Virus record (IMG/VR): IMGVR_UViG_3300044210_000049
Location: 1-48,884 of that record
DNA length: 48,884 nt
From: a virus
Lineage: Duplodnaviria; Caudoviricetes
Reading direction: 5' to 3' (one strand)
Part shown: positions 1-48,884 of the stretch, piece after piece
Layout: every line of letters starts with the position of its first letter
Position numbering within the stretch: the first letter of the stretch is position 1
Program-made: the position numbers and the translations under genes
The notes under the pieces: generated by a model
Seen by the model: the letters and a program-made list of their open reading frames with translations, nothing else
Database searches by the model: none
What the model was told of the DNA's origin: nothing

Positions 1-127
1 GTATGCCCGCGCCTATGCTTTCCCGCATTTTGTCATACGGTTGTTAGAGGCTGTAACCGTGCGCTCTCCTGATTCTGCGCGGAAATTTTACCAGCCACTA
101 AACGGATCAACTTTTCCAAGGTGTTCT
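1..127. repeat. Terminal direct repeat, copy 1 (circular assembly overlap)
   Basis: Identical to 48758-48884; cuts through a cassette and the ORF 33..368. Confidence 0.95.
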
Positions 128-368
128 TAGGACTATTTTCACCAGGGCCATTTTCAGCAATCATACATTCTTCGACCTCCGGATTTTCGTCAGGGTCAGC
201 ACCTTCCGGATAAGAATAAAAGACAACTTTTGAATAATCATGAGGCATACATTCACAAGTTAATACTTGCCCTTTTGACAGTTCGACAACTTCGTCAGAA
301 AGCTCAACTGATGTTTCTTCTTTGCTGCCATGTGGATGAACGAACTGAATTAACTTGACTATACCCAC
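33..368 (-). CDS. Cassette A hypothetical protein
   Basis: 111 aa ORF, GTG start with AGGAGG RBS, stop falls inside the attC-like site. Confidence 0.8.
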   Translation of the reverse strand: MGIVKLIQFVHPHGSKEETSVELSDEVVELSKGQVLTCECMPHDYSKVVFYSYPEGADPDENPEVEECMIAENGPGENSPKNTLEKLIRLVAGKISAQNQESARLQPLTTV

Positions 369-420
369 TGCTACCTCCTTTATTTTTCCGCGCCTATTTA
401 TATGGCCGCACGGTTATTGC

Positions 421-566
421 CTCTAACGTTTCACAAAGCGCGAAGTTGCCGCGCCCACCTTGATACAACAGAAAGATTCATTGGAGCACTGCCGTTTTTG
501 ACGGTGACAATCTCACGCTCCATGGCTGCGGCAATTTGGGCGATAGCCGCGCTTTGTGTGTTGGCT
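421..566 (-). other. attC-like site of cassette B (long, with coding loop)
   Basis: ctctAAC-gttt-cacaaagcgcg ... cgcgctttgtg-t-GTTggct. Confidence 0.8.
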
Positions 567-778
567 GACGTTTTGCCAGCTACAATAATTTTCTTTCGGC
601 TGGCGATTTTGTGAAGCTCCAATGTAGCAACGGCGGCGGCCTTGTAACACACACGCTGAAGCACCTTGTCGTCAGGACGGCACGTTTTGCGGAACGCATC
701 ACCCATATCATCCCAAACCGCCTCCTCCACCGTTACGAAAAACTCAGGATACCGTTTGCGAACATCTGATACTCTCAT
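431..778 (-). CDS. Cassette B hypothetical protein, C-terminus encoded in the attC loop
   Basis: 115 aa ORF with GAGGAGG RBS. Confidence 0.8.
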   Translation of the reverse strand: MRVSDVRKRYPEFFVTVEEAVWDDMGDAFRKTCRPDDKVLQRVCYKAAAVATLELHKIASRKKIIVAGKTSANTQSAAIAQIAAAMEREIVTVKNGSAPMNLSVVSRWARQLRAL

Positions 779-837
779 CTTTTCCTCCTCGCCAGCCGAA
801 CTATAAATTCAAAGCTGGCAAAATGTGTGAAACGAAC

Positions 838-985
838 AGCCAACGGTTGACCAATGGCGACGTTACCGCCCTATATTATGCCACGCACAGAACACGGATG
901 TAGGTTCTGCATCGTCGTAACAACCAGTGATGAGGCATCTGGGCGGTAATGTGGCTTCAGCCCCTGCGCCATTGGTTTGTTGTGG
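838..985 (-). other. attC-like site of cassette C (long, with coding loop)
   Basis: agccAAC-ggttg-accaatggcg ... cgccattggt-tt-GTTgtgg. Confidence 0.8.
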
Positions 986-1072
986 GATGTGCTGCGCTGA
1001 CTCCTTAGTGTCCTGCGCGGCCTCTCCCATATCGAGAATAACGTCACGATCATCCTCACAATATTCGTCCAT
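863..1072 (-). CDS. Cassette C small protein with Cys/His tail
   Basis: 69 aa, GGAGG RBS; tail CLITGC...FCAWH lies in the attC loop. Confidence 0.7.
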   Translation of the reverse strand: MDEYCEDDRDVILDMGEAAQDTKESAQHIPQQTNGAGAEATLPPRCLITGCYDDAEPTSVFCAWHNIGR

Positions 1073-1128
1073 GATGAACCTCCGATTTAAGTGCCGTGCC
1101 TATCTGTAAAGACTCAGCGCAGCATTTC

Positions 1129-1190
1129 GTACAACGTTTCACGCACGTGCGATGCGCGGCTTTGCGCGTTTTGCACTGCGTGTGTTGTGC
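1129..1190 (-). other. attC-like site of cassette D
   Basis: gtacAAC-gttt-cacgcacgtgc ... gcactgcgtg-t-GTTgtgc. Confidence 0.85.
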
Positions 1191-1390
1191 GATGATTTTG
1201 CCACCTCCACGTTTTCAGATGGCGGCATTGGTAGTGACACCACCGTATACCCTTCGTCAGTTACAATACTCATAAAGCCAAAATCAAAGCGATACCCTAC
1301 CGTAAATAGAGGGTGTTCCGATACAACAACGCGCATGGCTTTGTTATACGGCGAACTTTCTGGAACCCACTGAACTACTATTGTCTTCAT
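1139..1390 (-). CDS. Cassette D hypothetical protein
   Basis: 83 aa, AGGAGG RBS. Confidence 0.8.
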   Translation of the reverse strand: MKTIVVQWVPESSPYNKAMRVVVSEHPLFTVGYRFDFGFMSIVTDEGYTVVSLPMPPSENVEVAKSSHNTRSAKRAKPRIARA

Positions 1391-1426
1391 GCCGCCCTCC
1401 TATAAATTCAAAGTGGCAAAATTTTC

Positions 1427-1501
1427 GCACAACGTGTTAGTATGGTGCTGTGGTACAACCGCATTGATGCCTAACCCATTGCATCCATACGGTTGTTGGT
1501 G
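1427..1501 (-). other. attC-like site of cassette E
   Basis: gcacAAC-gtgtta-gtatggtgc ... gcatccatac-ggtt-GTTggtg; 1436-1498 is identical to 48015-48077. Confidence 0.85.
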
Positions 1502-1538
1502 GCCTGTAAATCAAGCCTCCATAATTTCCTCCCAGGCG

Positions 1539-1901
1539 TTAAAACTGCCCCTCACCGAAACGGTCACCCCGATCATCGTCATAATCGTATTGTCTTGCGG
1601 CGGTAAATTCCGCATCTTCCAGCGCCTTGACTGTACCTTTTTGACGAGATGTCCAGTCGTCGGGAGAAAGTTTTTTTATTTCTTCAACTTCCATTCGAAG
1701 CGAAGGAAGCGAGCACTCGGCATTACTTCGTTTAGCGGCTTCGGACTTTGCAATCTTGTACTGCCGTACCGCTTCGTCTGCAAGGCGCTGCGCGGCCTTC
1801 CGCATTTCGTTTACCGCCGCCGGGGTTGATGCTTCGTTGGAGAGAGATACTTCAAAATGGCAGTAATCGAACGATAACATTATTTTTACGCTTGCACTCA
1901 T
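1539..1901 (-). CDS. Cassette E hypothetical protein (first cassette)
   Basis: 120 aa ORF with AAGGA RBS. Confidence 0.8.
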   Translation of the reverse strand: MSASVKIMLSFDYCHFEVSLSNEASTPAAVNEMRKAAQRLADEAVRQYKIAKSEAAKRSNAECSLPSLRMEVEEIKKLSPDDWTSRQKGTVKALEDAEFTAARQYDYDDDRGDRFGEGQF

Positions 1902-1956
1902 AGAATTTTCCTTTTGTGGTCGCCTGGGCTATTTATACCCAAGCTTGGTTTATGGA

Positions 1957-1991
1957 CACCAACTATTATTGTATGAAATAGCTAATTCAAG
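1957..1991 (-). other. Candidate attI-like primary insertion site
   Basis: caccAAC core closes the arm of cassette E and is followed by tattatt-gtatg (like the AAC-N6-gtatg half-site of the A, E, G and J sites), with no palindromic partner; the array ends here. Confidence 0.5.
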
Positions 1992-2207
1992 CTATTTGTA
2001 AAACTCAGGATATAACTTCCTGAATTTTAATCCTCTACGATCAAACTCATTTAGCACTGCCTGTGTAACAAAGTAATTAAGGCTACCAGTATTTTTTAAT
2101 CGGCATCCCATTTTAATCGATTGGGCTTTTGCCGCTTCTATAATACATGGAGAAAGAACCACTGTTGTAGGTATTGGTTTGTGATATTCTTTGTTGTTGT
2201 TTTTCAT
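1992..2207 (-). CDS. Small hypothetical protein upstream of the array, possibly a DNA-binding protein
   Basis: 71 aa basic ORF; strand-helix-helix-like pattern (inference). Confidence 0.6.
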   Translation of the reverse strand: MKNNNKEYHKPIPTTVVLSPCIIEAAKAQSIKMGCRLKNTGSLNYFVTQAVLNEFDRRGLKFRKLYPEFYK

Positions 2208-2213
2208 ATACGT

Positions 2214-2246
2214 ATAATATAATACATAATTCGTAATGTGTGTAAA
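2214..2246 (-). promoter_or_regulatory. Putative sigma70-type promoter reading toward the cassette array
   Basis: Minus strand TTTACA-16 nt-TATTAT in an AT-rich intergenic stretch. Confidence 0.4.
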
Positions 2247-2422
2247 TTATTTTAAATTATTTTCATTATCCGTATTTATAATTTTCACATCCGGAACTTT
2301 TTTTCTCTTTCTGCAATCGCTATGCTGTTCGTAAAAATCCTTTATTACCTTTTCAGCAAAATTTAAAGGCACGTCTTGCATATCTCTGAATCCTTTGCAT
2401 GAACATTTAATTTTTATAGTTA

Positions 2423-3190
2423 TCATATGATGTTTTTTTCTCTTTCTGTTAAAACCACCCCTGCCAATTTTTCGTATGCCTGCAAGTCCTTTTTTATATA
2501 AAACGATTTGTGATTATCTCTCATAAGTAAAACTACGTGCTGCAAAAATTTAGGCCAATCGACTTCGCTTTGCGTATGATTCAATTTACCTATCTTGTAG
2601 TGGTCGGTATATGCCAATGAATCCATGATGATACGGATAGATTCCTGATGGTCTATGACCGGCTCGATGCTTGCCCATGTCGAAATTCCTAAATTATGGA
2701 AGACCTTAAGCATATCAATTCTGCTTAATGGAACCGCTGCGTACGGTTCGTATTGAACAGCTCTATCAAGAGATTTAAAGGTTAGCGTTGCTCCAACTTT
2801 TATTCTATCTCCAAAATTACGTATTTGATTAATACATGAAAGCGCTCTAATACCGCCCTTGGTAAGTATGGATACTCTGCACCCAAAACCAAACAACAAT
2901 TCCAGTGCTTCTGCGGTAATATTATCGTAATTTGATTCGAATTGAGAAGGGAATGGATCTCCGATAAATGACAAGAAAATTTCTTTACCTTTATATTCGC
3001 CGGTTTTTAGGTCTTTATATAAACGATCAATAGCATTCTTCTTAGCTATTGCCGGTTGAAAAAATTCCTCCTTAGGTTTGTACATGTTACAATATCCATA
3101 TGTACATCCATGAGGACATGTTTCGTATAGATTCAACGCGTATTCCCCGTACTCTTTTGCTCGCCCCTTGGGCTTGTAGATGATGCTCAT
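2423..3190 (-). CDS. Radical SAM protein (spore photoproduct lyase-like)
   Basis: IIYKPKGRAKEY...LNLYETCPHGCTYGYC, GDPF, ILTKG, WASIEP motifs. Confidence 0.85.
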   Translation of the reverse strand: MSIIYKPKGRAKEYGEYALNLYETCPHGCTYGYCNMYKPKEEFFQPAIAKKNAIDRLYKDLKTGEYKGKEIFLSFIGDPFPSQFESNYDNITAEALELLFGFGCRVSILTKGGIRALSCINQIRNFGDRIKVGATLTFKSLDRAVQYEPYAAVPLSRIDMLKVFHNLGISTWASIEPVIDHQESIRIIMDSLAYTDHYKIGKLNHTQSEVDWPKFLQHVVLLMRDNHKSFYIKKDLQAYEKLAGVVLTEREKNII

Positions 3191-3522
3191 TGGTATATTA
3201 CCTTCCCAATAGTTTCAATTATCTTTTTCATTTTATCCAATGATATTTTTTTCGGTGAAACGTATCGGTCAAAAAAATTTCGCAATATGGAAGAACATTC
3301 ATTCCATTCTTTTTCATCAATTATTTCCTGTTTGGAAAGATAAAAATGCGATCCTTCATTTCCATATTGCGTAACCTTTCGGAGGGATTCGATGTAAAAT
3401 TTTCTCCTTGAGTAATAATTTTTTAAAGTAAAATATTTTCTTCCTACTTTATTAATTTCAACTTCAATAATTTCTCCGTCTTTATCCTGATATAATTTTT
3501 GTCCGGATTTGAGTTTGTTCAT
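3187..3522 (-). CDS. Hypothetical phage protein (small beta-barrel-like)
   Basis: 111 aa, KVGRKYF motif, overlapping stop/start. Confidence 0.7.
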   Translation of the reverse strand: MNKLKSGQKLYQDKDGEIIEVEINKVGRKYFTLKNYYSRRKFYIESLRKVTQYGNEGSHFYLSKQEIIDEKEWNECSSILRNFFDRYVSPKKISLDKMKKIIETIGKVIYQ

Positions 3523-3916
3523 TTTTATTATCCCTCCTTAATTTCAGTGCCTGTTTAATTTCATCAAAGTTTATTTTACCTGGTTGATAACGCAATATCC
3601 TATATCCGAGAAGTGTAGCCGCATTGTATTTTTGCATATCTCCAATATAGCCGGCTCCTTGCACGTGTCTTCCTTTAGAAAATATTCCACCTTCAATCTC
3701 AATAGCCAGTTTATTTTCAGGATAACAAAAATCGAAACGCCATTTTCTTGTAGGATGAAATTTGTATTCAGCACAAGGAATTGGCAACCCATTTATTTTC
3801 CAAAAATATGCAGGAACAGAAGAATATTTTTTGCTCTTTTTATTTACCGGATATACTTGAATCGGGTCTTTCATGTAATTTTTGAATTGTTCTATTGTCC
3901 AGTGAGTTTTTTTCAT
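3482..3916 (-). CDS. PD-(D/E)XK endonuclease (DUF559/Vsr-like)
   Basis: EYKFHPTRKWRFDF...AIEIEGG...DMQKYNAA. Confidence 0.85.
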   Translation of the reverse strand: MKKTHWTIEQFKNYMKDPIQVYPVNKKSKKYSSVPAYFWKINGLPIPCAEYKFHPTRKWRFDFCYPENKLAIEIEGGIFSKGRHVQGAGYIGDMQKYNAATLLGYRILRYQPGKINFDEIKQALKLRRDNKNEQTQIRTKIISG

Positions 3917-4110
3917 TGTTCAATCTCTTTAATAACTTTTATCGCTGCGTATAAATAGTTTATTAATTCTTTTTTGCTTCTCCGTTTTATTAAATCAAGT
4001 TCAACCATTAATCTCCCATCTGACATATTTTTAATTATTGCCATTGATGGAGCAACGGAATAATATTTTTTTTCAATCTCTAAAGGTTCAAATTGCTTTA
4101 TTTTTTTCAT
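3913..4110 (-). CDS. Hypothetical protein
   Basis: 65 aa, RBS, translationally coupled. Confidence 0.6.
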   Translation of the reverse strand: MKKIKQFEPLEIEKKYYSVAPSMAIIKNMSDGRLMVELDLIKRRSKKELINYLYAAIKVIKEIEQ

Positions 4111-4366
4111 CCTTCTTTCCTTTCTTTATCTCTTTGCATTTAGGACAACCATCCCATTTAGGAATACATTCGGTTTTTATTTCGTTGTGATTTCCATGGT
4201 GATTGCATGAAGAATTACATTTTCTATTTTTTGGACACACCATCTTTATTTTCATACTTTTTCCTTTTCTTTACTTCCTGATATGGACAACTATATTTCC
4301 ATTTATTATTCCTAAGTTGGCACGGATCAAATGGTGTGCAATTCGGATAATGAGGGCATGTAGGCA

Positions 4367-4684
4367 TTAATTTACATACTCTATTGTGAAAAGTTGTCCT
4401 ATTGCACCATTATAAAATTTGGCTTTTTCAGAAGTCCATCTCCGAACAGTTGTAAATGGAATTAAATCATTTCCAAGAAAAACAAGGCATAAAAGTTTTA
4501 CATCTGGAAGTAAATAATAAAAATATCCTTTTTCTCCGTCCTTTCCATGTTCCAAATAATATCGAGTATCGTAAAATATAAATTCATTGCATAGCTCTTT
4601 CTTTTCACGAATTTCAACTCTTAAAAGAATTTCCGTCCGCTGTTCGTGCAACTTAGGATAATGATGAGAGAATTTTATTCTCAT
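4367..4684 (-). CDS. Hypothetical phage protein
   Basis: 105 aa ORF with RBS. Confidence 0.7.
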   Translation of the reverse strand: MRIKFSHHYPKLHEQRTEILLRVEIREKKELCNEFIFYDTRYYLEHGKDGEKGYFYYLLPDVKLLCLVFLGNDLIPFTTVRRWTSEKAKFYNGAIGQLFTIEYVN

Positions 4685-4840
4685 TATTTAACCTTTCTTT
4701 TTTTATTACGTTTTAAACATTTTTCACAAATCGGATATCCGCATTCAAAACCGCCATTGTAATCATCATAAACAATGTCTTTGTTACCTTCTTTTCCGAC
4801 AAATTTTCCGCATTTACAACAGTTTATTCCGGTCATTTAT

Positions 4841-5320
4841 TTATCCTTCTTTTAATACTTCAATTGCTTCCCTTATTGTCGCCGCCATTGGCCTTCTTTT
4901 CAAATCATCCATTTCGTCGGCGCATATTTCGAGTCTGTAGCACAGAGCTTTATTGTATGTTATTTTATCGTTATTTTCAGCATCGGAATAAATTTTTTTC
5001 ATCAAATCGTATGTCTTAGGAGCAGACTTTTTAGAATGGTTGTCAGTTAACCATTCCGGAACTTCTTCCATAAAACATTTTTCAAGCTCATACCAATGTT
5101 CGATTAACGCTTTCCAATATTTGTCTATAGAGCGCATTTCCGAAAGCCTTGGCCGTATTTCAGGAACTGCTATCAATAATTTTAAACACCGTTTAAAATC
5201 TGCTGGATCATACGGATGAGGATATACGTTATACATTTGTCCAGCCATAAAAAAAGCTATTGACTTAGAAGATTCTCCGGTCTCACCTGTAGCCAACCAA
5301 TTTAATATTTTTTTTATCAT
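4841..5320 (-). CDS. Hypothetical phage protein
   Basis: 159 aa, WLATGETGESS...PYDPADFKRC, GGAGG RBS. Confidence 0.8.
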   Translation of the reverse strand: MIKKILNWLATGETGESSKSIAFFMAGQMYNVYPHPYDPADFKRCLKLLIAVPEIRPRLSEMRSIDKYWKALIEHWYELEKCFMEEVPEWLTDNHSKKSAPKTYDLMKKIYSDAENNDKITYNKALCYRLEICADEMDDLKRRPMAATIREAIEVLKEG

Positions 5321-5466
5321 TTCTTCCTCCTTTGATCTTTACATGGTTTACAGACAATGCCGGGATATTCCTTCGCTCCGCAATCGCGCTCTTTGTGTCC
5401 GGCAGTGGCATGATAGCACTTGGAACGCGCGACACAGGATTTATTTTTACATGCCTGCTTGGTCAT
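5317..5466 (-). CDS. Small Cys-rich protein
   Basis: MTKQACKNKSC...CKPC, coupled to neighbours. Confidence 0.5.
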   Translation of the reverse strand: MTKQACKNKSCVARSKCYHATAGHKERDCGAKEYPGIVCKPCKDQRRKK

Positions 5467-5467
5467 T

Positions 5468-5662
5468 TTAGTCTTCTTGAATAATCCAACTGCCATCATA
5501 GTTTAATTTTATATGCCCTGGTATGCAATTATGATTTGGACATTCTCCTGGCATAAGATCTTCCAATTTACAACCGCAATCATCAAAGCATAATCCGTCA
5601 TAACCATGCGATAATAAATATTCATAAACTATTTTTTTAACTGTTATTTCTTCAGCACTCAC
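5468..5662 (-). CDS. Small Cys-rich protein
   Basis: 64 aa, GYDGLC..CGC, GGAGG RBS. Confidence 0.7.
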   Translation of the reverse strand: MSAEEITVKKIVYEYLLSHGYDGLCFDDCGCKLEDLMPGECPNHNCIPGHIKLNYDGSWIIQED

Positions 5663-5832
5663 TTTACACCTCCAATTTAGGACAATTATCAGGCAAGGAT
5701 GTTCCCTCAGAATCGCATATTACCGCATCATCCAAATCGCATCGGCAATCACAATTCAAAGGACAATCCCGGCTTTGCATTACTTCAACTTCGACTATTA
5801 TTTTTCTTTGTTCAGACATTTAATGCCTCTAT

Positions 5833-6063
5833 TTAATTTTTTATTTTTTTTGTTTTAAAAACATCAAAAACACTTACTTTGTGAGATAATATTTTAGCGC
5901 TTCTTTCATTTCTTCCACAATTTAAAAATATTTCAGTCAATTCCATATCTCCTAATTCTCCCCGTGATATTCTTTGCGCCGTTAAATATCCGCATTCGGT
6001 ATTGCGATCTAATCTCCATGCAAGATGACATTTTTGGTCGTATGTCAATTCTGATAGTTTCAT
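5833..6063 (-). CDS. Hypothetical protein
   Basis: 76 aa, GAGG RBS. Confidence 0.65.
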   Translation of the reverse strand: MKLSELTYDQKCHLAWRLDRNTECGYLTAQRISRGELGDMELTEIFLNCGRNERSAKILSHKVSVFDVFKTKKIKN

Positions 6064-6065
6064 AT

Positions 6066-6716
6066 TTACAACACCTCAGAGAGTTTTTCAGGATTCCCAG
6101 ATATTCTTTTTTGCTTTTGTCCTTTATTTTCAATTTGATGTGAGAAACCAGCATTTATCCATTCAATTTTTTTAGGTTTTATTGATTCGTTATAACAAAT
6201 TTTCATTCTTTCGTTCCAGGTGCTTTGATTTTTATCTCTATTACCTATAGCAAAATTACCTTCTAATGGCCCCGCACTTTCACCGCAGGATACCGCCGCA
6301 TCATATGCCTCCATAAATTTTGTCTCCATAAATTTCCATTGCCCGGAATTTCCCCAAGAACAAACTTCAGGCCATCCGCCAAAACGATTTATAACGGCAT
6401 GCAAAGCCGGATCGTCAAAATCGACACTGCTCCAAGCCCCTAACTTCTCTACTGCATTTTTAACCGCAGTTACGGCGGCTTGCGCACGATTTTCGCCTGA
6501 TAGACCGACAGAAGAAAGAAAATTAGCAATAAGAGGAAACGGATTTTGAGAAGTTGGCCGGTAATTATCCATTAAATTGGACACCATGTTTAAAAAAACT
6601 TTATTTGGAAAACTTTGTAATCGACTCCAATAAATACCCATTACTTCTTTTTCAAGAATTTTCCCATAATATTTTTGCATTGGCATAAAAGCTGTTAAAA
6701 ATTCTTTATGCGTCAT
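6066..6716 (-). CDS. Replication-associated protein (DUF6475-like)
   Basis: SVDFDDPALHAVINRFGGW; follows the initiator. Confidence 0.75.
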   Translation of the reverse strand: MTHKEFLTAFMPMQKYYGKILEKEVMGIYWSRLQSFPNKVFLNMVSNLMDNYRPTSQNPFPLIANFLSSVGLSGENRAQAAVTAVKNAVEKLGAWSSVDFDDPALHAVINRFGGWPEVCSWGNSGQWKFMETKFMEAYDAAVSCGESAGPLEGNFAIGNRDKNQSTWNERMKICYNESIKPKKIEWINAGFSHQIENKGQKQKRISGNPEKLSEVL

Positions 6717-7554
6717 TCTTATGGTCCTCCATAAATTCCCGCGCTTGATTTATTAATGCTTCATTTGAAACTTCTTGCCGTCCGAATTTTTGATATGGAT
6801 GAGGGTTTATTGTGTTTCTTTCTTTCCATACCTTACTTTTGTCGATATTTTTTATTAATGTCATTTTCATATTGGGATTGTAATTTTGTTTTCCTCTCGC
6901 TAATTTTTTCTTATATTCCCATCCTGCGAGGCGTCCCCAATATTCAAAAATTCCTTTTCGAATAGATTTTCCTATATCTAATCCCGGATGCATTGATTCC
7001 AATTTTTTACGCAATTCTTCATCTTTCGCTATCTCTCTAAATGCTAAAATTATAAGTTTATAATATTCCCAAAATCTTAATTTCCAATTATTTACATTTT
7101 TCTCCGAAGTATCACCGAAATCCTTTACTTTACTTTCCTTTAATTTATCTTTAATTTGCTTTGGTATTTTAATTCTTTCTTTGGTACTTTCTTTGCTATC
7201 ATAATAACGCTTAAGAGCCGCACCACGTTCGTAAGATACCTCTTTAATTCTTTTTTGAATTCCGTTAGAGGTATATATTCCAGGTTCGATTTCTTTTATT
7301 AATTTAATATCTAAGGCCATTTTTATTATTTCATTTTGTTTTTCGGGTGTATTTCGGCTATCCTTCGCCAATACTTCGCCGAAGTATTTATTTATATTAA
7401 CTCTACCAAATTCATCACGATATGCGGATTGCCAAAATGTTATTATCCATGAAAGTCCATCGTTTCCATAAATTGAAAGCAATGCTTTTATTTTTTCATC
7501 CCATTGAGTATCTAATGGAAAATAATCAAGCCCTATTTTTTTAGGACGGCTCAT
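6706..7554 (-). CDS. Replication initiator (DUF4373/Lin1244-like N-terminus)
   Basis: MSRPKKIGLDYFPLD...YG..G...TSNGIQKR. Confidence 0.8.
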   Translation of the reverse strand: MSRPKKIGLDYFPLDTQWDEKIKALLSIYGNDGLSWIITFWQSAYRDEFGRVNINKYFGEVLAKDSRNTPEKQNEIIKMALDIKLIKEIEPGIYTSNGIQKRIKEVSYERGAALKRYYDSKESTKERIKIPKQIKDKLKESKVKDFGDTSEKNVNNWKLRFWEYYKLIILAFREIAKDEELRKKLESMHPGLDIGKSIRKGIFEYWGRLAGWEYKKKLARGKQNYNPNMKMTLIKNIDKSKVWKERNTINPHPYQKFGRQEVSNEALINQAREFMEDHKNDA

Positions 7555-7997
7555 TTTTTACTCAAATATTCAAAATATGAATCAAGAAGTTTTTTTTGCA
7601 TTTCTTCTGATGATAAAAACCATTTTAAACTTGATGATACTACTTCGGACAAATGTAAAAATTTAAAATTAAAAAATCCTTCTGCTAACTCAAAAATATC
7701 ACTACTTAAAAATCCTGCTTTCTTAAGCATATATAATAAAAGTTGTTCATGTTCTTGACGTGAATCTTTTTCCTCTTCATGGCATATTTCACAAAGCGTA
7801 ATAAGTACTTCGTTTGGATATTCCCATGGAGAAAGCCATTTGCCATCTTTTGTATTATTGTAATAAAGATGGTGAATATGGAGAGTATTTTTTTTGTTTC
7901 CGCATTTTATACAAGAAAAACCATCTCTTTCAAGAATTTCCAGTCTTTTTTTCTGCCATCGAGGATCTTTGTACTTTTCGAAAAATTCTTTATTCAT
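7551..7997 (-). CDS. HNH endonuclease
   Basis: KDPRWQKKRLEILERD..CxxC..LHIHH..ITLCEICH. Confidence 0.9.
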   Translation of the reverse strand: MNKEFFEKYKDPRWQKKRLEILERDGFSCIKCGNKKNTLHIHHLYYNNTKDGKWLSPWEYPNEVLITLCEICHEEEKDSRQEHEQLLLYMLKKAGFLSSDIFELAEGFFNFKFLHLSEVVSSSLKWFLSSEEMQKKLLDSYFEYLSKK

Positions 7998-8150
7998 GAT
8001 AATAAAAAAACCCTTGGCGGTTCCCGTGGTTGATCGGCAAAGATGCCACGGGAACACGGAATAGAGATTCCGTTGCCTTGGGATGATTACAATTTTAAAA
8101 AAATGATTTTGCCGATCATGCTAACAAAATAACCCTTTTGCTTATGAAAG

Positions 8151-8795
8151 TCAAATGATATTTATTAATTGTTTTCCTATCCATTCCGTATACGCCGGCG
8201 GAATAGCCTCATCCATTCCTTTGCGAGTCATCCATTGCAAATCAGCAGCGTCGCGCATTTCTTTTGCGCTTGGTTCATCTCTGTTTAAAATTCCATTAAT
8301 TTTTCTTCTTGGTGAACCACTTATTAAAATGCATTGAAAAGAGTGATCGCACCCCAAAATAGGCGGCGCAATATTTGGAAATATTTCAAAATATCTATGC
8401 CGGCGCACCCTCAATCCAAACATCGTACCACATAGCATAATAGGTCTTTCCAGCAATCGCATTGCGCCCCTTACATTTTCTATGACGTATGGCTTCCCGA
8501 TAGATTGTAGGGCTATCCTTGTCGATGCAATCAAATTAGGATGTCTCCCTCTATATGCAATGGGAGTTAATCCGGAATATCTCTGACATGGCGGACTTGC
8601 ATGGATAACGTCAAATTCTTTTCCGTGCTTTTTTAAATATTCAAAGGCGTCGGCTTGGTGAAATTCAAATGGGTATCTCGGTTGAGGTTTATGATCAATT
8701 CCCACTACCTCAAAACCGGCGCGATGATATCCCATTCCCGCCCCGCCTTGGCAGCAAAAAAGATCGAGCAGTTTAGGTTTTTTCATGTAAGTCAA
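8151..8795 (-). CDS. C5 cytosine DNA methyltransferase
   Basis: LDLFCCQGG, HASPPCQ, IENV, R.RHRYF motifs. Confidence 0.9.
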   Translation of the reverse strand: MTYMKKPKLLDLFCCQGGAGMGYHRAGFEVVGIDHKPQPRYPFEFHQADAFEYLKKHGKEFDVIHASPPCQRYSGLTPIAYRGRHPNLIASTRIALQSIGKPYVIENVRGAMRLLERPIMLCGTMFGLRVRRHRYFEIFPNIAPPILGCDHSFQCILISGSPRRKINGILNRDEPSAKEMRDAADLQWMTRKGMDEAIPPAYTEWIGKQLINII

Positions 8796-9140
8796 CCAAT
8801 ATTATCGTTTTTTGTAATTTCGTAACCTGTAATTTCTATTAGCATCGCTTCGAGTAGAATCAAATAATTTATTGAATCACCTATTTTTTCATCGATTAAC
8901 TCACCGGAGACATAATTATTTGTTACCAATTTATCAATAATATCCAAAACAGAAACCCAATGTTTTGCCATCATTCCGACAAGCGCCTGTGGTTTTGAAA
9001 CACCTAATATTGAGGCCGCTCTTGTAAAATTGTGAAATCTATCATGATTCGTAGAATATTCTTCTGCCTTTTTACATAGAATGTATTTTATTTTTTTTAC
9101 ATCTTTCGTCTACTATCAGATTAAACTTTTCTGAATTCAT
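8792..9140 (-). pseudogene. Frameshifted all-alpha nucleotide-modification-associated (Nmad1/MazG-like) protein
   Basis: ATG at 9140; removing one base from the T8 run at 9091-9098 gives KKAEEYSTNHDRFHNF...MMAKH...EKIGDSINYLILL. Confidence 0.65.
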
Positions 9141-9431
9141 TTCTCAATCCTTTCCTTTAAATTTTTGATTTGCTCTTCGATCTTGTCCTTTTCCGTAATA
9201 CCGTCCGGATAAGTATAGCGCGCTTTAACGCACTTTTCGAGCAACTCCTCGTAGTTTACATCTGGTTCCCGGGGCTTCATTGTTTACTTTTTAGCAATAC
9301 CAATACCGTCACCGCTCCAATCAACGCGAATACGGACATCGCCATTCCAGCAAGTGAAATCCAAATTAAATCAATAACAGGTATTACCACGCGTACAGGA
9401 TGTACAATTTGATATAGAGAATCAACTAAAA

Positions 9432-9869
9432 TCATTGTTTGTCCTTAGAACGAAGTAGAGTTATTCGATCATTAATCTGTTTACTCATATTATCAATACA
9501 CCGTTCAAATTGATTAATTCCTGCCGGCAAATCGATACTTTCCAGGAAAGCAATTTCTTCGCTGTGGTTGGCAGGTGGCTTTTGATCTTCCGCCGTTTTT
9601 AGCGAGCATTCTTTACAAAGCTCCTTCATGAATCCTATATTTCCGTTAGGCCAAGGATGACTGGAAATTGGGTTACGATTTCCCATTGGGTTACGATTTC
9701 CCATATCGTAATTTAATTCCGCATCATAGAAAGTTTTTTCACCACAATCATCGCTTTGATCTTCCACAATTTTTGACGCAATTTTTTCTTTCAGTTGTTT
9801 CCAAGTAGAAATATCCATTGCGTCACCGAATTGATATACTAACGACTCGATATGCTCTAAATGTGTCAT
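9432..9869 (-). CDS. Hypothetical protein with a cassette-derived C-terminus
   Basis: 145 aa; tail EEIAFLE...QINDRITLLRS resembles cassette O tail DEIAWLE...KINDRIAQLRA. Confidence 0.75.
   Translation of the reverse strand: MTHLEHIESLVYQFGDAMDISTWKQLKEKIASKIVEDQSDDCGEKTFYDAELNYDMGNRNPMGNRNPISSHPWPNGNIGFMKELCKECSLKTAEDQKPPANHSEEIAFLESIDLPAGINQFERCIDNMSKQINDRITLLRSKDKQ
9669..9704. repeat. 18 bp tandem duplication (MGNRNP x2)
   Basis: tgggttacgatttcccat twice, in frame. Confidence 0.85.
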
Positions 9870-9953
9870 ATAAATTATCCTTTAAAATTCCGGCCTCTGC
9901 GCCTACGCGTACGCCTGTATGCGCTGAATGAGCACGTAAGCGCTTCCAGATAC

Positions 9954-10259
9954 TCAATACTGGTTCGGCCGGTGGTTAATATTTATTCCCCCGGACCCGT
10001 CCCCGTACCCGGCTCCGGACCCGTCCCCGTCCCCGTCCCCGTCCCCGGACCCGTCCCCGGACCCGGCCCCGTCCCCGGACCCGGCCCCGTACCCGGACCC
10101 GTCCCCGTACCCGGACCCGTCCCCGGACCCGGCCCCGTACCCGGACCCGTACCCGGACCCGGACCCGTCCCCGGACCCGGCCCCGTACCCGGACCCGTAC
10201 CCGGACCCGGCCCCGTCCCCGTCCCAGGATATAATAATATTTTCTTTTATGATCTCCAT
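9954..10259 (-). CDS. Gly-rich G(D/S/Y/A) repeat protein
   Basis: 6 bp-unit low-complexity tract at ~9990-10225; commonly paired with the upstream gene in phages. Confidence 0.75.
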
Positions 10260-10537
10260 TCCGGGACCGCCTTAATAGAAGCAATAGCAGTTTTTGTGCA
10301 TGGAATTATTTCTATTGCCTCGGTTAACTTTATTGATGGTATTGTAACTGAAAATTTGCATTCGTTTGGACATTTTACTCCACACAAAGCAAGTTCTGAC
10401 AATGAAGCCGCTCCTTTCCAATACCAAATGCGCCGAGTGTTTTTTAAAATAACTTCTTTACATTTTTGAGATACTAATGTTCCTGAATGTACCCCGGCTG
10501 AATAAGTTCTTACAATTACATACTCTGATTTTTTCAC
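10247..10537 (-). CDS. DUF6948-like phage protein
   Basis: [14 protein letters not shown]...[16 protein letters not shown]. Confidence 0.85.
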
Positions 10538-10699
10538 AAGTACCTTCTTTCTTTTAAAGTTAAATCTGCATTTTCAATTGTTCCGCCACTGGTTTTTTAT
10601 TCCGCTCCGGCTTCTTGTAATCCGCCTTGTCCCTACTGATGCGGATATCCAATCCGAAGATTCGGAAGTGAAAGCAACGTGAGAATTTTCTGTATGGTT

Positions 10700-11269
10700 T
10701 CATATTTTCAATTCCTCAATTACCTTTTTAAAAATATACCTGGTCGCTTGTATATCTGAAAAAGCGTCATGAGCATTTATTGCTATCCCAAAATGATTAG
10801 CAACGGTTTCGAGTTTGTAATCCGGAAGTGATATAATTCCTTGATAATCCATAATAGAAAGTAAATATCTGGGATCAAGCGGCCTCCGACGGTCAATCCA
10901 TGATCCGAAAAATTTATCACCGCATTTTTGAAACCATTGAGATATGAAATTTATATCAAAACTGACCTCATATCCCGCAGGATAAAATTTATCGTTTTTG
11001 TCGAATTTATCGCAGTATTTTCCGATAATATTGACAAAATCAATTTTAACTTTTAACGGCATTTCAAAGCCCTTGATGTCCTCAAGAGAAAATTTATTTT
11101 TCGCAAGCGCATCGAGGGTAATATTGTCATACGAAAACGGTTGACACTTAAAATCGAATTCATCAACCTCTTTGCCATCGATTTCTATTATCCCGGCAAG
11201 CTGAATTATGTCGTTTTTAACCGGATCAAGACCGGTAGTTTCGCAATCAAACCAAAGAACTTTTTTCAT
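10700..11269 (-). CDS. DEDDh 3'-5' exonuclease (DnaQ-like)
   Basis: WFDCETTGLD, FD, HDAFSDI motifs. Confidence 0.92.
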   Translation of the reverse strand: MKKVLWFDCETTGLDPVKNDIIQLAGIIEIDGKEVDEFDFKCQPFSYDNITLDALAKNKFSLEDIKGFEMPLKVKIDFVNIIGKYCDKFDKNDKFYPAGYEVSFDINFISQWFQKCGDKFFGSWIDRRRPLDPRYLLSIMDYQGIISLPDYKLETVANHFGIAINAHDAFSDIQATRYIFKKVIEELKI

Positions 11270-11270
11270 G

Positions 11271-13229
11271 TTACTCCTTTGCCGCCGCCGCGTCGAGTTC
11301 GGCGTTTAATTTTTGGTCGGAAGATATTTTTTTTAATGGTTTTTTAACAAGCGTAGCCATTATTGATTCGTAATTTTTTTCCGGGATATCGGTAAGAACT
11401 TTTATTGTTTCGTCTTTTAAAAGACCACGATAAAACTTTAAAATAGAATCAACGCTTGCGCCTTCTCGTTTTGCAATTTCCTCTAAAATGTTAGAAGTTT
11501 GATTGGTAGAAATTAAAAGCACGTCGGAGTTTTTAGGTTCTTTTTCTTCGGTAATGTTAATGACTTTATTTTCAAGGAAAAGAATATCTTCCTTGTCCTC
11601 TCTGACTTCCGGAAGTTCGAGCATGCTTTTTGTCGGATCAATAAGGGCAAATTTTTGTAAATCGGAAAGAGGGAAATCCATATTGATATGCAGAATATAG
11701 TGTTTCGATTTTTTCCCTTCGTAAGTAATTTCTTGCTCTCTGCGCTCCAATTTTAACGGGATCATGTGAACGCGACCGCAAATAGCCTTGATATATTCAA
11801 GGCAAGAATTTATGTTTACAATAGAATGAAATGAACCGGTAACTATTTCCCATACGCCAGCCCCTTTTAATTCCGGCAAAAGGATAGAAAGCGCTGCGGA
11901 TTCTGAGCATTTTTTTTGCTGATAAAATGGACAATCCTGTCCTTTGCAATTTACTCGTACTCCTCCCATTTCGGATGCCCCAAGCACTTCGAGGCTGGCC
12001 GCATGCTCTTGTGATATACATACTGCTTCTATCCCATCTCCCTTGCAGCGCAATACTCCATTAGCGTATCGTTTGTAAAATTGAGGAAAGAAAATAGACG
12101 GGTCTGGAAGCGGGAACATTATTCGAATCTGTTTGGGTTTTTCCCCGTATAGTTTTTCGTATTCTGAAATAAGGTTTTTGTTTTCCAACTCGGAAGGTGT
12201 TTTCGGATCAAGTTTGAAATAGTCTATTTCTGCCGGATATTCAACTCCTTTCGATGAAACTTTTTTAATTCCAAGGCGAATTTTTCCAAGCCTCGGAAGC
12301 CTTCTTATTTCCGACAATCCTTTAATCATTTCTTCCTCGCTTTGTTTTTGAGTTTTTAAATATTTTCCATAAGAACAAAATTCAGCAACCGCGCAAAAGC
12401 GCGCGCATTTAAGTCCTTCCCAGTTTTCGAGTCTATCACAGGTCGGAGGCGCGGTCATAGTTTTTAAAGCGCTTAAAAGGGCTTCCCGCTTCATTTTGAA
12501 ATAATCCAATACTTCTTGATCCGTAATAATTTTCAAGTTGAAGTAATAAACGTTTCTGAAAATTCCCCGGCTTCTCGCAATGAATGTTCCTCCATCCCGA
12601 ACGCAACATTGTATTTTCAGGTGATTTATTTTTTTCCCTAAACGTTTTTCCGCTTCGATTCGATATTTATTTAATTGCAGTTCCCATTCCCATCGGTCTT
12701 CATATTTTTGATCTCTGACAAGCTCTTTTATGGTTTTCTTCTCACCTTTTCGCTTTCCGCTTTTAAAAACTTCATCGGTTTCTTTTTCGATGACTTTAAA
12801 ACCGAGTGCCTTGGCAACTTTGTAGGAGCCGGAAGTTTTGTAGTCGATCATGTCAATTTGGCCATTTTCGATCTCTATCACATCGGAAATTCCGGTTTCA
12901 TCGGTGTCGTCTCCGTCGAATTTTTCTTCGAGAAAAGAGAGTTCATCTTCCGAACCTTCCAAAACAGCATGACCTTTTGTACCATGTAACATAAAAGCTC
13001 GGGAATCCGGACTTATAGAATATTCTTTTGTTAAGATTAAGAATGCTTCGAGTGTCCCGCGTATTAATTGGGTAGTAGATGGCTTTCCGGTCCATATTCT
13101 TTCTCTCGAAGCGAGTCTCAAATAGGAGCGAGTCGCGCAACGTTCACCCATTCGGCAGCCGCCCTCTTTCAAGCAGTCGTCTATTTCTATTTTATCGTTG
13201 TCTGGACATATAAAATATTTTAATGGCAT
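11271..13229 (-). CDS. Fusion: Cas4-like PD-(D/E)XK nuclease plus Gp3-like (recombination directionality factor family) domain
   Basis: N-half has GISD...IDYKTSG, QLNKY and a Cys cluster (CARFCAVAEFC); C-half has RRLPRLGKIRLG...CKGDG...GVWEIVTGSFHS. Confidence 0.75.
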   Translation of the reverse strand: MPLKYFICPDNDKIEIDDCLKEGGCRMGERCATRSYLRLASRERIWTGKPSTTQLIRGTLEAFLILTKEYSISPDSRAFMLHGTKGHAVLEGSEDELSFLEEKFDGDDTDETGISDVIEIENGQIDMIDYKTSGSYKVAKALGFKVIEKETDEVFKSGKRKGEKKTIKELVRDQKYEDRWEWELQLNKYRIEAEKRLGKKINHLKIQCCVRDGGTFIARSRGIFRNVYYFNLKIITDQEVLDYFKMKREALLSALKTMTAPPTCDRLENWEGLKCARFCAVAEFCSYGKYLKTQKQSEEEMIKGLSEIRRLPRLGKIRLGIKKVSSKGVEYPAEIDYFKLDPKTPSELENKNLISEYEKLYGEKPKQIRIMFPLPDPSIFFPQFYKRYANGVLRCKGDGIEAVCISQEHAASLEVLGASEMGGVRVNCKGQDCPFYQQKKCSESAALSILLPELKGAGVWEIVTGSFHSIVNINSCLEYIKAICGRVHMIPLKLERREQEITYEGKKSKHYILHINMDFPLSDLQKFALIDPTKSMLELPEVREDKEDILFLENKVINITEEKEPKNSDVLLISTNQTSNILEEIAKREGASVDSILKFYRGLLKDETIKVLTDIPEKNYESIMATLVKKPLKKISSDQKLNAELDAAAAKE

Positions 13230-13453
13230 AAATTATTTTCCATTTAAAAACATTCTCCCGGCTCTCGCGCTCCGCTATTGCACGTAGCGGCGTTTGACGG
13301 AATGGAACCGGCTCGCCGGGAGAGTGTTCGGTTAAAAATAACCCGCCCATGCAGACCTTGCGAGAATGCATTTACATCCCTGACGGGATAAGACGGGTTT
13401 GGTTTTGGGATTTCGCAAGGTCATAAGTAATATAGTTGATTTAATGTGTGATG

Positions 13454-13990
13454 TCAATCTTTATTTTCAATTAAAAATTTATTTACTCCCAATTTCGAAA
13501 CAACCTCATTGCCTATTTGAGTCTTAAGGTTTTCTGTTATGCTTTTTGTAATCTTGTCGGATGTCTCTTTGATTAATTTGTCTGCGAATTTTTTAGAATG
13601 GTCTTCGATTTGTTTATCAATTAACCATTCAAAACGACGCCTTGTTCTTACATACGAATCGCATCCCGATCTTCCACTATCATCAACGTTCTGATTCCAG
13701 AATTCGTCGAATTTATTTTTTAAAATATCCTCAATTGTGGTATCGCAGATAATTTCTTTTCCCCATTTGTCGGTAATATTTACTTTTCGTTTAAGGAATT
13801 CTCCTATTAATAAATTGCAAATTTCGTCAATTTTCCCGGAAATGGCTTTTGTTGCCTCTTCCTGCATTTCAGTTTCTACTTTTTTGGAAACTGAATTTAT
13901 TATTTTTGCAGCTATTTCTTTTTTAACAATCTCATCCAAACTTCCATTTTCATCAAGATAATCAATTTCTACTTCAATATTTAATTTCAT
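13454..13990 (-). CDS. Hypothetical phage protein
   Basis: 178 aa helical ORF, TDKWG motif, GGAG RBS. Confidence 0.8.
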   Translation of the reverse strand: MKLNIEVEIDYLDENGSLDEIVKKEIAAKIINSVSKKVETEMQEEATKAISGKIDEICNLLIGEFLKRKVNITDKWGKEIICDTTIEDILKNKFDEFWNQNVDDSGRSGCDSYVRTRRRFEWLIDKQIEDHSKKFADKLIKETSDKITKSITENLKTQIGNEVVSKLGVNKFLIENKD

Positions 13991-14002
13991 AACTCTCCCT
14001 TG

Positions 14003-14194
14003 TTAATTGTTTTCGATTAGAACTTTTATTCCTGAAAAGTGGTCATGTTCGACGCAGTTGCCTAATTCATACGCACAACTGTGAGCATTAGCGCAATACT
14101 GGCAAACGTCATCACTCTGCATTTCCCGATATTCCGCCTCCGCTATTTTCTTGGCTTTCATCGCGTGCGTGAGATCGAATTCGTCGTCACTCAT
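14003..14194 (-). CDS. Small Cys-containing protein
   Basis: 63 aa with GAGG RBS. Confidence 0.6.
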   Translation of the reverse strand: MSDDEFDLTHAMKAKKIAEAEYREMQSDDVCQYCANAHSCAYELGNCVEHDHFSGIKVLIENN

Positions 14195-14510
14195 TTGTCT
14201 ACCTCAATATTTCGAACAGCTATTTTTTCTAACCATTCCACATATTCTGTGGTAAAACCATGGTCTCCGTCTTTGAACCGTTTTGTTGCCGATTTTCCGG
14301 TATCTTTAGTATACCGCCACATCATTTGTAGTGCGATAGTGTCAGCGTCATTCATTTTTTAATCCTCTCGCTTTGCGCCCTCGTGTTTCGGAAAAACCGG
14401 TCACCCCATGCCTTGTTCCTGGTTCTCCTGCATTCGGAGACGACGGTTGCCCGAACTCGTCGTCCTCCATTTTTTTGAGCGTGAAAAGTTTACGCTTTTT
14501 TTTCATTGGA

Positions 14511-14795
14511 TTACCCGGTTATTTTTTTATAAAAGTCAAAGTACTTTTCGCTGTAACATCCGGACACGCAAAATACATCGGCGTTTTTACCGAAAGTATG
14601 ACTATTCGACCATAAAAAATTTTCCGCGTCTTCTCTGCTGAAATATGGTCCTGTTATCTGAAATGCAAGATTGTGTATATCGCAATTCATATTTTGTTTT
14701 GGATCGAGAATAAGCCAGTATGGCGCTTCAGTTCCTTCGTTGTCAGCTTTTTGCAATGTGTAAATTAGTTCCATTACAGGATTGATGTCAGGCAT
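14511..14795 (-). CDS. Hypothetical phage protein
   Basis: 94 aa, DNEGTEAPYW...ITGPYFSRE. Confidence 0.75.
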   Translation of the reverse strand: MPDINPVMELIYTLQKADNEGTEAPYWLILDPKQNMNCDIHNLAFQITGPYFSREDAENFLWSNSHTFGKNADVFCVSGCYSEKYFDFYKKITG

Positions 14796-14796
14796 T

Positions 14797-15219
14797 TTAA
14801 TTTCCTCCTAATTCCTCGGGGGTTAAATGTAAATAATGCGCCGGAGTGAGAGCGTTAACCTTTTTCATTGGAACCCATACTTGGGCTTGCCACATTTCAA
14901 TGAGTAATATTTTAAACTGAGGATTGACAATGTTTATTTTTTTGTAAAGCTTGTAAGCTGGGCATGTATCCATCTGTTTTGAGTCCCGGCATTTTTCGCA
15001 TTTCCAGCAAGGTAATTTTGGGAGTGCGGCGCTTTTGAATGTCCAGTCGGAATATTCGTTTTTTTCAAAGGCAATGAATCGTTCTTTCGAAAGGAATTTT
15101 TCATCCATTTTTTCCCCATGATCGGATAACAAAAAAATACTCCATAATGATACAGCAAAAACAACAGCGGAAAAAATTATAAATCCTACCCAAACACATT
15201 GAGCAAATGTAAAATCCAT
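14797..15219 (-). CDS. Membrane-anchored hypothetical protein
   Basis: N-terminal hydrophobic helix, CxxCxxC. Confidence 0.65.
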   Translation of the reverse strand: MDFTFAQCVWVGFIIFSAVVFAVSLWSIFLLSDHGEKMDEKFLSKERFIAFEKNEYSDWTFKSAALPKLPCWKCEKCRDSKQMDTCPAYKLYKKINIVNPQFKILLIEMWQAQVWVPMKKVNALTPAHYLHLTPEELGGN

Positions 15220-15379
15220 GATTATTTTCCCCTTTCTTTCCAATGTTTAATTGCGGAAAAAAAACTGTGAATTCCGAGTCCCAGCATGATTATTGAAAAT
15301 ACCATGCAAGCGAAACATATCCATTGAAAAAAAGTAAATTCGTGGAACATTAGCAGATTCATTTTTTTTGCTCCTTAAT

Positions 15380-15631
15380 TTATTTGAAATTGTAATTAGC
15401 AATCCAATTCAATTTATCTTGTAAAGAATCGCATCTTTTTGAAAGTGAATCGCATTTTGACTTCAAAAGCAAATTTATATCGTATAGATGGCTGAAATAT
15501 CCTTCTCCTTTAGCCCGGTAAAATTTTTCTTTGTTCAGTTTTTCATATGCCGATATCGCGTCATTTGGAACTGTAGCTGCGCATCCGACGACAAAACAAA
15601 TTGACAGTATAGATAAAATTATTTTTTTCAT
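15380..15631 (-). CDS. Putative lipoprotein
   Basis: MKKIILSILSICFVVGC lipobox-like signal. Confidence 0.7.
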   Translation of the reverse strand: MKKIILSILSICFVVGCAATVPNDAISAYEKLNKEKFYRAKGEGYFSHLYDINLLLKSKCDSLSKRCDSLQDKLNWIANYNFK

Positions 15632-15646
15632 AAAGCACCTTTCTTG

Positions 15647-15823
15647 TTATTTGTTTTTAACTACCTCGTATGGTTCTATATCGCAGTCGATTTCTTTTTT
15701 CCCTCTTTTTGCCGAGATGGCATGTTCGATGAAATGATTCATCGATTCGCCGGTTTTCTCACGGTTTTTTTCCAAAAACTTCTTTGTTTTTTCTTCGAGT
15801 AGAATCGTAGTTCTTATTTTCAT
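15647..15823 (-). CDS. Ribbon-helix-helix transcriptional regulator (not in the ORF track)
   Basis: MKIRTTILLEEKTKKFLEKNREKTGESMNHFIEHAI, 58 aa. Confidence 0.7.
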   Translation of the reverse strand: MKIRTTILLEEKTKKFLEKNREKTGESMNHFIEHAISAKRGKKEIDCDIEPYEVVKNK

Positions 15824-15931
15824 ATTTTTCCTTCAATCTGATCATTGCAAATTTCATCTATACGACCATGCGCCATCCTCAAAAACTATGTGATACATAT
15901 TCATGATTCCGCTGGATTATGGATTAGTGTC

Positions 15932-16201
15932 TTAAAGCTCAAAATATTTTTTTAATGCTGTTTCAAGCTTTTTTAAAGCCGATAAAACTTTTGTCTTTTC
16001 CGCATTTCTTAATTTGTATAGTTGCTGACTGGCATTATTTTCTTTTTTATACTCCCTATTTTTCGCAAGAATTGCCACAGCATTTTTTTTGCGCCATGCA
16101 CTCATTTGCATTTTACGTTTCTCTTTGTTTTTTTGATACCATTCCGATAAATGCTGTTTATTTAATTTGCGCCATTGCTCCAAGTATTCTTTCCGAGTCA
16201 T
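15932..16201 (-). CDS. Lys/Arg-rich helical protein
   Basis: 89 aa, repeated EW(Y/R)..N motif, GGAG RBS. Confidence 0.65.
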   Translation of the reverse strand: MTRKEYLEQWRKLNKQHLSEWYQKNKEKRKMQMSAWRKKNAVAILAKNREYKKENNASQQLYKLRNAEKTKVLSALKKLETALKKYFEL

Positions 16202-16623
16202 TTTTTTGCTCCTTTTCCCGGTTAAATTATTTTAATAATCCCCCGGCGCTAAGGAGCGGGAAGTCGCGGTGAATACCATAGCCCCTTACGGATTTTCCGG
16301 TGCGCCGGAGGGAATTTTTATTTACATTATAATATTATTCCATGCATACTTTTTTATAGTTTACTATGGCATCCCCCAGTTTATGACTAAATATTTTTTT
16401 TCAGTTCTGCTACCGCGCATCCAATTTCATTTTGATCGCTATCGGTATATCCCGCATTATGCAGGTAGACACCATCACATAGGGCATCGATGGCATCTCT
16501 TTTATCTCCGTGACAATTTCGCAGTGCTTCTTTTGCGATTGCGTTCATTTTTTCCTCCTGGTTATTGTCCTCATCAGTACCGGTCTACCATCAGACCGCC
16601 CGGAGGCGGTTTCGGACTAAATT

Positions 16624-17541
16624 TCACAGAATTATATCAACTAATAACGTATACTCGCCGACTGTTTTTGTGATCCTGGCGATATCGAGAGTGTCCATGT
16701 CGTCATGATCATCGTAATACTCGTGGTGGTATGTCGCTGTCGCGCCGGGTATTTTTGCGAGCGCCGACTGAATTTTTTCGAACTGCGCGTCGGTGAGCGT
16801 TTTTTTATCGGATTCTGAGTGCTCAATAGTCTCTCCGTAGTCATCGGTTTCCTCCGGGAGATGATATTCATCGGCAGGCAGAGCGTCGGCGCCAAGGAAA
16901 GAAAAAATATCCGCACGAATCAAATCGATAACCTCGCTCCTCGCCATAACGCCCGCCGCCCAACGCGCTTTTTGTGTGTCGGTACCGAGGCGCCCGACAG
17001 CCTCGTTGAGTTGCGCGAGTTTGCGGGATTCAATTTCCGCGTCGTTTTTTTCTTTTTTTGCCCGTGCTCCGTCGGCAATTTTTTTCGCCTCGGTATTATG
17101 ATCGGAGCAAATTTTTTTGAGCCGTTCAACCTCGTTTTTTACTCGTCCGTCGCCGATACCGTTGGGGCGATTATAGTCAAAAACTCGCCAATTTCCGAGT
17201 GCCCGGTCCTCGATTTTTTTTTCATCCGGTAGCGCCAACCATGCCACAATTGCCGCGTTGTCGGCAGCGATACCGTCGGCAATTTCTTTTTTTAGCGCAT
17301 CGAGCGCAGTATCCGGGGTGAGTAGTACTGCCTGATCCGTATCGAGGGTATTCCAATTTCGTCCCTGGTGCGTCTCGATCCATATCGCGCCGTCGGATTG
17401 GATTTTTGTATGCTCGGTATCCGATATCATGGATACGAGATCAACCTCAACCTCTCGGTTTCTCGCTCCATCGCGCCCGGCGGCGATTTCGGCGCGTTGA
17501 AGCGCATCTGTGATTTTGTAGGATATTTTTGTGAGGCTCAT
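16624..17541 (-). CDS. Early hypothetical protein
   Basis: 305 aa, GGAG RBS, GC-richer region. Confidence 0.8.
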   Translation of the reverse strand: MSLTKISYKITDALQRAEIAAGRDGARNREVEVDLVSMISDTEHTKIQSDGAIWIETHQGRNWNTLDTDQAVLLTPDTALDALKKEIADGIAADNAAIVAWLALPDEKKIEDRALGNWRVFDYNRPNGIGDGRVKNEVERLKKICSDHNTEAKKIADGARAKKEKNDAEIESRKLAQLNEAVGRLGTDTQKARWAAGVMARSEVIDLIRADIFSFLGADALPADEYHLPEETDDYGETIEHSESDKKTLTDAQFEKIQSALAKIPGATATYHHEYYDDHDDMDTLDIARITKTVGEYTLLVDIIL

Positions 17542-17664
17542 AATTTTTCTCCCTGCCGGTTATCCCGGCGTTTGCGCCACTCGGTTTCCCGGTATTTCCG
17601 GGGTTATCCATTTCCGCCAACGTGGAGGCGGGCGCGTGGAAACGTGGGGCTCGCGCCCCTTGAA

Positions 17665-17988
17665 TTATGCGGCTATTGCAACAGGCAGTTGCGCGGATCT
17701 ATCGAGCGTACGCGCCATGCTGCGTACTGCCGATACGTCCACTCCGTACAGCTCGGCGACGTGTCCGGCCGTCCGGCATGCGACCATATAGGACCACGGC
17801 CATGCCCTCGACGGGCTGCGTATCGTCCGGGTGATCGTGCCATTGATATCCTCGCTATCTGATGGATACCAGCGCCCGCCGCTATCGGTTTTGCCGTCCG
17901 GATGACTGCGACGATCTCTACGGTCGAGGTATGCGCGCGCTGCCGCTACTACGATAGGGTTAATCGATACGATTTTTTTGCTGCTCAT
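17665..17988 (-). CDS. Early hypothetical protein
   Basis: 107 aa, HPDGKTDSGGRWYPS...IRSPSRAWPWS, GAGGAGG RBS. Confidence 0.8.
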   Translation of the reverse strand: MSSKKIVSINPIVVAAARAYLDRRDRRSHPDGKTDSGGRWYPSDSEDINGTITRTIRSPSRAWPWSYMVACRTAGHVAELYGVDVSAVRSMARTLDRSAQLPVAIAA

Positions 17989-18084
17989 CTGATCCTCCTC
18001 TGTGTACCTGGGGTTTCCAGGGTCTCCGGTACCGCCGGATCGGTTGGGAGGGTTATCCTCCCGGTCGCTCTCTCATCTACCCCT

Positions 18085-18135
18085 ATAATATACCATATAA
18101 TTATGTATATGTACATATAATTATGTATAACAAGA
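18085..18135 (-). promoter_or_regulatory. Leftward promoter with tandem operator-like repeats
   Basis: Minus strand TGTACA-17-TATATT; catataattatgtata at 18094-18109 and 18114-18129. Confidence 0.55.
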
Positions 18136-18597
18136 AAGAAAGTGTATTCTATTGAATACAGAAAAAAATAAAATAAATAAAAAATATTATTGCTTTTTGT
18201 TTCGGCATGGGTTATTATTATGGCTAAGTTTTTTTGTGAGAGGAAAAAACAAATTAAAAAGGGTTTTCGATTACTTCCATCCGCTGCTCTCACCAGCGGG
18301 CGGACAGAACAAATCGGAAGCCCTTTTTCATTTGGTAGTCGCCCTGCGAAAGCGAGCGACAAAGCGTATTTATCGGGGTTAGGAAAGCGGGAAACCGCGT
18401 GGTTACCTGGTAAATATTCCCGGTAGAAACCGGGGCTTGATCTAAAGCGCAATTCTCTATACTCCCAATGTTTACAAATACAAAGGGGATTTAGGGGTTG
18501 CGTTTGGAGCTTGATCAAATGCAAATACGTAGGCTTCGCTCCCCCGGAACTAGAACGTTTTATTTAAATTTATTGAATTAATAGACTGGATTATATT

Positions 18598-18777
18598 TTG
18601 ACCAACAAACCCATCACCCCGGTTGAACGCCTATCCAGATATCTGCTATGGGATCAACCGGAAATAAAATTTGTTGATTATGATGATTTTTATAAATGGG
18701 CAAAAACTCTCAGACATTCCGACGATGACATCAAAACCGCCTGGGATAAACACCGGCAGCTCTATGGGAGCAAATAA
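18598..18777 (+). CDS. Hypothetical protein (59 aa, TTG start)
   Basis: Open frame TNKPITPVERLSRYLLWDQ... Confidence 0.45.
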   Translation: MTNKPITPVERLSRYLLWDQPEIKFVDYDDFYKWAKTLRHSDDDIKTAWDKHRQLYGSK

Positions 18778-18858
18778 TGGCAATGACAATAATGGCCGTC
18801 GGCATCGGCGCCATCACCGCATTTGTTGGATACATGATCTATAGAGGGATAAAAAAAA

Positions 18859-19095
18859 ATGATGATAAAACGGCCTGAACTGATTTTCGATGGCATTCAA
18901 ATAAAATCCGAAGAAATTTTCCGCCGTTTCGCCGCTGCCGTGGAAACAATAGAACAGATATGCGGGATACACTCTACGCGCATCACTCTCAAAAATGTAT
19001 TTTTTTGCCCGGATATTGATCGGGAACACTGTCGGCAAACCCCAATGGAGCGCCTCCTAATCGGACTCATAGACAAGCTCGATTCGCTAAAATAG
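18859..19095 (+). CDS. Hypothetical protein
   Basis: 78 aa, GAGG RBS. Confidence 0.55.
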   Translation: MMIKRPELIFDGIQIKSEEIFRRFAAAVETIEQICGIHSTRITLKNVFFCPDIDREHCRQTPMERLLIGLIDKLDSLK

Positions 19096-19195
19096 ATATT
19101 TGTTAATTTTTTAATAAAATAATTATTTTTGTGTTAAAAAATAGTATATTAACGGTTAAATAGCGTTAAAATCCTGCAAAACAGATTATAAACAG

Positions 19196-19552
19196 ATGCA
19201 AAACATATTAAATCTTATTGTAAAAAAACAATGGTTCGATAAGATTTTATCTGGCGAAAAATCTAAGGACTTTCGCGACCATACTTCCTATTGGGATTTA
19301 AGGCTTGATGGCAAAGATGGTTTTTATTCTATTATTAGATTCCAATTGGGATATTCCCCAACGGCAATTTTTTGCGAATGCAAAGGTATTAAAAAGGACT
19401 TTAAAAACGATTTATATGTCGTTTTGATAGGTAATAAATTAACAGAAAGTGAGGTTTTTTATGGCGAAAAAACGAACAGCGCCCAAAGGCAAACCTTCGA
19501 TGAGAAGCGCAAACACAAAATGGAAAAGCGGGAAGGGCTCTCGTGGCGGTAG
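19196..19552 (+). CDS. ASCH/PUA-domain protein
   Basis: LNLIVKKQWFDKILSGEKSKDFR..YW..RL...FQLGY. Confidence 0.8.
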   Translation: MQNILNLIVKKQWFDKILSGEKSKDFRDHTSYWDLRLDGKDGFYSIIRFQLGYSPTAIFCECKGIKKDFKNDLYVVLIGNKLTESEVFYGEKTNSAQRQTFDEKRKHKMEKREGLSWR

Positions 19553-19610
19553 AGGTGGTGCTACTGGTGTTGGCGGGGGATTGGGAAGATTTTGAGAAAA
19601 GGGGTTTTTA
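19461..19610 (+). CDS. Small basic Gly-rich protein
   Basis: MAKKRTAPKGKPSMRS...GSRGGRGG, GAGG RBS. Confidence 0.5.
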
Positions 19611-20047
19611 GGCCGGTTGACGATGTTTCGAAAAATATTAAAAGCCTATCGGTAAAGGATATTGATGAGCATGTTCGCGAACAATCAGGATTTGAATGGA
19701 TTATATCTGGAGAAAAAGCCCATGATTCTATTGTTCGTAGGGCAATGCTTAAAAAGTGTAGGGGTGTTGACGAAAGAAGGAAAAGGTGTTTTCCTTTGAC
19801 GGCCTGGTCAACATCGACAGTTTTCAACTACGTCAAGCGCAATAAAATTTTTCTTCCTTCAGATTATGGCATGTTCGGTAACTCATTTGGCAAATTATGG
19901 TATGAAGAATTGTCCCAAATTAAAAAGCATTATCCAGATGATTATCAAAAAATTTTAGAGGTTTTTCCTTATGCAGAATCAGCAATCAAGCGTTTTGAAT
20001 TCTACGGTGACAAGATTTCAAAAATTCTCGTTCATCACCGTACATAG
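19592..20047 (+). pseudogene. PAPS-reductase-like protein, apparently lacking its N-terminus
   Basis: GEKAHDSIVRRAML...CFPLTAWS...YPDDYQKILEVFP; no N-terminal SGGKDS loop and no clear RBS. Confidence 0.55.
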
Positions 20048-20672
20048 ATCACAGATTAAAAACGCTCCATACAACCCTCGCTTCATCGATCCACAAGCCC
20101 GCACACGGCTTAAAAAAAAGATCGAGAAAGACGGGCTTATAGAGGGCTTAGTATGGAACGAACGAACCGGCAATTTAGTATCAGGGCATCAGCGCTTAGG
20201 AATAATTGACGACCTTGAAGGAAAACAGGATTATTCTTTAACTGTTTGCCGTATTGATGTTACTGAAAAGAAGGAAAAAGAGCTTAATGTTTTTTTAAAT
20301 AACTCTTCAGCGCAAGGATCTTTCGATTTTGATTTGGTGAAGAATCTTTTATCTGAAGATGGCGTAAAAGTTGAGGAATTTGGGTTTGATAATATTGAAG
20401 TCAAGGATATTACAGGTATTGATATTGGGGAAGAATTTTTCAATGCTCCGGCAGCCGTTGCCACTCAAAAGAAAATTGAGACAATAAAAGAACGTCGCAA
20501 AAAAATGAAAGAAGAAGGGCAAAAGAAAGATAATGTCGATTTTTATTTGATTGCTGTTTTCGAAAGTAGTATTCATGCTGATGCACTTCTTGATAGGCTT
20601 GGACTTCCCAAGGATAATAAATACATCAATGGTGATATTATTCTTTCTGCGTTAGGTGATAAAAATGCCTAA
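19971..20672 (+). CDS. ParB-like N-terminal domain protein
   Basis: APYNPR...GLVWNERTGNLVSGHQRL. Confidence 0.85.
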   Translation: MQNQQSSVLNSTVTRFQKFSFITVHRSQIKNAPYNPRFIDPQARTRLKKKIEKDGLIEGLVWNERTGNLVSGHQRLGIIDDLEGKQDYSLTVCRIDVTEKKEKELNVFLNNSSAQGSFDFDLVKNLLSEDGVKVEEFGFDNIEVKDITGIDIGEEFFNAPAAVATQKKIETIKERRKKMKEEGQKKDNVDFYLIAVFESSIHADALLDRLGLPKDNKYINGDIILSALGDKNA

Positions 20673-21057
20673 AAAGCTATTTCAAAAAGGTCAATCAGGA
20701 AATCCCAACGGTCGCCCCAAAAAGGAGCATTGCTTTTCTGATATTGCTCGACAAATTCTTTCTGCTAAAAAATTGGATATTGAATATACTTTCCCGTCTG
20801 GCGGGACCATGAAACTTTCTAAGGTCCATCTTGAAAGTGATAAAACATTTTACCATAGTCTTGTTTGCGCTTTGCTTAAGGAAGGACTTGACGGAAACGT
20901 GCAAGCTGTAAAAGAGCTTATAGACCGTACCGAAGGCAAAGCCATTGAGTCAATAGACCATACCACTAAGGGTGAAAAGATAGTTCAAAATACATACAAT
21001 GTTGTGTCCGCTAAAACCGCCGAAGCTTTGAAAGAGATTGACAAAAATGGTATATAA
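20665..21057 (+). CDS. terS: Terminase small subunit
   Basis: FQKGQSGNPNGRPK...ELIDRTEGK; directly upstream of TerL. Confidence 0.8.
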   Translation: MPKKLFQKGQSGNPNGRPKKEHCFSDIARQILSAKKLDIEYTFPSGGTMKLSKVHLESDKTFYHSLVCALLKEGLDGNVQAVKELIDRTEGKAIESIDHTTKGEKIVQNTYNVVSAKTAEALKEIDKNGI

Positions 21058-22215
21058 TTGCACTAATGTTTTTGACCGCAATCTTGATGCAATTCTAAAA
21101 AAAAAAGAGTTATCATCAACCAGGGCGGGACATCGAGCAGTAAAACATTTTCAGTTATTCAGCTCGTTGATAAAATATGCACGACAATTAAAAGAAAATT
21201 TCTATTTTCAATTGTTTCTGAAAGCCATCCTCATTTAAAACGTGGATGCATTCGTGATTTTCAAAACATCAAAGGCGACACGTGGGAAGATTCGAGATGG
21301 AATCGCACAAACAGCATTTATGAATACGACAATGCAACATTGGAATTCTTCTCCGCTGATGAAGCAAGTAAACTCCGTGGCGGTCGTAGGAATGCTCTTT
21401 TCGTTAATGAGTGCAATAATATTACCGGTCAATCTGCTGACGAATTGTTTGTTCGTACTTCTGAATTTATTATCCTTGACTATAATCCTGTTAGTGAATT
21501 TTGGATTCACGAAAAAGGTCTTATCCATGATCAAAAATCAGAATTTATACATAGCACTTACCTTGATGCAAAGCACGTTTTACCAAAAGCCATTGTTGAG
21601 GATATCGAAAGTAGAAAGGATAAAGACCCGAATTGGTGGCGAGTTTATGGCTTGGGAGAAATCGGAAACGTTGAAGGGCTTGTCCATCCAAAATTTGAAC
21701 TTATTAACAGCCTTCCAAGTGGTGGGATAGTTTTTTATGGCCTTGACTGGGGTTTTTCAAATGATCCAACCTCTTTGGTAAAATGTGTTATAATTAAAGA
21801 CTGGCTGCTATGCGATCAATTAATTTATGAGAAGGGGTTAACGAATCAACAAATTGCATCGCGTTTTCAAACTCTTGGAATACGGAAAAATTACGATGAA
21901 ATATTCGCGGACTCGGCAGAACCAAAAAGTATTAAAGAAATTCAACTATATGGCTACAATATAAAGCCGACAGTAAAGGGAGCCGATAGCGTTTTAGCTG
22001 GAATTCAAAAGGTAAATCAATATAATCAGGCATGGACTAAAAGAAGTCTTGATTCAATTAAGGAGCAGCGTAATTACCGATATATCGAGGATTCAAATGG
22101 CAAGATTACAAATAAACCCATGGATGATTTTAACCATTCGATGGACGCAAGGCGCGGAGCGGTATTTACAAAGATTACAGTTAACCCAGGCCAGGCCCTT
22201 CGGCTCGCAATTTAA
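21047..22215 (+). CDS. terL: Terminase large subunit (PBSX-like), split by a -1 frameshift at A10
   Basis: After the A10 run (21097-21106) the -1 frame reads RVIINQGGTSSSKT...FVNECN...GLDWGFSNDP...FNHSMDA. Confidence 0.9.
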
Positions 22216-22228
22216 AAAAGGATAAAAT

Positions 22229-23794
22229 ATGAGCGATTTAAACACGATTCTTGAAGGTCAAAATAATATCCCATTGCAAAGCCCGACAGCGCAAAACCAA
22301 GATATTCCTGAGCGCTTTAAAATACAAGATCAAGATGCCTGGCGAGATGTTAGACAGTTGCATCCTTGCGATTTTATGAAGTATACATACGAAGGATCGG
22401 AGGGGTACAAGGATGGATCATTCTTAATCCCATTCGTTCGAGAACAATTTTACGAAGATCGGCGCGCATTCTCGTATTATATTCCGATCTTCAAGGCAAT
22501 AATAGACGCAATGATTGATCCTGTATTTAACAAACTTTCCACAATAGACGGTAAGATTGAAGATAAAAAAATAAATGGATTTATAGAAAATTGTGATGAT
22601 TGCGAAACATCAGTGAAAGATTTTATTTGGAATGCAACAATTAACGAATTACTATACGGAGTTAATTTCATAGTTGTTGACAATATAAAAACAACTACTA
22701 ATCCTGCAACTAATATGCCATATACCGAAGAAGAGGTATTGGCTGGGCGTCTTTACCCGTATTGTTACGAGAAATCGCCGTCACAAGTATACGATTATAA
22801 AGTTGATGACAAGGGCAAGTTATTGTCAATAACGTTTTTTGACCGCGAGGAAGAAGTAAAAGAAGACAAAAAAACAATTTCGCGAAAATATTATCGATAT
22901 TGGGACTCTCAAATATGGAAAGTTTTTCATATCGATGATGGGAAGGACGACAATGAGATTGAGGACGAGCAAGGGACACATGGACTTGGCGTGATTCCGG
23001 TAATCAAGATGATGAATTTTGTTAGGTCAAAAAGCCTGGCAGAATTTCCTCAACCACCGCTTTACCACCTTGCTTTTTTATGCTTTGCTCTTTTCAATAA
23101 AGAAACTTTCGTTCAGGTACTAGAACTTTTCCAGTCCTTTTCAGTGTTTTATACGAGCGGGTTAGATGTTTCAAGCGTTGTACTTGGCGCAGCTACATTT
23201 TTAAATTGCGGGACTGATGCGAAATTTCCTCCAGGATACGCAAGCCCGGACTCTTCACATTGCGCGCAAATGGTTTCGAATTGCGAGCGCCTCGTCGATT
23301 TAATTTATAAAGTTGCTGATCAGGCCGGCGTAGTAGGAATAAAGGAAGAATCAAGCGGACTTGCCAAAAAATGGGATTTCAGGGCGCAGGAATCCATCCT
23401 TTGCAATGTTGCTGATGCTGCAAAAAATACGGCCAAGCAAATGGTAAAAATGTTTTGCCGGTATACCAAGCAGGATGCTATTGCTGATAAATTCGAACCA
23501 GATTTTCCGCATGACTTTGATCCTGGACGTGATGCTGAGCGTATTACTAACGGCCTTGCGATAGTCAGGGAAATGCCTCCCGAATCAGTCGCCCTTGCAG
23601 CATGGGAAGAAATTATCAAGGCGTTTTTGAAAGGTGACGATAAAAAAATAAAGGAAATAATGGACGGCCTTAAGGTTGAAATAGAAGAGAAGAAAGCCAG
23701 GGAAGCCGCGGAAAAGGAAGCAGCCTTGATGGGCGCATTAGAAGATGAAAATATGGACGATGAAATAGAAAATAATGATGAAACACCAAAATAA
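22229..23794 (+). CDS. Portal protein
   Basis: 521 aa after TerL; HGLGVIPV and SGLAKKWDF motifs. Confidence 0.85.
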   Translation: MSDLNTILEGQNNIPLQSPTAQNQDIPERFKIQDQDAWRDVRQLHPCDFMKYTYEGSEGYKDGSFLIPFVREQFYEDRRAFSYYIPIFKAIIDAMIDPVFNKLSTIDGKIEDKKINGFIENCDDCETSVKDFIWNATINELLYGVNFIVVDNIKTTTNPATNMPYTEEEVLAGRLYPYCYEKSPSQVYDYKVDDKGKLLSITFFDREEEVKEDKKTISRKYYRYWDSQIWKVFHIDDGKDDNEIEDEQGTHGLGVIPVIKMMNFVRSKSLAEFPQPPLYHLAFLCFALFNKETFVQVLELFQSFSVFYTSGLDVSSVVLGAATFLNCGTDAKFPPGYASPDSSHCAQMVSNCERLVDLIYKVADQAGVVGIKEESSGLAKKWDFRAQESILCNVADAAKNTAKQMVKMFCRYTKQDAIADKFEPDFPHDFDPGRDAERITNGLAIVREMPPESVALAAWEEIIKAFLKGDDKKIKEIMDGLKVEIEEKKAREAAEKEAALMGALEDENMDDEIENNDETPK

Positions 23795-23801
23795 TAATTA
23801 A

Positions 23802-24965
23802 ATGCAAAACCCATCACTAAAATTCTACTCCGAATTCGACCGCAAATATTCTGCCTTGATTAAAAAGGTCATTGCCGAGATAGTCGATAAAATCGGGACC
23901 GAAACCGATCCACTAAAAATTGGATTGATCGTAAACGAGACTTTCAAAAAATACGACGTAAAAGCCAAGGCGAAGAACTTCGTCATGGACTCCATTGCAA
24001 AAAGTGTTGCGGTTGGTGCTGGAATAAAAGAAGCCTCGGCGCCGCTTGTCATTAAACGTTGGTATCTCGAAAACGTTTATGACGCTTCGGGAGTTAAATT
24101 TTCCGACAAAATAAACGATCTTGCACGTACCAACGAAATGATAGTGCATATAAAAAAAAGCCTCAAAACAGGTTCATCATGGCGCAAAGCAGCGCAAGAC
24201 CTTTCAGATACCGGAATACAAGCCAAGGACGTGGCAAAGGACGTTGATAATCTTTTGACCAAGGCGCGGCAAGGGTTCAAGCTTGCCAATGATCCTGAGG
24301 GCTATAAGAAATATTATAGGGAAGTGCGAAAGGTTCAATCTCGTATAAATAGTCTTGTTGAGCCCGGTACTTCCAAACTTAAACGAGCCTATCAAGATAT
24401 TGTCGATTTGAGCGATGGAGCAAGTGCTAAGGCGCTGGAAAATGCCGAATATTACGCTGGGTATTTCAAACAACGTTACAACGCCGAGCGTATAGCGAGC
24501 ACCGAAATATCGCGCGCCTACACACAGGGGAAGCAGATCAACGCGCTTGCCAATGACGATATAATCGGCTTTCAGGTTGTTTTGAGTACCGCTCACGCAA
24601 AATTCGATATATGCGATTTTTGGGCAAACAATGACGCTTATGGTATGGGCAAGGGGTGCTCCCCTAAGACGCACATGCCGCCATTCCCGTTCCATCCACA
24701 CGATTGGTGCATTTTAGTTGAGATTTATTCAGGCGAGACAAAAGAGGCATCTGGCGATGATTATAACCATGATAAAATTAAAAAATTTATCAGCAATTTA
24801 TCAAAGGAAGATCAAGATTCGCTTATGGGCAAGGGGGGAGCCGAAGCATTTCGGGAGAACCCAGATTCTTGGGCTAACCAGATAAACAGTTTCAAGAAGC
24901 CGCGTGATGTTAAATTTAAAAATGTTGGTAAATTGAAAGAGGCTCTTTATGGAGGAAATAAATAA
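23802..24965 (+). CDS. Minor head morphogenesis protein (MuF-like)
   Basis: AERIASTEISRAY...DICD...PPFPFHPH. Confidence 0.8.
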   Translation: MQNPSLKFYSEFDRKYSALIKKVIAEIVDKIGTETDPLKIGLIVNETFKKYDVKAKAKNFVMDSIAKSVAVGAGIKEASAPLVIKRWYLENVYDASGVKFSDKINDLARTNEMIVHIKKSLKTGSSWRKAAQDLSDTGIQAKDVAKDVDNLLTKARQGFKLANDPEGYKKYYREVRKVQSRINSLVEPGTSKLKRAYQDIVDLSDGASAKALENAEYYAGYFKQRYNAERIASTEISRAYTQGKQINALANDDIIGFQVVLSTAHAKFDICDFWANNDAYGMGKGCSPKTHMPPFPFHPHDWCILVEIYSGETKEASGDDYNHDKIKKFISNLSKEDQDSLMGKGGAEAFRENPDSWANQINSFKKPRDVKFKNVGKLKEALYGGNK

Positions 24966-25171
24966 TGCTTTGCCAATGGTGCGGATACGATCACGTTAAT
25001 ATTTTGGCAATAGTTCGCTGCGGTGCTTTTAATTATATAAAATTAATTACAGAAATAAAAGCCAGGCGAGAAAAAGAAGCTGAATTACTTAAAATTAATG
25101 CTGATGTTTTAGATAGCCTGAAAGCAGAATTGAAGAGGTTGGAAAATGCATCAAGGAGTAATGTCAAATGA
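24965..25171 (+). CDS. Hypothetical protein
   Basis: 68 aa, coupled start, GGAGG RBS. Confidence 0.6.
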   Translation: MLCQWCGYDHVNILAIVRCGAFNYIKLITEIKARREKEAELLKINADVLDSLKAELKRLENASRSNVK

Positions 25172-25552
25172 AAATATCTGATGCCTGCAATCTTATTTCT
25201 GAAAAGGTACAAAAGGAAATAATGGATAATATACGATCAAACGGGAATATCCAAATTGAAATAAATTACTCACAAGGAGCAGTCAACGACGTTAAAATAA
25301 TGCCAAAAAGGATTTACACTAAATCGAAAAATGAGGAATAATAAGATTTAAATTGCTTTTTTGAATTGTTTTGATATATTATATTACTAATTGATGTACT
25401 TTTTGATTTATTATTTAACTCAACCAAGGGGTTTCAAATGGCCTGTAAAGGCAAAGGCGGAAAGAAAACCGCTCCCGGCAAGAAAAAGCCGGTTGTGAAA
25501 AAGTAGTTTTCGGATTCTGAAGTCGCTCTGGTATTATCCAGGGAATGATCGA

Positions 25553-25591
25553 TGGCCGGTAAGTCCTGAAAAGGATTTATCGGCCTTTTTT
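25553..25591 (+). terminator. Rho-independent terminator
   Basis: ggccggtaagtcct-gaaa-aggatttatcggcc followed by a T run. Confidence 0.7.
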
Positions 25592-25610
25592 ATTTTCGGG
25601 AGAAAAATTA

Positions 25611-26003
25611 ATGAAAAAAATAATGTCGGTTTGGCTTATAGGATTAATACTTTCACTGCCATTTGCTCAAATGGGGAGCGAGCAGGAATCAGCGGGAATC
25701 ATCAAACAGCCTCGGGCAAGCATTCACGGCGACAAGATTTCTTTTGTAAGCAATGTTTACACCCCCAAGCATTTCCTTGGCAATGTTAAATATTGCAAGG
25801 GCGCGATGGTTTGCCCGCCAGGTCATACCGGATTCCTTGCTGTGCATCTTACAGGTGATTCGACTGGCGTTTACACAAAAATTTGGCTTGATACGAATTG
25901 TCTAAAAGAGGGCGCTGAATTCGATTTGGTCGGTGATTCAACCAAGGGTACGACCGTTCATTTTGACACGACATTAACCATTTTCCCGTATCTTTTTAAA
26001 TAG
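25611..26003 (+). CDS. Hypothetical protein with signal peptide
   Basis: MKKIMSVWLIGLILSLPFAQ. Confidence 0.75.
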   Translation: MKKIMSVWLIGLILSLPFAQMGSEQESAGIIKQPRASIHGDKISFVSNVYTPKHFLGNVKYCKGAMVCPPGHTGFLAVHLTGDSTGVYTKIWLDTNCLKEGAEFDLVGDSTKGTTVHFDTTLTIFPYLFK

Positions 26004-26039
26004 TATGGCCTGTGTTTTTTCATTTGAAAGGGGTATGAT

Positions 26040-26582
26040 ATGCCGTTAAAATATCATGGCAATTGTTGGGTTCCTACTGATAACAGAGTTGGAAAATGTT
26101 TAGACATAACTGACTCTAAACTCGAAAACATAACCGGAAGAGTGTTTTATGGCAAAGGTTTAATGAGCGCCGCCAATATGGGCGATGGTTACGGAATTTC
26201 TGAAATAGAACTTGACATTACTGGAAGCCCAACGGGGCACTCTGCCGCTGCTTCGGCGTGGGTAAACATTAATGCAGGAACCGTTCCGGCTGGCAATTAT
26301 GTTTGCGCGCGTAACGATGGGATTTATGAAGAGTCTGCGGCAACCATTACTAATGCGAAACTTGTTTTCGGATCAAGGATGCACAAGATTACGAGCGACA
26401 CCGATGGGCTTTGTTTTCCGTGGTCGGTGAATACCAACAATACGGCTATTACGGCGCTGATTGACTGTAATAACCTTTCAGACCTTGGTGTGACTGCAAC
26501 CGGGAAATCAACCCAAAGTACGTACCTCCCGATATGCCGAGACGCCGCGGGGAATCTTAGATATGTCCTTTTGTATGCTTAA
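26040..26582 (+). CDS. Putative minor structural protein
   Basis: 180 aa beta-rich ORF in the head module. Confidence 0.7.
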   Translation: MPLKYHGNCWVPTDNRVGKCLDITDSKLENITGRVFYGKGLMSAANMGDGYGISEIELDITGSPTGHSAAASAWVNINAGTVPAGNYVCARNDGIYEESAATITNAKLVFGSRMHKITSDTDGLCFPWSVNTNNTAITALIDCNNLSDLGVTATGKSTQSTYLPICRDAAGNLRYVLLYA

Positions 26583-26584
26583 TC

Positions 26585-26785
26585 TTGGGGGAAAAATTGA
26601 TTGATATAAATTTTATCAATGCAAGAATTCAGAAGCTTCAAGAGTCGTATGACGCTACAGTTGAGCGGGCTTTTAGTATTGCAGGAGCCATTCAAGAAGC
26701 TGTCTATTTTAAAAGTATAATTGAAGGTGAAGAGAAAAAGAAAGTTATTAATGAAATCAAGCCCGTAGAGGCTAAAAATAAATAA
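26585..26785 (+). CDS. Small coiled-coil protein
   Basis: 66 aa. Confidence 0.55.
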   Translation: MGEKLIDINFINARIQKLQESYDATVERAFSIAGAIQEAVYFKSIIEGEEKKKVINEIKPVEAKNK

Positions 26786-26846
26786 GCCCGTTGAGGCTGT
26801 CAGTTAACCCGTTGAGGTGTTTTTTAATTTAATGCCCGTTGAGGCA
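26760..26846 (+). repeat. Four mini-hairpin repeats upstream of the scaffold gene
   Basis: agcc-cgtaga-ggct, agcc-cgttga-ggct, acc-cgttga-ggt, tgcc-cgttga-ggca. Confidence 0.8.
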
Positions 26847-26859
26847 AGGAGTTTTTCGA

Positions 26860-27621
26860 ATGGACTTAAAAGTTTTAAAGGAAAAGTACAAAATCGATGA
26901 TGCCGATTCACAGGAACTTGAATCTTTTGTTGAATCATTAAATCAAAAAGGGATTGACGAGAGCAGAAAAAAAGGTGCTGAGATTAAAAAGCATCTTACT
27001 GCAATCGCAACTCTGAAGGATTTTATTAAAAACAAATTTTCAATCGATCCCGATGGCGATATGGAAGAACAGGCAAAGCCCATACTCGAAAAACTCGAAA
27101 AAGCTAATAAGCCTCCAGAGGGAGGATCGCTGCAAGAGCTTGAAGCAAGAATAACTGCAAATTTCAAAAAAGCTGAAAAAGAGCTTAATGAAAAATGGCA
27201 GAAAAAACTTGATGATGAGGCAGCGGCAAAATTAGCGGTTGAGACGAAGTTTAAAAACTCTCGTATAACCGAAATTCTTTCGTCAATGATAGGCGACTCT
27301 ATTCCGGCGAAGGATTTTGTAATTAGGGATTTTCTTTCGGCTGGGAAAGTCAAGCTTACCGATGACAATAAAGTTGTTTTTGTTGATGGCGATGACGAAA
27401 TTGATTCGGTAAAAGGGCTTGACGAATTTAAAAAGAAAAATCCTCACTTGGTTATAAGTCAGCAAGCGCCTGGTTCTGGAGGTTCCGGAAACTCAAGATC
27501 ACAAAGAAATAATTCCGGCGGGCAAACCATTAAATTCACTGATTGGATGGCTCTTCCCCCGAAAGAGAGAGCGGCCTTTCAACTTAACGACAAAAACATC
27601 GTTCTTCCTCGTGAAGACTAA
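26860..27621 (+). CDS. Capsid scaffolding protein
   Basis: Coiled-coil, NPHL...PGSGGSG C-terminus, directly before MCP. Confidence 0.8.
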   Translation: MDLKVLKEKYKIDDADSQELESFVESLNQKGIDESRKKGAEIKKHLTAIATLKDFIKNKFSIDPDGDMEEQAKPILEKLEKANKPPEGGSLQELEARITANFKKAEKELNEKWQKKLDDEAAAKLAVETKFKNSRITEILSSMIGDSIPAKDFVIRDFLSAGKVKLTDDNKVVFVDGDDEIDSVKGLDEFKKKNPHLVISQQAPGSGGSGNSRSQRNNSGGQTIKFTDWMALPPKERAAFQLNDKNIVLPRED

Positions 27622-27636
27622 ACAAGGAGATTAACC

Positions 27637-28821
27637 ATGTCGAATACTCTTACTTATATTCAAAGGCAGGCTTTCAGTGGGATGCAAAAGGTTTGCCGCG
27701 AAATGGCTGGCGGTATTAAAAGTGCAAGCTATGATTTTGGCAAAGACGGCAAGGCCAAAGGCGTAGCTGTTGGCGAATACGTGGATGTGCAAATCGCTCC
27801 TGCTGCGAGCATGACGACATTCACGCCTTCCAACGTTTTGCCGAGCCCTACCGATCAAACAGCGGCGCGGACGCGGGTCTATATTCAGTATTCCAACAAA
27901 ACCGTTCCGAGGTATTTGACTGGTGAAGAGATACAGTCGTTAACAAATGCGGAAACAGATAAAGATTGGGCGCAGGGCAATATTGAGCAAATGATCCGGG
28001 CGTGTATCAACCAAATTGAATCGTATTTGTGTTTGCGGATTAAATACGGGGCGTCGCGGGCTGTTGGAACTGCCGGAACTACTCCTTTTGGCTCAGACCT
28101 GAGTGACCTTATTGCTGCCAATAAGGTTTTGATGGACAACGGCGTATCGTTAACGGATAGGACGTTGTTGGTAAATTCGAGCGCCTACATGAATATGGGT
28201 AATCTCGGAATTGTGCAGCAAGCCAATCTTGCCGGGAGTGATGAAGAACGCCGGAGCGGTGTAATAACAAAACAGTGGGGCTGCAACGTTCGTGTTAGCG
28301 CAGGGATAGCAACTCATACGGCGGGTACTCCTTCTGGGACACTGTTTAGTGCTACGGAACCGGTTGGCGAAACTTCGCTCGCTTTTGATACCGATACGAA
28401 TGGACCGTGGAATCCTGGCGATATTCTTACTTGTGGTTCTGGTGGTGGTTCGGGTACTCTTGATACGAATAAATATGTCATTCCTGACTACGACGCTTCA
28501 GCAACGGCCTATACAACCTCTCCGCTTACCATTAATCAGCCAGGCTTAATATTGCAGCATGTTGACAATGATACGATGGCGGTTGGCGCAGATTATACGC
28601 CGTGTTTCGTTTTTGAAAGAAATGCGGTTGCGCTGGTTGTAAGGCCGCCTTTCCTTCCGGAAAACGCTATCATCAAAACCCTTCCCATTACTGACTCCGA
28701 AACCGGCTTGACTCTTTTGCTTGTTGAAATTTCTCAATACGGTCAGGTGGTTTGGGAAATGCATTGGGCGGGTGGAATGAAAGCTGTGTGGCCACAAGGC
28801 ATATGCACTATTCTTGGTTAA
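27637..28821 (+). CDS. Major capsid protein (P22 coat-like)
   Basis: 394 aa; GTTPFGSDLSD...LMDNG...FERNAVALVVRPP; position. Confidence 0.85.
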   Translation: MSNTLTYIQRQAFSGMQKVCREMAGGIKSASYDFGKDGKAKGVAVGEYVDVQIAPAASMTTFTPSNVLPSPTDQTAARTRVYIQYSNKTVPRYLTGEEIQSLTNAETDKDWAQGNIEQMIRACINQIESYLCLRIKYGASRAVGTAGTTPFGSDLSDLIAANKVLMDNGVSLTDRTLLVNSSAYMNMGNLGIVQQANLAGSDEERRSGVITKQWGCNVRVSAGIATHTAGTPSGTLFSATEPVGETSLAFDTDTNGPWNPGDILTCGSGGGSGTLDTNKYVIPDYDASATAYTTSPLTINQPGLILQHVDNDTMAVGADYTPCFVFERNAVALVVRPPFLPENAIIKTLPITDSETGLTLLLVEISQYGQVVWEMHWAGGMKAVWPQGICTILG

Positions 28822-28831
28822 GGAGTTAAAA

Positions 28832-29143
28832 ATGCTTGCAATTTCAAGGACGATTCCTTTGCGTCCAGGCTATCCTCTAAAGCTTGTTATTGATACGACA
28901 AGTAAGGCACGGAGAGTGGAAGAAGGCGGATGGACTTTTCACAATATAAAAGATTGGGAAGAGTTTAAAGCAATTCAAACCTCACTTCCCTTAAAAAATG
29001 AAGGGGGCGATGAGCTTATTCCTGAAATTGTCGACACAGTTGTTCCGGTTAATGTTGATCAGAAACAAGAACATCTTGTTGTAAATGACAATGCCAACGA
29101 AGTTGAAGTACGCCAAAAGCGCAAGTATATCAAGAGGCAATAA
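28832..29143 (+). CDS. Hypothetical protein (head module)
   Basis: AAGGAG RBS; KRKYIKR C-terminus. Confidence 0.7.
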   Translation: MLAISRTIPLRPGYPLKLVIDTTSKARRVEEGGWTFHNIKDWEEFKAIQTSLPLKNEGGDELIPEIVDTVVPVNVDQKQEHLVVNDNANEVEVRQKRKYIKRQ

Positions 29144-29634
29144 TGCGATTGTCGATGACTATTGATGCGGAGAAACTATTAAAATCTTTTATGGTTGCTC
29201 CGCTTCAAGTCTCCAAGGAATTAAGGAATTCATTGCAGGCAAGCCTTAAGGCAGTTCAGCTTGACGCTGGAATAAATACTGGTGTAAATGATAAGCGACA
29301 GCATATTGCAAGGGCAATAAAAGTCGAAGTTGAACAATCAGGACTCGAAGGAAAATGCGTTTTGGATACGGGGATTTGTGAATACTCAGCATATCAACAC
29401 GAAGGAACCGGAAAATTTGGAAGCGGCAAGGGTGAGTATAAGATTAAGCCGAAAAATAAAAAGTCCCTTTACTGGGTTAGTGGAGGCGGTAAGCATTTTC
29501 CCAAATCCGTCACTCATCCCGGAGTCAAGCCGCAAAAGTTTTTGTACAAAGCATTCGCACGTCAAAAATCTTTTATCGTTGCTCGAATGCAAGCCGCGGT
29601 TATGAGAGCTTTCAAAATAACAGGCCTAAAATGA
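29143..29634 (+). CDS. HK97 gp10-like neck protein
   Basis: YSAYQHEGTG...SVTHPGVKPQKFL. Confidence 0.8.
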   Translation: MRLSMTIDAEKLLKSFMVAPLQVSKELRNSLQASLKAVQLDAGINTGVNDKRQHIARAIKVEVEQSGLEGKCVLDTGICEYSAYQHEGTGKFGSGKGEYKIKPKNKKSLYWVSGGGKHFPKSVTHPGVKPQKFLYKAFARQKSFIVARMQAAVMRAFKITGLK

Positions 29635-30065
29635 CCACTTCAACCAATTCTATTTTTAACAGCGATTGGATCACTGACGGGATTCTACGGCAACCGATCA
29701 CCAACGCTACTCCTGATTCGCGCGTCACCGGTTGGGTTAACGCTGCCGAGGAAGAGTTAATTTCAATCGCTCTTTCAAACGATGTCCCCGCCGATACGTT
29801 TATTGCGAATGTTGTTGCAAAAGGAATCAATTATGAAGTGAAAAAGTATGGCATCGTTTATTGCTGTTTTAAAATCGCAGAAGACTTGTGGGGTAGCACT
29901 TCTGTTGACGACCCGATGACTGAAATTTATAAAGCGAAGCTCGATTATTATAAATTGCGGTGCGAAGAATTGCGTCTTTTGCTTACCGCTGAAATGTTCC
30001 TTTATGATGACGATAATATTCCTGCCGTAAGTCGCGTAGGTGTTGGCAGGATTTTTAGGGGATAA
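29631..30065 (+). CDS. Putative head-tail connector
   Basis: 144 aa helical ORF; position. Confidence 0.65.
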   Translation: MTTSTNSIFNSDWITDGILRQPITNATPDSRVTGWVNAAEEELISIALSNDVPADTFIANVVAKGINYEVKKYGIVYCCFKIAEDLWGSTSVDDPMTEIYKAKLDYYKLRCEELRLLLTAEMFLYDDDNIPAVSRVGVGRIFRG

Positions 30066-30066
30066 C

Positions 30067-30768
30067 ATGGCTGCGCCAGTCATAACATCACAACCCTCAT
30101 CAACAATCCCGACACGAGGAAGCTCGTTTACGCTTTCGGTTACGGCCACTGGGGCAACGCTTACATATCAATGGTATAAAAACGACTATGCCATTACCGG
30201 AGCTACTTCGGAATCGTATTCAAAAACATATGCTAACTCTGCCGACAACGGTATTTATCATGTTGTTGTTACTTCGGCAGGAATAGACACAACGCAAAGC
30301 AATTATATTTCCGTTGCAGAAACTCGCATAGATCAAATTGCTCTCGAAATATGGCGAAGACTTAAAAGTATTACGACCGCAAACGGATATGCGTATAATT
30401 TCGGTACAATTAACAATTGGAAATATGGGAACCCTTCTTATCCGATGGCCGACATTACATTTGAATCTGAAAATATGATTGATGCTGATCTTTCGCACTT
30501 CGGTTTTGCAGAATGCGAATTTAAAATAAAGATTAAGGCAGCAATCACAAGCACACAAGACATCCCAACCCACGCAATAGACGCAGAGGCTAACAAGGTT
30601 CTTTCCGATATTAAAAATGAATTCCGAGAAAAGCTTGGACGTTTGCAATTGATAGATGAAAGTGCGACTATACGATATGATAGAAGTTTAAGAGAGATAA
30701 GCCCGGCAGGCGGCGCATACATACCGGGAGTTTTAAACACTTTTTGGAAAGTTCAATACCAAAATTGA
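30067..30768 (+). CDS. Ig-domain protein fused to a putative tail terminator
   Basis: PVITSQP...LTYQWYKN...DNGIYHVVVT Ig fold, then LKSITTANGY. Confidence 0.75.
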   Translation: MAAPVITSQPSSTIPTRGSSFTLSVTATGATLTYQWYKNDYAITGATSESYSKTYANSADNGIYHVVVTSAGIDTTQSNYISVAETRIDQIALEIWRRLKSITTANGYAYNFGTINNWKYGNPSYPMADITFESENMIDADLSHFGFAECEFKIKIKAAITSTQDIPTHAIDAEANKVLSDIKNEFREKLGRLQLIDESATIRYDRSLREISPAGGAYIPGVLNTFWKVQYQN

Positions 30769-30780
30769 AAGAGGTATTTT

Positions 30781-31737
30781 ATGGCACATACTGGTGCTTA
30801 TTCACAGCTTGAATTTTTTGAAGGGATAAAGCAAACCGATGCTATAACCGTATTGCCTTATACGTATAATGTTTTTCTTCCTTTTGAACGTGGGGCAAGC
30901 CTTAAACTTAAACAAAACATGAATGAGATGAATATAGCGGTTACCAATGGCGGGTTAAGTCCGTCAGTACCAGGCGATGCGCTATATGAATTCACTGGAA
31001 CACTTCCAGTTTATCCGGATGATACGTCTCCTACTCCGACACTTCCATATTGTAGTGATATTTTAGAGGCAATGGGATTAAGCACTTCGATAGGATCTCC
31101 GGAAACATATACCCCTTCTGACGAGTCGGAATATTCTTATTTGCAAATGAGATATTTTTCTGGTTCGGTAGCCAATGGAACATGTATTGTAAATTCAGCT
31201 AAAAATATGATGTTTGAAGGAAAATTCATTGGTAAAATTGGAGAACTTTTGAAAGCTGAATTAAAAGGCACTGGGTGTGTTGATGTAGTCCCTACACTTG
31301 GGAATTATAATCCAAATAGTATTGCTCTTGACACTACAGTTAAAACTCCAGTGCTTAAAAAAATTACTACCAAAATTTGCGGACGAACATACCTTGTTTC
31401 TGAATTTACAATTGATCCTGGGTTTAAGGTAGCAACCAAGCCCGATGGATCAACGTATGGACATTATAGCGCTACACTCATTCCGGGACCATCAAGATGG
31501 ACTGCGAAAGTTCTTTATGATGGTACGATCAACCCATTTACCGATCTTATTGGTGCGGCATTAGGAGAATTTGATATTTCATATGGGGCGGCGGGGTATA
31601 TCACCAGATTTGCAAGTGCTGCAAGCAGTCAAATAACTGCTTGCGAACCAAGCGACATATCTGGACTAAGCACATTTGATCTTACAGGAATCTTTGTTAA
31701 TAATTCATGGAGTTTATCTTTTAATGCTGCAACATAA
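30781..31737 (+). CDS. Major tail (tube) protein
   Basis: 318 aa, precedes the chaperone and tape measure genes. Confidence 0.75.
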   Translation: MAHTGAYSQLEFFEGIKQTDAITVLPYTYNVFLPFERGASLKLKQNMNEMNIAVTNGGLSPSVPGDALYEFTGTLPVYPDDTSPTPTLPYCSDILEAMGLSTSIGSPETYTPSDESEYSYLQMRYFSGSVANGTCIVNSAKNMMFEGKFIGKIGELLKAELKGTGCVDVVPTLGNYNPNSIALDTTVKTPVLKKITTKICGRTYLVSEFTIDPGFKVATKPDGSTYGHYSATLIPGPSRWTAKVLYDGTINPFTDLIGAALGEFDISYGAAGYITRFASAASSQITACEPSDISGLSTFDLTGIFVNNSWSLSFNAAT

Positions 31738-31746
31738 GGAGGGAAA

Positions 31747-32061
31747 ATGATCCCGTTGTCGATGAAAAACGAAATTACATATAAGGATAAGGATGGTAAT
31801 ACTTGGATATTCCGCCCTAAAACAGGGGAACGCGAATACGCATTTTATAAGATGTGCGATGATGACAATTCGGAAGGTCGAAAAGTTGAGGATATTTTCA
31901 AGCGCCATGATGATTTCGTTGACGATGTTTTGATTTCTACAACGGCAGGTGATTTCCAAGGGAAAAAACCGTCACAGATTTTCATACAAGAGGAAAAGGC
32001 AGAAATCCTCAAAATGTGGAATGACGCGAACAAGCTTACCGTTGAGGAAAAAAAAAGTTAA
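31747..32061 (+). CDS. Tail assembly chaperone (short form)
   Basis: Ends at an A9 slippery run (32048-32056). Confidence 0.8.
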   Translation: MIPLSMKNEITYKDKDGNTWIFRPKTGEREYAFYKMCDDDNSEGRKVEDIFKRHDDFVDDVLISTTAGDFQGKKPSQIFIQEEKAEILKMWNDANKLTVEEKKS

Positions 32062-32438
32062 TCCTTGCGGCTCTACTTCAATATGAGCCTCATTCGATTT
32101 GGTACAATTGCGATTTATGCGACAAAGATGACAAAAAAAAACGAGGGTGTGTACGACCGACAAAAAAAGGAGAAATTTGGATAGAGTGCATATGTAAAGC
32201 AAGTAGTAAATGCGATATTTGTAAAGGCAAGGGGAAGTTTAAAATAAAAAGATGCCCGGTTAAATTGATCGACAACCAAACAAACTTTCTATTGCCTTAT
32301 TTTTTTAGATGGAAAACAACAAGCGAATTCCCTGATAAACAGGGGGTACTTTATCAGCCAATTTTATTGGTTTCAGCTTTCAACTTTTTGGGGGTTGTTT
32401 CGAATAAACGCGAGATAGAGAATCGTAAGGAAAAGTGA
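31747..32438 (+). CDS. Tail assembly chaperone, -1 frameshift-extended form
   Basis: -1 frame is open from A9 to TGA at 32438, one base before the tape measure ATG; Cys-rich. Confidence 0.75.
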
Positions 32439-32439
32439 T

Positions 32440-34176
32440 ATGGGTAATGAAAACGAAGTAAGTGTAAAAATAACACTCATTAACGAAATAAATGATGAGG
32501 TAAAAGCTATTCGTGCCAATATTGAAAAACAATTTTCGGCAGTGAATGATAAGGTAAAAGAATCGCAAAGAGCTTTTGCTGGGCTTGGTAACGAGATAAA
32601 GGGAAGTTTTGTCGGGGCTATTCGTGGAGCGATTGTTGCGTATGCTGGTTTTGAAGTAATAAACAAAATAACCGGTTTTTTAATGCTTGCCCGCCAGGAA
32701 GTCAAAGAAAGTGTGCAAGCGCAAATGCAATTAAAAGCAGCATTAGGCTTCTCGTCCGCGGCATTAGTAGAGCAAGCCGATATTTTAGGAAAAAAGCTTC
32801 TTATAGATGATTCTGAAATATTGGGAGCTCAAGCAATGCTTGCCAATTATATCAAGGAAGAGGGTGCGATTAAAAAGTTGATACCAGCCATACTTGATCT
32901 TTCGGCGGCCAAGGGGATAAATTTGGTTTCTGCTGCCGATATGATGGGAAGGGCAATATCAGGAAATTCTGATGAAATGGCAAGGCTGGGGATAAGTTTC
33001 GGAGGGGCAAAAACAGAAATAGAAAGAGCAGATGCAGCGCTTCGCAGTATTAAGGGAAAATTTGAAGGACAAGCCGCGGCGATTGCACAATCAAAAGACT
33101 TAATCGATAAGATAAGTTTATCATGGAAACAACTCGCAGAAAATGTGGGATATGCTCTTAATTTAATGAATAAAACCGAGGAAAAATATTACAATGAAGC
33201 AAAAGAGCGCATAAAAACGCATTTCAACGAGTCTGATTTGCGATATATAATTAATTACGAAAAAAGACGCGAAGCAGATAAGAAGAAAGCTGATATCGAT
33301 CGTGCTGAAGAGCTAAGAATTAAATTGCAAATTCAAAAAGAAGAGGAATTAAAAAAGGCGCAGGAAAGTAGAATGAAAACTGTTCTTGAAAATGCAAAGC
33401 GTAATCAAGAGCAAAACGAAGCATTAAAAGCCCAATCGGAAGAAATGGCGGGGGGAGAATCATATAAAAATCCAGGTTTTACCGATGAGTATTATGCAAA
33501 AATTGAATTGGATAAGCAATACGAATCTGAAACAACCGCCAGAATGAATAGAATGTATCAATATGACGTGCAAGTAAAAGAGGAAATGAAGAGGGCAAAT
33601 CATGAATATTATAAACAGATTTTCGAATTTGAAAAGCAGCGAGATTTGCTTGAAGCAAGAAATCGTGAATCTGCTTTACGTGGAACAGTTGATAATCTTC
33701 GGACAATGGCTTCTAAGTGGAAAGAGTTCGGTGCAATATATAAGGCCGCCGCAATATCAGAAACCATAATCGACACTTACGCCGGGGCACAGGCCGCATT
33801 TAAGTCCCTTGCTGGTATCCCTATAGTTGGGCCCATCCTTGGAACGGCGGCGGCGGCGGCGGCGGTTGGCGCTGGTATTGCCAGGGTATCTGAAATATCG
33901 GCGCAGCAATTCGCAATGGGAACTGCTTCGGCGCCAGGTGGACGCTCGCTTGTCGGTGAATATGGTCCCGAATACATTGACCTTCCACGCGGATCGACAG
34001 TTTATAATAATAGCCAAACACAGCATATCGCAAACACGAATAATAATGGCCATACACTTGTTTATAATCACTACGATAATACTGGGACGCTTTCGGAGTC
34101 CATAGCAGTAGAATTACGATCTGGACGCGGGGATAGGCTTATAAACATGCTTGCACAGAGAATGGGAGTAAATTAA
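32440..34176 (+). CDS. Tape measure protein
   Basis: 578 aa Ala-rich helical; FAMGT...LVGEYGPE C-terminal motif. Confidence 0.9.
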   Translation: MGNENEVSVKITLINEINDEVKAIRANIEKQFSAVNDKVKESQRAFAGLGNEIKGSFVGAIRGAIVAYAGFEVINKITGFLMLARQEVKESVQAQMQLKAALGFSSAALVEQADILGKKLLIDDSEILGAQAMLANYIKEEGAIKKLIPAILDLSAAKGINLVSAADMMGRAISGNSDEMARLGISFGGAKTEIERADAALRSIKGKFEGQAAAIAQSKDLIDKISLSWKQLAENVGYALNLMNKTEEKYYNEAKERIKTHFNESDLRYIINYEKRREADKKKADIDRAEELRIKLQIQKEEELKKAQESRMKTVLENAKRNQEQNEALKAQSEEMAGGESYKNPGFTDEYYAKIELDKQYESETTARMNRMYQYDVQVKEEMKRANHEYYKQIFEFEKQRDLLEARNRESALRGTVDNLRTMASKWKEFGAIYKAAAISETIIDTYAGAQAAFKSLAGIPIVGPILGTAAAAAAVGAGIARVSEISAQQFAMGTASAPGGRSLVGEYGPEYIDLPRGSTVYNNSQTQHIANTNNNGHTLVYNHYDNTGTLSESIAVELRSGRGDRLINMLAQRMGVN

Positions 34177-35078
34177 TGCCGTCATTTGAGATATGGGATA
34201 GCGCAGAAACGGCACATATTCATGTCGAATTCCCGGCATGGGGATATAATGTTGAAATTCATCAGCCCATTTGCACAACAAAGGCGGCAAGCGGCGGATA
34301 TCCTGATAATGCTTTTTTTGATCCTCCAAATGAAGATACCCCGGCGGTTTATGGGACTTTCGATTTTCGAATTTTAAATATTCCATCAATAAAGCTTTCG
34401 GCAACAGACCAAGCAGCATTTACTGCATTCTTTAAAAATGTCGCTTACGGGCGCGGGGAGAATGTTATCATTAAACTTGGCGTAACTCCGACAGGATTCT
34501 TCCCTGGTGGAACGGAATATGGCGATGTGGGTGATTTCGAAGTGCGTCTTTTAGAGCAAAAAGTGTCCGAAATGCTGTACAGCCCGTATGAATATTTTGA
34601 AAATAATCTTAAATTCATCATTGTCGATCCCCCTGCATATACTCCTGCATTTGATGATTACGATGAGGGAGTCATTCAGATAGGCGCATGTGACCATAAA
34701 TTCAAATATCCTACCGGATGGTTTATTCCAAATATTTCTTATAATATCAAAAATGAATATTCGATAAGTGGAGTCCCAAATTCGCTTGATATGCCGTTGC
34801 ATTCCGATACATGGATTTCCAGTTTTACAATGGAATGTTCAACTTATAATTCTGACTCGCTCATTGCCGAACTTTTGAGCAAGCGAACAAATAATATTCA
34901 ACTCATTATTCCTGCCGGGTATCCATTTGGAATAGACGGTGGTGTCGGCGGAACGTATAATTGCAAGTTTCTCGGCAGTTCTTTCTCTGATAAAGAGCGG
35001 ATAATTAAAACCGTGCATACTGGGTATAACCGATTTGAGACACACCTCTCTTTCTGGCTTAAGGAAAAATTAGCTTAA
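34176..35078 (+). CDS. Distal tail protein (putative)
   Basis: 300 aa directly after the tape measure gene. Confidence 0.65.
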   Translation: MPSFEIWDSAETAHIHVEFPAWGYNVEIHQPICTTKAASGGYPDNAFFDPPNEDTPAVYGTFDFRILNIPSIKLSATDQAAFTAFFKNVAYGRGENVIIKLGVTPTGFFPGGTEYGDVGDFEVRLLEQKVSEMLYSPYEYFENNLKFIIVDPPAYTPAFDDYDEGVIQIGACDHKFKYPTGWFIPNISYNIKNEYSISGVPNSLDMPLHSDTWISSFTMECSTYNSDSLIAELLSKRTNNIQLIIPAGYPFGIDGGVGGTYNCKFLGSSFSDKERIIKTVHTGYNRFETHLSFWLKEKLA

Positions 35079-35120
35079 CCGTGATTTTTATGGTATATTT
35101 AAGCTAAGAAAGGAAAATTT

Positions 35121-35558
35121 ATGAATAAAATTTTAATTGTTTTTGCGGCATTATTTTGTGTAGGATGTATAAGCAATCCGATTTCAAATGGAAGCGGGGG
35201 GGGAAATATTTTTGTTTCCGAAGACACTATCACGTATGTGACCGTTGTTTTTAAAGCGGAAAAATATTCAAGACAAATATGGCTTAAAGAATCATTGGAC
35301 TCTGTATTTTGTCTTAATATTTACAAGAAGGAAAAATACACTCCTATTTTATGCATTAGAAATGGTTTAAAAGAACTTGATTCGGAAAAAGAAGTGAATA
35401 TAAAAGTGAAAAATAATACTATCATATATATATCAAATGAAAAAATAAACATGAATAATATTTATGATAATTTTTGTAAAAAATATGAAGTTCAGCAAGA
35501 GTTTCATTTTGAAAAAATCATTACTGTACTATCCGATACAACAATTGTTTTGGACTAA
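35121..35558 (+). CDS. Lipoprotein, moron-like insertion
   Basis: MNKILIVFAALFCVGC lipobox; very AT-rich; TGgTATATT upstream. Confidence 0.75.
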   Translation: MNKILIVFAALFCVGCISNPISNGSGGGNIFVSEDTITYVTVVFKAEKYSRQIWLKESLDSVFCLNIYKKEKYTPILCIRNGLKELDSEKEVNIKVKNNTIIYISNEKINMNNIYDNFCKKYEVQQEFHFEKIITVLSDTTIVLD

Positions 35559-35561
35559 TCA

Positions 35562-38500
35562 ATGTCGCACTATCTAACAGTCCATGCCATAAAAATAAAG
35601 ATTGTTCCGGAAATTTCTTCGCTTGTCGGAATGTCGAATCTTGATGATTATGGTATTTATATTAACGGTGACGACACTCAGGAAATACGAGTAAGCGAAG
35701 TCGCTGTTGCGGGACTTTCCGAATTATGGACAACTGGAATAATTGCCCAAATAGGAGATCGCACAAAAAAAATATCAAAGGGTGAAAATGGCGCTGTTGA
35801 GGAATATTCTGGATTGACAGTAACTTTTGTAAATAACAATCAGCTCATTTTGAGGTACAAAGAGCTTGGGATAAATATTAATGGACTTCGAGCCGAATTA
35901 CATGAATTCATAGGTACTGAAGCCGACAGTGACGCTTCAAGCCGCGATGTAATATTTACCGGTACTTGCGCTTATGAAGCCGCTTCAAAGTGGGATGAAA
36001 ATTATTGGAATGTTGAAATAAAAAATGAGCGGATGCAAAGGAATGCTTTTGTCGGAACATTAATAAGCAATGATCCTGTAAATGGTAATTTTAAAGACGC
36101 AACTGATGACATGAATGGTAAAACACCTCCTATTACAATCGGAAAATTTCAAATGTTTGACGGTATTCCGTATCCTGCAAAATTTATCAGGACTGGCGGG
36201 AAACAAACTGTTATATCAAATGCATACGATTCTTCAAATTATTATACCCCTTATGGAACCAATATTTTTCCGATAGTAGGGTTTTCGGCATCTTATTCAG
36301 GTGAGCCAGCGTTAGGATACAGAGTTTTGATGGGCTTTGGATATTCTGGAAATCCACTTTTGCTATATCCTACTCTTGTCGGAAAATGGATTAAAATAAT
36401 TGAGGGATCTTCGACTGACGGATCATTAAGCCTTGTTGGAAAATATCGGAGAATAACGGCTACCGGCAATCCTCGAATTTTATCAGGATATGGATACACA
36501 ATTGACATAACAATAGATTCATATTTCGAACAAGGCCCAGATTTTAACGATACTGTTTCCGCAACATACCAAACATGGATACAAATATTAAATATACCTT
36601 TTGTTTTTTCTCCCGACACTTGGCCTTGCGCTGGATTTCTTGATGATGCAGAACCAGGAGTTGTTAGTTCCGAAGCATTAAATATTTTTTCTTACAAATC
36701 TAACAATTCTTTCTTGGAAAGGAAATCGTATGATGTAGATTCTGATAATAAACTCATAATAACATCTTCGTTTGCTCCTATCGGATTCAGAAAAATCGCA
36801 TCATACGGATACGAGGCATTAAGCAGTAGCGGAAATATCACGCTTATTATTAACGCTATTCTTTTTAATGGCGATACTTCTCAAATGCTGAGTTGGGATA
36901 TTTTTCCTTTAAAAAATTTAGCAAAATATTGTGATACAACTCTTGGAAAATGGGGTTTAACATCAAGGATTCAGGTCGGAAGTAGTAATTTATACGGTGA
37001 AAATGATACCGGATTCCCGTTTACTATAGACACCAATTCAGATGTATCTGGCACAAATTGGTGTGATAAATCGGCAGCAACATATCTTGACCTTCAAATC
37101 GAAGTGCATAAAGACGGATATTATATGCATGATCTTTGGGCAGCATATGAAGCAGATATTCCAATTGAAAAAATATTATTTGAATATGATTCATATTATC
37201 TTGGCATAAGCATGTGGAGTAGGTCAGGTGACGGGGCAAGCGTTTATGACGCCTCGCAAGTTAGATTTATGATGCGTAGATTCGTAGGGGCGCTTATAGA
37301 AACTTTGCCACTTGCCAAAAGTGAATTATATGTAGATGACAATGATGGTGGAGGGATTAATAATCTTCCTGATTTTTATTATGATTCCTCTACAAACAAT
37401 GGCAATTTTTTTCTTGTAAAATCAAATTCTGATTGGACTTCGAGCCCTGATAATATCTATGGGCATGAAATTTTTAAAATGAACGGTATTGATTCAATTG
37501 ATAAGCTTAAAGCTATATATAAAATAGGTTTTGTTTTTGGCACATTAAAGGCTGCTAACGGATATTCAATTTTTAAAAAATACATTCATTTAAATGAGCT
37601 TGCCATTATATGCAAAATGTCGGTTCCTATTGGCAATGAACTTTATTCTTTGTTTGCAGGTCGCACCTTTGAAGACACTTGGGGCTCGCGCAAGACCGCC
37701 GCGAATCTAATTACAAACACCGTCGATGTCCTTGAACATTTCAAGCGTTTACAATGCGGAATTGAGTTTGGCGATACCGTTGAATTCGGTAAGGCATATT
37801 CTCCGGGAATGCTTATTAAAACAGGTTCGGGAGTTGAGGGAAGTTACGACAACGCCATACTTGATACCGTAAAGACGTATTCCCCGGCGTTCCAAATTCA
37901 CGACACGAGTAAGGCGTATACCGATTCGATTTGCAAGGAAATATGCCGACAATTCGGACTTTGCACATATACCGATATTGACGGATATGAATGCGTCACG
38001 ACAATTGACGCAATAAATCCTACCGAAACAATTACTTTCGCCGACATTGTTACTGGATCGATAGGCGAAACAAAAGAGCCTGATTTGCAGGATATTTACT
38101 GCCAACCTATTTTTAAATATCGGTTAAACCAAGGCTCAGGTAATTTCGATCAACTCATGGCGGTGACTAATATTCAGGCGGCTTCATATGATCCATCATA
38201 TACGCCAGGAATTGATAACACGGCGCACAATCTTGATGTGACTACTCACGACGGGGAATATATTTGGAATCAATGCAAGGCTAATTTTAATAAATATAGG
38301 CACATTGAACCTTGTCCTTCAAGTTTCTCCGATCACGATATGGTTGTATTGTATGCCGACGCGGTTAAAATATTTAGCGCTAAAATATCGCGTATGGGAA
38401 GAAAAAGAAATACCTGTTCTGTTTTTTATTCGAAAGGAAAAGATTATTTTGCGGGGAAACATATAAAAATAAAATTACCATTTCAGACAGTAAATTTATC

Positions 38501-38627
38501 AGTTGAAATTTTACTGGAAACAGTTAAAATATGCAAACGCAGTATAGAGTCAGGAGGATCGGCAAACAGGGTAGATTTATCGTTTGTGCTTTTATCTGAT
38601 ATCTCAACGCCTTTTTTTTTTGAATAA
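35562..38627 (+). CDS. Tail tip/baseplate hub protein
   Basis: 1021 aa in the tail module. Confidence 0.75.
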   Translation: MSHYLTVHAIKIKIVPEISSLVGMSNLDDYGIYINGDDTQEIRVSEVAVAGLSELWTTGIIAQIGDRTKKISKGENGAVEEYSGLTVTFVNNNQLILRYKELGININGLRAELHEFIGTEADSDASSRDVIFTGTCAYEAASKWDENYWNVEIKNERMQRNAFVGTLISNDPVNGNFKDATDDMNGKTPPITIGKFQMFDGIPYPAKFIRTGGKQTVISNAYDSSNYYTPYGTNIFPIVGFSASYSGEPALGYRVLMGFGYSGNPLLLYPTLVGKWIKIIEGSSTDGSLSLVGKYRRITATGNPRILSGYGYTIDITIDSYFEQGPDFNDTVSATYQTWIQILNIPFVFSPDTWPCAGFLDDAEPGVVSSEALNIFSYKSNNSFLERKSYDVDSDNKLIITSSFAPIGFRKIASYGYEALSSSGNITLIINAILFNGDTSQMLSWDIFPLKNLAKYCDTTLGKWGLTSRIQVGSSNLYGENDTGFPFTIDTNSDVSGTNWCDKSAATYLDLQIEVHKDGYYMHDLWAAYEADIPIEKILFEYDSYYLGISMWSRSGDGASVYDASQVRFMMRRFVGALIETLPLAKSELYVDDNDGGGINNLPDFYYDSSTNNGNFFLVKSNSDWTSSPDNIYGHEIFKMNGIDSIDKLKAIYKIGFVFGTLKAANGYSIFKKYIHLNELAIICKMSVPIGNELYSLFAGRTFEDTWGSRKTAANLITNTVDVLEHFKRLQCGIEFGDTVEFGKAYSPGMLIKTGSGVEGSYDNAILDTVKTYSPAFQIHDTSKAYTDSICKEICRQFGLCTYTDIDGYECVTTIDAINPTETITFADIVTGSIGETKEPDLQDIYCQPIFKYRLNQGSGNFDQLMAVTNIQAASYDPSYTPGIDNTAHNLDVTTHDGEYIWNQCKANFNKYRHIEPCPSSFSDHDMVVLYADAVKIFSAKISRMGRKRNTCSVFYSKGKDYFAGKHIKIKLPFQTVNLSVEILLETVKICKRSIESGGSANRVDLSFVLLSDISTPFFFE

Positions 38628-38723
38628 GGTACAGAATGAGTTTACGCTTTTAAATTCACTTGAATTATGGCAAAATGCTTTTGAACAAAATGGGTACGAA
38701 ATAATACAAAATCAGTTTTAATT

Positions 38724-39071
38724 ATGACAGTTAATCAATACGACGAAGCCGGGGCAATCTCTAAATTTTTTGTGGAATCTAACCAGACAGAGGCTAACAT
38801 TCTGGCAAATCCGCAAAGATGCCGATCTTTTATTGCAAATAACACGCTAAAAGAAATACTTTTCGACAAGGATTTGAATCCAATTATACTTTCTCCTTGG
38901 GGTAAAATAACCCTTAGTCATGGAGAACCACCCGCTCCTCCGGCAGGTGAACCGCCATTGCTGTATTTCGATTTAGACCTTGCTTCGCCTTACGATAAAT
39001 TGTTTTTCAAATTTCCTACAGGGGAAGGACCGGGATTTTTAATATGGTTACCTATTTCAGCAGAATATTGA
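38724..39071 (+). CDS. Hypothetical tail-module protein
   Basis: 115 aa. Confidence 0.6.
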   Translation: MTVNQYDEAGAISKFFVESNQTEANILANPQRCRSFIANNTLKEILFDKDLNPIILSPWGKITLSHGEPPAPPAGEPPLLYFDLDLASPYDKLFFKFPTGEGPGFLIWLPISAEY

Positions 39072-40963
39072 TTTTATTATTGTTGCCGTTTTGCATTTTT
39101 GCTCAATATCAAACCGATACAAAAAGCGCAAGGGTAAGAGATTCACTGAGGGTTATTGGAAAAGCAGATTTTGATTCTTTCATGACACTTAAAAAACTTT
39201 CCGGGGGAATTAACGATAAGTTGGTAAAAGTTGATAGATATGGTAAATTGGACACTACCAATGTGGCGGATACTGCATTGCGTGCCGATCGAGCAAGAAA
39301 CGTTTGGCAAAGCATTCTCGGCGATCCTTTACCGGCACTTCCCGGAAGCGGTTCAAAGGCGCTGGCATATACGCATCCCGGGGGTTATCCTTCCGCTTGG
39401 GCTTTTCTGGATTCTTTACGCGCTGCTTCTATGGCAGACTCGACTATTGCGGCAGACCGAGCTCGGAATGTATGGCAAAGCATTTTAAGCAAGCCCCTGC
39501 CTGCTTTGTCGGCGACACTTCAAGCGCTTTTTTATCTTCCAACCGGCGGTCCTATTGGAACCGGCGCTTGGGTATTTCTCGATTCTATTGGTAATTGCCA
39601 CAAAGCGGATACCGCTCTTGATGCGGGAAAGTTAGGCGGACAACTCCCATCTTACTATGCTGTCAATGGGGATACCGCTGGATTAGGCAATACAGTCCGG
39701 GGAGGAGCCGGGGCTGATGATCAGGGTAGGGCGTTATGTTGGATAGGAACCCATATGGCAGGGGCAATGAGAATAAAAGATACTACTGCAAGTGTAAAAC
39801 TTTTAAAGTTTGGAGACGGAACAACAGGGGACTCAGTACATTTTAGAACATCGATGAAAGTTGATGGAAAAATATGGGGAATTGCGGACTCATCATCAAG
39901 AGCGCAAAATTCCAATACTCTCGATGGATACCATGCAAGCAATTTTGCTTCTGCCGCGCACGGAGTAACGACAAATGCTGTCCCTTATGCTGCATCGTCC
40001 ACTACTTGGGGCACTTCTCATCTATATGACATCGGAACCGGCCTTAAACTCAACTCTACCGCCTCCGATATTGCAGCGTTGACATTAAGAGATTATACCG
40101 ATACCAGCAAAATTGCCGCCGCATTAAAAGTTACAGGCGATCAGCATGCGGGATATTTAGAGCTTTACACAAATTATAATTCATATGCAACGCCATACGT
40201 TTCTATATCTGGAAGAGTTAGCAGCCCTTCTTATTTTAATGCCGGGCCCGTAGGATTTGGCGTAGCCACTATAGACTCGCAGATTACCACAACATCGGGA
40301 CATTTTACAGGAAACGTTTTGGTTGAAGGGTTATTGCGCGCAAATGGATCGGCTTATGTCAGCGGATCATCAACGGCGCTCATATTAGATAGAACCAGCG
40401 CAACATATGGCCCTGGAATAACTTTTTATAGAAACGGTGCAAAAGAAAGTTTTATACAGTCAAGTGGATTAGGCGGCGGAGAAAAAGGGCTTGTGGTGTG
40501 CAACAGTTCAAATGCTGTAATAGCGTCATTTGCTGAAAACAGAGTCGTTAATGTAGATAAAAAAATCACTTCCGATACCGGAGATTTTATTAATGTTTCC
40601 TATAAAAAACTCTCCACCAATTCCGCCGAGCGGTCGTTCACCGGTCATCCTTGGGATACATGCGTGGCCGGGACGTGTCAGATTTTAGATACAATAGATT
40701 TGACAACAGACACCACGTCTTTCTTTTTTATCAATTTGGCTGACAGGCAATTAGGGGTTTCTTTTATACTGAAAATAGCGGGGGGTAAAATAGGCCGTTT
40801 GATACGGATATTTAACAATACCACTGTAGGAAGCGCCGCACTGACAATAGCGACTCTTAACGGAACCATCATTAGCGTTAACATTTACAACGGATATTAT
40901 CAGGAATTTTATAAAAAGACCAGTGATGATTTATCATGGATTGGGATGCGACCGGCGCCATAA
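39044..40963 (+). CDS. Tail fibre-like protein with signal peptide-like N-terminus
   Basis: KLGGQLPSYYA and TLDGYHASNF fibre motifs; ADRARNVWQSIL..PLPAL repeated twice. Confidence 0.7.
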   Translation: MVTYFSRILILLLLPFCIFAQYQTDTKSARVRDSLRVIGKADFDSFMTLKKLSGGINDKLVKVDRYGKLDTTNVADTALRADRARNVWQSILGDPLPALPGSGSKALAYTHPGGYPSAWAFLDSLRAASMADSTIAADRARNVWQSILSKPLPALSATLQALFYLPTGGPIGTGAWVFLDSIGNCHKADTALDAGKLGGQLPSYYAVNGDTAGLGNTVRGGAGADDQGRALCWIGTHMAGAMRIKDTTASVKLLKFGDGTTGDSVHFRTSMKVDGKIWGIADSSSRAQNSNTLDGYHASNFASAAHGVTTNAVPYAASSTTWGTSHLYDIGTGLKLNSTASDIAALTLRDYTDTSKIAAALKVTGDQHAGYLELYTNYNSYATPYVSISGRVSSPSYFNAGPVGFGVATIDSQITTTSGHFTGNVLVEGLLRANGSAYVSGSSTALILDRTSATYGPGITFYRNGAKESFIQSSGLGGGEKGLVVCNSSNAVIASFAENRVVNVDKKITSDTGDFINVSYKKLSTNSAERSFTGHPWDTCVAGTCQILDTIDLTTDTTSFFFINLADRQLGVSFILKIAGGKIGRLIRIFNNTTVGSAALTIATLNGTIISVNIYNGYYQEFYKKTSDDLSWIGMRPAP

Positions 40964-40974
40964 CAACGGGGAGC

Positions 40975-41253
40975 ATGATAGTTGTGAACTTGTCATTAAT
41001 TTTAACCGCCACGACATTGCTATCGGTTTTAATAGGACTATTCATGATTCCTTTTAAAGCCGGTAAGTTCACTCAGGATATAATTGACAAAATAGAATTA
41101 TTAAAGCAAATGCTTAATCAGCAAAAAAATGAGTTTGAAAGATTTCAACTGAAAACTGATAGAGAATTGATAATATTACGTACTGAATTAATGCATTTGA
41201 AAGAACGAACTGCCGGTTGCACTGGGTGTCACTCAAAACCGATTTTGGATTGA
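40975..41253 (+). CDS. Putative holin or membrane protein
   Basis: One transmembrane helix plus coiled coil, before the endolysin. Confidence 0.6.
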   Translation: MIVVNLSLILTATTLLSVLIGLFMIPFKAGKFTQDIIDKIELLKQMLNQQKNEFERFQLKTDRELIILRTELMHLKERTAGCTGCHSKPILD

Positions 41254-41306
41254 TGTTGATGTTATTAAAAATTTTTTCTTGGATTATAAATCGAAGGAGT
41301 AATAAA

Positions 41307-41618
41307 ATGCTTTCAATAAAAGTAAACGGAAAAGTATCTGTAAAAAAAATGACTCCGCAAATACTATTGGCCGATATTATCGTGAGTGGAATTTACAAAT
41401 CTCATGGCTATGATTGCGTTATTACTTCGGGTTGCGACGGCGACCATATGAACGGATCTCTGCATTATAACGGAAATGCTCATGATTACCGAATTTCAAA
41501 TATTGATATTTCTAACATAGGTGAAATCATGTTAAAGGAAATCAGAGAAGCGCTCGGGAATGAATACGATGTCATTTTAGAAAAAAATCATTTTCATGTG
41601 GAGTACGATCCAAAATAA
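41307..41618 (+). CDS. Endolysin, peptidase M15-like Zn peptidase
   Basis: VITSGCDGDH..GSLHY.G.AHD.R...HFHVEYDPK. Confidence 0.8.
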   Translation: MLSIKVNGKVSVKKMTPQILLADIIVSGIYKSHGYDCVITSGCDGDHMNGSLHYNGNAHDYRISNIDISNIGEIMLKEIREALGNEYDVILEKNHFHVEYDPK

Positions 41619-41640
41619 ATTTAAAGAAAGGGTTGTCGAT

Positions 41641-42411
41641 ATGAATATTTTATCGGTATTATCGGATTTGATGAATGGAAAAAAGTTTAATTCCGGAACG
41701 GCAGTTACGCTAATTGCTGCAATTTTATATATGGCTTTTCAGCAATTCGGAATAACTAACGAACAGACCGTATCATGGGCAACGCTGATTGTAGGGGCGT
41801 TCGGGGCGGTATTGGCGATCGTGGGATTGATTCATCGCTGGATTAAGGCAGCGCGAGAAAAAAAAGAATTACTCAAAACTGCCGGTGAGGCGGGAAAAAG
41901 GATAATTCCGTTACTTGTTATTGGAATATTTTCCATGGCTATTTTTTCCCCTGCCGGCGCGGCAACTCGCTTTGTCGGATTTGACCATTTCGTTGAACCG
42001 AATCCAACTATGTCCGCTTCATATAATAATCCCCCGGCAATTCCGGATACGCTCATAGGCTTCAAGTTGAACACCCCTATAACGTTCTTGGGGCTATCAA
42101 GAGGTCCGGGTAATCAATGGATACGCCCACAGCTCATGAAGTGCTTCGGCCTTGGACTGGCGCTTCAGAAGCAAGTCAATTTGGGCAAAAACAAAACACT
42201 GCTATCCGGTTCTGCCGACCTTATGTTTTTCCCTAACGGAGACTCAACCGCGGTGATCCCATTTGATATAGGCGCCGGGATCATTTTTAGTTCCGGGGCG
42301 ATAAATGATTTTGGGTTAGGAGTGGCGGTGAATTGCGGAAAAGTCGAAGGGAGAACAATCAACCGATTCGTCGGCATGATCGTTTGGGATTGGGTTCCGA
42401 GGAAAAACTGA
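41641..42411 (+). CDS. Membrane protein (holin-like N-terminus, beta-rich C-terminus)
   Basis: Three hydrophobic segments followed by amphipathic strands ending VWDW. Confidence 0.65.
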   Translation: MNILSVLSDLMNGKKFNSGTAVTLIAAILYMAFQQFGITNEQTVSWATLIVGAFGAVLAIVGLIHRWIKAAREKKELLKTAGEAGKRIIPLLVIGIFSMAIFSPAGAATRFVGFDHFVEPNPTMSASYNNPPAIPDTLIGFKLNTPITFLGLSRGPGNQWIRPQLMKCFGLGLALQKQVNLGKNKTLLSGSADLMFFPNGDSTAVIPFDIGAGIIFSSGAINDFGLGVAVNCGKVEGRTINRFVGMIVWDWVPRKN

Positions 42412-42776
42412 TGAGCAGCAAAGAACTTGTATTAATCTTAATAATATTGGTATTGCTTGTTTTCGGGATATTTCGAGAAGGCCGCGGCGATACTCTTTTT
42501 GACACCGTGGATATTGGTCCTTTTAAGCGCCAGATTTTGGACTATCACGTTCGGGACTCTTCAGAAAAGGCGCTTTATAGGGAATGGCTTACCTTTCGGA
42601 GGGATTCGACACTTGTAGAGTTGGCGATGTATTCTAATTTTCTCGATTTGGTTTATGGAACTCAGGATGATTTCAAGAAAAAGAAAATACCTTATGAAAA
42701 AAAATATCGTTCGGAACCTATCGAGATAAACCATGCGGACTCTCTCGATTTGGCGCGCCAAAAGATTCAATTTTGA
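42411..42776 (+). CDS. Membrane-anchored protein
   Basis: MSSKELVLILIILVLLVFGIF. Confidence 0.65.
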   Translation: MSSKELVLILIILVLLVFGIFREGRGDTLFDTVDIGPFKRQILDYHVRDSSEKALYREWLTFRRDSTLVELAMYSNFLDLVYGTQDDFKKKKIPYEKKYRSEPIEINHADSLDLARQKIQF

Positions 42777-42916
42777 GGCAGCATGATATTATATATTATC
42801 TTTTTCATCCTAATATCACTCACCATCCTTTTCGAAGATAAGTTAAGACGTGTTTCGTTTATCGGTAAAGCGCTTTTAAGCGTTGATAGATTTCTTTCAA
42901 AAATTAAAGGAAGAAT

Positions 42917-44797
42917 ATGAATAAAATACTGTTTTTTATATTGGCAATTTATACATTTTCTTTTTCCTCCGCACCATCATTTGCGTATGAAAAGCAATCG
43001 GTGACTATCAATATGATTAAAAAAATTCAACCTTCGTATTTTTGCAGGATGATGAAAACGACGATGGATTCCTTATCAAATTCCAATAGTTACGAGCACA
43101 ATATCCGTTTTTATAATGGTGTTTATTACTTTTTTTATGAATATGGAAATGAGCAATATGCATGCACGACCACCATTTTAGATAGCCTTCCGGTTGAAAT
43201 AACAAAACGGACATATGTAATACGAACGACGGATGACAAACATGTGGGGAGTTACCCTAATGCGTTTTACGATTCTTCATATCATCGATGGAACATGTTT
43301 TCAGCGGCATATGTTAATCCTCAATGGTATGGTGTGCATTCTGTTTCCACGTCATGGAAGGGGCCGTATACAGTACTCGATACCTTTGATTCCAATGTCG
43401 CCGATATGAATTGGATAAAATATAAAAATAAAATGATTGGTATATCCAATTGTCCGAACAGTAACTTTTATTCTCGCGTTTACAAAAGTGATGTTCTTGG
43501 AAAACCGTATTCCGTTTATCCAAAGCCTTTTTTTCCATCATATCAGGCTTTCGATTCAACCATGTATTCTTACTATAGGATACAGGGAGACGATGGTCTT
43601 TTTTGGCATAATAACAGACTATATTTTACTTTTTTTCCTAAAAATTCCCTGGCCGGAGGAGAGGGATATCTTTCCGAAGGTATCGCATTGACAGAAATAG
43701 ACACTTCAACATTTAAAGCAAAATATCCGCCATATTTAATACATTTAAAAACGTCCAGCGGTTCGCCATCGTTTATTCCTGACAACACTGAAAGAATATT
43801 ATATCGTAATGTAGGTATTTTAGGAATTCTTTCTCCTGATAATTCTTATGCTCTGCGAAATCATAAAGATTTATTCCGTTTAAATTTGGCTACAGGAATG
43901 GATTCCGCAATTGGACTTCCGGCACATTTTAGCAGGGCTATTATTCCTTCAGGCGGTGGTGAGGCATGGTACTCAGATAGTGGATATGTGAAATCTGCGG
44001 TTAGTACAAATGGACTGTATGGTTTTATGTCTCAGTCTCGGTTCTGGGGTGTATATATCAATATAAAAATAAAATTCTGGTCTATTCCTGCTGCTGCTAA
44101 TTATAGAGTTTTATTTGCAATTGCGGACGACGATCCATATGTCGGAACTCCGGTAATAGCAGTCCTACAACATGGTGCTAATTTACTATGGAGTATTGGA
44201 AGTGGAACAACTTCAGATTTCGGAGAGGACAACGTTGTATCTTCATTAACAACAGGCGTTGAATATGATTTTAAAATAAAACGAATACAGGATACGGTAA
44301 AGTTGCTTAAAAATGACGTTGTTTTATCTAAAAAATACTTTGCTTTAGCAGATAGTTTTTCAAAGGGAAGCAGTTCGTATTTTGAATGGAGGCTTGGGAC
44401 GCGTGAAGGGGCTCAAATGGCCAGTCCGTACCCATATCCGTCATTCCAAGGGAAAGTGAGTCGGTTTTATGCGAATATCGATTCCGTATCTCTTTCTCCT
44501 CAATTGGATTATGATACCATTGTCACATCTAATTTCACCATCGATACCGTAGTTTCTTCCGGAGGCGCCATCGATAGTTTCTCTGCCTCCGGCGTACCGC
44601 TCGGTATGTGGGTTGATCGGATCACCGGGAAGCTCTCTGGAACTCCGCTGGATACCGGGCACTGGACGGTAATAACTACAGGGTATAATACGGATGGAAA
44701 CGGATTGGATACTGTTTTAATTAATTCTTTTTGGGGGTCAGGATCAAATTTAAAGAAATATCGACGCTTTAGGTTTGGTAATGGGTTTGGATTCTAA
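42917..44797 (+). CDS. Secreted multi-domain protein (propeller-like, ConA/LamG-like and Ig-like domains)
   Basis: Signal peptide; SASGVPLGMWVDRITGKLSGTP Ig-type motif; FQGKVSRF LamG-like end. Confidence 0.7.
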   Translation: MNKILFFILAIYTFSFSSAPSFAYEKQSVTINMIKKIQPSYFCRMMKTTMDSLSNSNSYEHNIRFYNGVYYFFYEYGNEQYACTTTILDSLPVEITKRTYVIRTTDDKHVGSYPNAFYDSSYHRWNMFSAAYVNPQWYGVHSVSTSWKGPYTVLDTFDSNVADMNWIKYKNKMIGISNCPNSNFYSRVYKSDVLGKPYSVYPKPFFPSYQAFDSTMYSYYRIQGDDGLFWHNNRLYFTFFPKNSLAGGEGYLSEGIALTEIDTSTFKAKYPPYLIHLKTSSGSPSFIPDNTERILYRNVGILGILSPDNSYALRNHKDLFRLNLATGMDSAIGLPAHFSRAIIPSGGGEAWYSDSGYVKSAVSTNGLYGFMSQSRFWGVYINIKIKFWSIPAAANYRVLFAIADDDPYVGTPVIAVLQHGANLLWSIGSGTTSDFGEDNVVSSLTTGVEYDFKIKRIQDTVKLLKNDVVLSKKYFALADSFSKGSSSYFEWRLGTREGAQMASPYPYPSFQGKVSRFYANIDSVSLSPQLDYDTIVTSNFTIDTVVSSGGAIDSFSASGVPLGMWVDRITGKLSGTPLDTGHWTVITTGYNTDGNGLDTVLINSFWGSGSNLKKYRRFRFGNGFGF

Positions 44798-44848
44798 CGA
44801 TGCAACGATGCAAATAACCGGTCCTCCGGTTAATTTGCGTTGTTGGTC
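44792..44848 (-). other. Terminal attC-like hairpin, possibly also a convergent terminator
   Basis: ttctAAC..caacgatgcaaataaccgg-tcct-ccggttaatttgcgtt-GTTggtc, where the two transcription directions meet. Confidence 0.55.
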
Positions 44849-44864
44849 GGCTGCACGAAGTCCG

Positions 44865-44942
44865 CTATCTTTTTAATCCCCAAATCATAAACGCAAACGC
44901 AAAGCATACTCCAACTATTGCAAAAGCTGTCGGCCAGTCCAT
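44865..44942 (-). CDS. 25 aa membrane peptide
   Basis: MDWPTAFAIVGVCFAFAFMIWGLKR with AAGGA RBS. Confidence 0.55.
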   Translation of the reverse strand: MDWPTAFAIVGVCFAFAFMIWGLKR

Positions 44943-44964
44943 AATTAATCCTTTTTTAATTTAC

Positions 44965-45210
44965 TTATTTTACTTTCGGCCATGGTGATTCGCCTTTAGG
45001 CTTAATTAATGAATATCCATCATCATCACTATGGCACTCACAAATATTAACACTATATTTATACGCAATCTTTTTGCACTTGTTTTTACGCTTATTTGAA
45101 TAATAACTGCAACCATTATTAACGCATATTTCCATCGGTCCCGATATTTTTGTGGCTATTGTTTGCTGGTTTTGCGGATTCAATTTATTACGCATAGCAT
45201 TTTCTTCCAT
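44965..45210 (-). CDS. Cys-rich hypothetical protein in the degenerate array tail
   Basis: 81 aa; crosses a degenerate site near 45120-45170. Confidence 0.55.
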   Translation of the reverse strand: MEENAMRNKLNPQNQQTIATKISGPMEICVNNGCSYYSNKRKNKCKKIAYKYSVNICECHSDDDGYSLIKPKGESPWPKVK

Positions 45211-45365
45211 TCTATTATTAAAAATGGTGAAGGCTTCCTACAGTTTACAACCCTACACATTGCGCAGGATTTCTCGTTTTTTACTGCACGGATCCCGGTG
45301 AGATCACGGGCCTGTGTAGACCGCGTTTCATTGATTACATCCATATAAAAGCCTTCACCATGTCC

Positions 45366-45519
45366 AGCCAAAGTTCACCGCATTGCGCGAAGTTGCGCTA
45401 TTCGATCATTTATCTTTTGTTTAATAAAAAAATATGAGTTACGGGTATTATTACAATTGACATCGGTGTCTTTTAGTACCGTTTCCAGCCAAGCAATTTC
45501 GTCGCTGCGGTTGTTATGC
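45366..45519 (-). other. attC-like site of cassette O (core mutated AAC to AAA)
   Basis: agccAAA-gttc-accgcattgcgcgaagttgc ... gcaatttcgtcgctgcggt-t-GTTatgc. Confidence 0.7.
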
Positions 45520-45635
45520 GAATGTTTTGACGCATCCGCAATGTTCCTTGAAAATGGATTCTCAAATGTTTTTGGAGAAACCCAAACTTCATTATCCGGT
45601 ACAAGGCTATTTGCTATCAAAAACTTCTCATCCAT
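45375..45635 (-). CDS. Cassette O protein
   Basis: MDEKFLIA start with GGAG RBS; tail lies in the attC loop. Confidence 0.75.
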   Translation of the reverse strand: MDEKFLIANSLVPDNEVWVSPKTFENPFSRNIADASKHSHNNRSDEIAWLETVLKDTDVNCNNTRNSYFFIKQKINDRIAQLRAMR

Positions 45636-45668
45636 TTTCAACTCCAATATAAGAGCGGTAAAACTTTT

Positions 45669-45723
45669 GTATAACTGATCGCAAATTGGCGGTCGTTTTA
45701 ATGCTACACTTTCGCTGTTATAC
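45669..45723 (-). other. attC-like site of cassette N
   Basis: gtatAAC...GTTatac, 55 bp, weak inner stem. Confidence 0.65.
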
Positions 45724-45859
45724 GAAGTTTGTCGGTCTTCCTTAATTTACTGCCACCAATGAATTTACATTTTTTAAATTTACACTTAGTATGAAAAACT
45801 CCGGCACCAACTGAAATAAGATTTATGTACTTGCAAAAAAAACATTTTCTTATTTTCAC
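45704..45859 (-). CDS. Cassette N small Cys-rich basic protein
   Basis: GTG start after AAGGA; CFFC...CKFKKC. Confidence 0.6.
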   Translation of the reverse strand: MKIRKCFFCKYINLISVGAGVFHTKCKFKKCKFIGGSKLRKTDKLRITAKV

Positions 45860-45899
45860 TTTTATTCCTTTAGGCGGCCTATAATAACGTGCTTTTGAC

Positions 45900-45978
45900 C
45901 GCCAACGTATTGCGGTACGCATGAAGTAAAGTACGACTGCATACCGCTTACCTTTATTTTATGCTGCCGCTGTTAAAT
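45900..45978 (-). other. attC-like site of cassette M
   Basis: cgccAAC-gtatt-gcggtacgcatgaagtaaag ... ctttattttatgctgccgc-t-GTTaaat. Confidence 0.8.
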
Positions 45979-46204
45979 GCTGTTTAGGCAACATCCTTTT
46001 ATCTGCGGGCGGACCGTAACAAATGTTTATTGCTTTAATAAGACAATTAACGCAAAGATCGCCACCATTTATGATTCCGTTTGTTCCTGACATAATCTCA
46101 AAATTTACACCAGTATTTTCTACCATGGGACAGCCACGCAAGCGATTCGATGTTACCGATTTTTCTACTTCGCTCCCGCAAGCGTCGCAATAATGTTTAA
46201 TCAT
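45959..46204 (-). CDS. Cassette M zinc-finger-like protein
   Basis: YCDACG...DLCVNC, AAGGAG RBS. Confidence 0.8.
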   Translation of the reverse strand: MIKHYCDACGSEVEKSVTSNRLRGCPMVENTGVNFEIMSGTNGIINGGDLCVNCLIKAINICYGPPADKRMLPKQHLTAAA

Positions 46205-46249
46205 TTTAAGCTCCTTGCCGCCCGCCTATTTATATGGTCGAAGCGGCAT

Positions 46250-46412
46250 TGAAAACGTTTGATAAATGGAGAAGTGCGCGGCGGTTCCGTAGTGCGCTTC
46301 GTGCTGATTAACAGCACTTCCCGGCTATACACGGTACCATAATTCCGGTATGCAATTGCCGCGCATTTTGCTTCACCATTCATTTATGCTGCCAGACATT
46401 TATTTGTTAGAT
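46250..46412 (-). other. attC-like site of cassette L (long)
   Basis: tgaaAAC-gtttg-ataaatg..gtgcgcggc ... gccgcgcat...catttat-tt-GTTagat. Confidence 0.7.
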
Positions 46413-46492
46413 GCCGTTGAAAAGGGCTTCCATAATGTAAGCGCACGCCTTGCGACGGCCACCGATCTCACTGAAGCGCATACGCGGTTCAT
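46400..46492 (-). CDS. Cassette L 30 aa peptide (or non-coding cassette)
   Basis: GAGGAtaATG; MNRVCASVRSVAVARRALTLWKPFSTASNK. Confidence 0.35.
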   Translation of the reverse strand: MNRVCASVRSVAVARRALTLWKPFSTASNK

Positions 46493-46554
46493 TATCCTCG
46501 ATAGTTCTGACTTTATGGAAGCGCCTACTAACATAAAAGCCCTTTTCTATGGCA

Positions 46555-46695
46555 TTATAACGCCCGACAAAGGGCGAAGTTATTTCGATTTGTAACATTC
46601 AGGCTTACAGTTTTTTATATAGTCAATACAGTTAAAACAACGATTAGCACATGTTTCACGGGACGGAATAATTTCTCCCCTTTGCTCTGTTGTAG
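46555..46695 (-). other. attC-like site of cassette K (long, with coding loop)
   Basis: ttatAAC-gcccga-caaagggcgaagtta ... taatttctcccctttg-ctct-GTTgtag. Confidence 0.8.
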
Positions 46696-46876
46696 GTGCT
46701 ACACCCTCCAGAGTACGCCCCGCTGTTTCTGGTTGCGTTTCCAAAGTCTTTGCGGCTCGATTTTCCAACCACAAAACATACTTTAATGTGTGCCACGTAA
46801 GACCTTCCAATTGGTAAACTACATCTTCGCCAGTTTCGGTTTTATACAGTGTCATCAGTTTGTAATTTAGAGACAT
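46580..46876 (-). CDS. Cassette K protein with Cys-rich tail
   Basis: 98 aa. Confidence 0.75.
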   Translation of the reverse strand: MSLNYKLMTLYKTETGEDVVYQLEGLTWHTLKYVLWLENRAAKTLETQPETAGRTLEGVAPTTEQRGEIIPSRETCANRCFNCIDYIKNCKPECYKSK

Positions 46877-46919
46877 TCGAGCCGCCTATTTAATAATGGT
46901 TTTCGCAACCAGAAATTTA

Positions 46920-46996
46920 CTACAACGGGAAAGTATGTTGCTGTTTGGTACAACCGCATATCTACTTTCCCAAATGGAAACATACGGTTGTTGTGA
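46920..46996 (-). other. attC-like site of cassette J
   Basis: ctacAAC-gggaaa-gtatgtt..tttgg ... ccaaa..aacatac-ggtt-GTTgtga. Confidence 0.85.
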
Positions 46997-47033
46997 ACTG
47001 TAAACGCGCTTCCGCATTATGCTTTCGGCGCAT

Positions 47034-47165
47034 TTACTTTTTGTTGCTGCCGGGCTTGGTAAAACCGCGTCCCCCCAATTCTTTATCATTTTCTACCGCA
47101 CGGCGATAACCTTCTTGACGGGCTTCAAGACGCTTCTTTGATTTTGAAAGTTTGTTTCTGCTCAT
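47034..47165 (-). CDS. Cassette J 43 aa basic peptide (not in the ORF track)
   Basis: AAGGAG RBS; MSRNKLSKSKKRLEARQEGYRRAVENDKELGGRGFTKPGSNKK. Confidence 0.75.
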   Translation of the reverse strand: MSRNKLSKSKKRLEARQEGYRRAVENDKELGGRGFTKPGSNKK

Positions 47166-47217
47166 TTGATAACTCCTTTATGCGCCGAACTATTAAATTC
47201 AAAAGCGCGTTTATGGT

Positions 47218-47287
47218 TTATAACGTCCGACAAATGGAGAAGTTCCGCCTCGGAATTTAGCCTTGCGGCTCCATTTGTTTGTTAGGC
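47218..47287 (-). other. attC-like site of cassette I
   Basis: ttatAAC-gtccg-acaaatggag ... ctccatttgt-tt-GTTaggc. Confidence 0.85.
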
Positions 47288-47634
47288 GCTGAATTGACTG
47301 CTTCCACATTTCCCGCCGCTCCTTGTTTGAATATTGACGAAAGCATATTTATTTCACGGTCGTGAAGTTTTTTTATTTCTGCCTGCAAATCGTAAAAGTC
47401 CATTTTGGGGAGCCGGATTTTCTCGATACGATACCCAACGAGAGCAAGAAACGGTAACAAAACATCCATTGTAAAAATATGCTGGCTTACCCAGCTATGC
47501 CCGGCCATTTCTTTCATGCCAGCGCAATCCCTTTGCCACTCCCAAAGCAACTTAAAAAAATCCTTTGCATCATGGAAGTCTTTAAGAAAATCCGGCACTT
47601 GTTTCTCGTCATGAAGATATTGCTTAATGTCCAT
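47257..47634 (-). CDS. Cassette I hypothetical protein
   Basis: 125 aa, PDFLKDFHDAKDFFK motif. Confidence 0.8.
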   Translation of the reverse strand: MDIKQYLHDEKQVPDFLKDFHDAKDFFKLLWEWQRDCAGMKEMAGHSWVSQHIFTMDVLLPFLALVGYRIEKIRLPKMDFYDLQAEIKKLHDREINMLSSIFKQGAAGNVEAVNSAPNKQMEPQG

Positions 47635-47685
47635 AAGTAATTTTTTCCTGGCGCGGCCTACTCACATAAAAGCAGGCAATTTTGC

Positions 47686-47755
47686 GCATAACTTTGACCA
47701 AGTGCGAAGTGCTGTACTCAGCATTTAGGCTTCCGGCGCACTTGGTTTGTTGTTT
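47686..47755 (-). other. attC-like site of cassette H
   Basis: gcatAAC-tttg-accaagtgcg ... cgcacttggt-tt-GTTgttt. Confidence 0.85.
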
Positions 47756-47956
47756 TTAGTTGCTCGCCTTCCTTAATTCTCTGGCGGGCGTTATTTTTGC
47801 GACGGCTTCCACATTGACCTTGCGAATAAGATCATACTCTCCGACAAGGCGCTTTTCATCCAGAGTACATGCGTCAAAAGCTGATGGATGGGCGACCAAA
47901 TACTTTGTGTCGCCGTCCATTTCCTCGTATACGAAAATCTTTTTTGGTAAACTCAC
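47756..47956 (-). CDS. Cassette H hypothetical protein
   Basis: 66 aa, GTG start, AAGGAG RBS. Confidence 0.75.
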   Translation of the reverse strand: MSLPKKIFVYEEMDGDTKYLVAHPSAFDACTLDEKRLVGEYDLIRKVNVEAVAKITPARELRKASN

Positions 47957-48005
47957 TTTATTCTCCTTTTGTTATGCCCGCCCTATAAATTAAAAGGCGA
48001 GCAAT

Positions 48006-48080
48006 TGAAAACGGGTTAGTATGGTGCTGTGGTACAACCGCATTGATGCCTAACCCATTGCATCCATACGGTTGTTGTTT
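48006..48080 (-). other. attC-like site of cassette G
   Basis: Near-identical to the cassette E site at 1427-1501. Confidence 0.85.
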
Positions 48081-48329
48081 TTAGTTTGCCGGGCTTCCTT
48101 GATTTGCTTCCAGCGCGCTTAATACCCAAACGCGATAGCCCTTTTCTTCTTTACGTGTAGCCAATTTAAAGCCATATTTTCGCACGTTTCCGCAAACACT
48201 GTTCATTTCTTTTCTGCTACTAAAAAGGATAGAGTCCCCCGCAGTCATAGTTTTAAATGTTGGCATATACATCCCGTGGTTCCGAGGGGGAGGGATCGGA
48301 ACGCCCTTTTCGACAACTAAATTAGACAT
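48081..48329 (-). CDS. Cassette G hypothetical protein
   Basis: MSNLVVEKGVPIPP...MTAGDS...YRVW; AAAGG RBS. Confidence 0.8.
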   Translation of the reverse strand: MSNLVVEKGVPIPPPRNHGMYMPTFKTMTAGDSILFSSRKEMNSVCGNVRKYGFKLATRKEEKGYRVWVLSALEANQGSPAN

Positions 48330-48383
48330 AAGAACCTTTCTTTTGCGCCGGACTATCCATTCAACAGCCCGGCAAATTGAATA

Positions 48384-48513
48384 CAACAACGTCCGCGCTA
48401 TTGCGCTGCCCGCACATACCCCTTGCACTGCAACATAGTTACATAGCACTCTCCGTCGTTCGCACAGGTATCACAGTCGCGCTGTTCGGGTGGCGTGATA
48501 GCGCGTGTTGTGT
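48384..48513 (-). other. attC-like site of cassette F (long, with coding loop)
   Basis: caacAAC-gtc-cgcgctattgcgctgccc ... gggtggcgtgatagcgcg-t-GTTgtgt. Confidence 0.85.
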
Positions 48514-48688
48514 GCTGTTCCGGTTTTGCTTCCACAGCTCCCAGAGCGGCGTTATTTGTTATGGCAACCAAATCCACTTTAACACCGCCGGGGACATTGC
48601 CAAAACTATTACCATGCATAATTTCCTTTGGAACACTAAACGTCAACGTACATTCCTCGAAATCGAACGAGTGCATTTTTAATTTCAT
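48398..48688 (-). CDS. Cassette F protein with Cys-rich tail
   Basis: 96 aa, AGGAG RBS. Confidence 0.8.
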   Translation of the reverse strand: MKLKMHSFDFEECTLTFSVPKEIMHGNSFGNVPGGVKVDLVAITNNAALGAVEAKPEQHTTRAITPPEQRDCDTCANDGECYVTMLQCKGYVRAAQ

Positions 48689-48729
48689 ACGCCGCTCCTA
48701 TAATAAAATGTTTTCAAAACCGGAATTGC

Positions 48730-48806
48730 AACCAACGGAGAAGTATGGCGAAGTGCGGTATGCCCGCGCCTATGCTTTCCCGCATTTTGTCATACGGTTG
48801 TTAGAG
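48730..48806 (-). other. attC-like site of cassette A (spans the circular join)
   Basis: aaccAAC-ggagaa-gtatggcgaagtgcgg ... ccgcattttgtcatac-ggtt-GTTagag. Confidence 0.85.
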
Positions 48807-48884
48807 GCTGTAACCGTGCGCTCTCCTGATTCTGCGCGGAAATTTTACCAGCCACTAAACGGATCAACTTTTCCAAGGTGTTCT
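48758..48884. repeat. Terminal direct repeat, copy 2
   Basis: Identical to 1-127. Confidence 0.95.

Follow-up and report, generated by a model that had tools for sequence, protein, structure and literature searches.

A phage-borne array of long-armed, integron-like cassettes and a candidate Xer-like host recombinase without the I2 insertion

Described cassette systems and the present locus

The closest described system is the integron. In the available sections of the attC literature, an integron cassette is a gene with its downstream site, the first cassette follows a non-hairpin junction (attI), the sites carry AAC and GTT cores with inverse-core complementarity, and they fold as the bottom strand (PMC5027507); all of these features are shared by the array described here. 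Canonical attC sites have, in addition, extrahelical bases on the arm opposite AAC (Nivina, 2016; PMC5027507, in the part available). Integron integrases (IntI) are held to require the I2 helix both for acting on folded single-stranded sites and for avoiding a harmful second exchange. According to the accessible portion of Escudero (2020; PMC7790495), I2 is where the extrahelical bases are docked, and it also hinders the second strand exchange; an Xer-like ancestor is imagined in the portion available of Escudero (2016). Simple tyrosine recombinases of an integron subgroup with a poorly conserved insertion have been reported (Smyshlyaev, 2021; PMC8138268), though the accessible text gives no sites, cassettes or function for the insertion-less members. 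Fibrobacter does not occur in the accessible text of Ghaly (2021).

Phage-borne CALINs (Qi, 2023; PMC9892861, in the sections available) share with the present locus co-oriented small-gene cassettes, attC-like hairpins and the lack of an integron integrase in the phage, and they too are presumed to depend on an enzyme that the host supplies in trans. Their sites, however, were found by canonical attC models and recombined with IntI1, and those sections mention neither long own-matched arms nor a non-IntI recombinase, nor an attI-like first junction for virulent phages (PMC9892861). The supplement lists 17 CALINs, and arrays like the present one may be among them (PMC9892861).

The locus has the arrangement of a CALIN (at least two attC-like sites, no integrase nearby), but its sites lack the canonical extrahelical bases, and the intI gene with an I2 insertion that stands beside the array in a complete integron is absent from the phage. 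The two ends of a unit pair over about 45 nt, as against 7 in integrons, and the hairpins have spacers of 6-8 and 3-4 nt with no extrahelical base opposite AAC (compared with the available part of PMC5027507). The recombinase associated with such arrays is without I2 and has the same orientation as the cassettes, and hairpins are exchanged between bodies (compared with the available part of PMC7790495). The system works like an integron but departs from one in two defining features, extrahelical bases and I2. It is best read, from sequence comparison, as an integron-like system with a recombinase of its own, which phages would use in trans. In the literature covered, with most subscription papers lying outside its scope, no account was found of long-armed cassettes that go with an I2-less recombinase. 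A natural cassette system run by I2-less enzymes would, if true, be a direct test of integron origin, and canonical attC models may overlook such arrays in phages and Fibrobacterota.

The phage genome and its array

The window (the whole stretch of 48,884 nt that was analyzed) holds a complete, circular phage genome (48,757 bp; terminal repeat of 127 nt). The plus strand carries the genes for terminase, portal, capsid and tape measure, the minus strand those for replication. The array is on the minus strand, running from 1963 down to 1, over the circular junction and onward to about 44,800. It comprises 15 units, in the order E, D, C, B, A, F-O, followed by a tail that has decayed. Each unit is laid out as GTT, 5' arm, gene, 3' arm, AAC and hairpin. 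In array order, the features are:

2216-2246, minus strand: sigma-70-like promoter match, a possible Pc equivalent, preceding both the array and the small gene 1992-2207
1961-1995, minus strand: attI-like first junction, a small dyad followed by TAG|TT; unit E has no hairpin site on its upstream side
1431-1963, minus strand: cassette E; body 1963-1495, ORF 1901-1539 (120 aa), hairpin 1497-1431
1133-1433, minus strand: cassette D; body 1433-1184, hairpin 1186-1133; ORF 1390-1139 reads through the hairpin
842-1135, minus strand: cassette C; body 1135-979, 140-nt hairpin 981-842
425-844, minus strand: cassette B; body 844-560, ORF 778-431, 138-nt hairpin 562-425
1-427, minus strand: cassette A; body 427-43, ORF 368-33, hairpin from 45 over the circular junction to 48734
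48758-48884, plus strand: terminal repeat, copy of bases 1-127; the array spans the circular junction
48734-48802, plus strand: cassette A hairpin, as it appears in the copy within the terminal repeat; plus is here the bottom strand
48388-48736, minus strand: cassette F; body 48736-48507, hairpin 48509-48388
48010-48390, minus strand: cassette G; body 48390-48074, hairpin 48076-48010
47690-48012, minus strand: cassette H; body 48012-47749, hairpin 47751-47690
47222-47692, minus strand: cassette I; body 47692-47281, ORF 47634-47257 (phrog_15705), hairpin 47283-47222
46924-47224, minus strand: cassette J; body 47224-46990, hairpin 46992-46924
46559-46926, minus strand: cassette K; body 46926-46689, its 3' arm longer by about 27 nt inserted within it, hairpin 46691-46559
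46254-46561, minus strand: cassette L; body 46561-46406, hairpin 46408-46254; no convincing ORF of its own
45904-46256, minus strand: cassette M; body 46256-45972, hairpin 45974-45904
45675-45906, minus strand: unit N, decayed; 3' end at 45685 (core AAT) or about 45717
45370-45675, minus strand: cassette O; body 45675-45513, ORF 45635-45375; far core of the hairpin is TTT
44800-45372, minus strand: decayed distal end of the array; the closing hairpin 44804-44844 adjoins the stop of the converging gene 42917-44797

The promoter match agrees at 10 of 12 positions, the count of such matches in the region being not above that in shuffles, and its region is 77% identical in a related phage contig (L108). 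At the other extreme of the array, no clean own-arm pair was found in 44800-45372. The 5' core of H is short by one GTT triplet when set against its own 3' arm and against a low-depth variant (position 48012), while G has one GTT triplet extra compared with the matching frame in another phage array, L080 (position 48390); both differences are consistent with crossovers out of register at tandem GTT.

No tyrosine recombinase was found in the phage by PHROGs on 70 ORFs or by PF00589 in six frames, and a profile of the candidate host recombinases described below found none among 605 window frames (best E 1.5). PF00589 likewise has no match in the 13 phage records, this phage included, that bear arrays of the same type, 7 of which are at least 90% complete. 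Rfam had no match in the window, PADLOC matched none of 14 cassette proteins, and Pfam and PHROGs named no cassette protein except that of I (phrog_15705, function unknown). Close relatives of the array-flanking genes were not found in viral contigs, homologs of the capsid reach 54% at most and gave no host, and cassette I as a query recovered no locus.

Some further features were noted in passing. A fixed gene upstream of the array (2423-3190) has a weak Radical_SAM match, and an apparent radical-SAM-type gene, its frame read by eye, is carried as a cassette in L108 (2150-3090). ORF 9954-10270 contains a tandem repeat of 6-nt units encoding a Gly-X run. A solitary AAC...GTT hairpin, which the site model does not recognize, lies at 13249-13333, upstream of the gene 11271-13229.

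Pairing between the ends of a unit

A preliminary description of this DNA had proposed that the 3' core of each cassette matches its own 5' core and not that of its neighbor. The five pairs that it cited are all exact reverse complements: 43-51 with 419-427 in A, 560 with 837-844 in B, 1184 with 1425-1433 in D, GTTGGTG (1495) with CACCAAC (1957-1963) in E, and GTTGTAG (46689) with CTACAAC (46920-46926) in K. The core that A faces across its hairpin is, as had been said, a different one, GCAACCAAC at 48728-48736, beyond the circular junction. In the comparison of own against other cores that had been suggested as a check, own matches at core positions 4-7 number 42 against a permutation mean of 21.4 (15 units, 100,000 permutations; p<1e-5), and for the 14 units with a defined neighbor 39/56 of these positions match the own core and 16/56 the faced core. 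The preference is array-wide, but the five cited units are the best cases of 15; the exact core match is longer with the own core in nine units, tied in four (H, I, M, N) and shorter in two (F, J).

What had been missed is that the pairing of unit ends extends over about 45 nt, beyond the cores. With 50-nt arms, the own unit is the best partner in 14/15 units, and in 13/15 when the first 10 nt are removed; the one miss with the full 50-nt arms (bottom strand) is unit N, whose boundaries are doubtful. Because the unit boundaries in the window were set partly from the arms, two boundary-independent checks were run. A scan of the whole minus strand, with 1469 GTT...AAC candidates, placed its top 7 all within the array. 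Of 28 consecutive site pairs set by the hairpin model alone in other genomes, 27 favor the own partner over the faced one, the means being -26.6 kcal/mol for own and -10.3 kcal/mol for faced. Canonical IntI cassettes from the same bacterial order as the host loci described below have an own-core match of 7-9 nt. Own-core matching alone is ordinary integron behavior; the unusual part is the long arms past the cores, together with a non-canonical hairpin geometry.

Arm grammar and hairpin geometry

The grammar of the arms was read from 78 curated units, 68 of which align near-ungapped. For this set, 19 of 84 calls outside the window were discarded as probably false, being isolated, mis-paired or on the wrong strand, and within the window 13 curated units took the place of 10 automatic ones; since the set was selected on arm energy, the finding that 77/78 units prefer the circular over the array arrangement carries no evidential weight. 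In the 68 aligned units, own arms are paired at positions 1-9 and mismatched at 10, and pairing resumes at positions 12-21 in free sequence, where it is Watson-Crick in 60-67 of the 68 units at each position. Position 11 is A/G in 60/68, equivalent to a T.G wobble on the bottom strand. Wobbles at positions 8-9 also favor the bottom strand over the top, by 21 to 1. Hairpins fold better on the bottom strand in 51/78 units, a weak bias (mean -19.2 vs -18.0 kcal/mol, p=5e-4); for whole arms the two strands do not differ (bottom better in 46/78, p=0.09).

The hairpin itself retains part of the attC design. AAC and GTT cores face each other across it in 30/30 aligned sites, which were picked for that feature, and 74/78 hairpins end in C-GTT. 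The RYYYAAC/GTTRRRY consensus is partly kept, with a purine at position 4 in nearly all and T at position 5 in 36/78. The first 8-9 stem pairs are contiguous, with no extrahelical base opposite AAC in this first stem; the spacer measures 6-8 nt on the AAC arm vs 3-4 nt on the other, and the extra bases, as read from the alignment, sit on the AAC arm. In the inner stem, 8/9 pairs change on both sides and 90% are paired, a score reached by 0/500 shuffles, the structure having been drawn from the same sequences as were tested. Separately, a TATAG/AATAG-like motif occurs at positions 23-55 of the 5' arm in 44/78 units vs 14% in the background, and is perhaps a promoter element or a protein site.

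The outer part of the arms behaves differently, as wobbles at positions 24-26 favor the top strand over the bottom by 58 to 7. This would suit a model in which the arms work as RNA, either as processing stems or by occluding the ribosome site with the genes looped out, and phage homologous recombination shuffles the units at their short conserved ends. The outer arm stem often lies over the ribosome site or start codon, ORFs run through the 3' core into the hairpin in 45/62 phage units (0/16 host units), and the phage encodes an exonuclease and a Gp3-like protein. Such a model is nevertheless very improbable, since the invariant GTT/AAC cores, the position-11 wobble and the hairpin bias indicate the antisense DNA strand, host units of several genes and up to 7.3 kb keep the same arms, and it would leave unexplained why such sites are linked with a recombinase gene and with an AG|TT junction (see below).

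Movement of units and exchange of hairpins

Two sequence patterns recovered 11 and 3 viral stretches and 14 genome stretches. No array was seen in three of the 11 viral matches (L003, L008, L010), and among the 14 genome contigs array sites were present in L014 and L015 only, the other 12 being without a match to the model.

Cassette A recurs in L108, of which L109 is a duplicate, and the two copies of the cassette in phage and window are 93% identical across 454 nt. The match runs from the C before GTT (window 428), through the gene and the downstream hairpin, to GTTGG (48732); the neighbors differ on both sides, and the cassette is second in the array there and fifth in the window. The claim that units were inserted separately is thereby borne out, cassette A being found whole among other neighbors, and it gains further from the first unit, which follows a non-hairpin junction (TAG|TT), as against the C-GTT endings of nearly all hairpins. 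The alternative of ordinary genes with terminators was rejected: the hairpins lack U tracts, of which no excess was found, the cores are invariant and a whole unit has moved. Of the claim that a circular cassette is opened between G and TT, the placing of the crossover at GTT stands, and the exact G|TT cut is taken over from IntI biochemistry. The recombination footprint that the preliminary description saw in the cores is present, but it is larger than the core, and the hairpin does not always move with the unit.

This last point comes from homologs whose match spans GTT to AAC only, namely that of E in L115, that of B in L117 (where the two cores of the homolog match each other poorly) and the pair L069-L087. 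Body and hairpin identities are 0.94 and 0.90 for A, 0.78 and 0.58 for E, 0.81 and 0.59 for B, and 0.81 and 0.54 for L069-L087, against a background of 0.56. The unit is thus gene plus downstream site in one of four homologous bodies (A), the one close homolog in which the hairpin is seen to travel with its unit, and the other three carry other hairpins. That three homologous units (78-81%) have unrelated hairpins implies that hairpins are swapped too. Conversely, five of six hairpin pairs that are at least 80% alike have unrelated 3' arms; among them are the hairpins of E and G, identical at 67/68 positions. In L080 and L084, hairpins that share 94-97% identity with that of J follow unrelated units. 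Arms also recur around different genes, those of F in L113 and those of G and I in L005/L080. At three cores (45974, 47748 and 48012), low-depth contigs from one run cease to follow the window; these contigs are short (sides of 24-36 nt), may come from the source sample, and bear on units other than A-E.

The idea that hairpins never travel with their unit was rejected on account of cassette A in L108. The whole transfer of A, the body-only homologs and the recurring arms together suggest that cassettes move whole, and that hairpins and genes are exchanged within arm frames over longer times.

First junctions and host recombinases

One of the pattern matches, L015, is from a Chitinivibrionales genome and directed attention to this order, in which the hairpin model has matches in 16/81 genomes. 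At one such locus (L070), a tyrosine recombinase gene is followed by TAG|TT and then by a 2.9-kb own-armed cassette with the same type of hairpin. Recombinases of this kind were collected by a split match to TIGR02249, and not by neighborhood. They keep the catalytic motifs, lack the IntI insertion of about 40 residues (I2), score below the TIGR02249 cut-off and are co-oriented with the cassettes. An AG|TT..AAT junction lies 58-176 nt downstream of 13/16 insert-less recombinases, as against 75/702 background windows (11%), and is absent behind the other 3; the test covered 16 of 22 recombinase loci, six others having been missed by the motif search. At the 13 junctions, an own-arm first unit with hairpin follows in 6, an arm whose hairpin is cut off in 1, 4 end too soon and 2 are ambiguous. 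Two loci outside the 16 (L096, L106) also have AG|TT first units.

The TAG|TT ending of the first junction is common to the window, L080, L069, L015 and L108. Judged by its position, the AG|TT junction appears attI-like in the window, in 4 other phage arrays and at 13/16 host loci. A strong dyad (z below -3.5) stands just before AG|TT at 7/13 host junctions (L070, L071, L088, L090, L093, L095, L097) and at 1964-2023 in the window, the other 6 host junctions being without one; the insertion target may fold too. Host units differ from phage units in length (median 1503 vs 237 nt). The phage host may belong to this order; against that, one phage protein searched against the 81 Chitinivibrionales genomes gave no match. 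A phage-like contig with several separate arrays, on both strands, is found in a Chitinivibrionales genome (L069, G080:C332). The hairpin model also matches 2/41 genomes of an archaeal order (L014/L079 in G012, and G127), where the sites could be mis-binned phage contigs or reflect a wider host range. As a side observation, cassettes of L070, L015 and L080 contain, in their translated frames, DNA methyltransferase-like or restriction-modification-like genes.

True IntI is encoded by 18/81 genomes of the order, so that the host's standard integrase could act on the long-armed sites and the array could be an ordinary CALIN of canonical attC cassettes, its arms a quirk of the lineage. The GTT/AAC cores, the co-oriented genes, the bottom-strand bias and the transfer of a whole cassette with its downstream hairpin would all be expected of such an array. 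In the available literature, moreover, IntI1 recombined 5/6 phage attC sites (PMC9892861), and some attC sites recombine even without extrahelical bases (PMC5027507). This explanation is improbable in light of the IntI loci themselves: the hairpin model has no match in 12 of them, which reach about 1.5 kb from intI, and in the four loci examined the cassettes have no long arms, pairing over 7-9 nt only and at 2-4/10 of positions 12-21. The long-armed sites follow a different, co-oriented recombinase.

REP/RAYT or IS91-type HUH transposases act at a tetranucleotide plus a hairpin. A likeness to REP elements is raised by G[TGA]AG, which 53/78 units have between -32 and -18 of the 3' arm, vs 14% in the background; GTAG, GGAG or GAAG, just outside the 12-21 stem, would be the foot for a single-strand transposase that mobilizes the units. 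Some host arrays (L075, L104) have genes for IS91-like transposases nearby. Yet the gene before the first junction is a tyrosine recombinase at 13/16 loci, homology between units ends at GTT/AAC, four HUH-like tripeptides in window frames are linked to no such enzyme, and no HUH transposase was identified among window ORFs and frames. There is accordingly very little to be said for a HUH enzyme, the least probable of the mechanisms weighed.

A proposed mechanism

The array was probably built cassette by cassette, with circles inserted at AG|TT by a Xer-like, I2-less tyrosine recombinase that the host would supply in trans. The enzyme is predicted to work on folded single-stranded sites. When a cassette is excised as a circle, its arms and its hairpin would combine into one long bottom-strand hairpin, the preferred substrate, the long arms completing the binding duplex only in this form. 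After cleavage at G|TT, the circle would enter the array at the AG|TT junction and shift older cassettes outward; displaced from the junction, these would be the ones to decay, as is seen at the distal end.

Since I2 blocks the second strand exchange in IntI, an I2-less enzyme would sometimes finish both exchanges. Between two folded sites, this would swap the hairpin tips and leave the arm-gene-arm bodies intact, which fits the body-only homologs. The swap by second strand exchange is the weakest step, and we lean slightly away from it; the body-only pattern could also arise from crossovers on the top strand or from homologous recombination in the phage. A point against the proposed mechanism is that it leaves unexplained how an I2-less enzyme avoids linearizing its target during insertion.

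A broader view, tentative and rather unlikely, is that the system is a living proto-integron, run by Xer-like recombinases that never gained I2 and from within which IntI arose. The long arms would then provide the duplex that is needed, and full two-strand exchange would shuffle hairpins between cassettes; arm frames would be reloaded with new genes, and integrase-less phages would be cassette factories that exploit the host enzyme. A tree of 35 rows (one of them a spurious frame) places one group of insert-less enzymes beside IntI with support of 91/85, which is only a lead.

How cassettes are made may be approached through the genes themselves. A phage contig (L116) has a 44% homolog of the E gene without arms or hairpin around it, so that this gene family exists outside cassettes; together with the same arms around unrelated genes, this offers a handle on cassette formation. 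The C-terminal part of the cassette O ORF (45388-45513, within the hairpin) has a paralog outside the array, in ORF 9432-9869 (9451-9570), with 37% identity over 43 aa and DNA repeats as well; hairpin sequence may here have turned into ordinary coding sequence, or the reverse.

Follow-up and report, generated by a model that had tools for sequence, protein, structure and literature searches.

The window, by which we mean the whole 48,884-nt stretch of DNA analysed here, is a phage record that is complete and circular, has a terminal repeat of 127 nt, and encodes terminase, portal, capsid and tape-measure proteins. Its minus strand carries 16 one-gene units, from about position 1963 across the genome join to about 44,800. 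All 16 follow one plan, with a GTT start, an AAC end and an attC-like hairpin coming next, and are called cassettes c1 to c16 below. We designated the minus strand as the top strand, following the integron convention. "Armed" denotes a cassette whose two ends (the 5' and 3' arms) pair with each other across the gene. The letters A, B, D and F are those of a preliminary description of this DNA.

1964..1990, minus: array head, putatively attI-like; a short palindrome (1969-1990), then A|GTT
1495..1963, minus: c1, first in the array, armed
1434..1494, minus: attC-like hairpin of c1, 99% identical to the hairpin of the unrelated c7 (48013-48073)
1389..1433, minus: 5' arm of c2 (cassette D); helix I at 1433-1425 (from the GTT core), AA loop at 1424-1423, helix II at 1422-1413, an A/T-rich bubble with TAG at its end at 1412-1400, helix III at 1399-1389
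1139..1390, minus: c2 gene, 83 aa
1184..1228, minus: 3' arm of c2, all of it within the reading frame; helix I' at 1184-1192 with AAC at its end, loop at 1193-1194, helix II' at 1195-1204, bubble at 1205-1217 and helix III' at 1218-1228
1136..1183, minus: attC-like hairpin of c2, inner part from AAC to the next GTT, non-canonical geometry
979..1135, minus: c3, armed; hairpin 845-978
560..844, minus: c4 (cassette B), armed, with an insertion of about 10 nt in the 5' arm; hairpin 428-559
43..427, minus: c5 (cassette A), armed; hairpin crosses the genome join (42 to 48737)
48507..48736, minus: c6 (cassette F), armed; hairpin 48388-48506
48074..48387, minus: c7, armed, GTT duplicated at the start
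47749..48012, minus: c8, armed, 5' arm short by three bases; hairpin 47693-47748
47281..47692, minus: c9, armed; hairpin 47225-47280
46990..47224, minus: c10, armed; hairpin 46927-46989
46689..46926, minus: c11, armed, with an insertion of about 30 nt between helices I' and II'; hairpin 46562-46688
46406..46561, minus: c12, with intact helices I and II and a weak helix III; hairpin 46257-46405
45205..46256, minus: distal c13 to c16; c15 (45513-45675) armed, c13, c14 and c16 partly decayed
44799..44844, minus: last attC-like hairpin, where the array meets a converging plus-strand gene; the matching 5' arm was not identified

No tyrosine recombinase or integrase was found by Pfam or PHROGs among the 66 proteins of the window. 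Six-frame searches with PF00589 gave no match in the window and ten phage records of its family (defined below; five of the ten are at least 90% complete), IntI gave no match across 70 family loci, and Rfam gave none for a known RNA family. The array head reads A|GTT, as opposed to C|GTT after the internal hairpins, and shares 13 nt with the head of one related array (L124). Heads in phages and hosts are mostly A|GTT and are occupied by cassettes that are internal elsewhere; no known attI sequence was matched. A gene for a 71-aa protein (1992-2207, minus), whose product we presume from its appearance to resemble a small DNA-binding protein, lies directly before the head palindrome, and host heads also have a hairpin before the first GTT. 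An A/T-rich motif, perhaps an accessory binding site, lies about 25-45 nt before the first GTT in the heads of L001, L090, L124, L146 and L147, and is weakly present in the window.

Several irregularities were seen in and beyond the array. Three-base core slips occur at 48387-48390, 48012 and 46256, with an extra GTT in c7 and three bases missing from c8 and c13, and adjoin hairpins that open with repeated AAC. Insertions of about 11-30 nt between helices I' and II' recur in unrelated cassettes (46689-46730 in the window; L086, L115, L118, L120 and L001), and the insert is nearly the same in L115, L118 and L120. Far from the array, the phage gene at 9435-9869 (minus) ends in a decayed c15 3' arm and hairpin and encodes a similar C-terminal tail; it is possibly a former cassette fixed as an ordinary gene. 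The repeats at 9451-9570 had been considered as an active site and were rejected, being this decayed cassette tail. About 310 nt of tandem 12/18-nt repeats lie inside small overlapping reading frames at 9959-10270. A 652-aa protein (11271-13229, minus) carries a Gp3-like domain of the 'recombination directionality factor' kind, in a phage that has no integrase, and a distant relative of it is encoded near the array of a prophage-like contig (L249).

Arm pairing in the window and its family

The preliminary description had claimed that c2 is enclosed by inverted arms of about 45 bp and that the other cassettes are built alike. When positions 1184-1228 were compared with the reverse complement of 1389-1433, 34 of the 45 positions matched, laid out as 9 bp, a 2-nt loop, 10 bp, a 13-nt bubble and 11 bp with one mismatch. 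These arms are the longest and first-listed inverted repeat of the window, and the 250-nt c2 fold has a z-score of -4.6 as DNA and -4.7 as RNA. Arms are likewise present in cassettes A (43-427), B (560-844) and F (48507-48736). With the 7-nt core omitted, the own 3' arm scored best in 14 of the 16 cassettes (permutation p < 5e-6), with a mean score of 25.6 for own arms as against 12.3. The exceptions are c13 and c14, both decayed, whose ends were placed approximately by hand; the 3' arm of c11 was shifted by hand past its insertion. An arm detector found eight armed pairs in the array, none in any of 100 dinucleotide shuffles, and none in the 42.5 kb of the window outside the array.

Family loci were retrieved from viral, metagenome and genome collections by hairpin and adjoining-core patterns, not by arm pairing. 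A hairpin finder gave 169 distinct cassettes on 71 locus-strands. We kept the 120 in which at least seven of the first nine bases match, ten of them from the window, and dropped 49 that probably span missed hairpins. The 120 cassettes share a common arm anatomy of 9 bp, a 2-nt loop, 10 bp, a bubble of about 14 nt and 7-11 bp. Own-arm pairing is 0.69-1.0 at positions 1-9, falls to 0.18 at position 10 and 0.09 at position 11, returns to 0.72-0.80 at positions 12-21, and passes through 0.47 at position 22 to about background from position 23. The core (positions 4-7) pairs at 0.82-0.98 in this set, which was pre-filtered for seven of nine; conserved GTT and AAC triplets and cores that are complementary within the cassette were found as in integron cassettes. 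Beyond the core, pairing exceeds the 95th percentile of non-cognate pairs in 106 cassettes and the 99th in 89, and a helix III of at least 7 bp is formed in 95 of 120, against 4.3% of non-cognate pairs. The loop is AA in 101 of 120, both bubble strands are mostly 12-15 nt long, and the 5' bubble terminates in a conserved TTRTAG-like motif.

That the stems differ between cassettes and yet stay paired, as the preliminary description had put it, was borne out: mutual information, uncorrected for phylogeny, is 0.4-1.7 bits at the paired columns of 108 dereplicated cassettes, except at position 8 (0.11 bits), while the 95th percentile of shuffled columns is at most 0.13 and slid controls reach at most 0.19. 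Between c1 and its homolog in L319, two compensatory changes are found in helix III. The frame helices vary freely in sequence between cassettes. Related armed cassettes of about 245 nt without a clear reading frame were seen in two loci (L014:4488 and L124:3757), and a full armed array (L092) lies on a 168-kb contig of a MAG labelled Thermoplasmatales, probably a misplaced phage contig.

Strand bias, folding and exchangeable parts

G-T pairs are unevenly distributed between the strands. The ratio of bottom-strand to top-strand pairs is 44:4 in helix I, 98:0 in the loop and 26:11 in helix II; the bubble has the opposite bias (top strand, 115:42) and helix III has no preference (18:12). Because of the top-strand bias of the bubble and the neutrality of helix III, the inner portion could function on the other strand or as RNA. 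A bottom-strand G-T bias is reported for attC sites in the accessible part of one study (PMC5027507). In the circle register, the bottom strand gives the more stable site in 85 of 95 cases (p = 5e-15); in the array register it does so in 53 of 95, which is not significant. The duplex energy of a 3' arm is -27.5 kcal/mol with its own 5' arm as opposed to -9.6 kcal/mol with that of the next cassette. Two structural proposals of the preliminary description agree with the predicted folds. Circular c2 is predicted to fold into a dumbbell on both strands, as proposed for an excised single strand. In the predicted fold of positions 840-1500, helices I and II of c2 form with P of 0.90-1.0, about 0.99 for both outer helices, and bring both crossover cores to one junction, while the array-register pairing of the cores, displaced by the arms, has a P of about 0.

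Comparisons between loci indicate which parts move. Among bodies of at least 90% identity, the downstream hairpin is kept in 7/7 pairs and the upstream neighbour differs in 4/7, two of which are a head versus an internal position. Thus, body and downstream hairpin behave as one unit, as in integron cassettes, and the boundary of the moving unit maps to GTT, not to an exact bond. Hairpins change on a slower scale: at 62-90% identity of the bodies, the hairpin differs in 6/6 pairs, and near-identical hairpin starts belong to unrelated bodies in 25 of 32 pairs. The c1 body occurs at 98% identity with another hairpin in a contig of sequencing run X2; it is also carried next to different hairpins in other phage DNA, and a more distant version exists as a free gene. 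In L123, c5 is present in a different array context.

The arms are also reused as a frame. The frame of c5 encloses 297 other bases in a contig of run X1, perhaps the run of the source sample, and in L001 the frame of c7 holds another gene and that of c9 an unrelated one. For a wider comparison, 162 cassettes found by their arms were used, a set selected for helix III, so that helix III pairing within it is not independent. At least 30 of 36 frame positions are identical in 37 pairs, against 0.25 expected, and 29 of the 37 enclose unrelated cargo (11 families and 31 cassettes; the pairs are not independent). Helix III differs in 24 of these 29 and is kept in six of seven pairs with related cargo. 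In the 11 closest pairs, the identical stretch reaches some five bases into the bubble on the 5' side and three on the 3' side; in a boundary profile of 155 loosely chosen pairs, swapped cargo was not clearly separated from random.

Homologs of the c1 and c2 genes exist without arms and with their own stop codons. Residues 1-56 of the c2 product match arm-less phage genes (67% identity to L003), and its remainder is read from the 3' arm and hairpin; the homology to free genes stops within helix III'. Among the matches listed for the family loci, none is a close free donor of cargo, and a donor search for c9 gave no match. Contigs of three sequencing runs held no excised circle and no joint lacking one cassette, which says nothing about their absence.

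Host arrays and a candidate recombinase

GTDB gave three matches: a phage-like contig in a Chitinivibrionales MAG, and two labelled Prevotella and Thermoplasmatales. The capsid protein was uninformative as to the host. The hairpin-arm junction, used as a profile, matched 24 of 81 Chitinivibrionales genomes, and its matches include a prophage-like array. The preliminary description had asked whether host chromosomal cassettes have the same arms, and they do: helix II is present in 13 of 13 complete Chitinivibrionales cassettes, and both inner helices (II and III) in 12 of 13, against 3.5% of non-cognate pairs. From the one MAG label and these armed chromosomal arrays, Chitinivibrionales is the probable host order.

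At two host loci, the first arm comes after the 3' end, now decayed, of a gene for a tyrosine recombinase; other host cassettes sit between genes that, from their translations, we take to be of housekeeping type. The recombinase fragment matched 36 of the 81 Chitinivibrionales genomes, the weakest hits including other recombinases. A co-oriented arm-start motif lies within 450 nt behind the recombinase gene at 21 of 30 loci, compared with one of 30 IntI genes, and eight of the nine recombinase loci without the motif have less than 450 nt of contig left. The spacing of the catalytic motifs is 58-59 aa in the 35 measurable of 36 host-enzyme proteins (some loci were fetched twice) and 99-100 aa in the 24 measurable of 30 IntI-locus proteins, and the alignment shows that the host enzyme is without about 41 aa of the IntI insertion region. 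One copy of the host enzyme was scanned with TIGR02249 and scored 169.7 bits, the cut-off being 265. A tree built from 40 proteins places 18 of 19 of these enzymes in one supported group, close to but apart from IntI, and the remaining one with Bacteroidota plasmid enzymes. The likely enzyme of the array is an insertion-less tyrosine recombinase and not IntI, a point that the preliminary description had missed. The recombinases at L246 and L259 were also considered as linked and were rejected, being located before IS91-like transposase genes. True IntI is found in 48 of 251 genomes of the phylum Fibrobacterota and could act on armed sites, so the link between enzyme and arms is one of neighbourhood.

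As controls, we used 18 cassettes beside true IntI (14 from one Gemmatirosa array, one from Thiodictyon and three of class 1). The preliminary description held that classical cassettes pair over only about 7 bp. This figure is too low, because continuous pairing is 9-12 bp in 16 of the 18 (4 and 7 bp in the other two), but the contrast with the long arms stands, helix II being present in 0 of 18. Six cassettes were found at Fibrobacterota IntI loci, none with long arms. These loci were also tried as a source of arms and rejected: the arm detector gave three hits across 563 kb of both strands, in two places that were inspected and judged to be non-cassettes. Canonical attC geometry (a 5/6-nt spacer, an L box and a single extrahelical L'' base) was found in 0 of 204 family hairpins, with none in the window, by a script of our own that recovers 18 sites in a classical control array; the commonest spacers of the family hairpins are 1/4 and 1/5.

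A short form of the arms exists in other phage arrays, in which the first four helix II bases are paired in 94 of 125 cassettes and at least eight of ten helix II positions in 20 of 125, as against 93 of 120 in the family of the window. Short-armed arrays are seen in many other phages (L005-L079), and in some of them the gene apparently faces against the hairpin. In two of three Bacteroidota plasmids (L322 and L323), the short form lies behind a related insertion-less recombinase.

Readings of the arms and comparison with known systems

The reading that we favour, with a probability of about 0.65, is that the arms are the outer half of an unusually long folded site of the host's insertion-less tyrosine recombinase and form a frame around unrelated genes. 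When the bottom strand is single-stranded, the arms of each cassette would pair, and its GTT core would adjoin the following one. The host enzyme, acting in trans on the phage, would exchange strands at G|TT and release a dumbbell circle. Helices I and II would provide the near-duplex binding surface needed by an enzyme without I2, comparable to XerC on the folded CTX site. In the accessible sections of Escudero et al. 2016 (PMC4792948), it is stated that extrahelical attC bases, held by the I2 domain, block the second strand exchange, and that XerCD, without I2, uses the CTX stem because it mimics a duplex. With the second exchange unblocked, an occasional hairpin swap would take place at the AAC side. 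The insertion-less enzyme, the missing canonical extra base, the near-duplex bottom-strand arms and the hairpin swaps together fit an I2-free, duplex-mimic model. A new cassette would be made when a foreign gene takes the place of the DNA inside the bubble, together with helix III, and another helix III forms or is selected. This entry of cargo is the weakest step of the model, and a chance inverted repeat selected among random replacements and templated copying both fit.

A possible but tentative extension regards the array as a sister system of integrons, with a domain-less recombinase and with exchangeable hairpin, frame and cargo, in which foreign DNA is inserted by a dedicated process at the bubble and helix III is templated from one captured end. 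The insertion point would lie just after the conserved TAG in one arm and about three bases past helix II in the other. The preliminary description had suggested either a new class of recombination site or a trace of how cassettes are created; both suggestions have gained support, and they are compatible.

The arms might instead be a passive scar, one end having been copied from the other at capture, with pairing that is idle in later recombination. Such copying agrees with the replacement of helix III as a block in both arms next to identical helices I and II (L108, L117, L118 and L127), with the decayed arms of the distal c13, c14 and c16, and with the changes between close frame pairs, 38 of which are double and keep pairing versus 28 single-sided (the pairs are non-independent). 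Blind copying, however, would erase the 2-nt loop, the frequent mismatch at position 8 and the bubble of about 14 nt, and would neither fix helix II at 10 bp nor give a G-T bias of one strand; the stepwise compensation between c1 and L319 also speaks against it, and we consider a scar unlikely. That the cassettes are ordinary attC cassettes mobilised by a host IntI in trans, the long arms merely stabilising the circle, is less likely again. The GTT/AAC cores, the single gene per cassette, an array in a phage without integrase, as in phage CALINs in the available part of PMC9892861, and the IntI genes in 48 of 251 genomes of the phylum would all suit this explanation. It is opposed by the 204 non-canonical hairpins, given that the same test did find the control sites, by the lack of helix II beside IntI (0 of 18, and six more without long arms), and by the chromosomal armed arrays, which sit behind the insertion-less enzyme.

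A role in RNA, in which the arms would control the translation or stability of the cassette by base-pairing the ribosome-binding region to the end of the same gene, is similarly improbable. Helix III of c2 (1399-1389) spans the ribosome-binding region and two bases of the start codon, and among 93 phage cassettes, 51 have a start codon that falls within helix III or borders it, and in 87 the reading frame extends into the 3' arm or beyond; the G-U bias of the bubble on the sense strand and the equally good fold of c2 as RNA point the same way. A fixed reading frame through the 3' arm was considered and rejected, since all three are used (31, 20 and 18). In the host cassettes, however, the arms are non-coding in 13 of 13, the longest reading frame starting at least 62 nt after GTT and ending at least 45 nt before AAC. 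Such reading frames lie wholly inside the arms, which argues against translation control as the main role, as do the preference of helix I and the loop for the antisense DNA strand and the start of the arms exactly at the crossover triplet. RNA control could be a secondary role of helix III.

The family offers natural before-and-after pairs, in which one frame holds different genes and cargo genes also occur free, and a candidate enzyme for cassette handling can be named. The origin of integron cassettes is stated as unknown in the available portions of three accounts (PMC4889954, PMC5371416 and PMC8618304), and the reuse of frames may reveal the way in which new ones are created. Should the enzyme work without I2, ssDNA cassette shuffling would be independent of the feature thought to define integrons; if true, the armed and short-armed arrays, including those of Bacteroidota plasmids and other phages, would be complete systems missed by IntI-based searches. 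If the array is a sister system of integrons, a route of cassette creation would be visible and testable, and lytic phages would turn their own genes into cassettes. In the literature covered, outside which lie older subscription papers on cassette ends, neither such arms nor the enzyme family were found described.

Three known systems resemble the array in part. The CTX phage attP/XerCD system, in the accessible text of PMC4792948, likewise has a phage using a host I2-free tyrosine recombinase on folded ssDNA that mimics a duplex, as we infer here. That system integrates a whole genome at one fixed dif-like sequence, whereas here single genes are bracketed by many variable sites, and the enzyme belongs to a family of its own beside IntI, distinct from XerC and XerD; the free sequence variation of the helices would also argue against dif-like XerC/XerD sequences. 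Treponema arrays also have a recombinase gene upstream of the array and co-oriented with it. The PeSL cassettes of T4-type phages, as far as the available part of PMC2839356 describes them, are stem-loop units between small genes, with modular shuffling and mini-circles. PeSLs are repeated promoter-terminator units that recombine with one another, whereas no such shared promoter and terminator sequence was found in positions 1-2500 (c1 to c5), with six promoter-like sites versus 4.5 expected and two terminator-like sites versus 2.8. Here, the ends are specific to each cassette, pair with each other over the gene and begin at a GTT core, and they are also seen next to a recombinase in bacterial arrays.

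The closest comparison is with integron cassettes and phage CALINs (Qi et al. 2023, PMC9892861; Cury et al. 2016, PMC4889954). As described in the accessible portions of these papers, the likeness comprises co-oriented one-gene cassettes, GTT...AAC cores, a hairpin per gene, a bottom-strand folding bias, a mobile unit of body and downstream hairpin, and a phage without integrase. CALINs are defined by a minimum of two attC sites, with no intI nearby; an array and the absence of intI are seen here, and the sites lack canonical attC geometry. Unlike integrons, the family of the window has cassettes whose own ends pair over about 45 nt in three helices, versus 4-12 bp, its hairpins are without the canonical 5/6 spacer or the single L'' extra base, the linked enzyme is without the IntI insertion, and hairpins and cargo are exchanged against the frame. 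We do not file the array as an integron, because canonical attC geometry and the IntI insertion, two defining features, were tested for and are absent. The array works like an integron cassette array but stands outside the class.

Follow-up and report, generated by a model that had tools for sequence, protein, structure and literature searches.

Integrons are platforms of co-oriented one-gene cassettes with AAC...GTT cores and a cassette boundary at G/TT; they have sites that fold as bottom-strand hairpins, a leader site, distal decay and a tyrosine recombinase with a Phage_int_SAM_4 N-terminus (PMC2727003, PMC4889954, PMC4792948). Sedentary chromosomal integrons have been described as anti-phage stores (bioRxiv 10.1101/2024.07.02.601686). 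Integrase-less clusters of attC sites (CALINs) in phages are also already known. In the virulent phages of Qi 2023 (PMC9892861), such clusters carry co-oriented cassettes, some encoding DNA methyltransferases, with the recombinase supplied in trans, and IntI1 recombined five of six phage attC sites. Among tyrosine recombinases, Smyshlyaev 2021 (PMC8138268) distinguishes an "integron-like" subgroup and calls the insertion of IntI essential for integron function, and Cury 2016 (PMC4889954) judged insertion-less recombinases near attC to be non-IntI enzymes with few sites alongside. Concerning the genesis of cassettes, Escudero 2016 (PMC4792948) found no reliable model at that date, and Ghaly 2021 still lists cassette formation as open.

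The DNA analyzed here (the window) is the complete 48,884-nt stretch of a Caudoviricetes virus record, IMGVR_UViG_3300044210_000049. Its cassette array resembles integrons and phage CALINs in the co-oriented one-gene cassettes, the AAC...GTT cores, the G/TT boundary, the distal decay and the lack of an integrase, and probably also in the bottom-strand folding, the leader site and a recombinase supplied in trans; methyltransferases are found in related arrays and a recombinase with the Phage_int_SAM_4 N-terminus in host loci. It differs from them in the structure of its sites and in the enzyme found beside the same sites in bacterial chromosomes.

The cassette array of the phage genome

The virus record is graded as 100% complete with direct terminal repeats, and the ends of the window have a 127-nt overlap, in which 48758-48884 repeats 1-127. 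Because the genome is complete with terminal repeats, the array is continuous across the circular join, and 16 units are mapped on the minus strand, from the leader GTT at 1963 across the join to the last GTT at 44797. This is in agreement with the earlier note on this DNA, made from the sequence alone, which described at least 15 single-gene cassettes across the join with sizes of about 230-530 bp: cassettes 1-15 measure 231-530 nt, with a decayed last unit of 575 nt. Each of the 14 core positions given in that note is the G of a minus-strand GTT, and the core it considered mutated, at 45372, reads TTT. Two features are absent from that description, namely the cassette-specific terminal inverted repeats and the many ORFs that run through the site into the hairpin. 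An assembly artefact is ruled out, as three contigs of run X1 (possibly the window's own source sample) span the stretch at a depth of 18-20, one of them closing the join.

Inverted repeats anchored at GTT...AAC with a score of at least 28 are found in 10 cassettes, all within the array and none elsewhere in the genome; the same scan of two shuffled sequences gives 1 and 0, so the repeats of the array are not due to chance. The array is an integrase-less cluster of cassette sites by the definition of a CALIN. Rfam gives no match inside the array and one weak hammerhead match outside it. No match was found among GenBank phages or with the exact 26-nt hairpin pattern in a metagenome search, and no relatives were returned with the radical-SAM gene or the cassette 9 protein as the query.

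Upstream of the array, a promoter-like site at 2219-2246 of the minus strand (10 of 12 positions matching) is a candidate cassette promoter. A similar motif occupies the same place in one relative, and the number of promoter-like sites in 1-2500, 6 with 4.5 expected, is not above chance. A 71-aa ORF (1992-2207), without a family in Pfam, PHROGs or NCBIfam, immediately precedes the array. The attI-like leader site (1961-1970) has an A before GTT (A/GTT), is not preceded by a hairpin of the family and is the likely entry point. Cassette 1 (1434-1963, ORF 1539-1901, AAC at 1495) carries a gene of a widespread phage family. It is followed by cassette 2 (1136-1433, AAC at 1184), of which ORF 1139-1390 runs into the hairpin, cassette 3 (845-1135, ORF 863-1072, AAC at 979) and cassette 4 (428-844, ORF 431-778, AAC at 560), which has a 10-nt insertion in its 5' arm. 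Cassette 5 crosses the join, its first part being at 1-427 (ORF 33-368, AAC at 43) and its inner hairpin at 48737-48884, in which the terminal repeat is included. Cassettes 6 (48391-48736, ORF 48398-48688, AAC at 48507) and 7 (48013-48390, AAC at 48071 or 48074) follow; the hairpin of cassette 7 is identical to that of cassette 1 except for one base. Next are cassette 8 (47693-48012, ORF 47756-47956, AAC near 47752), cassette 9 (47225-47692, ORF 47257-47634 of phrog_15705, AAC at 47281), cassette 10 (46927-47224, 43-aa ORF 47034-47165, AAC at 46990), cassette 11 (46562-46926, ORF 46580-46876, AAC at 46689, with an insertion in the 3' arm) and cassette 12 (46257-46561, AAC at 46406), whose inner hairpin of 149 nt is the longest in the range of 44-149 nt. 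Cassette 13 (45907-46256, ORF 45959-46204, AAC at 45972) has decayed arms, and cassette 14 (45676-45906, AAC probably at 45717 as read from the sequence) has a shortened 5' arm and the weakest pairing. The ORF of cassette 15 (45373-45675, ORF 45375-45647, AAC at 45513) runs through the hairpin. The decayed distal unit or units (44795-45372) begin at the mutated core, and the last hairpin with its GTT (44795-44842) abuts the stop codon of a converging tail gene.

The cargo of related arrays is partly recognizable. In host arrays it is often of a defence type (GmrSD, Mrr, TIR, STAND, AbiEii-type AAA, PIN and methylase domains), and 7 of 42 phage cargoes look like counter-defence, some phage arrays holding Tad2-like, Lar-like and methylase genes. 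The counter-defence cargo proposed in the earlier note is seen in related arrays, whereas none of the window's own cargo has an assigned function: Pfam and PHROGs give no functional annotation of the window cargo, NCBIfam no significant match for 21 window ORFs and the ESM Atlas no usable match for two cargo proteins.

Self-complementary cassette ends

Each cassette is complementary to itself at its two ends, the first ~21 bases (~45 in phages) pairing with the last. The unbiased test covered 63 intervals between model-defined junctions. The own partner gives the best pairing in 43 of them, with a mean score of 28.7 versus 10.0; the test fails in the other 20, many of which span a missed site. 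A further set of 114 cassettes is score-selected, and the first own-versus-other matrix chose the AAC fitting the own arm. In the score-selected set, agreement with the own arm is 90-96% at positions 12-21, as compared with 25-36% at positions 13-21 of a shuffled control, in which position 12, a conserved T, matches at 80%. In this same set, a bottom-strand T.G wobble is present at position 11 in 107 of 114 cassettes, wobbles at positions 4-9 number 51 on the bottom strand and 5 on the top strand, and wobbles and energy together favor the bottom strand in 95 of 114. When the whole circle junctions of the window are considered, the bottom strand is favored in only 10 of 16, two of these by at most 0.1 kcal/mol or a tie.

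The cores are AAC...GTT with the cassette boundary at G/TT. Where a junction follows a cassette, the base before GTT is a C in 71 of 72 cases, and the A/GTT leader is found both at 1963 and behind host recombinases. The sites are nevertheless not canonical attC sites: the unpaired spacer is mostly 1-2 nt as compared with 4-6 nt, the self-pairing covers about 21-45 nt as compared with 9-11 nt, and the canonical R-UCS-L geometry with an extra-helical base in L'', counted with a simple custom pattern, is found 0 times in the array and 6 times beside true IntI genes.

Host recombinase loci and exchange of cassettes

Binned contigs and the distribution of the site family, carried by 20, 4 and 2 of 151 genomes from three phyla, point to a Chitinivibrionales-type bacterium as the probable host. 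Among the loci from a pattern scan, the cassette family is present at only 2 of 11 in genomes and at 8 of 11 in viruses. The phage nature of the array contigs in bins G011 and G074 rests on gene content, and that of G013:C2 is putative; Terminase_3C has no match in bins G011 and G013, and a loose pattern search of these two was no better than the control.

In Fibrobacterota chromosomes, the same cassette family is found 61-445 nt downstream of a co-oriented tyrosine recombinase, at A/GTT, in 11 of 36 loci; the other 25 have no paired cassette within 450 nt, although 11 of these end within that distance and L189 has a weaker one. This recombinase lacks the ~41-residue insertion of IntI. In the example of genome G153, of the type encoded at 17558-18712 of locus L123, it has the domains Phage_int_SAM_4 and PF00589, scores 158 bits against TIGR02249, below the cut-off of 265, and has a gap of 32 residues where IntI4 of V. 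cholerae has 74; the motif spacing, where the pattern is read correctly, is 64-66 in insertion-less enzymes versus 105-107 in IntI. The IntI sequences form a separate clade in a tree from a quick search with SH-aLRT support only. An Xer/dif-type identity is rejected, as the enzyme is below all three cut-offs (XerC 155/335, XerD 160/330 and XerA 198/220 bits). A single-sequence AlphaFold model of the recombinase (pLDDT 36) was left out. The suggested link between this recombinase and the cassettes is one of adjacency. A relative at E<=1e-30 is present in only 12 of 20 site-positive genomes, some matches at this threshold look transposase-linked and not cassette-leading, and no relative is found in G011, the bin with an array-bearing phage contig.

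It is unlikely, though the best placed of the alternatives, that the array is an ordinary CALIN, with atypical attC sites that are moved by a true IntI of the host and long arms that merely stabilize the circle. The GTT/AAC cores, the bottom-strand bias and the G/TT boundaries are all integron-like, and CALINs of virulent phages are known. IntI could act on these sites too, because 18 of 81 genomes of the class have a true IntI scoring over the cut-off and IntI1 is promiscuous (PMC9892861). This explanation is opposed by the spacer, the long self-pairing and the lack of canonical geometry described above, and by the loci themselves: the site model gives 30 matches at loci of the insertion-less recombinase and 0 in 19 true IntI loci, which carry canonical sites. 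The earlier view of canonical attC sites moved by IntI is therefore not retained.

It is very unlikely that the cassettes are moved by an unrecognized enzyme of the phage, such as the product of ORF 16624-17541 or the nuclease-like/Gp3 fusion at 11271-13229, even though many phage ORFs have no family. The phage encodes no detectable tyrosine or serine recombinase, as had been noted earlier from the absence of motifs: PF00589 (tyrosine recombinase) and PF00239 (serine recombinase) have no match in the six-frame translation of the window, and Pfam and PHROGs find no recombinase family among its 76 ORFs. PF00589 is also without a match in 12 virus records searched, 10 of them array-bearing, and neither the host recombinase nor PF00239 or PF00589 finds a match in five near-complete phage records. 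Arrays occur across phages of 38-219 kb, and no window protein is common to all the array phages compared, two large ones being partial sequences.

The cassettes are mobile, as shown by comparison. In the relative L256 (the same array as L279 and counted once), the copy of cassette 5 is 93% identical over 454 nt, the homology stops at the GTT cores and the neighbors differ. It is the only cassette common to both arrays and has a different rank, while the flanking genes are syntenic. Close relatives with the same gene order would have counted against the shuffled library moved in trans that the earlier note proposed; the single shared cassette at another rank, with its homology stopping at the cores, supports this proposal. 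In phage L293, cassette 1 is an internal cassette (C/GTT), as compared with its leader position (A/GTT) in the window. On the host side, two paralogous loci have the leader in common and diverge from the GTT onward. Parts of cassettes also appear to be exchanged. The gene and distal stem of cassette 6 recur in L208, but within another proximal stem; in L071, the frame of cassette 7 surrounds a gene that is different or at most a distant relative and that of cassette 9 encloses an unrelated gene; in a contig of the same sample, the hairpin of cassette 13 is linked at the AAC core with a different arm. Identical end-frames enclose unrelated genes, ordinary phage genes occur framed, and one gene can occur framed or unframed, as does the gene of cassette 1, of whose 39 viral homologues only 1 is framed. 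Some of these modularity comparisons include non-independent pairs, one truncated hairpin, L241 read in reverse and low-complexity stems.

These differences between close relatives also bear on the idea that a single capture from a host chromosome gave rise to the array, which has been inert in the phage since. The decayed distal cassettes agree with this idea, as does the lack of excised circles in run X1, but it is made highly improbable by the phage-type genes inside the cassettes, by their short length (median 235 nt versus 1206 nt in hosts) and by the distal stem, which is present in 119 of 143 phage cassettes and 17 of 45 host cassettes. Stem-loop promoter modules of phage T4 are shuffled by homologous recombination, and most phage ORFs here begin in or just past the 5' arm, which often has a Shine-Dalgarno-like motif, and then read through the 3' arm; that the repeats are likewise expression modules (ribosome-binding hairpins or 5'-3' mRNA pairing) is hardly credible, given breakpoints that lie at a core of 3 nt with non-homologous sequence on either side, wobble pairs that favor the antisense strand over the mRNA and the same sites following a recombinase gene in chromosomes.

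Proposed mechanism and comparison with integrons

With fair confidence, the array can be regarded as a store of mobile cassettes, each with one gene and self-complementary ends, which a host-encoded insertion-less tyrosine recombinase likely excises and re-inserts at G/TT. Phage replication would expose the bottom strand as a single strand, on which the 5' and 3' arms could pair with the gene looped out, generating a pre-formed four-way junction with two flanking hairpins. One exchange at that junction would release a dumbbell-shaped circle, in which the arms would extend past the core as a duplex of ~21 bp, available for binding by an enzyme without the IntI helix. The circle may re-enter at the A/GTT leader site or at another junction. 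Hairpin tips, proximal stems and gene loops may also be swapped between cassettes, by which ordinary phage genes would be loaded into existing frames, and the phage would exploit the defence-gene platform of its host for accessory genes of its own, some of them counter-defence genes. More tentatively, and with the balance of probability against it, this would be a sister system of integrons, in which an insertion-less recombinase acts on dumbbell cassettes with exchangeable modules, the loading of ordinary genes into frames being a visible path of cassette genesis, and recombinase-less phages parasitize the defence-gene shuffler of the host to assort counter-defence genes of their own.

Such a system would give the capture of gene cassettes a second grammar of enzyme and site. 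The genesis of cassettes becomes testable, as one frame is seen with different genes and one gene is seen framed and unframed. Defence arrays of hosts and accessory arrays of phages, both built on one platform, would act as a direct device in an arms race, and the phage cargo without annotation offers a short list of counter-defence candidates.

Literature searches in an open-access library returned no description of these sites or of this enzyme, and the 17 supplementary CALINs of Qi 2023 could include such arrays. That study (PMC9892861) detected its CALINs by attC models and used IntI1 in the assays. Those that are figured, three in number, are small (TJE1 has 4 ORFs and 3 sites), as compared with 16 cassettes of another site class here, and no cassette-specific arms or non-IntI enzyme were noted for them. 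In Smyshlyaev 2021 (PMC8138268), neither cassette arrays nor sites were noted for the members that lack the insertion. The host arrays resemble the sedentary chromosomal integrons (10.1101/2024.07.02.601686) in being defence-laden and differ from them in that the platform is non-IntI and phages keep their own arrays on it. When compared with integrons (PMC2727003, PMC4889954, PMC4792948), the recombinase is insertion-less and points into the array, the sites have shorter spacers and no canonical L-box geometry, the pairing of a cassette with its own end is longer and has a conserved +10/+11 mismatch, the leader is often a hairpin and the phage ORFs run through the site.

The array in its phage genome

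The tailed-phage genome of the window is complete (127-nt terminal overlap, direct terminal repeats, completeness 100%, head and tail genes), and its array consists of 16 units, running on the minus strand from the leader GTT at 1963 across the circular join to the last GTT at 44797, with the decay of the units increasing toward the distal end. This confirms the earlier note, which had described an array continuing over the join, with a mutated core at 45372; minus-strand GTT is indeed present at 14/14 of the other proposed cores. The note had also described a phage without a recognizable recombinase, in agreement with the searches: neither a tyrosine nor a serine recombinase is found in the window in six frames, and there is no recombinase family among its 76 ORFs. 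Contigs of the public sequencing run X1, possibly the source of the window itself, cover the stretch and close the join. A low-depth X1 contig (3.7), which omits 216 nt within cassette 8 (window 47772-47989) and has the same frame with other sequence, probably belongs to a different phage of that sample.

The cassettes are mobile, as had been proposed. The relative L256 (L279 is the same array) preserves the synteny of the flanking genes, which are 70-79% identical in nucleotide sequence to those of the window, and the only array content common to the two is cassette 5 (1..427 plus 48737..48884), being 93% identical over 454 nt with ends at the GTT cores, and being the fifth cassette in the window and the second in L256. 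Cassette 1 (1434..1963) has the leader position in the window (A|GTT) and is internal in the locus L293 (C|GTT), where its copy has a different hairpin from the AAC core onward. The array is real, mobile and noncanonical.

Elsewhere in this phage, which lacks a serine integrase, a 652-aa protein (11271-13229, minus strand) has a Gp3-like "recombination directionality factor" domain, to which an N-terminal part, apparently nuclease-like by eye, is fused. The ORF called as the terminase large subunit (21340-22215, in the region 21038-22215, plus strand) leaves the earlier part of the family profile uncovered, and the start of the gene may be in another frame. At 9954-10537 (minus strand), a DUF6948 gene is followed by a low-complexity ORF rich in Gly, Ser and Asp. 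Just past the stop of the ORF at 16624-17541, there is a weak hammerhead type II match (16561-16617, minus strand; 28.5 bits versus a gathering value of 37, E 0.09).

Self-complementary cassette ends

In every cassette of the window, the start and the end are inverted copies of the cassette's own sequence, which had been missed in the earlier note. Inverted repeats anchored by GTT...AAC occur in 10 array cassettes and 0 times elsewhere in the genome (1 and 0 in two shuffles). Searches with the junction motif detect the same cassettes in 8/11 viral, 38/47 metagenomic and 2/11 genomic loci. When the junctions are set by a covariance model and not by the repeat, the own end is the best pairing partner in 43/63 intervals (mean score 28.7 versus 10.0), and many of the failing intervals span an undetected site.

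The two arms of 114 cassettes selected by score match at 73-97% at positions 4-9 and at 90-96% at positions 12-21, compared with 25-36% at 13-21 after shuffling. The mismatch at positions 10-11 is conserved, with a bottom-strand T.G wobble at position 11 in 107/114 cassettes, and the wobbles at positions 4-9 are on the bottom strand in 51 cases versus five on the top strand. A second stem, distal and at least 7 bp long, is seen in 119/143 phage or metagenome cassettes, compared with 5% in non-own pairs, and in 17/45 host cassettes. In the inner hairpin, the unpaired bases are mostly 1-2 after AAC and 4-6 before GTT. The GTT is preceded by C at 71/72 junctions following a cassette and by A at 27/115 other junctions. 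The earlier reading of the sites as integron attC is not supported: the canonical-geometry pattern finds 0 in the array. For canonical integron cassettes, Bouvier 2009 (PMC2727003) gives a self-pairing of 9-11 nt.

Frames and cargo

Near-identical hairpins on different bodies are found in 12/16 pairs, which by itself resembles conserved attC repeats. It is more unusual that one pair of arms can enclose different genes, as seen for window cassettes 7 (48013..48390) and 9 (47225..47692) versus L071, for L243 versus L250 and for L060 versus L205. A single proximal frame is found with several different distal stems, and a single proximal stem with five different core-proximal stems, each self-matching; cassette 6 (48391..48736) and L208 have the gene and the distal stem in common, and their different proximal stems are also each self-matching. 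A C5 DNA methyltransferase, being a plain gene in the window (8151-8795, minus strand), is a framed cassette in L006 (65% amino acid identity), and the cassette 1 gene is framed in 1/39 viral homologues. From this we infer that the frames get reloaded with ordinary phage genes. Compensatory mutations accumulating gradually, or hairpin repair from a template, may be the cause instead. L060 and L205 are, with L015, on a 168-kb contig (G013:C2) of a bin labelled Thermoplasmatales, with a cassette array at each contig end; this contig is perhaps a mis-binned circular phage.

The median arm-to-arm length is 235 nt in phage-type arrays versus 1206 nt in host arrays. For cassettes whose longest ORF is sense, the stop is inside the inner hairpin in 46/57 phage ORFs and ahead of the 3' arm in 36/41 host ORFs. 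Long inner hairpins double as coding sequence. In phage cassettes with an inner hairpin of at least 100 nt, a CxxC motif is encoded in the frame open from the AAC core in 16/38 (raw count). The C terminus encoded at 9432-9869 (minus strand) resembles the hairpin-encoded part of the cassette ORF 45375-45647 (37% over 43 aa), and is possibly, judging from sequence, a hairpin that became domesticated away from the array, or else the sequence from which a coding hairpin was derived.

A Pfam match is found for 14/40 host cargo proteins, of which 11 are, by our own grouping, of a defence- or conflict-linked kind, including GmrSD, Mrr, TIR, STAND, AbiEii-type AAA, PIN and methylases. The phage cargo (n = 42, taking in three contigs from genome bins, two of them phage by gene content) includes four DNA methyltransferases and one each of a Tad2-like, a Lar-like and a pyrophosphatase protein. 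Family searches of the window's own cargo give a single match, a PHROG without function.

A probable host recombinase and the relation to integrons

PF00589 is found in 0/12 related virus records (10 array-bearing; four at least 90% complete). One array is on a phage-like contig within a Chitinivibrionales bin, and covariance-model matches are found in 20/151 genomes of the phylum of this bin, in 4/151 of that of a Geobacteraceae bin and in 2/151 of that of a Bacteroidetes bin. In the four genomes of the Geobacteraceae phylum, the site family is at L286-L290, with paired cassette ends in 3/5 loci.

In the host genome G153, the array begins just under 100 nt past a co-oriented tyrosine recombinase (Phage_int_SAM_4 and PF00589), which is under the cut-offs for IntI, XerC, XerD and XerA and has 32 residues where Vibrio cholerae IntI4 has 74. 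A second copy in G153 has a broken recombinase paralogue and the same leader, with a different first cassette from GTT on. Relatives of this recombinase occur in 25/81 genomes of the class, and in 11/36 loci a paired cassette starts at A|GTT 61-445 nt downstream, 11 of the other loci ending within 450 nt; a short hairpin often precedes at the leaders. True IntI loci serve as the control: 18/81 genomes of the same class have an IntI scoring over the cut-off, and in 19 IntI loci (208,785 nt) the model matches number 0, as do the paired cassettes, with six canonical sites instead; 29 loci of the insertion-less enzyme (247,095 nt) have 30 model matches. In a tree from a quick search, IntI is a single clade (SH-aLRT 100); of the cassette-leading enzymes, most are in a separate 27-row group (93) and three are outside it. 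A match to the recombinase is found in only 12/20 site-positive genomes, and in none of the contigs of the bin G011. At L138, L140, L141 and L145, related insertion-less recombinases are directly followed by another gene and not by cassettes; from its motif, this gene resembles an IS91-type transposase.

It is probable, on adjacency and not on activity, that a host recombinase without the IntI insertion moves the phage cassettes. Against this stand the incomplete matching given above (12/20, none in G011), the recombination of 5/6 phage attC sites by IntI1 in Qi 2023 (PMC9892861) and the conclusion of Cury 2016 (PMC4889954) that enzymes of this kind beside attC are not IntI. If a host recombinase acts, the cassette's own arms would pair when the bottom strand is single-stranded, looping out the gene, and the paired arms with the flanking hairpins would pre-form a four-way junction, from which a single exchange at the cores would set free a dumbbell-shaped circle. 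Its extended duplex would fit an enzyme lacking the I2 helix; according to Escudero 2016 (PMC4792948), IntI uses this helix to accommodate extra-helical bases. The second exchange would then not be blocked as in IntI, which could allow two-strand swaps between circles in which tips and loops are exchanged.

No description of these sites or of this enzyme was found in searches of the open-access literature. In the plain sense of Qi 2023 (PMC9892861), the array qualifies as a phage CALIN, an integrase-less attC cluster. It works like an integron, but departs from it in two defining features, the IntI insertion and the attC geometry.
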